Positions 1 through 64,000 of a stretch of 64,000 bases of DNA are shown piece by piece. Every line of letters begins with the position of its first letter. The first letter of the stretch is position 1. The DNA is from Macrostomum lignano. Lineage: Eukaryota. The position numbers were made by a program, and so were the translations under genes. The notes below the pieces were generated by a model that ran no database searches, was not told the origin of the DNA, and worked only from the letters and a program-made list of their open reading frames with translations. The stretch covers positions 496,001 through 560,000 of the forward strand of contig NIVC01000087.1 of the NCBI GenBank assembly GCA_002269645.1, given 5' to 3'.

Positions 1-112
1 GAAGGCTATGCCCCTCTTATAAAATTGCCAACCTGGTTAATCTAATATTTAGCTAGTATAAATAAAAGCAAACTAAAGGTAAATAGCTAAATTGATAAAG
101 TTTGGTATTAAA

Positions 113-897
113 TAGTGTTGCCACCATGGTATTGGAAAAAAATTGCAGCTTTTAGAAAAAATTTGCTAGCACATTTATTGTCATTTATAGTCCAGTCATT
201 GTTTGCTAAGCAATAGAAATAGGCAATTTTTGTTTAATTCTATGACAAATAGCTGCACAGTTTGAAATTCGCTTACTACTTCTTTTTTTGACTTAAAATC
301 TGCACTTTCTAGTCTTTATAAAATAAGCATAGCATACTATATTGCATAGGCATATGCCTGGACCAATAAAAACAGTGGTATACTATAATAATAAAATTGT
401 CTTTATAATATTTGGCTTCATAAAAACTTAGCAGCACTTACTTTGCTTCTTTCTTGGCACCTTGGGTAGGGCAGCTCAAGTAGCTAATTATGTTTCTCTT
501 TTGCCAAACTGCATCTTCAGCAGTCTATTTTACTTCTCACTCAATAGCAGTGTGCTCAATCTCCATTCATCTTACTTCAAATCCAAAGGCTTGGACAGCA
601 ACATCTCTCTTTTTGTTGAGCTTGTTGCAGCTTGTCTAGGTCTCTTTGAACTTTTCACTCAGCTTGGATGCAACAAGCTTGAGCTTCCTTCTTCTTCTAT
701 TAATCTTGCTTGCTAATCAACTCAAACTGTTATAGTTTAGAACCTTGAGTAGCATCCAAATCTTATGCAAAGTCATAAATTTGAGTGATAGCATAGGCTT
801 TTTAAAAAAATTACAGCTAATAGGCTAATTCAACAAAAATTTTATTTAGCAAAGAAAATTTGCTCAGTGAAGAAAATTCACAGGGGTGGCAACACTG
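113..897. mobile_element. Non-autonomous hAT-like MITE (785 bp)
   Basis: 13-bp TIRs TAGTGTTGCCACC (113) and GGTGGCAACACTG (ends 897), flanked by an identical 8-bp direct repeat GTATTAAA (105-112 and 898-905). An 8-bp TSD is the hAT signature. No transposase ORF inside. Confidence 0.75.
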
Positions 898-3595
898 GTA
901 TTAAACAGTATTTATAAATATATATTGTCAATTATCAATAGTATTAAAGTCAGTGCAAAAGATAAAGCTGCTAATATTATAAGCATCCTGAGATAAACAT
1001 ATGGCGAAATCCAAAAACATGGGATAAAACGGTAAAACAAATCTGCGGACATTCGATGGAAAGTAATGTATCTAAAAAAGGTTTTTGAAAGATAGATAGG
1101 TCTTTAGAAAATAGTTCTGGATAAAAACTATTGTTTTCATGCTTTATATTGTTGAATAAATAAGAAAAAACCACAAAAAACATTTTGAAAATCCAAGTTG
1201 ACCGATTTGCAATTTTTTGTTTCACTTTTTTCATTATTAAACAATTAATTTTAAGACTTGTAGGCCTTAGAGAAGGCTAATTTTTTACTACTTACAAAAC
1301 AGAAAGTAATCTGTGTTTTACTTTTTATTCAATTCAAAAAGATAAAGTATTTCTAAGGATTTCAAAGTTTTTCTAAAACCATATAAACTTGCAAAAATTC
1401 ATACTAATATAAAGTGCAAAGTTTGCCAGCAAACATCTTTCTCTAAAAGTAAATATATTGCTAATTCCTTGTTGCAAAATAATCTTTAAGTTGTTTTCTT
1501 TCATTTAAATATCAACTTGCATAGTATTAGTATTTGTAATATGCCTATATTTAGACTTCAAAATTTTGGGCAAAAAATGGTACCACAAAATGTGAACCTG
1601 GCATCCAAATCAGATGCTTACTGTATGCTCATTAAGCAACGAAGAACAATGAAATTACACTAAAACATGTATCATCGCGGCGTGTATGCAGGAAAAAAAG
1701 AATTTTCCAAATCGCTTTAGTAGAAGCTGAGTAAAATGCAATTTTCCAATCCTTATGGGAATTTGTATGTTTAAATAATAAACTTACGTTGAATACAATT
1801 TATTGCAAATGAACTCTACAAAATACACGTTGTCAAGAGTAACAAAAGTGATAAACAAATAAACCCTTGAAAATAATGTTAAATATGTTGTAGAATTATA
1901 GAGTATAACATTATAAGATAGTTAAAGTTAATAAAATACATTATTATAGCTTTTCTATCATTTTCATTAGACTCATTTTAGGTCGTAATTAAACTTACTA
2001 TTTTAACAAATCATTTTATTAAAAATAAAGCTATACGAAAATAATTTGTGCTTTAATAGACTTTTTTACTTTTTAAAAACTTGAATAAATTTATTTTATA
2101 GCTTTATTGCTTTCAAATTGCCAAAAAACGAATTTTCATAAAACTTGCCCCCATTTTTGGATTTCCCCATATACTTACCATTTTTTCAATAGTTAGTTAC
2201 TACTCACTTTGGCAATGAGACATTTTGATAATAGATATTTAATTAAAGAAATTAAAGACATAAACATTTTTATAATTGTAATTATTATATTAGCAACAAA
2301 AAGACATTTTGATAAGAAGCCTATAATATTTATACTATAGTCCCAAATAGTCATACACATTATTTTTTTATTGTTTGACTATTTTTTGCTTTGCATACTA
2401 TATATGGGATAGGAAGATTAGATCAAACCTATAATATATTCACTAGCAAACTAAGGGGGAGATATGATAGAAAATAAAAGATACTGCAAAGCTAAGAAAG
2501 TCCAATGAGATATTTAACTTAATTTTGAATAGATAATAGCATATAAACAAAGAACTATATATTTATCATGTTTATCAAAATGCTTATAGCTTGTATTAGG
2601 GCCTATACTAGGCTTAACTATAATAATTTCTTTTTTAATAGTAATAAAAATACTATATGCATTTTAATATTATTATGAAAAAGGCCTACTCACTTCAAAA
2701 CTAAAAAATATCATATCATATTTCAATGCAACTATGTGGCATACTACCAATGGTTCACATTGGATCATTTATTGGTATTGGTTAATAGTAAAACATAAAA
2801 GTTTTCTATATAAATAGTAGGTCTACATAGTCCTCGTTTAAATCAATTCAGTTTGGCCAGTATAAAGAAGGCAATGAACTATTGTAACACTTCCCCTAAT
2901 ACTATCTTATCTATATTAGGCCTATTTTAATTAGAAAATGGTGGTTGTTAGAAGGAATATATTATAACTATATCATAAGCTGGGTTATGGATGACATGCT
3001 AACACAAAAATCGAGATATAGAAATAAGTAGGCCTTATTTATGGCATAAACCATAAGTATGGCTCTACATAATATGAAATGAAGCATAAATCATAATCAT
3101 ATATATATATAAACTTATTCGGCTTATCGATAAAAATGGGCTGTCTCGATTTCCCCAGGTGATTTTTTGTATCAGTATGCATCTGCATCATGAAAGCACA
3201 AAAACTTATTAGCATTTATGAATATCAGCATTGGCATTATCAGCAATTAATAAGCACATCATATTACCAGGAAGACTTTTTCTTTTTAGTAGTAGTAGAA
3301 TTAATAATTAGCTAAGGAAAGACAGCTTTGATAGGCCAATAAATACGAAAAACTGATTATTTTATTTACTGAATATTTGCAATTTATGTCACGTAAACGA
3401 ATTCATTATCTATGAAATCATTAAATTTAAGTTTGCGCGAATTTAAACACTTGTGTATAAAAAATCAAGTGCAATGAATGCAAAAAAAAAATAAAGTTGA
3501 AGCGCGGAAATAAGATTTAGTAATCAGAAAAGAAGTTTAGTATAATTTAATTAGTCGATGTAAAATGCAATGTAAGAAGTAAGTGGGAGCACGAG

Positions 3596-4130
3596 AATTG
3601 TCCGCCGAGCTTTACCCGCCGAGATTTGCCCGCCGAGAATCACCCGCCAAGATTTGCCCGCAGTGCATTTTTCCCGCGAGTGAATTGCCCGCCGATTTTT
3701 TTTCCGCCGAGGTTTGCTGCAATGCTTTTTTACAGCAGCACATTTAGTCTGATTTTGTCTGATTTTGTCTGATTTTGTCCCCCCCCCCAATGCTTAGTAA
3801 GTCTCAATAAAGAGACTTGAGGGACAAAGCTACACGGCATACACATGAATTAATAGCTCGCCGATATACCCCTACATGTATATTGAACTGAATACCTACA
3901 AGAAAAATGCATCTGATATGCTGAATTACTACCAAAACACTTTGATCGGGTAAATCTCTTTATTAAGACAATTACTAAGCGTTAATAGGGGAATAATGCA
4001 GACAAAATCTGCCGCGTGGCTAAATGCGATGCAGGAAAAAAACATTGCAGGCAAACCTCGGCGGGAAAAACTCGGCGGGCGAATCTCGACGGGCGAATTT
4101 CGACGGGCATGGACCCAAAAAGACGTGTAG
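3596..4130. mobile_element. Foldback/MITE-like element with inverted arms built from CCCGCCGAG-type subrepeats
   Basis: About 3640-3780 (TTCCGCCGAGGTTTGCTGCAATG...CATTTAG...GATTTTGTCTG) is an imperfect reverse complement of about 3995-4125. Both arms carry tandem ~13-bp subrepeats. Termini and TSD not resolved. Confidence 0.5.
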
Positions 4131-4409
4131 AACTGCATCGTTTGGAAATCGCTGCTTTTGTATTTGTTGCGCAAATATTTGGAAATCCAGTCCAAGTTCA
4201 ACGCATGTGTAGTGCAAAGTTGCACAAAGAATACAATTTATATATGCATCAATATTATTTTGACGCAGTCATAAATAAATCGAACAGAAACTACATCGTT
4301 GATAATTTTAACATTCATGGAATGAATCAATAACAGATTAATGGAGAATCAAGTCCGATTTCATTAAATTTTGCCATAGAAAAATCAAATATATGAGAGA
4401 GAATCGCCA

Positions 4410-6236
4410 CTAGTAGATGCGGCCATCGATGTACATGACATCGTTTCTTCGCTCCAGATACTTTGACTCATCATCTGCTTCGTCGTCCTCTTCAAACTGC
4501 AGGGCTCGCCACCAGTTGGTGTCGGTACACTGCAAGCGCCGCATCTCCAGCCTGTGCCGACTCTGAGCGTGGATTTGCGCCGGTGTTGAATTGCTAGTGA
4601 ACTTGTACACGTCGCTTTCCAATGCTTCCTCAAGCTTGGGCGCCGACATCAGCAGCTGCGCGTCGGTTTCCAAGCGGCTCAGCAGGGCTTCTCGCTCCAG
4701 ATCTTCCTTCGGCGCCCGAAGAGAGTTCACAATGAATTCGTGCATCATGGCCTGGGAACTCCGATACTGACTGGTGAGCTCTTCCCTGTTTCTTTCCTTT
4801 GGCTTTGATATGTACTGCTGTCTCTGTATTGAATCCATGATCTCGGTTCTAGTCTCGTCCGAAATTGGCGCGATGCGTTTCAGCTTTTCCATCATTCTCT
4901 CGTACTGGATGGCCCGCAGCCAGCGCCTTACAGCCCGCTGGATTGTGACTGTAGCCCTGACAACTTTGGCCATGTTCTTTCTCTCTTCTAGTTTGCCACG
5001 CTCTCGCCAAGACTTGTACCGCGCCTGGATCCTAATGGCAGCCTCTTCTTGCTGCTTCTGCACATGGGTGCGCACCGTGCTGGCTGGCAGTGTGCTCATC
5101 AGCTTCACCTCCATCTCTCGCTTCTCTGCCAGCAGCTTCCGGCGACGGATGGCCACCTCATACTCCAGCTCCCGCCGCATCCGCGTCGTTTCACTCTGCT
5201 CTTTGCGCGCTTGCTGCCGCTGGCGAAACTTGCGCTGAAACTTCGCCAGCGATTTGTTGGCCTTCTTCAGCTCTCGCCTCACCTTGAAGCTGCGCCAATA
5301 CGACTGGATCATCGTTGCCGCCCTAATCTTCAGCTCCATAGTGGCCCGGTCTCCAGATTTAGCGTCGAGCAGTCGAACGAAGTCCTGAAGCTCCCGACCG
5401 AATGTGACCTGCCCAGTCCACTTAGTGAGCAGCAGGCGGAGTCCGCTGTACTTCATTATCAAAGCTTCGAGCGAGTCGGGATAGTTGCGCACAATTGCCA
5501 GCAAGGTGCGGATTGTCTCACCAGCCAGCTCTGCCGAGTCTCCGGTTGCCAAATCGTAAATCATTTCTTCCATCAGCGAATCGAACAGCGCCTTGTCCAT
5601 TGTCCGGCACAAGTCCGCTTGATAGGAGATGCAGGAACGCAGCAGCTTCAGCGTGCTAACTGGTGTCTCCGGGTCGTCTGTTACGAAAATCTGCAGAAAC
5701 CAGGGCGAATGAATAGTGTGACTAATCATCGTCCGCTTTTGGCGCAGGTAGTTGACCAAGAAACTTATCACCCTGTCATAGCACTGAAGTAGTTTGTCCG
5801 AGCTCATCTCGGAGTAAAGCTTCTTCTCTACTGCTTCACAATAGCAGTTTTGAAGGCGCTTTGCAAGCACAAGCATATTTTCGCAGAACTGAGGCACTAG
5901 TTTTTTCTCAAACGTCTCTTCCGGGTCCTCAGCTTTAGTGACGTAAATATTCACCATCAGTCTGTAAGCCAACTCGGCAAGCTTTACACCTGTCTCCCAT
6001 GTACCGACGACATTCGAGAAATCTCTCCGCATGGCCATGAGCAGCAGCGGTAGAAGATCAAAGCTCCAGATGTCTTGCTTCACGGCAGCAGCCGCAGCGG
6101 TGCCAGCAGTGGCGTTATTCAAAATGTTCTCCATTCTCAGCAGTAGCTTTGGAATCCGCCGCTCATCTTTGGTGTTCCCAATGTCCATAGCCAGCTTCTC
6201 GATTTCCGAAACTTTCGAAGTCATGGCTGATGCCAT
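4410..6236 (-). CDS. IQCB1: IQ calmodulin-binding motif-containing protein 1 (nephrocystin-5), intronless, about 608 aa from the first ATG
   Basis: The 620-aa ORF begins at a non-ATG codon; the first ATG is at 6236 (MASAMTSK). The N-terminal block KQDIWSFDLL...RDFSNVVGTWETGVKL resembles human IQCB1 KQDIYCYDLI...QDYSRIQGGW. It has IQ motifs (AATMIQSYWRSFKVRR, AAIRIQARYKSWRER, ATVTIQRAVRRW), a coiled coil and the C-terminal WW motif. Confidence 0.88.
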   Translation of the reverse strand: MASAMTSKVSEIEKLAMDIGNTKDERRIPKLLLRMENILNNATAGTAAAAAVKQDIWSFDLLPLLLMAMRRDFSNVVGTWETGVKLAELAYRLMVNIYVTKAEDPEETFEKKLVPQFCENMLVLAKRLQNCYCEAVEKKLYSEMSSDKLLQCYDRVISFLVNYLRQKRTMISHTIHSPWFLQIFVTDDPETPVSTLKLLRSCISYQADLCRTMDKALFDSLMEEMIYDLATGDSAELAGETIRTLLAIVRNYPDSLEALIMKYSGLRLLLTKWTGQVTFGRELQDFVRLLDAKSGDRATMELKIRAATMIQSYWRSFKVRRELKKANKSLAKFQRKFRQRQQARKEQSETTRMRRELEYEVAIRRRKLLAEKREMEVKLMSTLPASTVRTHVQKQQEEAAIRIQARYKSWRERGKLEERKNMAKVVRATVTIQRAVRRWLRAIQYERMMEKLKRIAPISDETRTEIMDSIQRQQYISKPKERNREELTSQYRSSQAMMHEFIVNSLRAPKEDLEREALLSRLETDAQLLMSAPKLEEALESDVYKFTSNSTPAQIHAQSRHRLEMRRLQCTDTNWWRALQFEEDDEADDESKYLERRNDVMYIDGRIY

Positions 6237-6571
6237 GCTTGACAGTGAGCGTAGATTTGCTGACAGCGGCAAAAGTCTTCGGAAAGATCAGGTGTAAGTG
6301 TGTTGGATGCCTGACTAAGAGAAGGAAGGGTTTAGTCAGAGCAGTCCTCTTTTTAGCCCTCTCTTTACCTTGCGGGGCGGGTGAATGAATGCACATGAGC
6401 GACTTCCACTTGCGTACAGTCGTGGCTCACCTCTCTTCTCTTACACTGGCGCGTATCTTTCTCTCCGCGCTGTCCTGTTCACTGGCTCATTCTCTTTTCC
6501 TGTGCGGCTCTTTCCCTTACCCGCACGTACACTTAAGTCTTCTCAAACTGTCGCCCCTCTTCTCTCATCTC

Positions 6572-6603
6572 GTTACCAAGGCTACCGCAGCTTCAATGGC
6601 AAC
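6572..6603. promoter_or_regulatory. Two adjacent RFX X-box-like motifs in the 464-bp divergent promoter of IQCB1 and DRC7
   Basis: GTTACC-AA-GGCTAC (6572-6585) and GCTTCA-AT-GGCAAC (6590-6603) resemble the X-box consensus GTHNYY-AT-RRNAAC. They lie between two ciliary genes. This is a motif match only. Confidence 0.55.
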
Positions 6604-6700
6604 ACTGCATATAGAGCAAAGCAATCTGCTCTAGCGGCAAGTTCAAATTCAAATTTTGTGGCGAATTTTGTGCCAACGGAAAAGCGCACTAAAGAAGAAA

Positions 6701-9610
6701 ATGACAAAAGAGTCCGGCTCTCCGATAGACGAAGAGAAGCCAAGGACGCCGGGCTCCAGACAGGGGTCGGCTAAATCTGGAAAGAGCGCCCGAAGCGAAG
6801 GTGCTCGCAGCGACAAGTCCGCAGCGAAGAGCGACCGATCTGCTGGGGCAAAAAGCGACAAGTCTGCGGCCGCAAAGAGCGTCAAGTCCGCGCCCAGGTC
6901 AACTAGGTCCGCCAAGTCGCCCAAGGAATCAGCTGAAGGTCAGCGCGAAGAAGAGGCGCGCTCTCCGGGCGCTCCAGCAGCTGAGGACGAGACCAAGGAG
7001 CTACATGAGCCACCAGAAGATGAAGATGCAGGAGCTGAGAGGGCTGAAGGATCTGAGGACAGGCATCAGCATGAAGCGGAAGGAGGCCTGGAGGCTATCG
7101 ACGAGGAGGCCATTCGCGATGAAGTCGAAGCTCTGAACAAAGAGTTGGACAACATTCAGATCAGTGTGCCTACCTTCAATGAGTTTGTTCAGCACGAAAC
7201 AGAGTTTCGGTTCAAAGAGTTTCCAGTAAGTTATCACGAGAACACTGTCACTGAGGACATTGTTCTGTCGTATGCCGCCAATTTCCGCCGTCAGTACTCT
7301 CACCTCGAGAAAGATCGTAAGCCGCTATTTCTAAACCCCCTAAATGAATGCAACGTTGAGAAGTTCGTCTGCACAACGCTGAATCCCACAAAGTTGCCGT
7401 ATAGAGAACTGTACGATTGGCACGGAGCGGCGAGCTTCGTAGCAGACTATCTCAATTACGTACTGCTAGACCCACCGACTGAACTGCCGGAGCGAATGTT
7501 TTCTCCGGCCACAACGCTGGAGATTCAAAAAGGGCACTGCTTTGAGTACTCGCAGTTGCTCTGCTCTCTGCTTCTCGGCTGCGGCTACGATGCCTACGTG
7601 GTTAGTGGCTACGCTACCAGAGAGATCTGCATGATGGACGAATCGCGCGACACTTGCCCAGAGCTGCAGAAAAAGGAGGAAGCTAAGCGCGAAGACACGG
7701 CAGTTGAGCAGAAAAAGTACACAGTGAAACCGCCGAAGGACTTGCGTAGTCAGTTTATACTCAACATGGAGGCTCGCAAAGTGAGGGAAGAGCAGGAGCG
7801 CGAAGAGGAGCGGAGAAAGGAAGCGGTTCGTCGTGAGCTTGAAGCGGAGCGGCCAGCCAATGACCCACTGTACGGTCTGCGAGTTCATTCTTGGGTTCTC
7901 GTGCTTGCTGGAAAGCGCGAAGTACCCGAGGGCTTCTTCATCGAGCCACTCACTGGCGTGGCCAGGCCACTGGTCAACGATGACTACTGCGGCATCGAGA
8001 GCCTCTGGAATCACAAGAACTACTACGTCAATATGCAAAGCTGCCGTGAAGGAGTGCGGAAGCTTAGCTACGACCTTGGCGACTGTACACTGTGGGAGTT
8101 CATGTTTCCCAGCAACGAAAAGCCGCTTTACCTGCTGCCTGAGGTCAAGGAGAATCGCGACGATGAGGAAGGCGACGAAGACAATGAAAGGGCTGAAGAC
8201 ATTGAGAGGCACTTGGACATGCCAAAGACTTGGACAAAGCCAATCGTCCTGTCGCGGCGAGATTTCGAGACCCGATGCCCGCATGGAAAGAAAACTAAAC
8301 TCTACAAGAAGGCAAAGCTGGAGAAGTTCGCACCGTACTTACTTCGAGACGGCATGGTGCTGCGGCTATCAATTTACACGGACAGAACGCTTTCTGACCT
8401 TGTTGAGGTCCGGGAGCACTTTGAGAACCGGGTGGATAAGCTGACCTTGCGCGTCAGGGATGTGGCCAGCGGCAAGGTAACTGAACACTTTGCCAAAGGA
8501 CGAATGGAAAGGCTGCATGAGCACCAGTACTTCGAGGCCATGCCAGGTCCGGAAACCGAGCGGGTCATGTTTTTCTACAATGAGGCTCGCGTGGACTGCC
8601 TGGCTCGCAGAGAGGAATGGCCTCTGGAGATGAAGGAGTACTTCGTCAATCGTCCTGATCGGCTGTACTTTCGACACACGGTATTTTCGAAGCGCGTGAA
8701 AAAGTTTGCTCCCCAAAGCGCCCCCGGTGAACACGAGGTGCGTCCGATCAGCAGAATCGAGGAGAAGTTCGCTCGCAATCCGAATGTCCCGGCCAACGAG
8801 GATGTTGCTGAGCGAATGTTCGTACTGACAGAGGACCGCATTCAGCTGGTGTACCATACCGACTCCAGCAAGATCGCGGCCAGCACTCGCGAGTATATAA
8901 AGCCACCAAATGCTGACGAGAAAGGCACCGTGATTGTTCTACCGCCAGATAATCACAGCACCTTTCAGGTGGACCCGAATAGGTCAAGCAAAAAGGAAGT
9001 TGAAGTCTACCAGCTCATGCTGGACCTTATCGCGATCGAGGAGAAAACCAAGGAGCGCGTACGGGCCTCGGAGAAAGAGTCTCTCGATATTCTCAATGCC
9101 CGATCGCGGGAGGAGGCCGACGCGGAGATGGAAATCAGCCTGTACGACACGGAGAGGAACGAGAAGGCGAAGAAGCACCGCGAAGAGCTGGAGCGCCAGC
9201 GCCAGGAGGAACTGATGCGCAACCGCGAGCTGGAACTGGACTACTTGGCGCCGTTCCTTGCTCAGCTGGGCGAGCCAACCAAGATCACCAAAGAGATCGC
9301 GTTCGAGCTGCGCAAGGTCTGTCTGGAGGACTTCAAGCACCGCCTTATTGACAAGGCCAATCTCATCCAGAGCCGCTTCGAGAGGCAGAGCGCGGACCTG
9401 CAGAAGAAGCAGAGCTGGTACCAGCAGAATCAAGTTAACATGTCGAAGAACGATGAAGAGGAGTACCTGAAGTACTGCAGCGAGGCTATGTTCAAAATTC
9501 AGATCCTTGAGGAGATGCTGCAGCGACACAAGAATATGGCGCCGCACAAATTCCAAGCGCTGGAACTGAAGCTGCGGACCGATCCCAGGCTGCAGGAGTT
9601 CTTGAATTAG
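6701..9610 (+). CDS. DRC7: Dynein regulatory complex subunit 7 (CCDC135), intronless, about 969 aa
   Basis: 984-aa ORF; first ATG at 6701 (MTKESGSP). Contains FLNPLNECNVEKFVCTTL, a transglutaminase-like core (GHCFEYSQLLCSLLLGCGYDAYVVSGYA), RVHSWVLVLAGKREVPE...FIEP, GIESLWNHKNYYVNMQ and a C-terminal coiled coil ending DPRL. Confidence 0.93.
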   Translation: MTKESGSPIDEEKPRTPGSRQGSAKSGKSARSEGARSDKSAAKSDRSAGAKSDKSAAAKSVKSAPRSTRSAKSPKESAEGQREEEARSPGAPAAEDETKELHEPPEDEDAGAERAEGSEDRHQHEAEGGLEAIDEEAIRDEVEALNKELDNIQISVPTFNEFVQHETEFRFKEFPVSYHENTVTEDIVLSYAANFRRQYSHLEKDRKPLFLNPLNECNVEKFVCTTLNPTKLPYRELYDWHGAASFVADYLNYVLLDPPTELPERMFSPATTLEIQKGHCFEYSQLLCSLLLGCGYDAYVVSGYATREICMMDESRDTCPELQKKEEAKREDTAVEQKKYTVKPPKDLRSQFILNMEARKVREEQEREEERRKEAVRRELEAERPANDPLYGLRVHSWVLVLAGKREVPEGFFIEPLTGVARPLVNDDYCGIESLWNHKNYYVNMQSCREGVRKLSYDLGDCTLWEFMFPSNEKPLYLLPEVKENRDDEEGDEDNERAEDIERHLDMPKTWTKPIVLSRRDFETRCPHGKKTKLYKKAKLEKFAPYLLRDGMVLRLSIYTDRTLSDLVEVREHFENRVDKLTLRVRDVASGKVTEHFAKGRMERLHEHQYFEAMPGPETERVMFFYNEARVDCLARREEWPLEMKEYFVNRPDRLYFRHTVFSKRVKKFAPQSAPGEHEVRPISRIEEKFARNPNVPANEDVAERMFVLTEDRIQLVYHTDSSKIAASTREYIKPPNADEKGTVIVLPPDNHSTFQVDPNRSSKKEVEVYQLMLDLIAIEEKTKERVRASEKESLDILNARSREEADAEMEISLYDTERNEKAKKHREELERQRQEELMRNRELELDYLAPFLAQLGEPTKITKEIAFELRKVCLEDFKHRLIDKANLIQSRFERQSADLQKKQSWYQQNQVNMSKNDEEEYLKYCSEAMFKIQILEEMLQRHKNMAPHKFQALELKLRTDPRLQEFLN

Positions 9611-10250
9611 ACACAAACTGGCTTAACACTTGATGTTGCTGATGGAACTTTCTGGGACACACTGTCTTTTTTTAATTATTTCGTGTCATCAATTTCTCTA
9701 GCATATGTGCCCTTTGCTACTTATAAAAGTAGCTAGTGTACTTCGTATTTTTTTACAGTTTCCGTCTAAAATCTTCATATATTTTAAATAAGGAATGTAA
9801 GAATTGATGCTCGGAAGTGAACTGATCGACTATTATTAAATTTTTGTTTTCATAACTATTCTGTCAAAATATTTAAATAAAAATACTGAAAAAATCCAAT
9901 GTTTTACAAGCGTCCGCTTTAATTAAGAATTAAATCTTGCAGTCTTTCAACTTGCAGATAAATGCAGATCTTAGCTAAAGAAAAAGATCGCAACACTTGT
10001 TGTAAAGATACTGCAGGACTGCATGTACTTTTAAATTTTCGCTGATAAAAAATGAAATGCAACACGACAGAGGAGTTAAAATGCTTTGAACAAACCACTT
10101 CTTCAATTAGATATCAAAATTTTGCCAGAATTACAGCACGATTGTAAAATTCGTTTTTATTGAATGCCCAAAAAGTGTTACTATAAAATTAGGGCATAAA
10201 AGAGACTAACTGCTTGGCTTTTAACGGAATTAGCTTGGACCACGGGACTT

Positions 10251-10962
<712 letters not shown>

Positions 10963-11761
10963 ATCCATCCATTTACCTTCATAATATTTATAGTTTTCTT
11001 GATATACTCGTATAAACAGCGAAACCCATTCTGGCATAAATTATACACGAAGTAACGCAGTGGGATTTCGCTTTACAATAAATCAGGCACCCAATGTCCC
11101 TCGTGAATTCAGAAGCGCCCCCGCAGAAGCAGTTGCCGTAGTCGGGCCGAGATGCGCTTGATTCAAAAGTCGTAAAACTCTCTGGCAAACAGCAGTCGTC
11201 TTCAAAACAAAACCCGGCTAAGAAACCAGGGGGAAAGGCAAGAGATAAGCTTGAAAAAAGCAAATAGACAAGAAAGAGAAGAGAGAAACGAGACTAAACT
11301 ACGCCGGCACTCGAAACTCGCGCAGCTGCCGCCCAGATGAGATTCCGGATGAAGGGACGCTGAGGCTGAAGCCTCTCACATGGGCTTTGGCGGTCTGTTT
11401 TTTCTCCCTGAGAAGGACGGAAGGAAGGAAGGAAAGCATTTGGAATCCCGCATTCGTCTCCTGGATAGAGAGAAAAATGCTCTCGAGAATACGGCGCCAA
11501 ACGGCGTCATGGGATCTTCTGCAAACTTCTAAACGCCCTACGTATTTCCCCATATTGAGCTTCACTATTCCTCTTTTAACACATATCGTCTTTTTTCTCC
11601 CGCCCGATTCCCGTTTAGCCAGGGTCCGGATTGGCTGCCGGCCATGCCAGCAGGTCTCACGAGCCAGTAAATATAAGAATAGAAGGAGCGCCAATGGCCT
11701 GCACTTCTAGATCAAAGAGCTGCTTGAGTTCAGACTCAACCCACCAGTATTCCCAGCAGCA

Positions 11762-13217
11762 ATGGGCGCGTCCTTGTCAGCTTATTTGGCCCCTTGTCGG
11801 GTGCTGCTTCTCGGGCTGGACAACTGCGGCAAGACCACCCTGCTGAGGCAGCTAGTTGCCAGGCACACCTCCGCAGCTGGCGGGACGGGTTCGTCAAAAA
11901 CAATGTCGGCTTTGGCGACGGCGTCAGACGAAGACGAAGCGGCGGCGATGTCGGCAGCGGCGGAGGCCAGCGATACGCGTCGAGTTCTGCCAACTCTCGG
12001 CCACTCGTCCGAGATTGTCCGGCTGCCGCAGGGTGGCCCCGATCTGGTGCTTACAGAGGTAGACTATGGATCAGGGAGATGATCAGGGAGGTGATCAGGG
12101 AGATGATCAGGGAGATGATCAGGGAGATGATCAGGGAGATTATCAGGGAGATGATCAGGGAGATTATCAGGGAGATGATCAGGGCGATGATCAGGGAGAT
12201 TATCAGGGAGATGATCAGGGAGATTATCAGGGAGATGATCAGGGCGATGATCAGGGAGATTATCAGGGAGATGATCAGGGAGATGATCAGGGAGATGATC
12301 AGGGAGATGATCAGGGAGATGATCAGGGAGATTATCAGGGAGATGATCAGGGAGATTATCAGGGAGATGATCAGGGCGATGATCAGGGAGATTATCAGGG
12401 AGATGATCAGGGAGATTATCAGGGAGATGATCAGGGCGATGATCAGGGAGATTATCAGGGAGATGATCAGGGAGATGATCAGGGAGATGATCAGGGAGAT
12501 TATCAGGGAGATGATCAGGGCGATGATCAGGGAGATGATCAGGGAGGTGATCAGGGAGGTGATCAGGGAGATGATCAGGGAGATGATCAGGGAGATGATC
12601 AGGGAGATGATCAGAGAGATTATCAGGGAGATGATCAGGGAGATGATCAGGGAGATTATCAGGGAGATGATCAGGGAGATGATCAGGGAGATTATCAGGG
12701 CGATGATCAGGGCGATGATCAGGGAGATTATCAGGGAGGTGATCAGGGAGATGATCAGGAAGATGATCAGGGAGATTATCAGGGAGATGATCAGGGCGAT
12801 GATCAGGGAAATGATCAGGGAGATGATCATGAGACGAGTTCCTGCCCTCAGGTCGGTGGCAGTAGGGTCTACCGCGACTTCTGGCGCTACCACGCACGCC
12901 TAGTCGAAGGCGTCGTATTCGTCGTCGACAGCAACGATCCGGCTAGGCTGGAGGAGGCCCGCCGCTTCCTGTTCGAGGTGGCCACCAGCTGGGAGCTGCT
13001 CGGCGCCCCCGTGCTGGTGTTGGCAAACAAGCAGGACCTGCCGTTCGCTCTGCCCGGCTGGCAGGTGGCGGCCCGGCTGCAGACCGAGCTGCTGGAGCGG
13101 CTGGGCCATCCGACTCACGTCCACCGGACCGTGGGCCTCACTGGGGACGGCCTGGTGACGGCGCTGCACGTCCTGGCAAAGTTCATCAGGCAGAGGAGAC
13201 GCTCGCCGCCCTGTTGA
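11762..13217 (+). CDS. ARF-like (ARL) small GTPase, 2 exons (11762-12058 and 12852-13217), about 220 aa
   Basis: MGASLS myristoylation-type start and P-loop LLLGLDNCGKTT. Splicing GAG|GTAGAC...CCCTCAG|GTC is phase 0 and rebuilds LTE-VGGS (the DxxG position), followed by RDFW, VVFVVDS.D..RL.EAR and LVLANKQDL (G4). Subfamily not assignable by eye. Confidence 0.85.
12066..12830. repeat. 12-bp minisatellite (GATCAGGGAGAT and variants) filling the ARL intron 12059-12851
   Basis: About 63 tandem 12-mers with point variants (TAT/GAT, GAG/GCG, GAT/GGT). It starts 7 bp after the donor and ends about 20 bp before the acceptor. Confidence 0.95.
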
Positions 13218-13313
13218 GACAGCAGGGGCTTTGATTCAGTTGCTGGACAAGTTTCAATTCCCGTAATGCAACCGGCGGCTCTTGCGAAATCATACCCTGT
13301 GATTCGTTTCTTG

Positions 13314-15168
13314 CGTGACAGGCTCGATTGGGTCCGGCTATGGAGTGTGACAGGCTCGATTGGGTTGGTTATGGAGTTTGACAGGCTCGATTGGGTTGGT
13401 TCTGGAGTGTGACAGGCTCGATTGGGTCCGGTTCTGGAGTGTGACAGGCTCGATTGGGTCCAGATATGGAGAGTGACAGGCTCGATTGGGTCCAGATATG
13501 GAGTGTGACAGGCTCGATTGGGTTGGTTATGGAGTGTGACAGGCTCGATTGGGTTGGTTATGGAGTGTGACAGCCTCGATTGGGTCCGGTTATGGAGTGT
13601 GACAGGCTCGATTGGGTCCGGTTGTGGAGTGTGACAGGCTCGATTGGGTCCGGTTCTGGAGTGTGACAGGCTCGATTGGGTCCGGTTATGGAGTGTGACA
13701 GGCTCGATTGGGTACGGTTATGGAGTGTGACAGGCTCGATTGGGTCCGGTTGTGGAGTGTGACAGGCTCGATTGGGTCCGGTTCTGGGGTGTGACAGGCT
13801 CGATTGGGTCCGGTTATGGAGTGTGACAGGCTCGATTGGGTCCGGTTATGGAGTGTGACAGGCTCGATTGGGTTGGTTATGGAGTGTGACAGGCTCGATT
13901 GGGTCCAGATATGGAGTGTGACAGGCTCGATTGGGTACGGTTATGGAGTGTGACAGGCTCGATTGGGTCCGGTTGTGGAGTGTGACAGGCTCGATTGGGT
14001 CCGGTTCTGGGTGTGACAGGCTCGATTGGGTACGGTTATGGAGTGTGACAGGCTCGATTGGGTCCGGTTATGGAGTGTGACAGGCTCGATTGGGTCCGGT
14101 TCTGGGGTGTGACAGGCTCGATTGGGTCCGGTTCTGGAGTGTGACAGGCTCGATTGGGTCCGGTTATGGAGTGTGACAGGCTCGATTGGGTCCGGTTCTG
14201 GAGTGTGACAGGCTCGATTGGGTCCAGATATGGAGAGTGACAGGCTCGATTGGGTCCAGATATGGAGTGTGACAGGCTCGATTGGGTTGGTTATGGAGTG
14301 TGACAGGCTCGATTGGGTTGGTTATGGAGTGTGACAGGCTCGATTGGGTCCGGTTATGGAGTGTGACAGGCTCGATTGGGTCCGGTTGTGGAGTGTGACA
14401 GGCTCGATTGGGTCCGGTTCTGGAGTGTGACAGGCTCGATTGGGTCCGGTTATGGAGTGTGACAGGCTCGATTGGGTACGGTTATGGAGTGTGACAGGCT
14501 CGATTGGGTCCGGTTGTGGAGTGTGACAGGCTCGATTGGGTCCGGTTCTGGGGTGTGACAGGCTCGATTGGGTCCGGTTATGGAGTGTGACAGGCTCGAT
14601 TGGGTCCGGTTATGGAGTGTGACAGGCTCGATTGGGTTGGTTATGGAGTGTGACAGGCTCGATTGGGTCCAGATATGGAGTGTGACAGGCTCGATTGGGT
14701 ACGGTTATGGAGTGTGACAGGCTCGATTGGGTCCGGTTGTGGAGTGTGACAGGCTCGATTGGGTCCGGTTCTGGGGTGTGACAGGCTCGATTGGGTACGG
14801 TTATGGAGTGTGACAGGCTCGATTGGGTCCGGTTATGGAGTGTGACAGGCTCGATTGGGTCCGGTTCTGGGGTGTGACAGGCTCGATTGGGTCCGGTTCT
14901 GGAGTGTGACAGGCTCGATTGGGTCCGGTTATGGAGTGTGACAGGCTCGATTGGGTTGGTTATGGAGTGTGACAGGCTCGATTGGGTCCAGATATGGAGT
15001 GTGACAGGCTCGATTGGGTCCAGATATGGAGTGTGACAGGCTCGATTGGGTTGGTTATGGAGTGTGACAGGCTCGATTGGGTTGGTTATGGAGTGTGACA
15101 GGCTCGATTGGGTCCGGTTATGGAGTGTGACAGGCTCGATTGGGTCCGGTTATGGAGTGTGACAGGCT
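13314..15168. repeat. 31-32-bp minisatellite GTGTGACAGGCTCGATTGGGTCCGGTTATGGA, about 58 copies
   Basis: Contiguous tandem copies; variation is confined to a short window of the unit. Confidence 0.96.
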
Positions 15169-16527
15169 GCTCTCTGCTCGGTGTATTATTCATTTTAGCT
15201 ACCAGTTTACCTGTCACGGGACATAAATGCACCTAAAACTAAAACCCCTTTCTATTCACTTATACTAGTACAGGTAAATTTAAAAATGTGTCATTCGTGT
15301 GTCCCCATCTGCTATAGTGGTTACGACGCCAACTAAATAGACTGATTCAGAACTCATTCCAATTTCTATTATATTATACAGGAGCCACTTTAAGTCAACG
15401 TGAAAGTCAGAAGTGAAATATTGTAAAAAAAAGTAAATGAATCCCAGCTGCTGTACTTTATTTCGAAAAGCCAGAATCTAGTCAGAATATCTTTTGCATA
15501 CCTTGGCTTTCTTCTAGAAGAAGACGAGGCTAGAAGATTTGCAACCAACTGCAATGTGGCAGACGTAAGACGGGATTAGGCTAATTCTGTGAGACGCTGC
15601 CTTATCTCGTCAGCCATGGCTGTCTAGGATCTCATTTCCTCATCTTTTTCTCGCCTCCTTCTTTTCCTGCGCTTCTGGCAGTTGAGAACGGAACTGAGGT
15701 ATTGCAATTCACTGGCTTGTACATAAGTCTTTTGCACCCGAAGCAAATACATGCTATATTTGTGTTGACAGCATTAAAAATTAATTAATATACAGCTACC
15801 AAAGCAGATGGACTTGTCGAAGTGTGACTGTTTTAATGAAATTTTTATATTTAAAATCGAGCGGAGTTGATCCTTTAAGACCTGACTAATTGGACTTAAA
15901 GTAAGGGAGCGGTCGTTATCGAGGTCTCCCGACCCAAGGGCTCGTTATTTTACTGGTAGTAATAATTCCTATCGCTGAAAACGAAAAAATAAAATCTTTT
16001 CAAATTCCAATGTTGCATCAAAGTACATTTGTGGGACTGTCGTTTCTAGCATTAAAAATGACGATTTCGTCATTTGACGGATGACGGAAAAATGACGGAA
16101 TCTACGCTCGTATGAAAACTTTGAAGAAAGAAAACGGTCTATGTTTTAAAAGTACAAGTAGATCACGCAACGTTTAGATTACGAGTGTGGATGTCTTTTA
16201 TACGAGGGGTGTTCCATAAGTACTTATACTTTTGCATGCTGCTCATGAACAACGCAATCAATCATTACAAGTTAGGTGTCTCTGGAAAGCGGCTTTTCCC
16301 TTCTACAATTTGCTACCAGAATCATTTGGTTCCGTCAGTAAACGGAATTATTTTATCGGCCTTATCTTTACAATTGGCGTGGCCTCATGAGGTAAAACTC
16401 GCTTCCACTCCAGGTTGCTAATTATAGAACTCCTTGAGTAAGCAGCAAACAATTATCAGATATTCTATAGCTAATTCTAAAAATTATTCACAGTGTCCGA
16501 GCACGCGCCACATTAAAGCATTCAACA

Positions 16528-18363
16528 ATGCGGAACTTGGCGCAGAGCCTGGACTTCTTCGCCATTAATCTGTGCTTTACAGTTGGCCATTTTGACATCT
16601 TCAAGTTCCCACTGAGCTCAAACGGGCTGGGCGGCGCCACCTTTGTTGGAGTCTACGCCGCCGTCATGCTCCTGTACGGCATTCCGGCATTCGCCGACGA
16701 GGTCGCCTACCTCATGCCGTGGGACTGCGGCTCTTGCAGCCCGGCTACGCGGAAGTGGCTTCGCAGCTACGAGCTCATCGCCCTGATGCAAGCTATTCAA
16801 GTTTCTATTGGCGAGGCCGAGGAGAAGCTCAACTTGGCTACTGCTCAGCTATTCACTCTGGCTAACTCTGGCTCAAATAGTCTTCGAATGCTCCCATTTT
16901 ATTCGAAAAACTGTCAGCTACTGGACACCTCCATGACTATCGGACGAGTATCGGACGAAAACACGCTGGAGATGCTGGTGCAGCCTTCTTGCATGAGACG
17001 GCCTCGAAACGAGATCGGCTGCCTAATGCAGCTGCTGTTTGCGAATCCCAATGCAGTCCTATTCTACACTTTTATTATGCTTTCGCTAGTAGTAATTTCC
17101 TACTTTATTATATTTGGCCGTTCAATGCGAACCTACGGAAAAATCGGTGGGATCTACATAGCACTGGTTGTGCTGTGCATTGCCACTCTGCTGCTCCACT
17201 TTGTTGGGAAGAGCAGGACGGAAGTTGGCGCGCACGATACCAGCTCAGCGCTCGCCACAATGGAAACTACGTTCGCCGGCGCGCTCGTGCTCTGCATGCA
17301 CAGTCTCGGCCTGGCCAACTTTCAAATTAGCGCCATTGGCGGCCGAGCCAATCAGGATGCAAAGCGGAGTTACGTGTCCCTGAGTATCTGCGTCTGCCTT
17401 GCTGACTTGGCGATTTCTGTCGCCTTCACCGGTCTGAGTCACCTAGTCAAATATTCTGTCGTCAAGCTCTGCAACGAATCTAGCGGAGGCCAATTCGACT
17501 TTGACAGCTACATGTCGTTTCCCGACATGACCGATAAGCTGAGAAACGGCAGCCTCAGTACCCCAGTTTCCGTGTCGGTAATGCAGGGCGCGATGCAGCT
17601 GGCCGAGTCGGTGCTGATGTTCTACGAGACTAGCGGCTTTGTACCATACACCGTTTTCTTACCTTTTAAGGTTGTATTTTCTGGGGGGGGGGCTTTTGTT
17701 GTGCCATTAAATTGGTTAAATCACACACATTCATTCGCCATCTAAATGATCTTTTCAGGGAATAATCCTGATGTTCAGCGTATTTCTGATTTGCATTCAA
17801 TTCGTCATAAGCGACCTGCAGGCGATCAGACTGTTCCGCTGTTCGTGGGCAGTGCTCAGCCTGGCGGCGGTGCGGTTTGTCCTGCTGGCTGGAGTCACCC
17901 TGCTCAGAATGTTCGGCCAGCTGACCAGACTGCCCAGGTACATGCTGCTCGGCGCACCTATCGCTTTCTTTCTGGTAAAGCTTTTCGAGTGCGTTACGAT
18001 TCACCTCGGCCAGGTGGGTGTCGCGATAGGCTTGGATAAAAATGTGGCTCATAAGCAGTTCTTTGCTTCGATAATAAATTTATCCCATTTCAACTCCGTA
18101 TCAAAAAGGGGTTCTCAAGCTACATCCAGGATCGCCGGACTCTTCTGAACGAGAAGCAAACGGTGCCGCTGTTCATCTTCAACTGGTACCTGGCGCCAAG
18201 CATGGTATTCCTGTACAACTTCGGCTACCCGGCTGCTTGTGTGGTGTTTATCATCACGTACCAAAAGGAAATGTTAACAATTGGATTCTGCGTCTGCTTC
18301 CTGCTGCTAAACGCTTTGCCAATTGTTCTCACCATTGTAGTTGTGCAAGTCTATTGGACCTGA
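16528..18363 (+). CDS. Highly divergent SLC6 (sodium:neurotransmitter symporter)-like membrane protein, 3 exons (16528-~17640, 17822-18013, 18130-18363), about 510 aa
   Basis: TM1/TM2 read TVGHFDIFKFP...GGATFVGVY...YGIPAFADE, versus SLC6 AVGLGNxWRFP...GGAFLIPY...GxPLFxxE. Later segments YGKIGGIY and LCMHSLGLA match the GK and FSLG positions. Intron 18014-18129 (CAG|GTGGG...TCCAG|GAT) is phase 0 and in frame. The first donor is ambiguous (17578, 17641 or 17671, all phase 0). Confidence 0.62.
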
Positions 18364-18660
18364 TTAAGGTGTTGACTGTTTTTTTTTGTTTTGAAAACAA
18401 ATCAATTATGCCGAATAAAAGCCTCCCCCCCTAAACAAAATTCCACTTTTTGTCCAAATGTTAAGTACGCTACGTCTGCAGCAGAAACAGTTCATAGTCT
18501 GGAGTGAAGTAGTGTGACGCTATGCATGAGATAGAGCACGTTCGGTCCCGAATTTTAAAATCCAACTGGAGTATAGGTTTAAAAATTGTGTAGCATTCAC
18601 AGACTGTGAAGCCGTGTATTAAATTTAGTAGTATAGAGATAGAGCACTTCCATAAACTGC

Positions 18661-18800
18661 TCATGATAATAATAAATAATTGATTACACCCGCCCCAATT
18701 GGGGCACATGTGCAACCGACAGCTCAGCCGCAGCTATTGCGCGGCGCATCTGAAGGCTGCGTACGGCTGTTCAGTCCGAGGACTGGGGGTCGCCATAGCC
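18661..18800 (-). mobile_element. 5'-truncated copy of SINE family 1 (3' part only)
   Basis: The reverse complement CCCCCAGTCCTCGGACTG...GCAGCCTTCAGATGCGCCGCGCAATAGCTGCGGCTGAGCTGTCGGTTGCACAT plus an (ATT)-rich tail closely matches 45365-45482 and 27474-27600. Confidence 0.8.
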
Positions 18801-21800
18801 AGAAAAATATTCAATTTTGAGGCGGACAAAGGCATATTTTAATTGGTTTAATTACTTTATCAAGTTGTTGCTTATTTTTTAATAATTTTTTGTTATCTTT
18901 TATTTGTTTTTTGTTGTTTTATTTGATTTTTGAGGTTGCAATTTGTTTTATACAGGGAAATGTGTTTTGGTATGCTTTTGTGGCCTCGCTCTTATCCTCA
19001 GGATTTTGCAATCTAGCGATCATGTTATTTAGCTCTTTGCTTTCAATTTTTCAATGTGTAAGATCCGACAAAAGTTCTTGCGGTTTAGAGTACGTAGCTT
19101 TTTAGTTTTCATTCTGCTTTGTTTTTTTGATACAAAAGATTTACTTCCAAGACAGAGTTCTTATAGAAAATGCCAAGAAAATAAAAAGCTAGAAAGCCGT
19201 CGGAAATGCCAAAAACAAAGGAATGATTTTTATAGGGGGAGAATAGAGGTGACCGACGGGGAACTAACGCGTCTGTCTTGCCAAAGCTCCCGGAGCAAGC
19301 GACAACATAAATTCTGGGCCATGCAGTGTACGGGAGTTTACCGGGATATTGTTGGGACCAGCTGCTTGCCTCCTAGATAGCTGCGGCTCGCCCGAATTTG
19401 CTAAAGCGCCAAGAAGTTCTCTCCGACTAACTAAAAGAAGAGCCACCAGTTGATGTTGTTCTGCAGCTCTATTAGTCAGCACTGTGATGGAATACACTGC
19501 CACAAATTCGGCTAGTATAGCCCGAGTTGAATGACACGCGCAGGTCAGAACACACGTCCTTGAGGCAACCCTAAGCCCTAGCAGCTATTCTATATGTGAG
19601 CGAGGTAGCAAGGAAAAGAAGGACGGGCACTGGTGAGCAAGTGGCAGGAAATGAGCTGGGATAGAATCGAACGCCGCTCCAACAATTGAATTAGAGTCGC
19701 TGCGGGTGGGATTATAGAGCTCCGCTATGGGTGATGAGCTTGCCAGAAGTTCGGCCCGGTGCCGCGCGCCAAGACTCCAGATTTATATTCGTCAACTTTT
19801 CTTCTCTTACGCAAAACCTGATTCGATTTTCAATGAGCGGCCCAGACTGCCGCATAGTTTTCTTATCTCTTTCGCTCTAGCTGTTCCATGTATTTCCTTT
19901 AGCTCGTAGATCTCTACCCCAGCGCGTGACTGGTTAGTGACGAATCCAGTGCTTCTTTATTGATGGGATGTCGCGCTGGCGTCACTGTGATATCCTTAGT
20001 ATCTTTTACGCTATCCAATCATCTTTATATATATTTTTTCCTAACTCTGTGACGTCAATGTTTCTCTCCGTATGCCGAGATGTCTTCTGAATTTAGTAAA
20101 AAGAATTTGATACGTTCTGCTCACTGAGGAGCAACGTAAGCTTATAAAGCAAAGAGCGATTTTGCATTTTAATTCATTTTTTCGAACTTATTACATATGA
20201 CTGTTACATCAATATACTAGAACTTCTAGATCCATGAAGCGGGAGAAAGTGACTAAGGTTCTTATAGCGTTAAGATTCCACCAAATTTCATGCAGACTAG
20301 CGAGGATTCCAAGCTAAACAGCGCAAGAACACGCGCCGAGAGTCTGTTTCCACTAACGTACTCTTGGGTCGTTGTTGAAGTATAAAATTTTGTGCAACTT
20401 CAATACGAGCAGCTCAAATAGCGTGCGCTTCTGATCTGCCTGCCTTTCTTCAAATTCTCCTCGATTGCCCAGCTGTTGGATTAGCTGTGGAGATATCCAC
20501 TTCTCATTTGCTCCACTCCATTTCACCTCGCCAATAATTCACTTTCATTGGCGTTCCATGGCAATACTCCGTCGCTTCTCGTCAAGTGTTCTTTGCACAG
20601 TGGACAGGCAGGAGAGAAAAAGAAGGCTAGCTTCCTCAAGTCCGCCGAACCACTGAATTTTTAGTCCAACTTTATATAAGAAAAGCACTTTAATAATCGC
20701 TTCACGTATACGACATGGGGCCTATATATCAGAATAGCAGCGTCTGTGGATAGAAGATTTGATAAAGAATATTTGCCCAGAAAGGTTTACACCTATCTGA
20801 AAGCGTGCTGAGTTTCGGCTGCTGAGAACTAAACTATGAAGGTAAGCACAACAAGCTGGTCAGTTGGGGGCATGATTTAATATTTTGTGAAAATATCGGC
20901 AGCAGTAGCCAAAAAGAAGGTGCAACAGGTTCCGGATCAGCCAGCGACTCTGTGTGCTAGCTGAGCCACTGGGGGTGTTTGATCCTAAGATTCCACTTAG
21001 GCAACTTAGGAGTGGCTTGTTTTATAAAGATAAGTGTGCCTTAGCTGGGAACCAACTTAGGTGTAACCAAGAGTGAGAAAAGACTGAACTTATGGCTGAG
21101 GCACAGATTCTATATTACCTAGATGTGTCTCTGCAGCATTGTCGACTGATTTTCCATGCAAGAATGGCATTCTCGCACTCTTTTGCGTGCAGGAATGGAT
21201 GTCTATGGTAAAATCTCACTGAAAAAGCATTAGGCGCAGAAATGCATTCCTGCACGGTTTTGTGCATTCCTGCACGATGAATCATCCGACAATGGGATTC
21301 CTTCACGTTCACTCGTGCGTGAAGGACATCGTGCACTCGTGACCGTGCAGGAATATATCATTCGCTAGTGTATTTAGCGGCCGTCTCCGAGGCACCGAAA
21401 ACCCCGGGGTTAGGGCCATAGACACTGGCTGCTGCTAATGTCTTGAGAGCAGCAGAAGCTACAGTCTATGGTCAAAACCCACAAAACAGCTTGTTGTTCG
21501 GCTGGAGAGACCCATCTAAGGGTAATATAAATCTGTGGGTCGCTCTTCCTTAGGCGGAGACCTGAAAAAACTCAAGGGGGACAAAGCGCATTTCGCCAAA
21601 ATGCAGAGCCACCTTCTGCGCCCCTCTCTTGGGTCTTTACCCTCCATAATCCGCCCCCCTCAACAAATTTCTGGTTGCACCACTGATAGAACACACTCAT
21701 GACTGAGTCCTTAGTTTGAACTTAAGTTGAAACTTAAGAGTCAGTCTTAAGACAGTTTTCGAAACAACCCTCAGGCACATAAACATAAAATTAGGCTATT

Positions 21801-22025
21801 TTCTATGCTGCATCTTTCACAACAAAAAATTTTCGCATCCTATCGGCTAAGAAGTTAAGTGTGAAGTTTTTTATTATTTAGAGTCCATCCAAACTCCAGT
21901 ATACTTTGGTAACCTTGAGTATATCCAGTTAAATTTCGGAAGCCAATACCGTAAGCGCGCGGCACTCGAGCAAATGTAGGTGAAGTTTATTTAAAACGTT
22001 ATTAAAGAATTATTTGATTTTTCAG

Positions 22026-22715
22026 TTCCAGATTCTACTATTAGAGTGGCAGCTTCCACTTCTGCTTCTGCTCCTGCTAGCCTGCTCAAGCAGCCTCGCC
22101 TGTTCGTCATCTCAAAGGAAAGCGGACAAGTCCGGCAGCAGTTGCTCCGCCGCCGTGGCCTCAGCCGCCGCGCACGCTTCAATCGAGTGCAATCCGTTTG
22201 AGCGGCCGGCACTGAACTGCAGCGGCGCTGGGGCGGCCTGCCGAGGCTACAAATGCATCTGCTCGGATGGCGGCCATGTCTACGTCGCCGGACGGGGTTG
22301 TCGCGACGTTGACGAGTGCCGCGAACTGCCGCAACCCTGCAAAGGCACCGGCGTCAGCTGTTTAAATGTCAAAGGCGGCTACCAGTGCATCTGCGACGCC
22401 GAAGGTCATCAATACCATCCGTTCAAGGGATGCGGCACTCACAATACGTGCCACTTCCCGTTCAAGTACAAGGGCACTTTTTATCACCACTGCATCCGGT
22501 CACAGCACCACCGACTGTGGTGCAGCCGTACTGCCGATTACGACAAAGACAAAAAGTTTATCAACTGCGCGGCCGAGTTTGTCAGCCTGCACTGCCACTT
22601 CCCGTTCAAGTTCAAGGGCCGCGAGTACAAATCGTGCATTGGAACAGGCAACGAGAAATGGTGCGCCACGACGTACAATTACGATCTGGACAGGCGCTGG
22701 GACATCTGCTATTAG
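22026..22715 (+). CDS. Small secreted protein: signal peptide, EGF-like, calcium-binding EGF, two fibronectin type II domains; start codon not in this exon
   Basis: Hydrophobic LPLLLLLLLACSSSLA; cbEGF DVDEC...C...CLNVKGGYQCIC; FN2 repeats CHFPFKYKG..Y..C....RLWCSRTADYDKD...INC and CHFPFKFKG..Y..C...KWCATTYNYDLD..W.IC; stop at 22715. The listed ORF start is a TTG inside a pyrimidine tract. Acceptor TTTTTCAG ends at 22025. Confidence 0.85.
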   Translation, partial: FQILLLEWQLPLLLLLLLACSSSLACSSSQRKADKSGSSCSAAVASAAAHASIECNPFERPALNCSGAGAACRGYKCICSDGGHVYVAGRGCRDVDECRELPQPCKGTGVSCLNVKGGYQCICDAEGHQYHPFKGCGTHNTCHFPFKYKGTFYHHCIRSQHHRLWCSRTADYDKDKKFINCAAEFVSLHCHFPFKFKGREYKSCIGTGNEKWCATTYNYDLDRRWDICY

Positions 22716-23600
22716 TAACTCTGAGTCACTCCAGGTGCAAGGAGAGTGAAATCCACCATGACATTTTCTATGCTATTGTCAGACAACAAAAAATTTGAAT
22801 GAGCAGTATGAAATCACTTTTATCTTATTTTTAATCGGTATCTTTGATCAAAGTTTGAAGGCAAATTTCAAGGGAAAGAGGGGCGTGGTTTGGTATTACT
22901 AACTGTTGACCATTGTGTCGGTGTTGGTGCTTTTATTTTTGTTAATTACACACTACTATCAGTAGTCAGTTTCAATTGAATCCGACTACAAATAATTTTC
23001 AAATTGTCGACATGGATGCAAAAATTTATTGACTTTCATTTTTTTGGACATACAATGACAACAGCAAAATACGCTGTCACTCAGTTATTACGTCGTACAG
23101 AGAGCCTGGTCTCGGGTGTAGGCGTCGACGCAGGTAGAAGGCCAGTGCATGACTGGCTGCACCTTCAAGACCGGAGACGAGCGAGTTTCAAACGCGACAC
23201 TGCATCGTTGCGCCAGCCCCATCTGTCCAAACGAATTGTTGCCAGGCCAAATCAGTTGCGCCGAGTTGTACTGCCTGCAGATGGTGCACAACCTTACCGA
23301 CGAAAACAGGCCCGCACTCGGCGTTTCGTCGACTGCCTTCCGGCCGATGCCGGTGCCCCAGATACGGTCGCTTAGGCGCTGGGGCGCACCCTGTGCTGCT
23401 ACTTTTCCTTGAGACCCTAACTGATGCTGTTGTCGTTGTGTTGTTTTTTTTTTCATTTTCGTTGTTGTTGTTGTTGTCGTGCGTGTGTGCGTTCTGCAGA
23501 CGTTGCTTCATCGGACCCACGGACAACGGGGTGTTCCGGTCGAAAGAAAACTTCATACCATTTTCGCTCACCTGCAACACTCCAACTAGTTCCCAGTGAG

Positions 23601-23745
23601 CTCCGCGAAACCCACAAACCCAAGGACACGCGCGAAGCGCGTGTCCTTGGGTTTGTGGGGTGAGCGGAGCGAACGCGCGAGGCACAAAGTGCCGAGCATG
23701 AGGAACAAACAGCCAGCCAATGCGCGAAGCGCATTGGGTGGTCTG
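23601..23745. other. Cluster of hairpins, two capped by GC-GAA-GC mini-hairpin loops
   Basis: Perfect 23-bp stem 23611-23633/23637-23659 with a GAA loop; GGCAC-AAA-GTGCC at 23681-23693; 9-bp stem 23717-23725/23729-23737 with a GAA loop. Confidence 0.9.
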
Positions 23746-26700
23746 GCTTGTGACGAATATAATAATATGAGACGTGTGCATCGAAAAAATGACAAGAAAA
23801 ATCTCACAAAAACTGCTGTAACTTCAAAACTACAAGTGCGAATTTCACAAGTGAGGTGTCATTTTAAAGAGAAGAATCTGATCTATTTAACGAGTATAGT
23901 TTTGTATGGATTCACTGCGGAGAAAAGGAACAGGCTTCAGTTGAAATGTTTGTCTTAAGATTATGTCTTTACAAAAGTGCATTTCCTCATGCACATTAAA
24001 ACTCGAGCTAAAAATGTTCGAGGGTTATAGGTGCGCCTTACTAAGATGCATAACATTATTGGGTTGTTTTTTTCAATTGTATCAAAAAGTTGGCACTTTG
24101 GTTGCAAAAAATGCAAAAATTGAAAATGTACTTTTACAGTTTTTTTGCATTTTTTTCTATACTGCTAATAGTTAAGCATACATACTATGCACCAATTGAT
24201 GCGCAATTCAAAGATACACAAGTGTGGAAGTTTTCAATTCTTAGACATTTGAAATCAGAAAGTTATCGACGAAAGACTAAAAATCATGATCTCAAACTGA
24301 TTTGAGGAAAAGTGCTCATTATAATTTTTGGAATATGGAAGAAACAATTCAACGCCGTCATCTAATTCCAAACTAACTGTACTTTAAGGTACTGCGATGA
24401 TTTTTTTATTGAAAGAGCGAAACCTGTTTAAATATTTGAAAAAATGGAAAAAAAGTACCTTTTTTCATAGAAATACACTCTTTTGACTGCTTAATCCGAT
24501 TTCCAACAACAAAATAGTTGCTTTCCTGCTGGTGCAAACCGTTATTAGGGTGAATTTTCAAAATTGCATACTGTGCCAAAAGTAAACTGAAGCTTAATAT
24601 TTATAAACATTAGAAACGGGACCACTAATGGGTATTTTACTTTGGTTACTTACTATGGACTAAACTGGCACTGGCAGAGACAGATTTGAGAGAAACTAAT
24701 TGCTCCATTGTATTTGTATTTGGCTCCAGCGTTACAAATTACAATAGCTATTTCGGGGTCTAACCGGCTAAGTTATCAAAAAAGCTAGATACCAATCACC
24801 AGTTTCATCATCAGCTATACCTACCACGATTTTATAGTCACATGCAACAGTAATACCCTCCTTTAAAAGTTTTCAATATCTAAAATGATGTGTTAAATTT
24901 TATAAAATTTCATAAACAGTGAAATTTTAGCTGTTTACGTGCTGGTGGTTTGAACGTAGCTACTTTGTGCGAAAATACACTGTCATTAATACCGTACCTA
25001 TTATTGTATTTATTGTATTGAAAGTTGATGTGTAAATTGTACTTTTCTATTTTTTTGTCATTCGTTATCGCACTCGGGCCGGCCTGCCTGCCTTGTGGGG
25101 TGTGGTGGCCTTGGCCACTTTCTCCCCCTTCTGCTAGGATCCAAAGCAAGCTTTCAAGTGTACATTTAATATTATCGATCGATTATTTAAAACAAGCCTC
25201 TAGTGGCTGGTGTTGAGAGTGAGTGGCCTTGAGTGTACGCGAAAGCAAGAGGAAGCCCATGGGCGGACTATATGAACCTTCCTTTAGTGGAAAGTTGGGC
25301 CTTGTGCATTGGATAGTGTACGCTACACAAGACAGAAGGTAAAGAGAAAGAGAACGACAGGCTAGCCAATAGCGATAGCATGTGCTTCTTTCTCTCCAGT
25401 CCACTATGGTAGGGGGGGGGAGGGGGTGTCAGACGGCCCAACTCTAACCCCCATACCCAAAACAGCGTACATGTAGAATAAGAAGGGATTGGGTCCAGAT
25501 AAGTCTTCCCAAATGTACATGTATGTACAAAGACAAACACAGACAAGAAAAATGGCTCTAAAAACCATTGTTATTGTTACACTGTGTGTCTATTTTTATT
25601 AACTTGACTTTGACTTGTCTTTACTCTAGCATGGTCAAGGATAATTACTGTTACTTCATACCTAATTTACAATTAATTGCATAAGATTAAGAAGGAATAA
25701 TACAATCGAGGTCGAACCCATGATCACTTGACCCACCCACCCATGATCACTTCTGATTCTGACCTACATGTATCTACTATATCCTGCCAGTTTCTCCAGT
25801 TTTATGGGTCTTGGTGTCGGTGATTCGAGCAATTCCATTACATTTTATCGGTGCAGTGCGTCTATTAATGCTTAGCTACTTGTATATGTGTTGCAGAACT
25901 TATGCTCGTAGTTTCCCTTCTAGGGATGTTGACCCCGGGAGTGCTCCCCGGGGAGCTTGTCGGGGAATACTCTCCGGGGAATTTAACCGGGGACCCTGGG
26001 GAGAAAAAATATGAAAAAATGCATTTGTAACTTAATTTTTGCCATTAAAATAAGAAACTGATTCACAGAAAGCTGATTGAAACTCTGTCTATGCTCTTTT
26101 ACCGCATAATTGCTTATTTCAATGCATTACATGTATTTGAAACACAACACACGTTTGATTGTTTTTTCACTAATAAGTCATTCAATCAAGCAAATTGCAC
26201 GTAGAAAAGAAACCCGTCAGGAAAAAGAAGCCTTACTGACTAGTGACTGCTGTGTTGGTCTGCGTTGACGGCTTGACGCAGGCGCAGCGCTGCGTCATGC
26301 GTCAGGCACTGACGCATAGGGGGGTGTCATACATATACTCCCTATTAGACAAGGACAAAATGGTGATTTACATATATATGCAAGAAATAAAATTCCGATT
26401 ATAAAAACAGTCTCATTCATTAATTATCCTCTCACGAGCGTAGCTGTTTAGCATGCATTCCAACAAATGCACTTTTCCGATAAAGGTGCGCGCACGATTT
26501 CGTGATGCCACATTGTCAAATACAGTTTAAAAAAACATTGTTTAAAATTTTTACCCCTGCGCCTTGAACATGTAGTACAAAGCTTAAATCAAAGTTTAAA
26601 AAATTCCACTTACAATCTAAGTGATCCGCCGTTTTAACTTATTTTTTCTTTTCACCGGGGTCCCCGATAAGATAATTCCCTGGGGAATCGACATCCCTAA

Positions 26701-27303
26701 TTCCCTTCCTATAAATCATTTGACGTTAGAGACATTTTACAACTCTCGCCCTACTTTATCTATTAGGCTAACTTTATGTATGACACGACGCAAAATATTA
26801 GGAGCATCAGCGTTAATAATGCCTTGAAAGTCTTTAAATAATCGATACAACACTAGGTATTATAAAATTCCAACCCCAAAGCTCACTGGGGCGAAAAGAC
26901 TTTGTCTTCATTAACTAGTGGTCCTTTTCTTCCTCCATATCGCACTCTGTGTACGCGGCGACACGTCCCAAGCCGATTTTCTGCCGCCAATAGGCGGTTA
27001 TTTCAGTGACCGCGCGTATTGAAGCTGCGTAAGCGTACATGTAAATTTGACGCTACGACTGCCTGCACTACGATTAACTTTTAAGTTGTAGATCTTCTTG
27101 AAGCGCTCACTGCTACAAGTAGGCACCAGGCATTCAATTGTAAGATTAGTCGGCTTTACATACCTCCAGTCCAGCGGGACCTGCTCCTGGGGGGAAGAAG
27201 GGGTGGCATCGGCGGTCTCGTTGCCTACAGTGGCCCGTTTGCAGTTAGCAGCAACGAGACCTTCCTGATCGAATCAACGCGCTCCAACTGGACACCGTTC
27301 GAA

Positions 27304-27600
27304 GGGGGTTGTAGCCTAGTGGTTAGAGCATCGAACTCACGACTGAAAGATCGGGAGTTCGATTCTCAACCCACTGGAAGCAATAAGACACTTAACTCTG
27401 CATGCTTCAGCTCACCCAGCTGTAAAATGGGTGCCAGCATTAGCTGGGGTAATTGAGGGTGTGTGTGGTAACCCCCCAGTCCTTGGACTGGTGGACTGGA
27501 CAGCCGTATGCAGCCTTCAGATTCGCCGGGCAATAGCTGCGGCTGAGGTGTCGATTGCTCATCTGCCCATTAGGGCAGGTGTAATAAATTATTATTTGCC
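27304..27600 (+). mobile_element. tRNA-derived SINE, family 1 (CORE-like central domain)
   Basis: tRNA-like head GGGGGTTGTAGCCTAGTGG (A box)...GTTCGATTC (B box), then ACACTTAAC...CAGCTGTAAAATGGG resembling the CORE-SINE 3' motif, and an AT-rich tail. Further copies at 45184-45482 and 18661-18800. Confidence 0.8.
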
Positions 27601-27665
27601 ATTGCGCTGCCTTAGCGTCGCCTCGAAGTTTACCGCAGTCTCGCTCTGGTCCAGCGTAACGGCCT

Positions 27666-27754
27666 TTGTTTTTTGTTGTTGTTATTTTTGTTGTTGTTGT
27701 GTTTGTGTTGTTGTTATTGTTGTTGTCGTTGTTATTGTTGCTGTTATTGTTGTT

Positions 27755-27793
<39 letters not shown>

Positions 27794-27985
27794 TTTGATG
27801 TTGTTGTTGCTATTGTTGTTGTTTTTGATGTTTTTGTTATTGTTATTGTTGTTGTTGTTGTTGTTGCTGCTGCTGTTGTTATTGTTGTTGTTGTTGTTGT
27901 TGTTGTTATTGTTGTTGTTGCTTTTGTTTTTGTTGTTTTTGTTTTTGTTGTTGTTTTTGTTGTTGTTGTTGTTGTTGTTGTTGTT
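27666..27985. repeat. (TTG)n microsatellite, imperfect
   Basis: Read directly; it explains the poly-V/L/N ORFs in the track. Confidence 0.97.
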
Positions 27986-28949
27986 ATGAATCAGCCTCCA
28001 AGCAATCAAAAAATGTATTTGCCGTTTAAGTGCTAAAAAACTTCTATTCATTCACGTCTATAAATAAATTTTAATAAATTGAAGTCAAACCAGAGCTGGA
28101 CAGAGACAGAGCAGGTAGTTATGAGAATAATCAATCCCTCTGTCAGTCCAGGAAAAGCCCTAAGCAACCCCACTCTCTCATCGGCTTAAATCAAGCTCTA
28201 TGGATCTCGAATTTCCCGACAAAAAATTTATCTTCTTGCCCCTAGCTACCGGGCAAGCTTTCTCTAGAGAGGCCGCAACTGGCGCAGGTGAAGAGATAAG
28301 TTTTGGTGCGGATTTTCGAATTTAATTCGAAGAAATGATGAAGAAGGAGCCGCCTGGCCAGCGAGAAGAAGGATTTGTCCGACGGGGCGCAGAGAGGAAG
28401 AGGAGAGGAGATTATCTCGGCGCCCTCCCGCCGGAGATGGCATCGAGGTGTTTGGGGATCCGCGGGAGTCGGCAGCAGCGAGTCAGCTGAGAGGAGGCGG
28501 CTTTAGCAACAGCAGCATCTGAGGATTATCGAATTATCCTCGCCTGTCCACTTCTCATCTTTCCTACTCCCTCTCCCCCTCCCGCCGTCTCCAGCAAGGG
28601 TGTTGTCGCCTTCTCAATGCCACCCCAGACTCCGCACTAGATATCCTTAAAATTGAAATCCGATAGAGCCTGCTCTTGAGTAGTCGGGTTTGCTGTAGAC
28701 GAAATTGGTTTTACCAGCGATACCAAGCGAACGTAGCCAGCCGGGTCTCCTCTGGACAAAATTAAATCTGTTAACTTTATGGACGGCCCCACAACAAGTC
28801 AATGCTGGTACTGTAGGATAACTGATACTGATTGACACTCGGTACCTTGGCATGGCTAAAAACCACATTTTAACTATCTACAACGAATGGGAACAAATTT
28901 CAAAACTGATAAATTGATTGTGGGATCAGATATTTTACACTGACATCAC

Positions 28950-30062
28950 CTGTTAGACAGAGGCATCACCTGTTAGACAGAGGCATCACCTGTTAGACAG
29001 AGACATCACCTGTTAGACAGTGGTAGCACCTGTTAGATAGCGGCAGCACCTGTTAGACAGTGGCATCATCTGTTAGACAGAGGCATCACCTGTTAGACAG
29101 TGGCAGCACCTGTTAGTCAGTGGCATCACCTGTTAGATAGCGGCAGCACCTGTTAGACAGTGGCAGCACCTGTTAGACAGTGGCATCACCTGTTAGATAG
29201 CGGCAGCATCTGTTAGACAGTGGCATCACCTGTTAGACAGCGGCATTACCTGTTAGACAGTGGCATCATCTGTTAGACAGCGGCATTACCTGTTAGACAG
29301 TGGCAGCACCTGTTAGTCAGTGGCATCACCTGTTAGTCAGTGGCAGCACCTGTTAGACAGTGGCATCACCTGTTAGTCAGTGGCATCACCTGTTAGATAG
29401 CGGCAGCATCTGTTAGACAGTGGCACCATCTGTTAGACAGTGGCATCATCTGTTAGACAGTGGCATCATCTGTTAGACAGTGGCATCGTCTGTTAGACAG
29501 TGGCATCACTTGTTAGACAATAGCATAATTCTGTTAGACAGTGGCATCATTCTGTTAGACAGAGGCAACACTTGTTAAAACAGTGGCACCATCTGTTAGA
29601 CAGTGGCACCATCTGTTAGACAGTGGCACCATCTGTTAGACAGTGGCACCATCTGTTAGACAGTAGCATCATTCTGTTAGACAGTGGCATCACTTGTTAG
29701 ACAGTAGCATCATTCTGTTAGACAGTGGCATCACTTGTTAGACAGTAGCATCATCTGTTAGACAGTAGCATCATCTGTTAGACAGTGGCATCATTCTGTT
29801 AGACAGTGGCATCATTCTGTTAGACAGAGGCATCATTCTGTTAGACAGAGGCATCATTCTGTTAGACAGTGGCATCATTCTGTTAGACAGTGGCATCATT
29901 CTGTTAGACAGTGGCATCATTCTGTTAGACAGTGGCATCATTCTGTTAGACAGTGGCATCATTCTGTTAGACAGTGGCATCATTCTGTTAGACAGTGGCA
30001 TCATTCTGTTAGACAGTGGCATCATTCTGTTAGACAAAAGCATCACTTGTTAGAACAGTGGC
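28950..30062. repeat. 20-21-bp minisatellite (CATCACCTGTTAGACAGTGG grading to CATCATTCTGTTAGACAGTGG)
   Basis: About 54 tandem copies; the unit changes from 20 bp (left) to 21 bp (right). Confidence 0.95.
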
Positions 30063-30693
30063 AGTGTAGCAAATTCACTAAAAATATTAAAAAAGGAGAC
30101 TCGATGGCCAGAGAGAAGCAGTGCAGCGAGGAACATTCACCTACTCTCTCTCCCCCTATGTATTTTGAATGGCAGAAAGAAAACGCTTTCCCATTGGCTG
30201 CAGCCATGTAACAGGAGAAATTGCCAGGCGTAGTGTTACACTCCTATTGCCCACAATGGGCCCAGAAAGGCACCAATAGGAAGAATTGGCTTGGATTTGG
30301 CACGCTAATACTAGGAGCTTCTGGAGCTTACAGCTTGCTCCTCTTCTAGCTACAAGCGACAGCAAATGGGCAGCATGTCACTCTGAAGCTCGACAGCAAG
30401 CCTCAGAAAAAGATGCAGCTCCTGCTCCTATTGCTGCTTCTGGTGCTAGCGCCGCTGGAATTGGCGCAAGTAGCGGCAACTCAAACAGCTGGCGAGGACA
30501 GCAAGGGCGGCAACTGCTTCTCCATCCGACAGGGTGGCAGGGTTCGCTACAGCCTGCCGGCATTCAACGGCACCAAGTGAGAATGGCTGGCTGTCTCCTG
30601 TCTCAACGTTCTTCTATCCGTATTTAAAATAAAGTCGCTAAGGTCCTTCTTACCTTCTTACCTAGAGTGACTAGAATCTAGTGACTAGAGTGA

Positions 30694-31810
30694 TAGAATC
30701 TGTGGCTGGAGTGACGCATCTAGGTAATATAGAATCTGTGGCTGGAGTGACACACTAGGTAATATAGAATCTGTGGCTGGAGTGACACACTAGGTAATAT
30801 AGAATCTGTGGCTGGAGTGACACACTAGGTTAAATAGAATCTGTGGCTGGAGTGACACACTAGGTAATATAGAATCTGTGGCTGGAGTGACACACTAGGT
30901 AATATAGAATCTGTGGCTGGAGTGACACACTAGGTAATATAGAATCTGTGGCTGGAGTGACACATCTAGGTAATATAGAATCTGTGGCTGGAGTGACACA
31001 TCTATAGGCAATATGGAATCTGTGGCTGGAGTGACACATCAAGGTAATATAGAATCTGTGGCTGGAGTGACACATCTAGGTAATATAGAATCTGTGACTG
31101 GAGTGACACATCTATAGGTAGTATAGAATCTGTGGCTGGAGTGACACATCTATAGGTAGTATAGAATCTGTGGCTGGAGTGACACATCTATAGGTAGTAT
31201 AGAATCTGTGGCTGGAGTGACACATCTATAGGTAGTATAGAATCTGTGGCTGGAGTGACACATCTATAGGTAGTATAGAATCTGTGGCTGGAGTGACACA
31301 TCTATAGGTAGTATAGAATCTGTGGCTGGAGTGACACATCTAGGTAATATAGAATCTGTGGCTGGAGTGACACATCTATAGGTAGTATAGAATCTGTGGC
31401 TGGAGTGACACATCTATAGGTAGTATAGAATCTGTGGCTGGAGTGACACATCTATAGGTAGTATAGAATCTGTGGCTGGAGTGACACATCTATAGGTAGT
31501 ATAGAATCTGTGGCTGGAGTGACACATCTATAGGTAGTATAGAATCTGTGGCTGGAGTGACACATCTATAGGTAATATAGAATCTGTGGCTGGAGTGACA
31601 CATCTATAGGTAGTATAGAATCTGTGGCTGGAGTGACACATCTATAGGTAATATAGAATCTGTGGCTGGAGTGACACATCTATAGGTAGTATAGAATCTG
31701 TGGCTGGAGTGACACATCTATAGGTAGTATAGAATCTGTGGCTGGAGTGACACATCTATAGGTAGTATAGAATCTGTGGCTGGAGTGACAAATCTACGAG
31801 CATAGGTAGT
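30694..31810. repeat. 35-38-bp minisatellite GAATCTGTGGCTGGAGTGACACATCT(AT)AGGTA(A/G)TATA, about 30 copies
   Basis: Tandem copies, with 35-36-bp variants on the left and 38-bp variants on the right. Confidence 0.95.
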
Positions 31811-33222
31811 ATTTCCTATATACTAAAATAGAACCTGTAGTCTAAATTGCATATCAAGCATCAATGTTTCGATGAATTTTTGTCAAATTTGTCTTGTTTT
31901 CTAGTCTTGTTTTCAGCTATAGTTGTAAAAAATGCACGAGGCCTCGTAGAAATCCATCGTATTTCTAAGAAAATCCTGTGTAGATCTGGACGGGACGGGA
32001 GATCTGGCGAAACAATTAGCATGGAAGAAGAAATTCACACTGTCGGTGGCTATTTATTGGGCATCATCTATAGCTAATGGGATTTTTTATACAGCCGAAA
32101 TGGACACTGAGCGATGAGGAGCGCATGAGAATGACTCAGCTAAGTGCTGACAGCTGCCCCGCAGTTGATAAAAGCATGAAACTGCGGGACTGAGATGAGC
32201 TTCTTCCCTGCGCATTAGCCAGGAGAAAAAAACCATTTGGAAAACGGTAAAAGTTTCCATCATTTCGCGGGATGGAACAATTTTATCGGCACTTTCCGTA
32301 CGCTTCCGTGGGCACTGCTTCGACACTGATGAGGCGCTAAAAGATGCTGCGACCAACCTGGTTCGAGAGTTGCTCAACGCAGTTCTAGCAGAAGTGCTGT
32401 GCTCTATTTCCATACACAATCTTTGGATAATAAAACTAAAAATTCAAAGTTGATAAACCTTGTAAAGCCATGCAATCTCGAACAAAACCCCTGCCCTGCA
32501 GTTACCATGAAATTAAAATCCGAATTTTACGCCAATTTAATGAAAAGCAACAGAAAAGGTCAGGTTAAAATTAAACTTAATTACAAAACCGCAACCCCGG
32601 ATACGCGGAGCTGGACAGATTAATTTTCGCTTCGCTTGGCAACAAAGCTGCCCGCTTAATTAGCCCCGGTTGAGCTTGAGTATTCCTTCGAACTAAGGCT
32701 AGTTAGATGCTTGGGCCAGACTTGTTGGCTGGCTTGCAGCAGCTGCCACTGCTCACAAGAGAGGAGGGCGGTAAACTAGAGCGAGGTTTCTTGGCGCTCG
32801 GTTCGGGGGATGGTTTTGGCAGCCCAAGAAGGCCAGCAGCGAGTCACTTTCATGGCCGCGGGGCAAAGAGAGGGACAGGGAGAGGTAGAAGGGGATCTCC
32901 ACTCCTCTCCCCTGCCCTGCTGGTGATTGCGCAGCGAGGAAGAAAAATGAAATTTTCCACTTCTGCACCGCTGTGCGGTCCGCATCCGCATACAAGTAGC
33001 TTATATCTAATTTGATGTTCTGTCCTGCCCCCTTGAAGCTTGGGAAATGGAATAGCGGCTAGTTTTAAGATATGGGGCTCTCTCTCTCTCTCTTAGTCAA
33101 CAATCTATTACTCAGACTAAACAAAGTTTTGCTTTGTCTTCGGGCTGGCTGTCTTTAACTTTCACGTCATCAAATATGAGCTCAGCTACGAGCTAAATTC
33201 AATATTTAAGGAACAGTTTGCG

Positions 33223-33468
33223 ACATTGAGGTGCAGCCTTACCTGTAGATCTGACAGCTTCCAACATTGAGGTGCAGTCTTACCTGTAGATCTGACAGCT
33301 TCCAGCATTGAGGTGCAGCCTTACCTGTAGATCTGACAGCTTCTAACATTGAGGTGCAGCCTTACCTGTAGATCTGACAGCTTCCAATATTGAGGTGGAG
33401 CCTTACCTGTAGATCTGACAGCTTCCAACATTGAGGTGCAGTCTTACCTGTAGAACTGACAGCTTCCA
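33223..33468. repeat. 41-bp tandem repeat, six copies
   Basis: ACATTGAGGTGCAGCCTTACCTGTAGATCTGACAGCTTCCA with period 41 (33223, 33264, ...). Confidence 0.93.
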
Positions 33469-34607
33469 ATCAAGACCACACAGCAGCGAGGAGGAGTCAA
33501 ACAGTCAAACAGTATAGGCCACGCCTACGATAATCAGAGACGCCCGCGTCAGTCAGTAGCAGTTCAAGGACTGTGCAAGACTTGTGCCTGTCATAGAACA
33601 GTCATGCAGTGCATAAAAGATCTCTGGCTCCAAGTAGCATTCAACTCCGCGGATGATTATTCTTCATCCATCTAAGAAATCTGAAATCAATACGATTGAA
33701 TTTCATTTTTCCTGAAAATTGTAAGGAGCTTCCCAGGAAAATCCTCCTAGTTGTCAAGTGGGGGCTAGAATGCTTCTGTACAGAAGACAAAAAGGGCCTT
33801 TGTTCGCTTCTGTGCGCTAAGATTTAATAATAATTATTGAATTATACAATTTTCTTAATTCCACTGCCGCATGTATAGCTTAATAAATAATGATAAAAAA
33901 ATTTCATTCATAATTCCATTTATCTACGAGCCATGCAGTCAAGCAGGATATTTGCCTATCGCTTTGGACAAAGACAAACTGTTTTTTGAAAGGCGACTTC
34001 AATCTGCAACAGAGCTGCCCGAAGGAAGAGGACAGGGTCCGCGAAGAGATAAACGAGATCGCTAGGGGAATATAGAATTATAATAATGAAAAGCGGACCC
34101 CGGAGCATGGAAGGGACGACGTTTGCGTTGGGATTAAGGAGAGCACAGGCATACAGACAGACACTGCTGCAGCTATTGACTCAAAGAGAATTGCGAGCAC
34201 AGAGCAGGCGAGTGGCACAGAATCAGCGATCAGAGCCAGAGCTAATGGACAGTCTGAGCATCTGAGCTGATCAGGACGGGAGGGGGTCAATCGCAAAGTT
34301 TGTAGGATCCGAATTCCGCATATATTCCTGCGCCCTTTCTCTCCAGAGTGTGTCCCAGCTTCCAGAGAGGGGAAAATGATGTAATTTTAGGCGGTTTGGC
34401 TGAGGCAAAGGATGTGTTTGCGGCTTCCTGAACAAGGATTTGGTTTTTAGAACGAGTGGCCACTAGCGACTCAAAAAACACTCGACTGGCGATTGAGGTC
34501 CCGTGGTTTTTTATTTCGATCGCTTTTTTGTCAATTTACCAAATAATACACATCATTATTCGTAGTCTCAGCGGTAGTTACTTTCTCAGCCTCCCCTGCC
34601 TTTTTAG

Positions 34608-37600
34608 CGCGGTCATCACTCTGAAATTTCTGAGCTATCACAAGGACGGAGTGATCCTTTACCTGGCTGGCTATCACGGCGACTACATGGGCCTATACCT
34701 GAAGGATGGCATACTCAATTATTTCATATTTAATCCCAGCCGGTTGGACTGGTCGCTCAGAGGCATTCAAATCAATACCAAAGACCCGCTTGAGATTAAC
34801 AAAGACTATGCGGTGAGTTATTTCTTGTTGTCGAATAGGGACAAGTGTGAACATGACGCGACCTCAATTTCTGTGTCTTTTTACGCACAACAGACAAGCG
34901 AGTTTCAGAGCACCATCTCTTAACACCATTTGGCATCTGTTTCAAATTAAAGCCGAATAAAAGCTTGCCACTCACTTGAACTTGATGACATTAAGCAGTT
35001 TTTGCATAAAGTCAATGCTAAGGTTGCTAATGCTGAGCTTGGCGTAAAGGCGCCAAGAACTTGTCTGCAGCGCCGAAGAGAATTTGAAGTTAATTTAAGA
35101 GTAGCTATACTTCTCGGATTATTGTTAACCATTTCGTCTATCCATAAAAACTAAATGGGAGGGTTTTTTACTGCAAGCTAAAAGTGGAAATTTCCTTCTG
35201 AGGTTTAGTTTAATCATCTGCTTGACAACTGGGCATTGGATTAAAGAAATTGCCATGCGCGCCACTTGACTTGCGTGACGTTGGCCGATTGCAAGGTGCC
35301 GACAATTGGGTGGGGGGGGGCGCAAATTATTTACACCAGAATGCCCTGCAGTTTCCCAGTAGTGCCTAAATACAATATGCTTGCATAGTTAGGCCTCTGT
35401 GTCGGTTCAGAAAATGAGAATTATCATGAACTGCTTGTCCTTCAATATCGGGCAATATTAAAACTTCGTGCTCTGATTCCATCCCATATAGCTGCTTGAA
35501 TGCGGCGTCAGCGTAACTGACTGACACGCCTTCCTCACCACTGCTTCTTGAGCGTGCGTGACTCCGATAGCATGGCCTTGTCCCCATCGGGTGGAGTTCT
35601 CTCCCCTTCGTCCCCGATCTTAGCATATCCTATTATTCATCCGACACAGTTCAAATGAATCATATAGTGGGTCGCGCACGTCTCACAATCGGGGATGAGC
35701 ATGATGCTTAAAAACGGAGACTAAAACCAAACTACAGCCGTTGGAAACCCGCTTTGCAAACAGTACGGCATCGATTATTCTAGCACTGCTACAGATAGTG
35801 TTATGTTAGTGTATCTCTATACTTCTATTTGCGTTTTATATTTCCACGCATCTTCTAGTTTGTCCAGCATCCGTTTCAGAGGAAATCAAAGCCACTATGT
35901 CGGTGGAGATGCGCCAGCCAGATTAAAATTGGCTTTGTACTCTCACAATAACAAGAAATTTGACAGGAAGGTTGCTCCCAAAAAGCCTGGGTCCTGTTTG
36001 AATTGACTAAAAGGTGAAATCAAGGCTGGGCAAATAAAGCTCTCTACTTTGATAGAAACCTTTATTAAAGAAGTTCACAGAGTCTTTTTTTGGGGGTGGC
36101 CTGCCCTTTCATAAATCTGAAATTCGTACAATCTCCAACTTTCACTTACAGTTAATAAGCTGGCCCTTATAGCAACAGATGTTAATTGAGGGAAGAGCAT
36201 AAAATAAGTAGATTTTGGGGATATCAAGCTTTAAAGTGGTTCACTTGTGGGTACATACATGTATACAGGAAAATATTCACATAACTTCGTATTAATAAAG
36301 TTTAACTGTGATCTATGAGGATATTTAAAAAAAATATGGTATTATGAATCATGGAACCTTCGAATCAAAGCGCTGTCGAACTAAGTGTACGGCACCCCGA
36401 CCGAGATCTAAGTCGTCAACAAACGATATAGAAGTAATGTTTCGGGTTTTTTTCTCAATAAGCGCCAATACGCGCATAAATATTAATTGTAGATTGACCT
36501 TATAGTTAGCTTCTCATTTAAACAAACCAGTTTATCCGAATCGCGCATCTCAACTTTCCAGGTGGAATTCATGTACAACTTTGCGCAATACCAGAGCTTT
36601 CGCAACACCATCCTATTTTCTACCGGACTCCGGCTGGACAACCGCGAAGTGGAAATATTCGACTATCACATTCCCGATATTCAGTTCAAATCGCCTATCT
36701 ACCTTGGCGGCGGGCCTTCCGGCTTGGTAATAACCAATTAATCATTTTTTTCATTCGCAGTAGCTACTGATTAATAATATTTCAGCAGGAATAGTCGCAG
36801 CAGGCACTAAAAAAATCGTGAACGCGAAAAGGCTTCCTCAATTTTGAAAAACTTTTTTCTTTAGTATCTCGGAAAGGCTTCAAAAAGGTGCTGGACTAGT
36901 AACATACTTATAAGTTTGGGTAGTGAGCTAGTATGAAAACAGAAGTTTTTTCCCGGTATCGCATCAGCTCCCTCCTGCAGCTGGATGGTCATCATGCACA
37001 GACAGGCCTTGCGTCAGAAGTTAGAAGATTTAATAAAGAAAAAATGCATATGCATGTTTCGCTGAGCATTAAGAAGCGCTGTTTGTTTATGATTCATATA
37101 GTTTGACTGCAGATGTACCTACCTGGTAAGTGGGTGTGTAGTCTTGTTTTTATTTTTTGTATGAAGATCCACTGGGTCTTAACAAAGTATTTGGAGCGAG
37201 TTAAATGAATCGAACAATATATGAAGTATGGTAATGGAAATTTAAAAAATCCATGGTATTTGCGTATTTCGGTAAGAAAGGAGTGACTGGTTTGGGGAAC
37301 TAGACTAATGTACAAATAAAATCAGACAAAGGCTGCCCCTCAGCGAAAAGTCATCACTTGGCCTCGCAATGCTCCTGTTAAAAAAAACAGAAAAGTGGTA
37401 GGCTGGCAGTTGAAAGAGGAAAGTGACGACTGCTGCTGCTGCTGAGTCAGTTTATTATCAGAAAAAGTCTGCAGAGCTGAGTTTGTCAGATAGTTCCAGA
37501 GCGCTGGATCCACTGCATGGGGGCGCCTGGGCTCTTGCAGTGTGCGTGCTGCATGACTGATCGCGAGAGACAAACGCGAGGACAAGGCAACAAAAAAATG

Positions 37601-39195
37601 AAAAGCGCGATGGCGATGTGACATGTTCGGTGGCCGTGGGACAATGCGAACAAACCACATTGAGGGGTTATTGTAATATATTTTTCCGAAAGATAATAGG
37701 GTATCTGGAGAAAGAGAGCAAAAAGTGAGGAGAAAATTGGGAGATAGCTCGTGAGTAGTCCAAATTGGGAAGTCGCCACAGGGAATCTGGAAAGCAGCAC
37801 CTTCGCAATAACGTACACCACTTTGTATCTGAATCGATTAAAAACTGAATAACTGGCAGAAATAAGAATTATTGTTGAAGTCCACTTCATTTCGTTAGAA
37901 AACTGGAAGGGGAAGAACTTCCCATCAAATCACCTCATAGGGAAGCCCCTAGATGTTTGATGGTCAATGAAGGTTTATCTTATCTTTCTATAGTAATAAC
38001 AGCAAGGTTTTACTACTACTTAATAATAATTTCAGCTTATAGGCATCCTGGCGCAACGTCTTCGGCGATATCGTCCCACACAAACAGCGCCGAGGCAATT
38101 CTGGTCTGGCATATGCGCCAATGGTGTACGCAGGCATACATTAGTATATACTCTCACACAAGGGTGTACAGCGGCCCTGACTTTCTAATCTAATCGTCAG
38201 GCATGTGCACTCTCTGGGCCTTGGGGGGTGCCTTAAAGGTTGACCGACAAACCCTGGCCAATTACCGCATTTACCGCGGAGCTATTTTTCCTCTCCAGGT
38301 TTTAGCATTCTTTCAGGCGCCTCTTCCAGATCATTAAAGAAGTGAGAGCTCTGTTTCCTGGCCAGATATCTAGATTGAGTTGCCCATGGCTACTGACCAA
38401 GGCAAGTCCTCGACTCTTGAACTTGAACGGTAGCTGAACCAATTTCAGATTTTGAGCATTTCTCCAGTAGACTCAGCCACGTTTTTTAAACTATGAGCAG
38501 CGCCGCGACTATCGGGGAATGAGGAGGCTGAGAAAGTAAACGCAAATTCTCGAGTGGTGAGCCGTTGAAGCGTCCTGAAGCTCCAGCAAGTTTGAAATTG
38601 CTCTCTTGAGTTAACAGACAGCTGCGTGGCTGTATTTCACTAGCCATCTAGCTCTACAGTATACTCTCCCCACCCTGCCATTACCTCGCCCAGATCAGCC
38701 TGCTCACAGCTTCATTAGGGGGGGGGGATCGGGCAGAGATGGAGGAGGTTCCCCAAGACTCGAGGAGAATGGCAGGAAAGCAGCAGGTTTGCGGATTGCT
38801 TTCTCTATATTCCTTTTTTCTCTCCCTTCCACTCTTGTGACCCCCTTCTTGGTCCACGAGATTTTTTGTTTGGCCCAGCAGCCCAACTGATTCTCCGATC
38901 AGTGCGTGAGCATTGCAAACGAATTGCAATAAAAATCATATATAGCTTACAGGAAAAACCAGACCAAAATAATATTGCAGCAGTTTATTGAGAATCACGA
39001 CTGCTGACACTTAGTGAAAAAATATTCATATTTCGTCTCGCGGAATGCAGTGTGCATAAAGTGCACTGAAGACCGAGGCCAAGTCAAACAAGGATTCAAG
39101 ATCTACACAACTTACATTTATATACCCGCCCGCAGAATCTGCACGTGCCAGACTTCGAAGGACTCATTAAGGACGTGAGAATTAACGACAACTAT
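34608..39195 (+). CDS. Three internal exons (34608-34812, 36562-36726, 39136-39195) encoding one laminin-G domain; rest of the gene not located
   Basis: All junctions are GT-AG and in phase. The joined peptide AVITLKFLSYHKDGVILYLAGYHGDYMGLYLKDGIL...DYA|VEFMY...SPIYLGGGPSGL|NLHVPDFEGLIKDVRINDNY has the LamG hallmarks (xLxF...DGxLLY, DYxxLxLxDG, IYLGG, FxGxIxDVxIN). Confidence 0.8.
38044..38105 (-). mobile_element. Fragment of SINE family 2 (3' part)
   Basis: CCTGGCGCAACGTCTTCGGCGATATCGTCCCACAC...GAGGCAATTCTG is similar to 41655-41725 and 50732-50795. Confidence 0.55.
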
Positions 39196-40629
39196 GTGAG
39201 AACTGCTCACACCAACCAGCGAGTAGGGGAATGCTAAACCAAAACCGTACTCGGAGCAACAAAACAAACTAAAATTCATGAAATAAATCGTAACTAATCT
39301 ATTTGAACTAATATTCCTGCGCACACGGACAGACTGTAAATTGGCAAACAATAAGCAGGTGGTTGGATATGAAAAATTCCTCATTGTCTCTGTGCAAGTA
39401 TCTGATCTCTCTCTCTCTCTTGGTGCAATCAAGGAAATTCATTTCTTTGACAGTTAAACCCTGGTCTAGATCTTTGTGTATACAACTCACAGGGAAAGGA
39501 CACGCCAAGCTGAAAGCAAATAACCCAGAAAATGCGATGCAATCTGCACTATTCTGGGAATAAGAAACTGTAAACTGTTTAACTATGCTTCGCTGTGACA
39601 TATATCTAAACAACTACTGTAAGTAACAATTTCAGTCCCATAAATAAAATGTATAATTTTTTAAATAAAAGCGCATAATAAAATTGTCAAATTAGCAACA
39701 TAAAATGTTTAGAGCTGTTCATTTCTTCAAAGAACCGGTGGCTTGCACGCACCGTATATTTTCAAGCATCTTTGATAAATACTGTTAAATAAATGCCAGG
39801 TTCTACATAAACTACAAAGATAATTATGAAAATTATTGCCAGTAAAAGTTAAAGCCCAACGCAGACATCAGCGGATGAAGTGCCTGAAATTGAAATAAGT
39901 TTTTCACCATTTAATTTAGCACTAAAATAGTTGAAATATCGTTAATGATGTATAAGTGGCAAATCAAACTCAGGACTTCTTAGAGGATAGATATCGGTCT
40001 GATCATGCTCAGATTCAACAATTGTAAAACAAAGCTCTCATCATGTCAACTAACGAGCTAACGCTCGTAATATCGAAAGACAACAAATAGTTTATTAAGG
40101 ATTGCTCACCTTGTGCTGTAGATTAAATTTAACCAACAGATATCTGAAAAAAGCAAATTGCAGAAAGAATTTTATCCAAAAAATAGAGGAATTGTATAGA
40201 AAATCTGGTTGAAAGTTCGTTCGTTTGATATTATCAGAACTTCTTAGAGTTGCGCTACACGAAAATGCAATTTAATTAGGCAATTCTTCAACTAATTGTA
40301 TTTGTCATCACGCCTATAGAAACATCTATAAACATATTTGATAACCACTACAGCCGCTGCCAACGTTGTACAGCACTCACCATTTAGCTCGTACATGTAG
40401 CATTTTAGAACATCACAACCTGAAATGAAAAAACGTACATTTTATATGCTTGGATAGAATAATATCAGTTATCAATTCACTTAGTCAGTAATACACATAT
40501 ATTCAGGACTTCTTAGAGGATAATGTTATCTGATCATGCTCAGATTCAAATATAATATAGTTTCATCATAATCATTATTTTTTAATCATTGGGCAGCAAT
40601 GATTTACCTAATGTTTGTAATAGCTACCC

Positions 40630-41092
40630 TACCATAGAAACTCCTACCTAAGAAGCTACTAGACAACCTACTCAGCAACGCTACTAGACAACCTAACCAG
40701 CAAAGCTACTAGGTACTAGACAACCTACCCAGCAACGCTACTAGACAACCTACCGAGCGAAGCTACTAGAAAACCTACTGAGCAAAGCTACTAGACAACC
40801 TACTGAGCAAAGCTACTAGACAACCTACTGAGCGAAGCTACTAAACAACCTACCCAGCAAAGCTACTAGACAACCTACCCAGCAAAGCTACTAGACAACC
40901 TACCCAGCAAAGCTACTAGACAACCTACCCAGCAAATCTACTAGACAACCTACCCAGCATATCTACTAGACAACCTACCCAGCATATCTACTAGACAACC
41001 TACCCAGCATATCTACTAGACAACCTACCCAGCAAAGCTACTAGACAACCTACCCGACAAAGCTACTAGAGAACATACCCGGCAAAGCTACC
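40630..41092. repeat. 25-bp minisatellite AGCTACTAGACAACCTACCCAGCAA, about 17 copies
   Basis: Tandem copies, more degenerate toward the left. The right end overlaps the stop codon of the mpaB-like gene. Confidence 0.93.
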
Positions 41093-42474
41093 GAGCATCA
41101 CGGAGAGTGTCCGCCAGCCACCAGACGGGCAGATCCAGGTGCATCTGCCGGCAGGCGCGGGCAAAAAGTGCCTGATGAAATCGGCGAGGCGCACAGGCCA
41201 GCAGGCGGAGCAGGCAGCGCAGCAGGCCGGCCAGGGCTGCGTGGACAACCGGTCGGTAGCCGACGGATGCCAGGGCGCGTCGGCGCATCGCGTCGGGCGC
41301 GGCGGCGGCCTCCAAAAAGACGGCGACCACCGCCGGCGGCGAGAAAGACGAAAGCAGCAGACGCAGCGGAAGCAGAAGGAATCTTAATAGCAACGGAGAG
41401 TGCCGGTCTCCGGCGATCAGGCAGATGCCGGCGGAGAGGGCTTCGGCTAGGGGAAGAAACTGCGGCGGCGGCGCCTGGAGGGCCGAGATCAGCCTAAGCT
41501 GCACATCGCCGCACGCCGATCGACAACTGCATTATTAGTTGAAATGGAATCAATATGCAAAGCCAAGTGATATACTGTAGCATTCAAGGGTTGTGCAAAA
41601 CTTTTACAGTGCTGAGACTGTGGGAGTTCACAATATTAACACTATTATTTACAGGAAGGCTGCGTGCACCCTGGCGCAACGCCTTCGGCGAAATCGTCTC
41701 ACAATCAGCGTTGAGGCAATTCTGCCCATTCCGCTGACTCCTGGGCCCTCATGGATTGAATTACATTCACAAGACATTCGCAGTCTATTCAGCTGCGTAC
41801 TAACCGCGCCCAACTCTGCTTAACTTGCAGAGAATAAAGGAGAAACACTGCAACAATTACTCAATTTAATGTGTACATAATAGTAGAAACCTTCTGAGAT
41901 CTCCACTCAGCGCACTGTCGGCCTCGGTCATGCCCAGCGACAAGCTGATCCGGTGCCAATGACGCGCGTAGGCAGCCAGAATCAGCTGTTGCCGCTCGCC
42001 GCCGTCAAGCCGGATGCCGAACATGCGGCTGTGCAGCAGCGCGTAGGCTACAAACGCAGTCTGCACGGTGCGCATATCGTCGGCTGGGAAATCTGCGCCA
42101 ACTCCACGTCGTTCTAGCTGAACAGACGCGGCAGCCACCGCGTGAGCGCGACGCACCGCTACAGACGATTGGCCAGCTTGACAATTGGGATCGAGCGGAT
42201 CGCCCAGATGCCAGGCGATCACGTGACGCGCTGTGGATAGATAACGATGAAGCGCTTTAACTGGCTGGTCGGATCGGCGCGTAGCGGCCAGCACGGTAGA
42301 CAGGGGCGCGAGCGATAGGCCGGTCATGAGGGAGAACAGCAGAGCGGCCAGACAGGAGGCGAAGTTGTCGGCCAGTAGGCAAAAAGCGACACGCTGGTCG
42401 GCCTGTGCCAGCAGTCCGTCGCTAGTTGGGGAGCTGCTGCCAGAACGCTGAGAATCATCAGCAGCACCATCCAT
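41088..42474 (-). CDS. mpaB/rubber oxygenase (Lcp, DUF2236)-like heme protein, 2 exons (42474-41891 and 41526-41088), about 340 aa
   Basis: Motifs RYLSTARHVIAW, VRRAH (heme-His position), DMRTVQTAF and HWHRISLSLGM. The phase-2 intron AG|GTTTCT...CTAATAATGCAG|T gives an open join DLRS-CRSACGDVQLRLISALQAPPPQFLPLAEALSAG into ORF 41088-41504. Confidence 0.72.
41645..41775 (-). mobile_element. Fragment of SINE family 2 inside the mpaB-like intron
   Basis: GGCTGCGTGCACCCTGGCGCAAC... matches GGCTGCGTGCTCCCTGGCGCAC at 50733. Confidence 0.6.
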
Positions 42475-42625
42475 AATGCCGGGATGCTCACGCTAAATAA
42501 ACGATTTCCAAGAATCCGTGATCCGACAAGACACGTACTTGCTTGCAAGTAACATTCTTGAAGGTCATCCGCCAGAAGAATAAAACAATTAACGGTTATA
42601 AACTCGACTGCTTATTACTAATAAT

Positions 42626-43710
42626 AAATACTATAGCTCGCACCTAGAAGTAAAAGCTGATGAGATATAAACAACTCTCAATGTGCGCGCATCACGGGGT
42701 GGGCCAGCAAATGGACACAACTTTTAAATATAAAAGTTGCAATGCTAGACCACACGTTAAACACGCGTTCAGTAAGCTGAATAGTCTACCTGCCGTTGTC
42801 TCTGTGGATCAGTTTACTTTAAAGTTGTACTGTTCGACAGCAAGTGGGCAGGCACTGAGTAATAATATAATAAAGCAGTTATCATCATTAATTTATTCAA
42901 ATACTCGCTCATTTCCTGTCACATCCGGTTCTGTCTATGGCTTTTCTAACCGAGTTGAATGATACACATGAGGATTTGTCTATGGCTTTTCCAATCGAGT
43001 TAAATGATGATACGAATTTAGATTGTCTTTTCTAACCGAGTAAGTATAGAAAATACTATAGCTCCATACCTACAAGTGATGCGATAAAAACAGATCTCAA
43101 TATGCGCGCATCACGGGGTGGGCCAGCAAATGGACACAACTTTTAAATATAAAAGTTGCAATGCTATACCACACGTTAAACACGCGTTCAGTAAGCTGAA
43201 TAGTCTACCTGCCGTTGTCTCTGTGGATCAGTTTACTTTAAAGTTGTACTGTTCGACAGCAAGTGGGCAGGCACTGAGTAATAATATAATAAAGCAGTTA
43301 TCATCATTAATTTATTCAAATACTCGCTCATTTCCTGTCACATCCGGTTCTGTCTATGGCTTTTCTAACCGAGTTGAATGATACACATGAGGATTTGTCT
43401 ATGGCTTTTCCAATCGAGTTAAATGATGATACGAATTTAGATTGTCTTTTCTAACCGAGTAAGTATAGAAAATACTATAGCTCCATACCTACAAGTGATG
43501 CGATAAAAAAAGATCTCAATATGCGCGCATCACGGGGTGGGCCAGCAAATGGACACAACTTTTAAATATAAAAGTTGCAATGCTATACCACACGTTAAAC
43601 ACGCGTTCAGTAAGCTGAATAGTCTACCTGCCGTTGTCTCTGTGGATCAGTTTACTTTAAAGTTGTACTGTTCGACAGCAAGTGGGCAGGCACTGGGTAA
43701 TAATACGAGT
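42626..43710. repeat. 419-bp tandem duplication, about 2.6 copies, upstream of the mpaB-like gene
   Basis: GCGCGCATCACGGGG occurs at 42685, 43104 and 43523 (period 419); copies are near-identical and give the repeated ORFs 42660/43118/43537. Confidence 0.93.
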
Positions 43711-43844
43711 ATAATAAAGCTGTTTTTTATTGTTAGTATACTCGAATAATCGCTCATTTGCTGACACACCTGTTTTGTCTTTTTGTATGGGTTTTCTTTG
43801 CACATGTTTCTCTGGGGCTTTTCTAACTGACTTAAGGGATACAC

Positions 43845-44430
43845 AAGTGGATTGTCTACGGTTTTCTATCCAAGTTGATGAGTACACATGTGGATTGTCT
43901 ATAGCTTTCCATTCAAGTTGATGAGTGCAGATGTGGATTGTCTTATGGCTTTCCATTCAAGTTGATGAGTGCAGATGTGGATTGTCTTATGGCTTTCCAT
44001 TCAAGTTGATGAGTGCAGATGTGGATTGTCTTATGGCTTTCCATTCAAGTTGATGAGTGCAGATGTGGATTGTCTTATGGCTTTCCATTCAAGTTGATGA
44101 GTGCAGATGTGGATTGTCTTATGGCTTTCCATTCAAGTTGATGAGTGCAGATGTGGATTGTCTTATGGCTTTCCATTCAAGTTGATGAGTGCAGATGTGG
44201 ATTGTCTTATGGCTTTCCATTCAAGTTGATGAGTGCAGATGTGGATTGTCTTATGGCTTTCCATTCAAGTTGATGAGTGCAGATGTGGATTGTCTTATGG
44301 CTTTCCATTCAAGTTGATGAGTGCAGATTTGGATTGTCTATGGCTATCCAACCAAGTTGATGAGTACACATGTGGATTGTCTATGGTTTTCTAACCGAGT
44401 TAAAGAGTGCTCATGTGCATTGTCTATGGC
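43845..44430. repeat. 44-bp minisatellite GATGAGTGCAGATGTGGATTGTCTTATGGCTTTCCATTCAAGTT
   Basis: A homogeneous core from about 43900 to 44330 (period 44) with degenerate flanking copies. Confidence 0.94.
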
Positions 44431-45183
44431 TTTTAAAACTTGGTTTAAAAATACACATGCGGATTGTTTATGGGTTATCTAATGGACGACACATTTGGAG
44501 ATCTATGACTTTCCTAATTGCAGTTAGAAATTTATAGCTTGTAAAAGCATATATTCGTTCGGATATTTAATAAAGTCGAAAAATACAAGTATTAAACGAT
44601 AAATACTGTTTCGCACTGAAAATCCTATAACAATTTAGCTATTAGAATCAATATTTGCCTTATAATCTATTTACCAAAAAACAAAGGCATTAATAGTTAC
44701 CTGGTAACTGCAAGTTGCCTTGCATCGAATTCACGTGTTTATTTAGCACTGAACAATTTTGCAGAGCCAGCCAACTAAAGTACATATTGAGCCACCGTTT
44801 CTAAATAATAATGGGCTGGTACACAATTATCAAATGAAATGTTCTGTTCGCTTGTATTGAATGCATACTCTCGTACAACAGAGGTCCAAAATGCGATTAA
44901 AATAACGGTAGCTACAAGAACGCTTTGCAAGTTATTAAGATAAGCTACGAGCGTTGTAAAATCAGACGAAATATTTTGCTGCATCCCGCATACATTAGCA
45001 CAAGAAAGGCCCCATTAATGACTTTCATTCTAACGTCCAGGCCGAGCATTTTTTATTAAACTGACACTTCACAATATATTAATTGTTTGAAATGTCTATG
45101 GTCCAAAACTAGATTCACTGGCAATGACACTCAAACAATAACTGGTCATTGCTTGGCAATTGTACTTGCAAAGAACCAGGCTA

Positions 45184-45482
45184 GGGGTTGTAGCCTAGTG
45201 ATTAGAGCTTCGAACTCACGACTGAAAGGTCGGGGGTTCGATTCTCGACCCACTCGGAACAATTTGTGTCCTTGAGAAAGATATTTAACTCTGCATTGCT
45301 TCAGTTCACCCAGCTGTAAAATGGGAGCTAGCATTAACTCGGGTAATTGAGGGTGTGTGGCAACCCCCAGTCCTTGGACTGACAAGATTTACGCAGCCTT
45401 CAGATGCACCGCGCAATAGCTGCGGCTGAGCTGTCGGTTGCACATCTCTTTATGAGGGCAGGTTTAATTAATTATCATTATG
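45184..45482 (+). mobile_element. tRNA-derived SINE, family 1 (full length)
   Basis: A box TAGCCTAGTGA, B box GGTTCGATTC, CORE-like TCCTTGAGAAAGATATTTAAC...CTGTAAAATGGG; colinear with 27304-27600. Confidence 0.82.
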
Positions 45483-46432
45483 AAAGAACCATAGACAAGT
45501 CGACCAATAAAGACCCATTGTGACGAAAAAATAGTCCAGCCAAAACCGAGAGATCTGACGTCACATCGCAAAATCAGGGAAAAGATTGGCCTTCAATGTG
45601 GCTAAAAACATTTTTCTTTGCATTATATGGAAAGCGAATGGCCCATCTAGTGCTTGAGGATCTTGTGCTCCAACCGAATGGATCAGCAAAGGCCCAAAAA
45701 ATCGATAAAGCTATGCTTTCTTTAGTCTTGAATCGTTATGGACCTTGACGAAAATGATTTTCGGAGGTATGTTTTCTAAAAGATCCCGAATTGTATGCTT
45801 GGATTTCATGCGCCTGCGAGTCAATGTTCGAGCTCACAAACAGTGTAGTTCCTCTGCTGAATACTCTGCTTATTGCAAATTTCTTTATTAACTACTCTGG
45901 AATGACCCAAAAGCGATTGACTTGACACACGATAAAGTTAAAACCTTATGATATACAGTCCGCAAGCTAAAAACACATAAGCAGTAAGCTAAAAACAAAA
46001 AACAACAAGTTGAAACAAATATGAGTAGCTATAATATATATATATATATACGACTTACAACAAGGACAAGGTGATATATGCAACAATGCGCATAGTTAAT
46101 ATTGATTGCTATTGAAGTGCCAGTCGAGCACAGGTTAGTAGCACACACGGATATACAGGTAGAAAACTTATATTCATGTATCAATTTTGACATTGAAAAA
46201 GAATTATACATAATGACTAACATGAAACGAAAATCAAGAGTTTAATCTATCTCTCTATACTACTTACAGCAGATAGGCACAGTTGCCATAGCGAATTGTA
46301 AAAAAGTAAGTCTAGCATTTATCATCGGGTTATATTAGCTAGCTAGAAGAATATTATACATGTAGCTAATATATACACTTGGCAACGTCGCTTGCTTGGC
46401 GGAGAGGTAATTAAAAGCTTATTTGTTAGTTC

Positions 46433-49400
46433 TTAACGCTTCCGACGACTACTTCTTAATATTGGACGCTTAGACTGAAAAGTTGATTGCTGCAGATTGA
46501 ACACGTTGCCGCCAGGCGGTTGCTGCTGCCCGTTAAATGTGAAACTAGATGAAGCTGCCTGTTGCTGCTGAGACTGGCCAGTGAATGCGAAAGCTGGAGT
46601 AGATTGTTGCAGCGGTTGCTGCTGTTGCTGTTGGCCTGTGAAAGCAAAGCTGGGAGTTGGTTGTTGCTGAGGCTTCTGCTGTAGGAGGCCTACAAAAGGC
46701 AAAGCTGGACCGGGCTGCTGCTGTTGTTGCGTCTGAGTTGTAAAAGAGAAACCTGTTGCTGCTGCCTGCTGCTGAGGCGGTTGCTGTGCACCCGAAAAAT
46801 TGAAGGACAATCCGCTACTAACACTGACTCCACTGGCGCCACCAAAAGCTCCTAGTGAGGCAAGAGAACCGGGAGCTGATGGCACCTTGCTAGCGGCGCT
46901 AAGTAGCTGCTGCTGCTGTTCTTGTTGCTGTCCAAAAGAAAAGATAGAGAGCGGCTGCTGAGCCTGCGAAGGCTGAGCAGAATTGTTGTTAAACAGAGAG
47001 CTTGCCGTAGTCACGGGCTGATTAGGTTGAACAGCTGGAGCTGTGCCCTGGGGTAGGAATGAAAAGGTTGGCTGCTGCTGCTGTGCCGCTGTAGTGGTAG
47101 CTGTAGCTGCACTTGCTGGTTGCGTCATACTTGGAGTTTTCACCCCACTAAAAAGACCGCCACCGGTACCGCCTGTAGAACTACTAGACGCAAACAGACT
47201 AGTCGTTAGAGACGGCATGGAGACTGTGCTAGCTATGGTAGCAGATAACGGAGCGGCATTTGGCTGCGCTGTTGAAGCTGAAGCAAGTGTAAACGGCTGA
47301 GCCTGTTGGGATGATGGCGCGCCGAATAGTACGGCTCCGGCCGGGGCACCGCTAGCGGAAGCCGGGGTCTGAGCGGAAGAGGCCTGACTGAACAGACTGC
47401 CAGCACTGGCAGCTCCTATCGAAGAAGTAGCGGTAGTAGCGCCACCGAAACCACTGAAAGCGAAATTGCCAGATGACGATTTGGTGAGTTGCGACGATGC
47501 CGAAGCGGCAGATACGGTAGTTGTGGTCGTTGCTGTTGGCATCAAGGTAGAGAAGCTGCTTTGTGTGCCGGAGCTGGTAGCTTTCGATAAGGTACTGCCA
47601 CCAAAGGTAAGGGATGTCTGCAACGGTGTGGTTGCTGGCGCCCGACTAGGCAGACTGAACAGCGGTGGTGTCGCCGGGCTCGCCTGCGTGCTAACGGCAG
47701 CTGTAGAAGCGGCACTGTTGACTTTAAACTTAAAACTGGCGGCGCCGTCGGCTGTAAAGCTAGAGAATGATGGCGGCAATAGCGGGGCAGCGGTGGTTGG
47801 CGACTGAGTAACTGTTGCAGAAGAAAGTCCAGCGGTAGTGACAGTGGTGGATGTTACAGGTATGCTAGCAGCAGATTTGCTGCTTGTAAATGAAGGAAAA
47901 TTAGCAAGAACAGAGCCTATTGTTTTCGGCGGCTGGGACTCAATCTGTGCACTAGGTTTAGCAGAGGCTTTATCAGCAGATGAAACTGATTGACCAAAGC
48001 TAGGCAATGTAAAACTGGGTCCGCCAGTAAATGACTTTGCCTGGCTAAGAGGCGGCAAGCTGGTAGCAGCGACAGTGGGCACAGTGGTTGTTGCAGCAAC
48101 CGAGACAGGGGCAGTGGACGACACAGGCTTTGCCAGAGAAGGATTCAACGAAGCAGCCTGGCCTAGCAAGAATGAAGAAAGCGGCGCAGTTGAAGCAACA
48201 GTCGATAAAGAAGCTGTAGTAGTTGCAGCAGAAACTGACGGTTGCAAGCTAGTTGTTGGCTTAAAGCCACTGCTAGTTGCTTGTCCTAGGAGAAGAGACG
48301 GCATAGCTGCAGTTGTGACAGTGGCGGATGTTGTAGATTGACCGAAATTTAACGATGGCTGGGGAAGGGTTGACTTGAGTTGATTGCTGGTTGAAGACGC
48401 GGTGGAGGCAGCAGTTGCAGGAGGCGTCTGTATGAGAGATAGAAGCGACGTGCTAGATGTGGTTGCGAGTCCCGTTGCTAACGACAAAGAAGGCGTTGTT
48501 ATCGGAGCAGTTGTTGCCTGCGGAGCCGAAACTGAGGCAACAGATATGGGGGCTACTGGCGCAGCCGGCTGGATGTTGGCTAGCAGACGCCGGATTCGAT
48601 CGCGTCGGGTCTCCCGACGCTGGCGCTCTCGTTCTCGAGCCTGCCGCTCAGCCACCAGCCTGGCCGTCGGACTGCTGCCAGACTCTGCAGAAGTTGCCGC
48701 GCCTGGCATCGTAGAATCGTCAAGCAGACGCCGGCAGTGCTGCTGCCTGGCGGCTCTCTCTATACTAGCGACCAGGGCTGACACAGTCATTCGCGGCCGT
48801 TGCGGCGATTGTCGCGGCGGAGTTGACGAACGAGACGTCGACTGTGGCTGAGCTGACGGCGGCCTACCCGAATGCCCTGCGGGCTGCAACAAAGGGGACT
48901 GCAAAGGCGACGCTTCTACTGGACGGCTGCTCAGACCATCGGCAGAGATACTGAGCAGCAAGTCAGCTTGAGCTGCTGGCACGGCAGCGTCTGCCTGGTA
49001 ATGCAGCGATGGCGACATGGAGATATCAGTTTGGCAGGACTCAGATTTATTGCTGACCCCGGCGCCTGCATCAGAGTTCTGCGTGGGCGACAGCAGCACA
49101 GAACTGGTAGATGGGGGTATGGATACAAAGCAGGGGGACTCGTTTAGCCTGTGCGGCTGGTGACGCGGAGTCGGTAAGCCAATCTTAACAGAGTCGGGCA
49201 AAACCTCGCCCAGTGATGTCGCTTTAAACACGTCGTCGGTGCTAAGCTTCTGTCGTTTCTGCTGCAGATGACCATTTTTCTCAAGGTGATCGGGACGTGC
49301 CACCTCTGAGGCACTGTTATTGCAATCAAGATCAGCATCAGCGTCATCGCTGACTATCTGCTCGGCAGCGGCGGCGGTGGTGGCCGTGCAGGAGGACGAC

Positions 49401-49855
49401 GCAGACGAGGAATTGATTTGCGAAGCGGACCGTTTCCGCGCCTCCATGATGCGTAGACCGCGAAGGACACTTTCCCGTTGGTCCGAGTCGCCCAGAATGA
49501 AGCCGCCGTTAATAGCGGACGCGCCGGCGCTGGGCTGCCAGAACGGACGTGTCCGACGTCCGTGAACATCGGCGGACGCAGCGATCGGAGCGGCTCGAAC
49601 AGTCAGCACAGAGGATGCCAAAGGTGGCGGCAGTGGCGTAGACCCCTGCTGGTGCAGCTGGTCGACATGATTGCCGCTGTTGAATACTGACACGGGACTA
49701 GTAGTAACTGGCGTCGGTGGCAAAAGCAATCGGACGTTGTTGCTGTCTTCTATCAAAGAAGAAAAGATGGGCGTTACAGACGCGCCAGATGATGAAGATG
49801 CGGCCAAGGCTGACCGCTTTGAGAAGCTGTAATAGCCTGTGGCGCGGCGCCGCAT
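46433..49855 (-). CDS. FG-nucleoporin-like protein (Nup153/Nup1/POM121 type), single 1140-aa ORF
   Basis: Basic NLS-like clusters (RKRSAS, KRQKL), a long S/T/A/P low-complexity region, FG/FxFG-like repeats (LNFGQ, FAFSGFG, FSFGQ, FAFTG) and a basic C-terminal tail RPILRSSRRKR like Nup153 RKIKTAVRRRK. No zinc fingers or transmembrane helix seen. Confidence 0.68.
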   Translation of the reverse strand: MRRRATGYYSFSKRSALAASSSSGASVTPIFSSLIEDSNNVRLLLPPTPVTTSPVSVFNSGNHVDQLHQQGSTPLPPPLASSVLTVRAAPIAASADVHGRRTRPFWQPSAGASAINGGFILGDSDQRESVLRGLRIMEARKRSASQINSSSASSSCTATTAAAAEQIVSDDADADLDCNNSASEVARPDHLEKNGHLQQKRQKLSTDDVFKATSLGEVLPDSVKIGLPTPRHQPHRLNESPCFVSIPPSTSSVLLSPTQNSDAGAGVSNKSESCQTDISMSPSLHYQADAAVPAAQADLLLSISADGLSSRPVEASPLQSPLLQPAGHSGRPPSAQPQSTSRSSTPPRQSPQRPRMTVSALVASIERAARQQHCRRLLDDSTMPGAATSAESGSSPTARLVAERQARERERQRRETRRDRIRRLLANIQPAAPVAPISVASVSAPQATTAPITTPSLSLATGLATTSSTSLLSLIQTPPATAASTASSTSNQLKSTLPQPSLNFGQSTTSATVTTAAMPSLLLGQATSSGFKPTTSLQPSVSAATTTASLSTVASTAPLSSFLLGQAASLNPSLAKPVSSTAPVSVAATTTVPTVAATSLPPLSQAKSFTGGPSFTLPSFGQSVSSADKASAKPSAQIESQPPKTIGSVLANFPSFTSSKSAASIPVTSTTVTTAGLSSATVTQSPTTAAPLLPPSFSSFTADGAASFKFKVNSAASTAAVSTQASPATPPLFSLPSRAPATTPLQTSLTFGGSTLSKATSSGTQSSFSTLMPTATTTTTVSAASASSQLTKSSSGNFAFSGFGGATTATSSIGAASAGSLFSQASSAQTPASASGAPAGAVLFGAPSSQQAQPFTLASASTAQPNAAPLSATIASTVSMPSLTTSLFASSSSTGGTGGGLFSGVKTPSMTQPASAATATTTAAQQQQPTFSFLPQGTAPAVQPNQPVTTASSLFNNNSAQPSQAQQPLSIFSFGQQQEQQQQLLSAASKVPSAPGSLASLGAFGGASGVSVSSGLSFNFSGAQQPPQQQAAATGFSFTTQTQQQQQPGPALPFVGLLQQKPQQQPTPSFAFTGQQQQQQPLQQSTPAFAFTGQSQQQQAASSSFTFNGQQQPPGGNVFNLQQSTFQSKRPILRSSRRKR

Positions 49856-50208
49856 CTGAAATGATTAGCGAATCAAATGCACTAGCCATTGTGGAATCAG
49901 TCAGAACTGATTGTCTTCTAATCGAGGAAAAAGCGAATATCCACTGATCTGAAAACTGATCTTTTAAAAACTTCGAATACACACGGGAGAAGCCGTCTAC
50001 TTTGTTAAAAAGAATAATTAAGAAACGCAACAGTTTTCAATCCAGAGACACAAGTTGTCAGGCGGTGTCCGTTATTTGAAATTTATTTATTTACTCAACC
50101 ATTATACTCAGTCGATAATTTCTATCTAGCCAAGCCAAGCAACAGGCGAACAAAAACCAGCTCAGACAAGTTCGCGCAACACGCAGCTCAATGTTATAAT
50201 ATAACTTT

Positions 50209-51561
50209 TTAAGCCGGCGCCATCATCTCCGCCTGCGGCTTCTGCACCTTGTTCTCCGAGTAAGGGACGGCCGGCACAGACTGCTCCTTGGGATCGGCGA
50301 TGGTCACGTGATCCGGCAGCGGTTTCCTCGGGACGGCGCCGCCTGGCGGGGCCTCCCAGTTCTGCATGATCTTGACCTGGATGCCGAGCACTCCCTGGCG
50401 GAGCTGGACGTGCCGGACGGCCCGATCGATGAAGCGAACAGACGGCTCGCCGCTGTGGATCATGAAGCCCTCGGTGAATTTCATCGATTTGGCTCGCTGG
50501 CCGCGCAGCTTGCCGCTAACGATAACTTCGGCGCCCTTGGCGCCCGACTCAATAATGAAGCGCAGGACGCCGTAGCAGGCGCGGCGAACGGCCAGGCCGC
50601 CAAGCAGTTTGTAGCGCAGCGACTCGGCCTGCAGGGAGGGGGAAGAAATACTATACTACTAACATACCCTCTGTTTAATGTCCTATTACAAAGGAAACAC
50701 AGCTTCTGCTGATTTAGTTTAGTTTTATTAGAGGCTGCGTGCTCCCTGGCGCACTTTAAGCGATATTGTCACACAACCGGCGGCGAGAGGCATTAAGTAA
50801 GCAGACATACGCACAGGCACACACTCACACAGGAGTTAGGCATGTACTCTTCACTGTGCCTTTGCGGTTGGCCCTCAAGCGCGTTCATTTTACGAGCAGA
50901 GCCAAGCCGAGATTCCAATTTAGACCCAAATTATTGTGGCTGCACGTCACATTAGAGCACTGCACTAGACCACTAGGTTACGCCCCTGTGGCCTCTGATC
51001 GAAGCTTCGAAGTAAAAAGCTTTCAGTAGCGCAATAGAATGTTGCAGAGGCGGTTAAGTGAGACTCTATGGGAGTCTGGACCAGGCATTGTCTAAAAGAA
51101 ATTCTTCTCTAGTCTCTGAGAAAGTCGATAGGCAGCCAGAGAGGAGGCAAGCATTAAGCCGCTGCAGGCGCAACACGGATGCCTGCACGGTCACGCAGTG
51201 TGTATAACGGTCCTAACTTTCACTAATTGTCAATTTGTCAATAACTTGCCTGAGCCACGGCTGACAGTCCGCGGTTGGCCATCTTCTCGGCGTAGATCTC
51301 AATCTGGCCGTCCTCGAAGCCGAATCGTTTCTGCAGCACGGCGGTCAATTCGCGCACTTTTCGGCCCTTCTCGCCTAGCACGCTCTGGGTGCGGGTGGCC
51401 AGCACAATGACCTCGATCTTAGCCGGGGTGACGCGCAGTTCGATGCCTGAGTAGCCATCCTCGGCCAGTTCGCGCTTAAGAAATTCGTCTAGCTCGGCTC
51501 GAAACACGCCATTGGCAACGAATGCCCGTTTCTTGCTTGTTACAGCGTTTTTAGTTGTCAT
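50209..51561 (-). CDS. RPS3: 40S ribosomal protein S3 (uS3), 2 exons (51561-51250 and 50628-50209), 243 aa
   Basis: [16 protein letters not shown]...ELAEDGYSG...RFGF...YAEK...AQ|[51 protein letters not shown]...; the spliced length equals the usual 243 aa. Confidence 0.98.
50712..50986 (-). mobile_element. Degenerate tRNA-derived SINE, family 2, in the RPS3 intron
   Basis: Minus-strand head GGGGCGTAACCTAGTGGTCTAGTGC (tRNA-like A box) and 3' end GCGCCAGGGAGCACGCAGCCTCTAATAAAACTAAACTAAA shared with the fragments at 38044 and 41645. Confidence 0.6.
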
Positions 51562-51978
51562 GTGGCTGAAGTTTTTAAGAATAGAAATTAAGGATTTGAC
51601 CCGCTGTCTAAAATTTGCCACCAGCAAAACAATTTCATTTTATCGGCCGCAATATATTATTAATCAAAATAATCATTTTGACTAATTGGTCCAACTCTAA
51701 AACTAAGATGTAATTTACATACGGTTAGAAATCTATAAAGGCAATCCCTCCAAAACAAACTTTATTAAAGTTTGTTAGACTATAGACTACTATATAGACT
51801 ACTAAATCATAAGGAACTCCACTTAAAACTAATTGAAAATCATTTATGAAAATGTTCAACTGTAGTGAGCATTTGCTCAGATATTGAGCATTTCAATTAT
51901 AGTATCTACAATCCAACTTTATTAGCTATAGCTGGCTCAGCAAGTGAATAGAAGTGTAGTATCACACCCGCTAATAAA

Positions 51979-52962
51979 TTGTTCTATGGAAAAGAAAGTC
52001 CGAGGATGCGTTCGCCTCGGCCAGAGAAACGCGTCCAAGGACTTTCGGTCACAGAACAATTTTTTAGTGGGTATGATAAAATTTCATCTCCACTTGTAAG
52101 ACAAGCGGGTGTGGGGCAGAACCGTAGACTGACTGAATTTTCGTTGTGGAAGGACCCGCAATTCGTGGAGGCGAGACAGACATTGGATGCTGCTATGAAG
52201 GAGACCGTCCGCGAGGGAAACATACCTGGAGTGCAAGCCAGTGAGCCAATTTCAACTGAAGTGGAACACGATTTATGGCAACGCGGACAGTTGGGGACTG
52301 AGAATCCGAAACTTTTGAGCACTTTAATGTTTTACATCGGCAAGTGCTTCGCCCTACGAGGTGGAACTGAACTACACGACCTCGAGTACAATAAGGACAT
52401 TGTCTTGGAACCTGATCTGATTGGTGAGGCACTAGTTTTTAAGGAGAACAAAGCCAACAAGAGCAATAATCGTGGGCTGAAGGCCAAGAGAAGCTTGCAT
52501 CCACGAGAGCTGCGAGCATATCACACGCATGGCCATGTTAGGTGCCTCGTCTGCATCTATAATGCTCACGTTGCCAAGCGTCCAAGCGAGTGTCAGGTTT
52601 GCAACCTGTTTCTGTCGTGTCTTCGTGCCGAGAGTTCTATCAAGTCTGGGAAGTGGTACCAGAATGCACCGCTTGGTCGCCACACGCTTGATAACTTTGT
52701 CAAGGAGATCACGCAAGGAGCTAGTCTGCGCTTCACGAATCAGTCTTTGCAAAAGACCTGCGCCACAACACTGCATCGAGCCGGATTCGACCGAGGTGAC
52801 ATTGCTTGCGTCACTGCACTCCAGTTCAGCTGTGGAGCAGTACATTCGGTTCGACCATGGGGACCAGCTTCGTGTTGGGCAGGATGGAAGTGTGACCATC
52901 ACTTGGGAGTGAGTTGTAAAAGAACTATTATTGACCAAATAGTGACTGCTAACGAAATGTAA
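51979..52962 (+). pseudogene. Decayed Crypton-type tyrosine recombinase (DUF3504; ZMYM/QRICH1/KIAA1958-related)
   Basis: Contains LDAAMK, LWQRGQLG..NP..L....FYIGKCFALRGG.E, RCLV..Y and WY...PLGRHTLDNFVKEI. The TNHSLR motif reads TNQSLQ. The GH...Y block (H-SSSAVEQYIR) is shifted into another frame at about 52816. Confidence 0.8.
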
Positions 52963-52974
52963 TTTTGGCATGAA

Positions 52975-53535
52975 CTGTATCGCTATGAGAGCCGCTATGA
53001 GATTATTGCAAAGCTGCTATAAGACTATTGGAGAGCTGATATGAGAATACTGAAGAGCTGCTATGAGATTATTGAAGAGCTGCTATGAGATGCTGCTATG
53101 AGATTATCAAAGAGCTGCTATGAGATTAATGCAAAGCTGCTATAAGATTATTGCAAAGCTGGTATGAGATTATTGCCATGAGATTTTTGCTATGAGATTT
53201 TTGTGAAGCTGCTATGAGTATATTGCAAAGCTGCTATGAGATTATTGTTATGAGCTTATTGCAAAGCTGCTATGAGATTATTGTTATGAGCTTATTGAAA
53301 AGCTGCTTTAAGATTATTACTATGAGAATACTGAGGAGCTACTATGAGATTATCTAAGAGCTACTATGATATTATTTGAGAGCTACTATGGGGATTATTT
53401 GAGAGCTACTATGAGATTATTGAAGAGCTGCCATAAGATTATTGCAAAGCTTCTATGAGATTATTGCAAAGCTGCTATGAGATTATTGTTATAGGATTAT
53501 TGCTATGAGATTTTTGCAAAGCTGCTATAATATTA
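52975..53535. repeat. Degenerate ~22-bp tandem repeat (GCTGCTATGAGATTATTGCAAA) right after the Crypton ORF
   Basis: Repeated CTATGAGATTATT cores with variable spacing. Confidence 0.85.
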
Positions 53536-54167
53536 TTTTTTGTGGCTTACATGGGGCTTCTTATTTTTTATCTGACGCTTTTTAAAGTTTTTTTTAGCTT
53601 TCTCTGAACATTAAAATTTTTAACAAAAAACTTTTACATTGTAAAAATTTGAACCTACACTGCTGCATTTACAGTTCAGTCTGTTCACCTCAAGGCTAGC
53701 TTCCATTGTTTAGATAACATGAATTTTATAACTTATATATAAATTCAACACTTTCAAACTCCAAGCATAGTAGTTATGACATAATCAATTTCTCAGGCAG
53801 CCTGTATCAGTTTCAATTAAGGTCAACAATATGGTTACACAATCTAAATCTAGCTAGTCTTGAGCAATGCTTCTAAGCAGAGTTACAATTCAGCTGTGAC
53901 GCAATCTATTTTAGAATCAGCATTCAACCAGTCAGTTTTTTCTCTAGCATTTTTACAATGCTTTTCAAGACAAAAGAGCTGCTTGACCTTTACAAAAAGC
54001 ATGTTTTTCCAATATTTATTGCCTTTAGCATTGAGCAATTTCTTAGCCAAGATGCAGGTACCAAGATGTGAAAATTTCTGATCAAATGGTGCAAATTTGA
54101 AGAAAATTGGACAATGCATTTGCTTAAACGATGACAATACAGCTATTTTACATGGAGCCAATTGACA

Positions 54168-54850
54168 TCTCTACATATAAAAATCAAAACTCTGTGTGTA
54201 TGTCTGTGTGTGGACAATTTTGATTGCTATGGACTCCCAAACCACTCAACCAAATTACACCAAACTTTACACCCACCTTAAACTTACTACGGAGAATGTC
54301 TTAGGCTACCTTTAAATTTTTTAGACTCAAGTCTTCCTACCTAAAAGTACAAAAAACTGCTTAAAATGCACATTTTTTCACTAAATCCTTCATAGCGCCA
54401 CTCCACTTCTACTGATTCTCTTCAAATTTGACACAGACAATCTTCAACTATTTTGGCACAATCATGTAAAATTTGAGTCTCAAAGTTAATCCTGAGCGGT
54501 GCTGTGCACTTTTAAAGTTAGGCTGTTTTTTTCAGCATAGTAACCACCCCAACCTCCACCCGCCTGCCTCTCTTTCCTGATCCAAATTTGGGCCCAAATG
54601 TGTAAAAGGGTTTCAAAATTGACTAACTTTTAGCTGCCATAAGTTTGCTCCACATAAAGCGATTGACTTTAAACTTGACACAATTTTTTCATTGACTTAT
54701 TCTCTATCTAAATGTAAAGTTACAACTCTGTAACTCATTCAGAAAAGAAACTGTAAGCGTGTAAAGTTTGTCTGCTTTTTCTGTTGTTAGTGCCACTCAC
54801 TTACTCATTCCCCCAGAGCCAGACGAAGGGTCAGGCAATAGGACTGAATG
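54168..54850 (+). mobile_element. Possible non-autonomous Helitron/Helentron-like element
   Basis: The 5' part TCTCTACATATAAAAATC...TGTGTGTATGTCTGT...AACCACTCAACCAAATTACACCAAACTT resembles common metazoan Helitron-derived ends. A weak GC-rich hairpin-like segment lies near 54816-54838; no canonical CTAG 3' end. Confidence 0.35.
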
Positions 54851-55429
54851 TACATAGCAAATGTACAGTGTTTTGGAATAACTTTATTTATAGCCTTCTC
54901 TGCACCTCGAGAGTGGAAAGGCTACATTTAGCCATAACAGTTTAGTGAGAAATTCTAACCACTTCCTTCCCTTCTATATTGGCAAACTCTGCAGCAGTTC
55001 AACAGTGGATGGCAATTGGCAAAAATCAAAGGAATTTAGCATGGTTTGTAAAAGCGAAAGATTTATGAAAAGGCAATGCGATGCAATGCAGTACAACCCT
55101 ACTAAATTAGGCACACCATGGAAATTTTAGGTTTCTTTTAAAGGTACTGAGTAAATTTTAAATGGCCTCCTAAGAAATGCGTATTTCCTTGGTTGTTAGA
55201 CTGATGCAGACTGCAGTGGAGCTGAAGATACACAAATTCCTATCAGGCCTGCAAATTGGCAAGAAAGATGACGTGATCAAAGCATGAGAACTACCATGAG
55301 AGTAGTACATCCCACAAACTGGCTTTTGAAGCAGAGATGGGCAGACTTTTACCTCAAAGGCCAGATAAAGAATCCAGCTCATGGCAGAGGGGCAGATGAG
55401 AGTGGAAAGAAGAAGAAATAGATGATTCG

Positions 55430-55496
55430 AAGACAGGAGAGCCGACAAAGGGGATAAAAGATAAAAGAAAATAATAGGAGATAAGGGGGTAAGGAC

Positions 55497-55565
<69 letters not shown>

Positions 55566-55830
55566 AGGAGAAATAAGAGAGTAGAGGAGAGAGTTAAGAG
55601 AAGAGAGAAAAGAATAGAAAGGAGAAGGAAGAGAAGAGAAGAGATAAGAGGGGGAGAGAGGAGAGAGAAGAGGGGGGAGAGGAGAGGAGAGAGAAAAGAA
55701 GAGACAAGAGATGAGATAAGAGAGATGAAAGAGAAGAGAGATTAGGGAAGATACGAGAGAAGAGGGGAGAGAGGAGAGACAAAGGACAAGAGAGAAAAGA
55801 GGAAACAGAAGAGACGATAGAAATTTTAAA
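55430..55830. repeat. (AG)n microsatellite (55501-55560) within a purine-rich low-complexity tract
   Basis: Read directly. Confidence 0.93.
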
Positions 55831-56142
55831 GGATCCAAGGGACATAGGGAGAGTCAGGGAGAGGCCAGAGTTTGCCAATACATGTTTTAGAGTCAGACAG
55901 AGATTGCCTAACATTCTGCGGAGTACCCCAGCCAACAATATCAATGTTTGCCTCAAATCCTAATTTTTATACGAATGTGTCCATTTTATCTTTACCTCTA
56001 TCATACTAACTATTAACAAGTTTTTGTGTGTATGGCCTTAGATTTCAGAATATATGCAAAAGTAGTTCCAGGGATTGGAATTCCCCAGGTTCAAAATCTA
56101 TGGGTTTCACAGCTTGTATATATATATATAACTATATAACTA

Positions 56143-56179
<37 letters not shown>

Positions 56180-56406
56180 TTCATTTTTAGTATATCTGAC
56201 TGATAGATATATATATATACATATAGTTTTCTTTTTTTAGTATATTTAATTTTTGGCATACATTTTAGGGAAATTTTTGTTTTTGGCATGCATTAGCATA
56301 TATTTAGCTGAGATAGGATACTTGTTTCAGCAGCCTCATACTATTATACAATCCAGTCCCTGGTTATCTGCTAATAATAGAGGTCTATTATACAATTTGA
56401 AAAAAC

Positions 56407-57015
56407 AAGTATAACTTTGACCATCAACTTTTTGATCAACTATTCTGTCAACTATTCTGTCAAGTATTCTGTTAACATTTCTGTTAACTATTTTGTCAAC
56501 TTTTCCATGAAGTTTTCTGTTAAATTTTTCTGTGAACTCTTCTGTCAACATTTCCATTTACTATTCCATTAACTTTTCTGCCAAATATCTCTTCACTTTT
56601 CTGTTAACTATTTCATCAACATTTATACAAATCAAATTTTTTATGTAGTCTGAATAGAAAGTGATATAATTTTTTTGCACAAGTGCAGTTTCCTTTGCAA
56701 TTAATTTTATTGTTTTAAATTTGTTGACTATGTTTAAATATTTAAATATTTAAATATTTTAAATTTGTTTATTTATATATTATAAATAAAAAACACGTCC
56801 AAATTAATAGTTACTTCAGTCACTTCAGTGACGGCAACTTTCAAAGACCTAAATAAGCAAATAGTACTATTTAGAATAAATAATAGTTTATGGAATAGTT
56901 AATATAAAACTTGATGAGAAAGTTGAGAGAAAAGTTAATAAAAAGTTAACGGAATACTTGATAGAAAAGTTTATGGAAAAGTTGATAGAAAAGTTGATGG
57001 CCAAAGTTATACTTA
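56407..57015. mobile_element. Foldback/MITE-like element with ~12-bp subrepeats
   Basis: AAGTATAACTTTGACCATCAACTTT (56407) and AAAGTTGATGGCCAAAGTTATACTT (ends about 57015) are inverted. The arms contain TTCTGTCAAC / GTTGATAGAA repeats, and the centre has a TTTAAATA palindrome. Confidence 0.6.
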
Positions 57016-57667
57016 TTTGGAAAAAGGCCATTTATTGTCACAATATAAAAAGGTCATTTATTGTCACAACATTACCATATTTTTTAGAATTTTTTACATG
57101 CATTTGTAATTATTCAATTTTTGTTTAGGCATACACCTAGCATGATCTAGACTATAGCTTAGAACTGATATATAGCCTATGTGCAAAGAAATTACATAAC
57201 AAAAGAATGTTGCATAAGTGGCAATTGTTGCATATTAAAAATTGTTCCTGAATGCATGAAAAAATCAGCACTAGACATCAGCACTAGCAGCAAAAGAAAG
57301 AATTGTTTTGCAATTATAAATGCAGTTAAAATAAGTCCCAAAGTTGACAACTGAAAAATGAACTTAGAAGGATCTTCAACACATTGCCCAACAACACTCC
57401 CTATGATTGAAGCCAAAATCTCTATTTAGTACTTAGTAGGGCCTATTTGAAATGAATTCGGCAAAGAGGTTTTTGGTGAAGTCTACATAAGGTAAAGATT
57501 GTGTTGTATATATAATTCTATATAACAAATCTAAAAAATATATATTGACGTTAAGCAGCTGTGAGCTAATTGTTGCAACAAAAAATTAAAACTTATACAA
57601 TTATAATAATAGCCTGAAAAAAATAGACCCAAATTTTGACAGCTTACAATGGGCTGTATATTCTGAT

Positions 57668-58061
57668 CGAAGAGCTTGCGTGCACGGCCGCCGTTCACGT
57701 AAGCTCAGAATTGCGTGCACGGCAGAGCTATATCTTATAGGCTTATCCAGTAAGTCATATACTATTCGAATTAATATTCAAGTTAACAAAAAAACAATTA
57801 ATTAAGATTACATTTGCAGTCCATGGTGTACGGGGGATAAAACATTATAAAACAATATAGTAAAAATATTTTTTAATTAGGTTTGCCAATGCCAATGCGT
57901 GGATTTAAGGGCCCCAGTCCCGGCCAATTGCCGGCTGCCGTGCACGCAATTACAACACTAGGTGTACGGCTGCATACATGCAAATAAAGCACTAGGTAGA
58001 TAGCCGCCGTGCACGCAATTCTGAGCTTACGTGAACGGCTGCCGTGCACGCAAGCTCTTCG
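57668..58061. mobile_element. Mutator (MULE)-like MITE, 394 bp
   Basis: ~55-bp TIRs CGAAGAGCTTGCGTGCACGGC... / ...GCCGTGCACGCAAGCTCTTCG with a perfect 9-bp TSD TATTCTGAT (57659-57667 and 58062-58070). Confidence 0.85.
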
Positions 58062-58639
58062 TATTCTGATCTTGATGGTGGCATTACCGAGCGCAAAACA
58101 AAAGTCAAATTTGTTCTCAAAATACTAGTTTATAACTAAAATACAACATTAATAGCAGTAAATATATTATATCTGTATTTTTTCTTATTTGCACAGTAGC
58201 TAAAAGTAAATAATAATAAAAATTGTATTATTTAGCTTGAATAAAAATCATTTACACTGCGGTGCTTTTTTTAGTTTTGTTCCTATGTAGTTTCGTAGAA
58301 CTTGTAGTACCAAACCAAGTAGTTTATACTTTATAATATGTTTAGGTGAATAGAATCCCTGGTTTTATTCTTTCTCAACAGCGAGTAAAAATTTAGTGGT
58401 AATTTAGTCAAGTAGCCATTTTCTGGACTAAGTCATTAATTCGTTTTGTTAGAAGATTTACAATTAATACACAATACACTATTGCACAATATCTTTATCA
58501 GATTCTATATCACGAACAAGTTCCTGCAGTTAAAAGCTGAATTTCTTTCGATTTTGATAAATAAAGAACGATATTTTTTATGATTGGTTTTTAAAGTTGT
58601 AATACTTAGGCAGATTGCTGCCTCCCTGTGGGTTCTGCC

Positions 58640-58757
58640 ATGGGGTGTTTCAGTGGCAAAAAGAATAATGAAAAAACTGATCAATCAAAAAATATTGAAA
58701 AGAAGCTCGAAAAAGAGCGAAAAGATTACAAGTCAACCCATCGACTACTATTATTAG
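58640..58757 (+). CDS. GNAS: G protein alpha-s subunit, exon 1 only (rest not found in window)
   Basis: MGCFSGK...[25 protein letters not shown] matches Gs-alpha MGC...[25 protein letters not shown]. The phase-1 donor TTAG|GTATGC is at the same position as the first GNAS intron. Confidence 0.85.
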
Positions 58758-60309
58758 GTATGCTTTTAAATGTATTTATTTTTATTGGTTTAATCAGCAT
58801 TCAGTTTAAGTTAGCCTATATAGTCTATTATATCAATGCTTTTTTGTGAATTGATTTTGATAATATGATAATAGCATACTTTAATTGTCTAGTTAAATTA
58901 TTTATAGCAAAATTTGTAGCATCAATTTTCAAAACAATTTAAATATCTAAAATTGAATTATGAAAAATATCCATGGTTTGCATCGTGTATTTGTGTATAG
59001 TAGGTTTAATGCCACAAAAATGACGAGACCTTGTTTGTATGCCGGGTTTGTATATCAATACAAAAAAATTGTCATTTTTCACAATGTATCTTCTGTGTCA
59101 TGTATGCTAGGATATACCCTGATATATGCTGAAAAATAATATGACCCTTATTATATGCCAGGAAATCCTGGCATATGTTGCCTTTTAAACTATGACCCAG
59201 AAGACTAGTTGGTTTTAATTTAAACTATATTGAGAAAGATAGATATATAATAAATGATATATTAATGAAAGAAAATCAGCATATTGTTATTTAATATCAT
59301 ATAACATATTATAAATTCCATCATATAACAAATAATTCTATTCTATATTAAAAATTGCTTGATATCCTTTTTATAATGCTTATATTTAAAATTAGAGACA
59401 GAGTGGAAAACTCCTTGGAATTGGAAAATAGTATAAAAATTTTGTCTTAAGGTTTTTATTAATATTTTTTGGCATAACTTTGTATTTTGTTTCTTATTAT
59501 AAATTATATTCTAAATTTTTTAAACTTCTAGTCTTAAATTTAAAAGTAATTAATGATATTTCAATAATGTATTTTCTTTTGAAATCAAAAGCTTTGAAAA
59601 AATTTTTATAAAAACAAAATTTTATATGACCAACACTTACTTATTTCCTTTATTTATTGCTTATACAAAACATATGTAGTATAAATTTTAAATTATATTA
59701 TAAATTTATATATAGTATAAATTTGTGCACTTTAGGCATCACTAGATAAGTAAAAGTTTCTTATTGCCATTTTGAATGCAAATACTTCTTTGATACAAAA
59801 ACAAAAATTCTAGTTACCCTTTATTAATTTTTATATATGTATATAGTTTATAAAATAGTATATTATAAAGTAGTGGCAATTGTAGAAAAGGATAATTCTA
59901 ATAATATTGCCAAGACTCAGGTAGATAGAAAATATCTTTGTCTATTATGCAATTACAATATTATAGAAGCAAGGACTACATGAAGAAGATAGACATGTAA
60001 CTCCTTTATTATATATACTCTTCTATATATGGCAATTTCTTTTGTTCTCATTTTTTCTATGTGTAATATTGTTCAATGTATGTCAAGTTAATATATACAT
60101 CATCATTAAGCAATAATTGCAATTGCATAAACTATATACATATATGTACATGTATCTTGTATTATAATATATACAAAATATACAACATATCAGCACATGC
60201 TGGGTTTTTTTTTTCGCCAGAGATAAGGTGCGAAATCGCACCTTGTGCCAAATTTCAAGGTGCGATTTTAAGGCTCAGAGTGCAATTTCTCTTGAGTCTT
60301 GTTTAGAAT

Positions 60310-62791
60310 GTGAGGGTTTCACGAGAGATATTCAGACAGACATTCGAAACGATCGTCTATAACTTCAAACAAAATTGACCCGCTTCAACCATCTTTTTGG
60401 CAAATACTTACGCAAGTGTTGGGCGTCGAATAAGCTTTAATTTATTAACTGAAGTAAAAATCCTTCTGACATACATTGATTTAAAAATTGCTTAGCAACA
60501 CTAGCTCTGATTAGAAATTGCTTTACTGTTGACTAAAATTGTTTTGATTGTAGCAGCCTAAAAGCAGATACTGGATTTAAAAATGCTTCGATTTACTCTA
60601 TACGCATGTCTCAGCTTTAAAATGACACCTCAGGCGTCGCAAAAGACAGCTTTGATGCTGAGATATTCGACACTAAACATGCATTGCTTTGCGCAATCTC
60701 ACATTCAGAAATTTCACTGATTTTTTGTCGATATTTGTGCAGTTGCCGTGTCCTTGTTTTTCATCAGAAACTTGTCAAATTCTAGTCATGTCCAGTTTAA
60801 ACCTGGACTTCTCTTAAACTGTCTTAAGTATTTGATTTTTAATGATTCCTGCCTTTATATTGCATAGATTGTACCTGAGTCAGTGAGTCTGTGAGTGTAC
60901 ATTTGTACATATGGCAACCAATCATGACTTTTTCACCGCTTTGCGGTTCAAATAAATATACGAGTGTACGAGAAACATGTTCCAACTGTTATTGAGAGAA
61001 ATTGACGTCGCGTTTATTAACAGTCAGTGGCAATTAATATGAAGCAAATAGTTTATTGTTATGTTTTTACTTTTTTTGCGTGGCAATTCTGCTATCCAAA
61101 TCGGAATGAGGTAAGCGGTGGGAATAAAATAAAAAGGAAAATTTTTTTCTACTGTTGTTGCAACCCAATAGCTATATGTACTTCAAACTTTTTAGATTGA
61201 ACTGGCGATTTCTAATGTACTGCTAAGCTTTCCAATCCCTACGGACTACAGTAGCAGTTCTTAACTTTTTTTCTGTCTTGACTTCTAGACTCGGAATTCG
61301 GAACAACCTAAGGAGCCGCATGAAAATATTTAATTGGATAAAGATATTTTCTATAAACAGCTCAAGTCGTGACACATCTTCTTCTCACCTCAGTCCATCA
61401 ACTGCTGCTCCTTCTGAGACCAAAGCGATCGTGAAAGTAAAACAGATCAGTTTAGATCCCATGGCCATGAATATAACCATTTCAATTGTGAACCTGCTTC
61501 GCTTACAAGTACGAGCACTAGCCTTCCATTTGATGCCATTAGCTCACTTAACTCTGAAATAGTTCAAGGACGGTTCCAAATGTTGAGATCTGACGTAGAA
61601 GCAGTCCAATTTGTGGAAATTTATCAACTGGACTCCATGAATCACTCCAATGAAAGGCGGCGAATAGCTGCAGAATGCGTAAACAAGTTTAAGTGAGTCA
61701 CAAAAACCCCATTTACTGTAACTACATACACTTGTACGTTAGCAAGGCTCCATGCGATGGTTAATAAATGGAGAAGTAGACAAGCATCTGAACAAATATT
61801 GAATAAAAATCAGTGAAGTTTCCGAATGTGAGTTTGAGCAAAGCAATGTTTAGTGTCGAATATCTCAGCATCAAAGCTGTCTTTTGCAATGCCTGAGGTG
61901 TCATTTTAAAGCTGAGACATGCGTATAGACATGACTAGAATTTGACAAGATTCTGATGAAAAACAAGGACATGGCAACTGCACAAATATCGACAAAAAAT
62001 CAGTGAAATTTCTGAATGTGAGATTGCGCAAAGCAATGCATGTTTAGTGTCGAATATCTCAGCATCAAAGCTGTCTTTTGCGACGCCTGAGGTGTCATTT
62101 TAAAGCTGAGATATGCGTATAGAGTAAATCGAAGCATTTTTAAATCCAGTATCTGCTTTTAGGCTGCTACGATCAAAACAATTTTAGTCAACAGTAAAGC
62201 GATTTCTAATCAGAGCTAGTGTTGCTAAGCAATTTTTAAATCAATGTATGTCAGAAGGATTTTTACTTCAGTTAATAAATTAAAGCTTATTCGACGCCCA
62301 ACACTTGTGTAAGTATTTGCCAAAAAGATGGTTGAAGCGGGTCAATTTTGTTTGAAGTTACAGACAATCATTTTGAATGTCTGTCTGAATGGGTCTCCCT
62401 AAAACACGCCCCGCACCGCCCTGCAGCGCTACACATTAAAACAAATTGGACTATAACTAAAGACACTTCAAAATGCATTTTCTGTTAAGCTTCAAGTTTT
62501 TATTAAATTTAGTTTTTTTACTTTGAAATATAAAATTCGGTGAACAATAAGTGATATTAATAATAATATTAATAAAATAATAATATTATAATTTAATAAT
62601 GAAAACGAGAATATAAAAAATAATAATATTTAAAAAAATAAATAAAGATATTTATTCCATTACTATTTTAACTTTTCCTTGCAATCAAATACTGCATTGA
62701 CAAAAAATGTTATAATGTGTAGCAGTTCGGGGCCCGGTGTGGGGCGTGTTTTAGGGAGCCTTTGTCTGAATATCTCTCGTGAAACCCTCAC
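60310..62791. mobile_element. Long-TIR DNA element (483-bp near-identical arms), possibly PIF/Harbinger-ISL2EU related
   Basis: Arm 60310-60792 is the reverse complement of 61928-62791 once the inner MITE and one TSD are removed (both 483 bp). It is flanked by AT on both sides. The interior has a partial arm duplication (about 61810-61927) and weak, stop-broken minus-strand peptide remnants. Confidence 0.75.
62391..62762. mobile_element. MULE-like MITE (372 bp) inserted into the right arm of the long-TIR element
   Basis: TIRs GGGTCTCCCTAAAACACGCCCC / GGGGCGTGTTTTAGGGAGCCTT with a 9-bp TSD TGTCTGAAT (62382-62390 and 62763-62771). Confidence 0.82.
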
Positions 62792-64000
62792 ATTGCTCAC
62801 AGTTCAGACAACTGGGAATGTATATTTTAATATCTTACATAAGGCTATAGCTATAGGCTATATTGCCTATATGACTTAATAGGATTTAAAGAGTTATTTT
62901 GTTTCATATTTTAAGGCAGTGCATAAAAAATAGCTTAAGCATGGTTAAGCCTTTAAAGAAAAATGGTTATAAGACCGCACCTAAACCGCACCTACTTTTT
63001 TAATTTCAGGGTGCGATTTTAAAATTTAGGGTGCATACGCACACTCTGCGCACAAAAAAAAAACCCTGAGCACATGCTTTTGTAGCCCTTTAAAGTTTTG
63101 AAAATTTTTTAAAAAATTCATAGTTATTTAAATATGCTATTATATAAAACTTATTAAATCTAAATACTTTAAAAAATTATAATAATATCATTGATTCACA
63201 AGACAATAACAAAGTTCTAAGAAAATTGAAATTAGATGATAAATTTCAAAACTGGACACTTAAAATGACTTTTGAAAGAAAGTTTTCTAAAATTGAAATT
63301 TACTTGTCAAAATCCAAGTCACACAAGATAGTAATCTGAAACAGTAAAGTAAAGCAGGTTGTTGAATTGCTAATCTAGAAATGCTAGAAAGTAATCCAAA
63401 ACTCAAAAAATAATAAACTGAAGTTATGCCATTTTTATTTATCTTTATAACCTTTACAAACCTATAGATTTTAAACCTGCTAAATTCCAATCCTGGAATT
63501 GTTTTTGCATATATTCTTGAATTCAAAGTCATGTTAAAAGTAAAACAAAAGCTTGTTAACAGCTGGAGATTAGCGTAAATTCGTGTTAAACTAAGATTTA
63601 AAGCTTTTGAACCTTCTCTCTTCTTTTTACTCTTATCTATCTCCTTTTTCTTTTATCCCTCTTTCTTTTCTCTACTTTTTTATAGTCAAAAAGGTGCCAT
63701 AGAGTGCACCAAAACAAATTTTCAGGGAATTTCAAGGTGATCTATTTCATTAAATGAGAAATTATACATTTATAAACTGCAAGTTAGTTTAAATAATAAT
63801 TGTGTGTTTTATAACAATTTTACCAAAAACAATTGTGCATCACATGCACTAGAAATCTTAATCTCTACCATGATTATATGCCAAGTGCAACAGGGATCTT
63901 TTGTGTGCACTGTGATTATTCACCAAGAGCATTGTAGATCCCCTATATACACCTTGATTGTATGCTAAGTGCATCTTAGACCCTTATATATACAAAAATT

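Follow-up and report, generated by a model that had tools for sequence, protein, structure and literature searches.

Spliced leaders (SLs) of flatworms all end in ATG, and an AUG supplied by the SL has been known to serve flatworm mRNAs since 2006, so that the mechanism itself is not new. In Schistosoma mansoni, over 40 cDNAs depend on the SL AUG, according to the work of Cheng, Cohen, Ndegwa & Davis (2006, J Biol Chem 281:733) as it is cited in PMC9851317, PMC12582326, and PMC5832876. Macrostomum lignano, a free-living macrostomorph, has a single 35-nt SL, CGGTCTCTTACTGCGAAGACTCAATTTATTGCATG, which also ends in ATG (3′ end …TTATTGCATG). About 30–39% of its genes are trans-spliced, with [T/C]TNCAG as the top trans-acceptor motif. 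In Macrostomum, the ATG at the end of the SL has been remarked on as a likely start codon (PMC10468722), whereas gene-by-gene documentation of SL-AUG use in this species was not found. Flatworm acceptors are often common to cis- and SL trans-splicing, and long first introns can act as outrons (PMC12582326; PMC5832876). A published splicing rule holds that a donor upstream in the same transcript converts the outron to an intron.

The locus analyzed here lies in 64,000 nucleotides of contig NIVC01000087.1 (positions 496,001 to 560,000; hereafter the window, whose numbering is used throughout, with all features of the gene on the + strand). In contig numbering, the locus falls at approximately 516,700–518,900. 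The original prediction, made from the letters alone, took the host to be a flatworm and proposed that a secreted FN2/EGF protein encoded there receives its start codon from the SL. The host is indeed a flatworm, M. lignano (assembly Mlig_3_7, GCA_002269645.1), and the two general premises of the proposal, that flatworm SLs end in AUG and that this AUG acts as an initiator in Schistosoma, agree with the M. lignano SL sequence and with the literature. The locus has in common with the SL-AUG mRNAs of S. mansoni a flatworm SL ending in AUG, a main ORF without its own AUG, and a phase-0 acceptor. It differs from them in possessing a candidate in-phase cis ATG exon upstream, and trans-splicing at this locus is hypothetical. 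No SL RNA gene was found in the window.

A coding exon for an EGF/FN2 protein without a methionine codon

The ORF ends with TAG 22713–22715, and its frame is open back to TGA 21981–21983, i.e., from 21984. As the original prediction had stated, there is no in-frame ATG: none occurs in the 244 codons of this frame, and the encoded protein contains no Met. The nearest upstream ATG, at 21974, is directly followed by TAG, again as described. It and the six other ATGs present in 21900–22720 (at 22253, 22267, 22276, 22366, 22430, and 22658) are all out of frame. Position 22014, from which the gene had been counted, is an in-frame TTG picked by a mechanical ORF finder; it is followed by ATT, so that the two codons occupy 22014–22019. 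The main coding exon (22026–22715) comprises 229 codons and TAG, with a GC3 of 0.71 for the ORF versus a GC content of 0.35–0.44 in the flanks. The intact-looking coding exon of a secreted protein without a Met codon is real.

The encoded protein agrees with the domain composition claimed for it. Its N-terminus, FQILLLEWQLPLLLLLLLACSSSLA (22026–22100), is signal-peptide-like, with a maximum hydropathy of 3.06 (Kyte–Doolittle, 10-residue window), and cleavage is predicted after SLA (Ala25) by the −3/−1 rule rather than by a dedicated predictor. After the signal peptide come a Ser/Ala-rich linker, one six-Cys EGF-like module, one calcium-binding EGF domain, and two FN2 domains, with 22 Cys in total. 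The EGF-like module (C55–C92; 22188–22301), whose boundaries were taken from the Cys pattern, was aligned with the paralog described below and with LDL-receptor EGF pairs. The calcium-binding EGF domain (22305–22433) scores 32.3 bits against PF07645 (EGF_CA), above the gathering cut-off of 27, and displays the D-x-D/N-E-C start of this family (DVDEC, residues 94–98). The two FN2 domains (22449–22568, within direct repeat D1, and 22593–22709, residues 190–228) score 96.5 bits against PF00040, for which the Pfam gathering cut-off is 22.2, and show the four-Cys pattern and conserved aromatic residues of the family. The first matches the FN2 modules of MMP-2, MMP-9, fibronectin, and PDC-109, and the pair aligned to the structures 1eak/1ck7 (MMP-2, E = 1e-25), 1l6j (MMP-9), 1e88 (fibronectin), and 1h8p (PDC-109).

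A tandem FN2 pair is common to this protein, MMP-2 and MMP-9, the gelatin-binding domain of fibronectin, BSP/PDC-109, and ELSPBP1. The BSP proteins are also small and secreted and end in two FN2 domains, as does the present protein judging from its sequence features. Sperm-binding proteins of the BSP/ELSPBP1 type are expressed in the male tract and bind choline phospholipids. In the MMPs and fibronectin, the pair is set in a protease or fibronectin type I context, whereas the present protein has neither and carries EGF and calcium-binding EGF modules in front instead. The likeness to the MMP, fibronectin, BSP, and ELSPBP1 proteins is at the domain level and is not orthology. By domain homology, the FN2 pair may enable the mature protein to bind ligands of the collagen/gelatin or phosphorylcholine type.

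Two acceptor-like hexamers, TTTCAG/22026 and TTCCAG/22032 (a slash marks a splice site), lie in tandem at 22020–22031, and they are, as the original prediction described, both in phase 0. The first ends at 22025 and the second at 22031, and complete ORF codons start right after each (site 22026, TTCCAGATTC; site 22032, ATTCTACTAT). Both match [T/C]TNCAG, which occurs at 2.3 per kb on one strand. An in-frame [T/C]TNCAG is a Phe or Leu codon followed by the Gln codon CAG, and the hexamers here are the codons for Phe-Gln-Phe-Gln. The same in-frame motif is found in the signal-peptide codons of the paralog Mlig027412.g1 (two copies, both CTG-CAG) and in those of the paralog's ortholog in another Macrostomum transcriptome (one copy, TTC-CAG). 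The hexamers therefore weigh little by themselves, and their occurrence in phase 0 is no more than chance. The anomaly that needs an explanation is the missing start codon alone.

A single-exon paralog with a genomic start codon

An exhaustive phmmer search of 1.84 billion representatives found a single full-length relative, BOX15_Mlig027412g1 of M. lignano itself (254 aa, 40% identity), and no relative closer than this paralog. Residues 4–228 of the query align to residues 8–250 of the paralog, and the signal peptides of the two proteins are aligned from the first of these pairs (query residue 4, paralog residue 8). The two share the same architecture from end to end (signal peptide, EGF-like, calcium-binding EGF, and two FN2 domains), in a short gene with a compact CDS. 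The FN2 domains of the query are closer to their Pfam and PDB relatives than is the second FN2 domain of the paralog. The other relatives are domain-level matches, namely vertebrate MMP-9-like, fibronectin-like, and ELSPBP1-like multi-FN2 proteins. An exact look-up of the ORF product returned nothing, and a word-indexed search of 5.8 billion clusters returned one FN2 match only, to a fish MMP-9. Neither the RNA-seq-based GenBank annotation (Mlig_3_7) nor a collection of about 15 billion proteins has an entry for the gene. The literature, searched for the paralog ID, and the supplementary tables of Wudarski 2017, inspected for scaf87 or FN2, yielded nothing.

The paralog gene Mlig027412.g1 consists of a single exon and is present in three near-identical genomic copies. 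Its genomic ATG adjoins the signal-peptide codons (cttgATGTTTCGC) and is preceded, at a distance of 73–86 nt, by a TATA-like box. The paralog thus has a genomic ATG, a basic n-region (RRR), four Met, and an annotation with transcript evidence, whereas the query has no Met and is unannotated. A MAFFT alignment placed tttgATTTTTCAG of the query against the start region of the paralog, such that ATT 22017–22019 aligns with the paralog's genomic ATG (TTGATTTTTC here, TTGATGTTTC in the paralog). The 10-mers at the start position match at 9 of 10 nt (local alignment over a 30-nt window, p about 0.03), and further upstream the 5′ flank of the query has no significant homology to the paralog. ATT 22017–22019 is possibly a relic of an ancestral in-exon start codon, for which the match is weak evidence.

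Origin of the start codon

In the 8 kb upstream of the ORF, candidate exons were sought in which an in-phase ATG runs without a stop into a GT[AG]AG donor. The scan yielded two candidates. The farther one, at 19022 (MLFSSLLSIFQC/GTAAGA, intron of 2,968 nt), is unlikely: it lies within a TM-like ORF and lacks a promoter signal, and the signal peptide that it would give is over-long. The nearer one, ATG-AAG/GTAAGCA at 20836–20848, lies in a unique region with no repeat. A candidate TATA box, TATATAT (20723–20729), is located 113 nt before this ATG, a spacing similar to that in the paralog, and would place the transcription start site at about 20753–20760. The candidate exon 1 would then span 20755–20841, its 5′ boundary being set from the TATA box, with an ATG-free 5′UTR of about 80 nt, ATG at 20836–20838, and AAG at 20839–20841. 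An in-frame TAA (20830–20832) lies two codons before the ATG, whose context is aaactATGa (A at −3 and A at +4).

The candidate intron (20842–22025) would run from the donor AAG/GTAAGC to the acceptor TTGATTTTTCAG/. Its length of 1,184 nt is close to the species mean of about 1.1 kb, its donor fits the M. lignano motif GT[G/A]AG, and its acceptor fits CAG and [T/C]TNCAG. The donor is in phase 0 to 22026. Joining 20841 to 22026 gives an open frame with no stop, MKFQILLLEWQLPLLLLLLLACSSSLA… (MKFQILLL…), and the predicted product begins MKFQILLLEWQLPLLLLLLLA. The predicted junction is AACTATGAAG/TTCCAGATT for site 22026 and /ATTCTACTA for the alternative site; with a longer stretch of the exon-1 end, the former reads GAACTAAACTATGAAG/TTCCAGATT. 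An upstream cis-spliced ATG exon was what the original prediction had proposed to look for as a check on itself. A phase-0 candidate was found, with the sequence features of a canonical two-exon gene (promoter element, leader free of upstream ATGs, ATG in good context, consensus donor and acceptor, compatible phases, and open frame).

We consider it about an even chance (a probability of roughly 0.5) that the start codon comes from this small upstream ATG-AAG exon by ordinary cis-splicing, in an unannotated two-exon gene. A transcript driven by the TATA box at 20723 would have an ATG-free leader of about 80 nt, which would end in aaactATG-AAG (20836–20841) and carry the start codon in a 5′ mini-exon. 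Cis-splicing would take the donor AAG/GTAAGC across the repeat-bearing intron of 1,184 nt to the acceptor at 22025/22026 or else, likewise in phase 0, to TTCCAG/22032. The product would be MK-FQILLLEWQLPLLLLLLLACSSSLA/…, whose signal peptide would be of the classical type, with a positive n-region, a core rich in Leu, and small residues at the cleavage site. We infer the use of the promoter, exon, and splice from the sequence. Cis-splicing is favored over trans-splicing at 22026 because a strong donor upstream in the same transcript turns the outron into an intron. Occasional in-frame SL addition at the acceptor 22025 would be compatible with the cis-spliced gene, since flatworm acceptors are often common to the two kinds of splicing.

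On both strands of the window (128 kb), there are 17 sites at which an ATG is followed within 12 codons by a donor. Three of the 17 have a TATA box 60–160 nt upstream, and one of these three, the 20836 site, is also free of upstream ATGs. We put the chance that the scanned region contains such a TATA/ATG/donor composite at roughly 1–3%, an estimate of our own that was made post hoc. We further took as rough priors that short first coding exons occur in a few percent of genes, that dependence on the SL AUG occurs in about 1%, and that pseudogenes with start loss as their only lesion account for less than 1%.

Several observations count against the cis-spliced gene. The gene is unannotated, although the annotation keeps 5′-partial CDSs, such as P0002, which starts with Val at 6641, and the DRC7 homeolog BOX15_Mlig015216g1. 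In the full-length homolog Mlig027412.g1, ATG and signal peptide adjoin within a single exon, and the aligned ATT of the query hints at an ancestral in-exon start. In addition, the candidate exon 1 and the 5′ flank have no significant homology to the promoter and 5′UTR of the paralog or to the L005 transcript leader. TATA-like heptamers are common in the window (91 per strand), and the composite was found post hoc.

The first alternative is that the locus is a start-less decaying duplicate. Such a copy would have been a single-exon gene like the paralog and would recently have lost its ATG at about 22014–22019 (ATG to ATT or ATG to TTG). Its promoter may also be decayed, it would be untranslated, and its ORF would be intact only because too little time has elapsed; the signals resembling acceptors and an exon 1 would be coincidences. 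This would account for the lack of an entry in an RNA-based annotation that retains 5′-partial CDSs, and for the paralog's ATG facing ATT within a 9/10-nt match. In the alignment, the counterpart of the paralog's TATA-like box is a degraded TAAATTTCGG of the query, and the n-region of the query lacks the Arg residues of the paralog and carries Glu. The surroundings are a satellite-rich stretch, in which no gene is annotated between 9.6 and at least 19.6 kb. Differences of 1–7% separate the homeologs in this hidden-polyploid assembly, which would leave time enough for one null mutation without further damage to the ORF.

Against decay stand the 229 intact codons, the presence of all 22 Cys and of the FN2 and EGF consensus residues, the GC3 of 0.71, and the fit of the query's FN2 domains to their Pfam and PDB relatives, which is better than that of the paralog's second FN2 domain. 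The missing in-exon ATG is the sole candidate disabling lesion in the gene, and by our estimate, the loss of a start codon accounts for about 5% of the possible null mutations and would have to be the sole first lesion. The homology at the start codon is weak, and the in-phase TATA/ATG/donor composite would be left as a coincidence of 1–3%. We regard a decaying duplicate as a doubtful explanation, but one that retains an appreciable chance.

The reading of the original prediction, an SL-supplied AUG, is possible and is not the best supported. The SL with its terminal AUG would be trans-spliced to TTTCAG/22026 or TTCCAG/22032 and provide the sole initiator, giving M-FQILLL… or M-ILLL…. The pre-mRNA would start upstream and leave the cis donor unused, the candidate intron becoming the 3′ part of the outron, and the signal peptide, hence secretion, would depend on trans-splicing. 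As had been claimed, an SL joined at either site would be in frame with the ORF and meet no intervening stop. The history of such a gene is plausible: once ATG-TTT-CAG/ served as an SL acceptor, the in-exon ATG, now ATT 22017, would have become redundant, and its loss by a G-to-T change would also have lengthened the pyrimidine tract.

This reading draws on the host and its SL, on the 30–39% of genes that are trans-spliced, on the twofold match to [T/C]TNCAG, and on the established SL-AUG initiation in S. mansoni. The resulting signal peptide of 26 residues has a normal length, the N-terminus MFQ… is similar to MFR… of the paralog, and the single-exon structure of the paralog speaks against an old upstream coding exon. 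On the other side, the hexamers are Phe-Gln codons with counterparts in the signal-peptide codons of the paralog and its ortholog, and upstream lies a strong cis donor, in phase and accompanied by an ATG and a TATA box. A second donor-like sequence, GTGAAGT, lies 46 nt before the acceptor, and upstream donors disfavor trans-splicing. The searchable collections contain no SL-joined transcript or protein of the locus, and the base rate of SL-AUG-dependent genes is low. It is thus rather unlikely that the gene has lost the in-exon ATG kept by its paralog and is now wholly dependent on the SL AUG, with secretory entry switched on by trans-splicing. The same low standing applies to a variant in which one acceptor is joined to the cis ATG-AAG exon in some transcripts and to the SL in others, each supplying its own in-phase initiator, and two signal-peptide isoforms result. 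Given the shared acceptors of flatworms, the 22025 acceptor could take the cis donor 20842 or the SL, which is hypothetical here.

The donor-like GTGAAGT (GT at 21980–21981) directly follows the ATG-TAG noted above, the whole spanning 21974–21986, and could define a 46-nt mini-intron to the 22025 acceptor. A phase and stop scan ruled out this arrangement as a source of the start codon by its in-frame TAG, which leaves no usable start.

UUG and AUU are weak initiators. Non-AUG initiation at TTG 22014 or ATT 22017, or an assembly base error or strain variant at the start codon, is very unlikely: each codon is one step from ATG at the position where the paralog's Met aligns, but T at −3 makes for a poor Kozak context, and polished assemblies seldom contain substitution errors.

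Significance and genomic surroundings

Returning to the cis-spliced two-exon gene, the locus is most likely a conventionally spliced gene that encodes a secreted EGF/FN2 protein and lacks an annotation, and the finding is probably ordinary. If the mini-exon is used, the locus marks a gap in the annotation, a small secreted FN2/EGF gene having been missed in Mlig_3_7. In a trans-splicing species, a large exon without ATG would then count as evidence for an SL AUG only once upstream mini-exons have been ruled out. If the AUG instead comes from the SL, the locus would be a clean, testable addition to a known mechanism, with a paralog that keeps the ancestral genomic ATG, and transgenesis in M. 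lignano would let the SL-donated AUG and the signal peptide be examined directly. Should the SL be the only source, the gene would represent an evolutionarily polarized, gene-level case of ‘start-codon outsourcing’ in a free-living, transgenesis-capable flatworm. Under either explanation, annotation pipelines that trim the SL's terminal ATG, or keep it, can usefully be checked against the locus.

There is no annotated or recognizable gene within 10 kb of the ORF, no recognizable coding ORF at 24–33 kb, and no second FN2 copy in the window. Downstream polyadenylation signals were uninformative, as the query has no canonical hexamer and the paralog has only the variants TATAAA and AATATA. The starts of GenBank CDSs were considered as marks of SL sites (P0002, G 6641), and this use was dropped, since in the homeolog the CDS begins in another frame, 14 nt farther upstream. 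The neighboring DRC7 ORF is 100% identical to a database protein from NIVC01000087.1. Its homeolog, BOX15_Mlig015216g1, is flagged as partial and is encoded on scaffold NIVC01001130.1; the stretch of this homeologous locus that was compared aligns to the window up to about 19.1 kb, about 1.7 kb short of the candidate exon.

Repeats are found on both sides of the main exon. An imperfect direct repeat of 37 nt has its upstream copy at 21798–21832 (+) and its other copy at 22763–22796, just past the stop codon (84% identity, E = 0.04). Its reading as the mark of a retrocopy or as a target-site duplication was rejected, as no poly(A) precedes the 3′ copy. Within the candidate intron, a MITE-like insert (21099–21538) lies between inverted single copies of the 38-nt satellite unit of 30693–31796.

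Repeats within and around the FN2 gene

Several repeats were found in and near the ATG-less ORF for the EGF/FN2 secreted protein (22026–22715, plus strand). The candidate intron preceding its main exon (20842–22025) contains a 440-bp MITE-like piece bearing single, inverted units of the 38-nt satellite at both ends (21099–21137, minus strand, and 21500–21538, plus strand), and a 33-nt palindrome is located at 21696–21751. In addition, the ORF lies between the two copies of a direct repeat (37 nt, imperfect, 84% identity), with one copy approximately 190 nt upstream of the acceptor (21798–21832) and the other 48 nt downstream of the stop codon (22763–22796). This repeat was considered as the target-site duplication of a retrocopy and was rejected, as poly(A) is absent.

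Tandem arrays and base composition

The 10–32 kb stretch is satellite-rich and gene-poor because it contains six long arrays of tandem repeats, whose units measure 4 nt (10252–10926), 12 nt (12069–12829), 32 nt (13315–15168), 3 nt (27673–27985), 20 nt (28944–30063), and 38 nt (30693–31796). Since the 12-mer array encodes the approximately 250 N-terminal residues of the "Arf-like" ORF (12066–13217), this N-terminus is probably not genuine coding sequence. The base composition changes sharply inside the one scaffold: the GC content is 26–30% at the window ends (1–4000 and 56000–64000), whereas that of the middle is 40–56%.

Annotation of DRC7 and of the paralog locus

DRC7 is intronless, consisting of a single 984-codon ORF (6641–9610; positions 10001–12985 of L006, the homeologous locus from scaffold NIVC01001130.1). 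The GenBank CDS begins at GTT, 20 codons before the ATG at 6701 that is the likely start. A 1-nt indel in the homeolog shifts these 20 codons into a different frame; the annotated N-terminal extension is thus 5'UTR read as protein. Two of the three genomic copies of the paralog Mlig027412.g1 (L003 and L004) lie antisense within a large gene with DCX/PLAT domains; in the third (L002), the host gene is not annotated, and the annotation is thus inconsistent across the homeologous copies.

Other ORFs of the window

Three successive ORFs, the first of 405 codons, precede the FN2 gene (16528–18363, plus strand) and carry multi-pass membrane-like segments. They have neither a Pfam match nor a GenBank gene call, and therefore may represent a decayed transporter-like gene. 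An ATG-initiated ORF of 1,140 codons (46433–49855, minus strand), rich in Ser, Thr, Gln, and Ala and containing FxF/FG-like repeats, gave no Pfam match; it might encode a low-complexity protein, for example one of FG-nucleoporin-like type. The ORF at 51979–52962 (plus strand) carries a DUF3504 domain (E = 8e-20), which is typical of derivatives of Crypton-type tyrosine-recombinase transposons.
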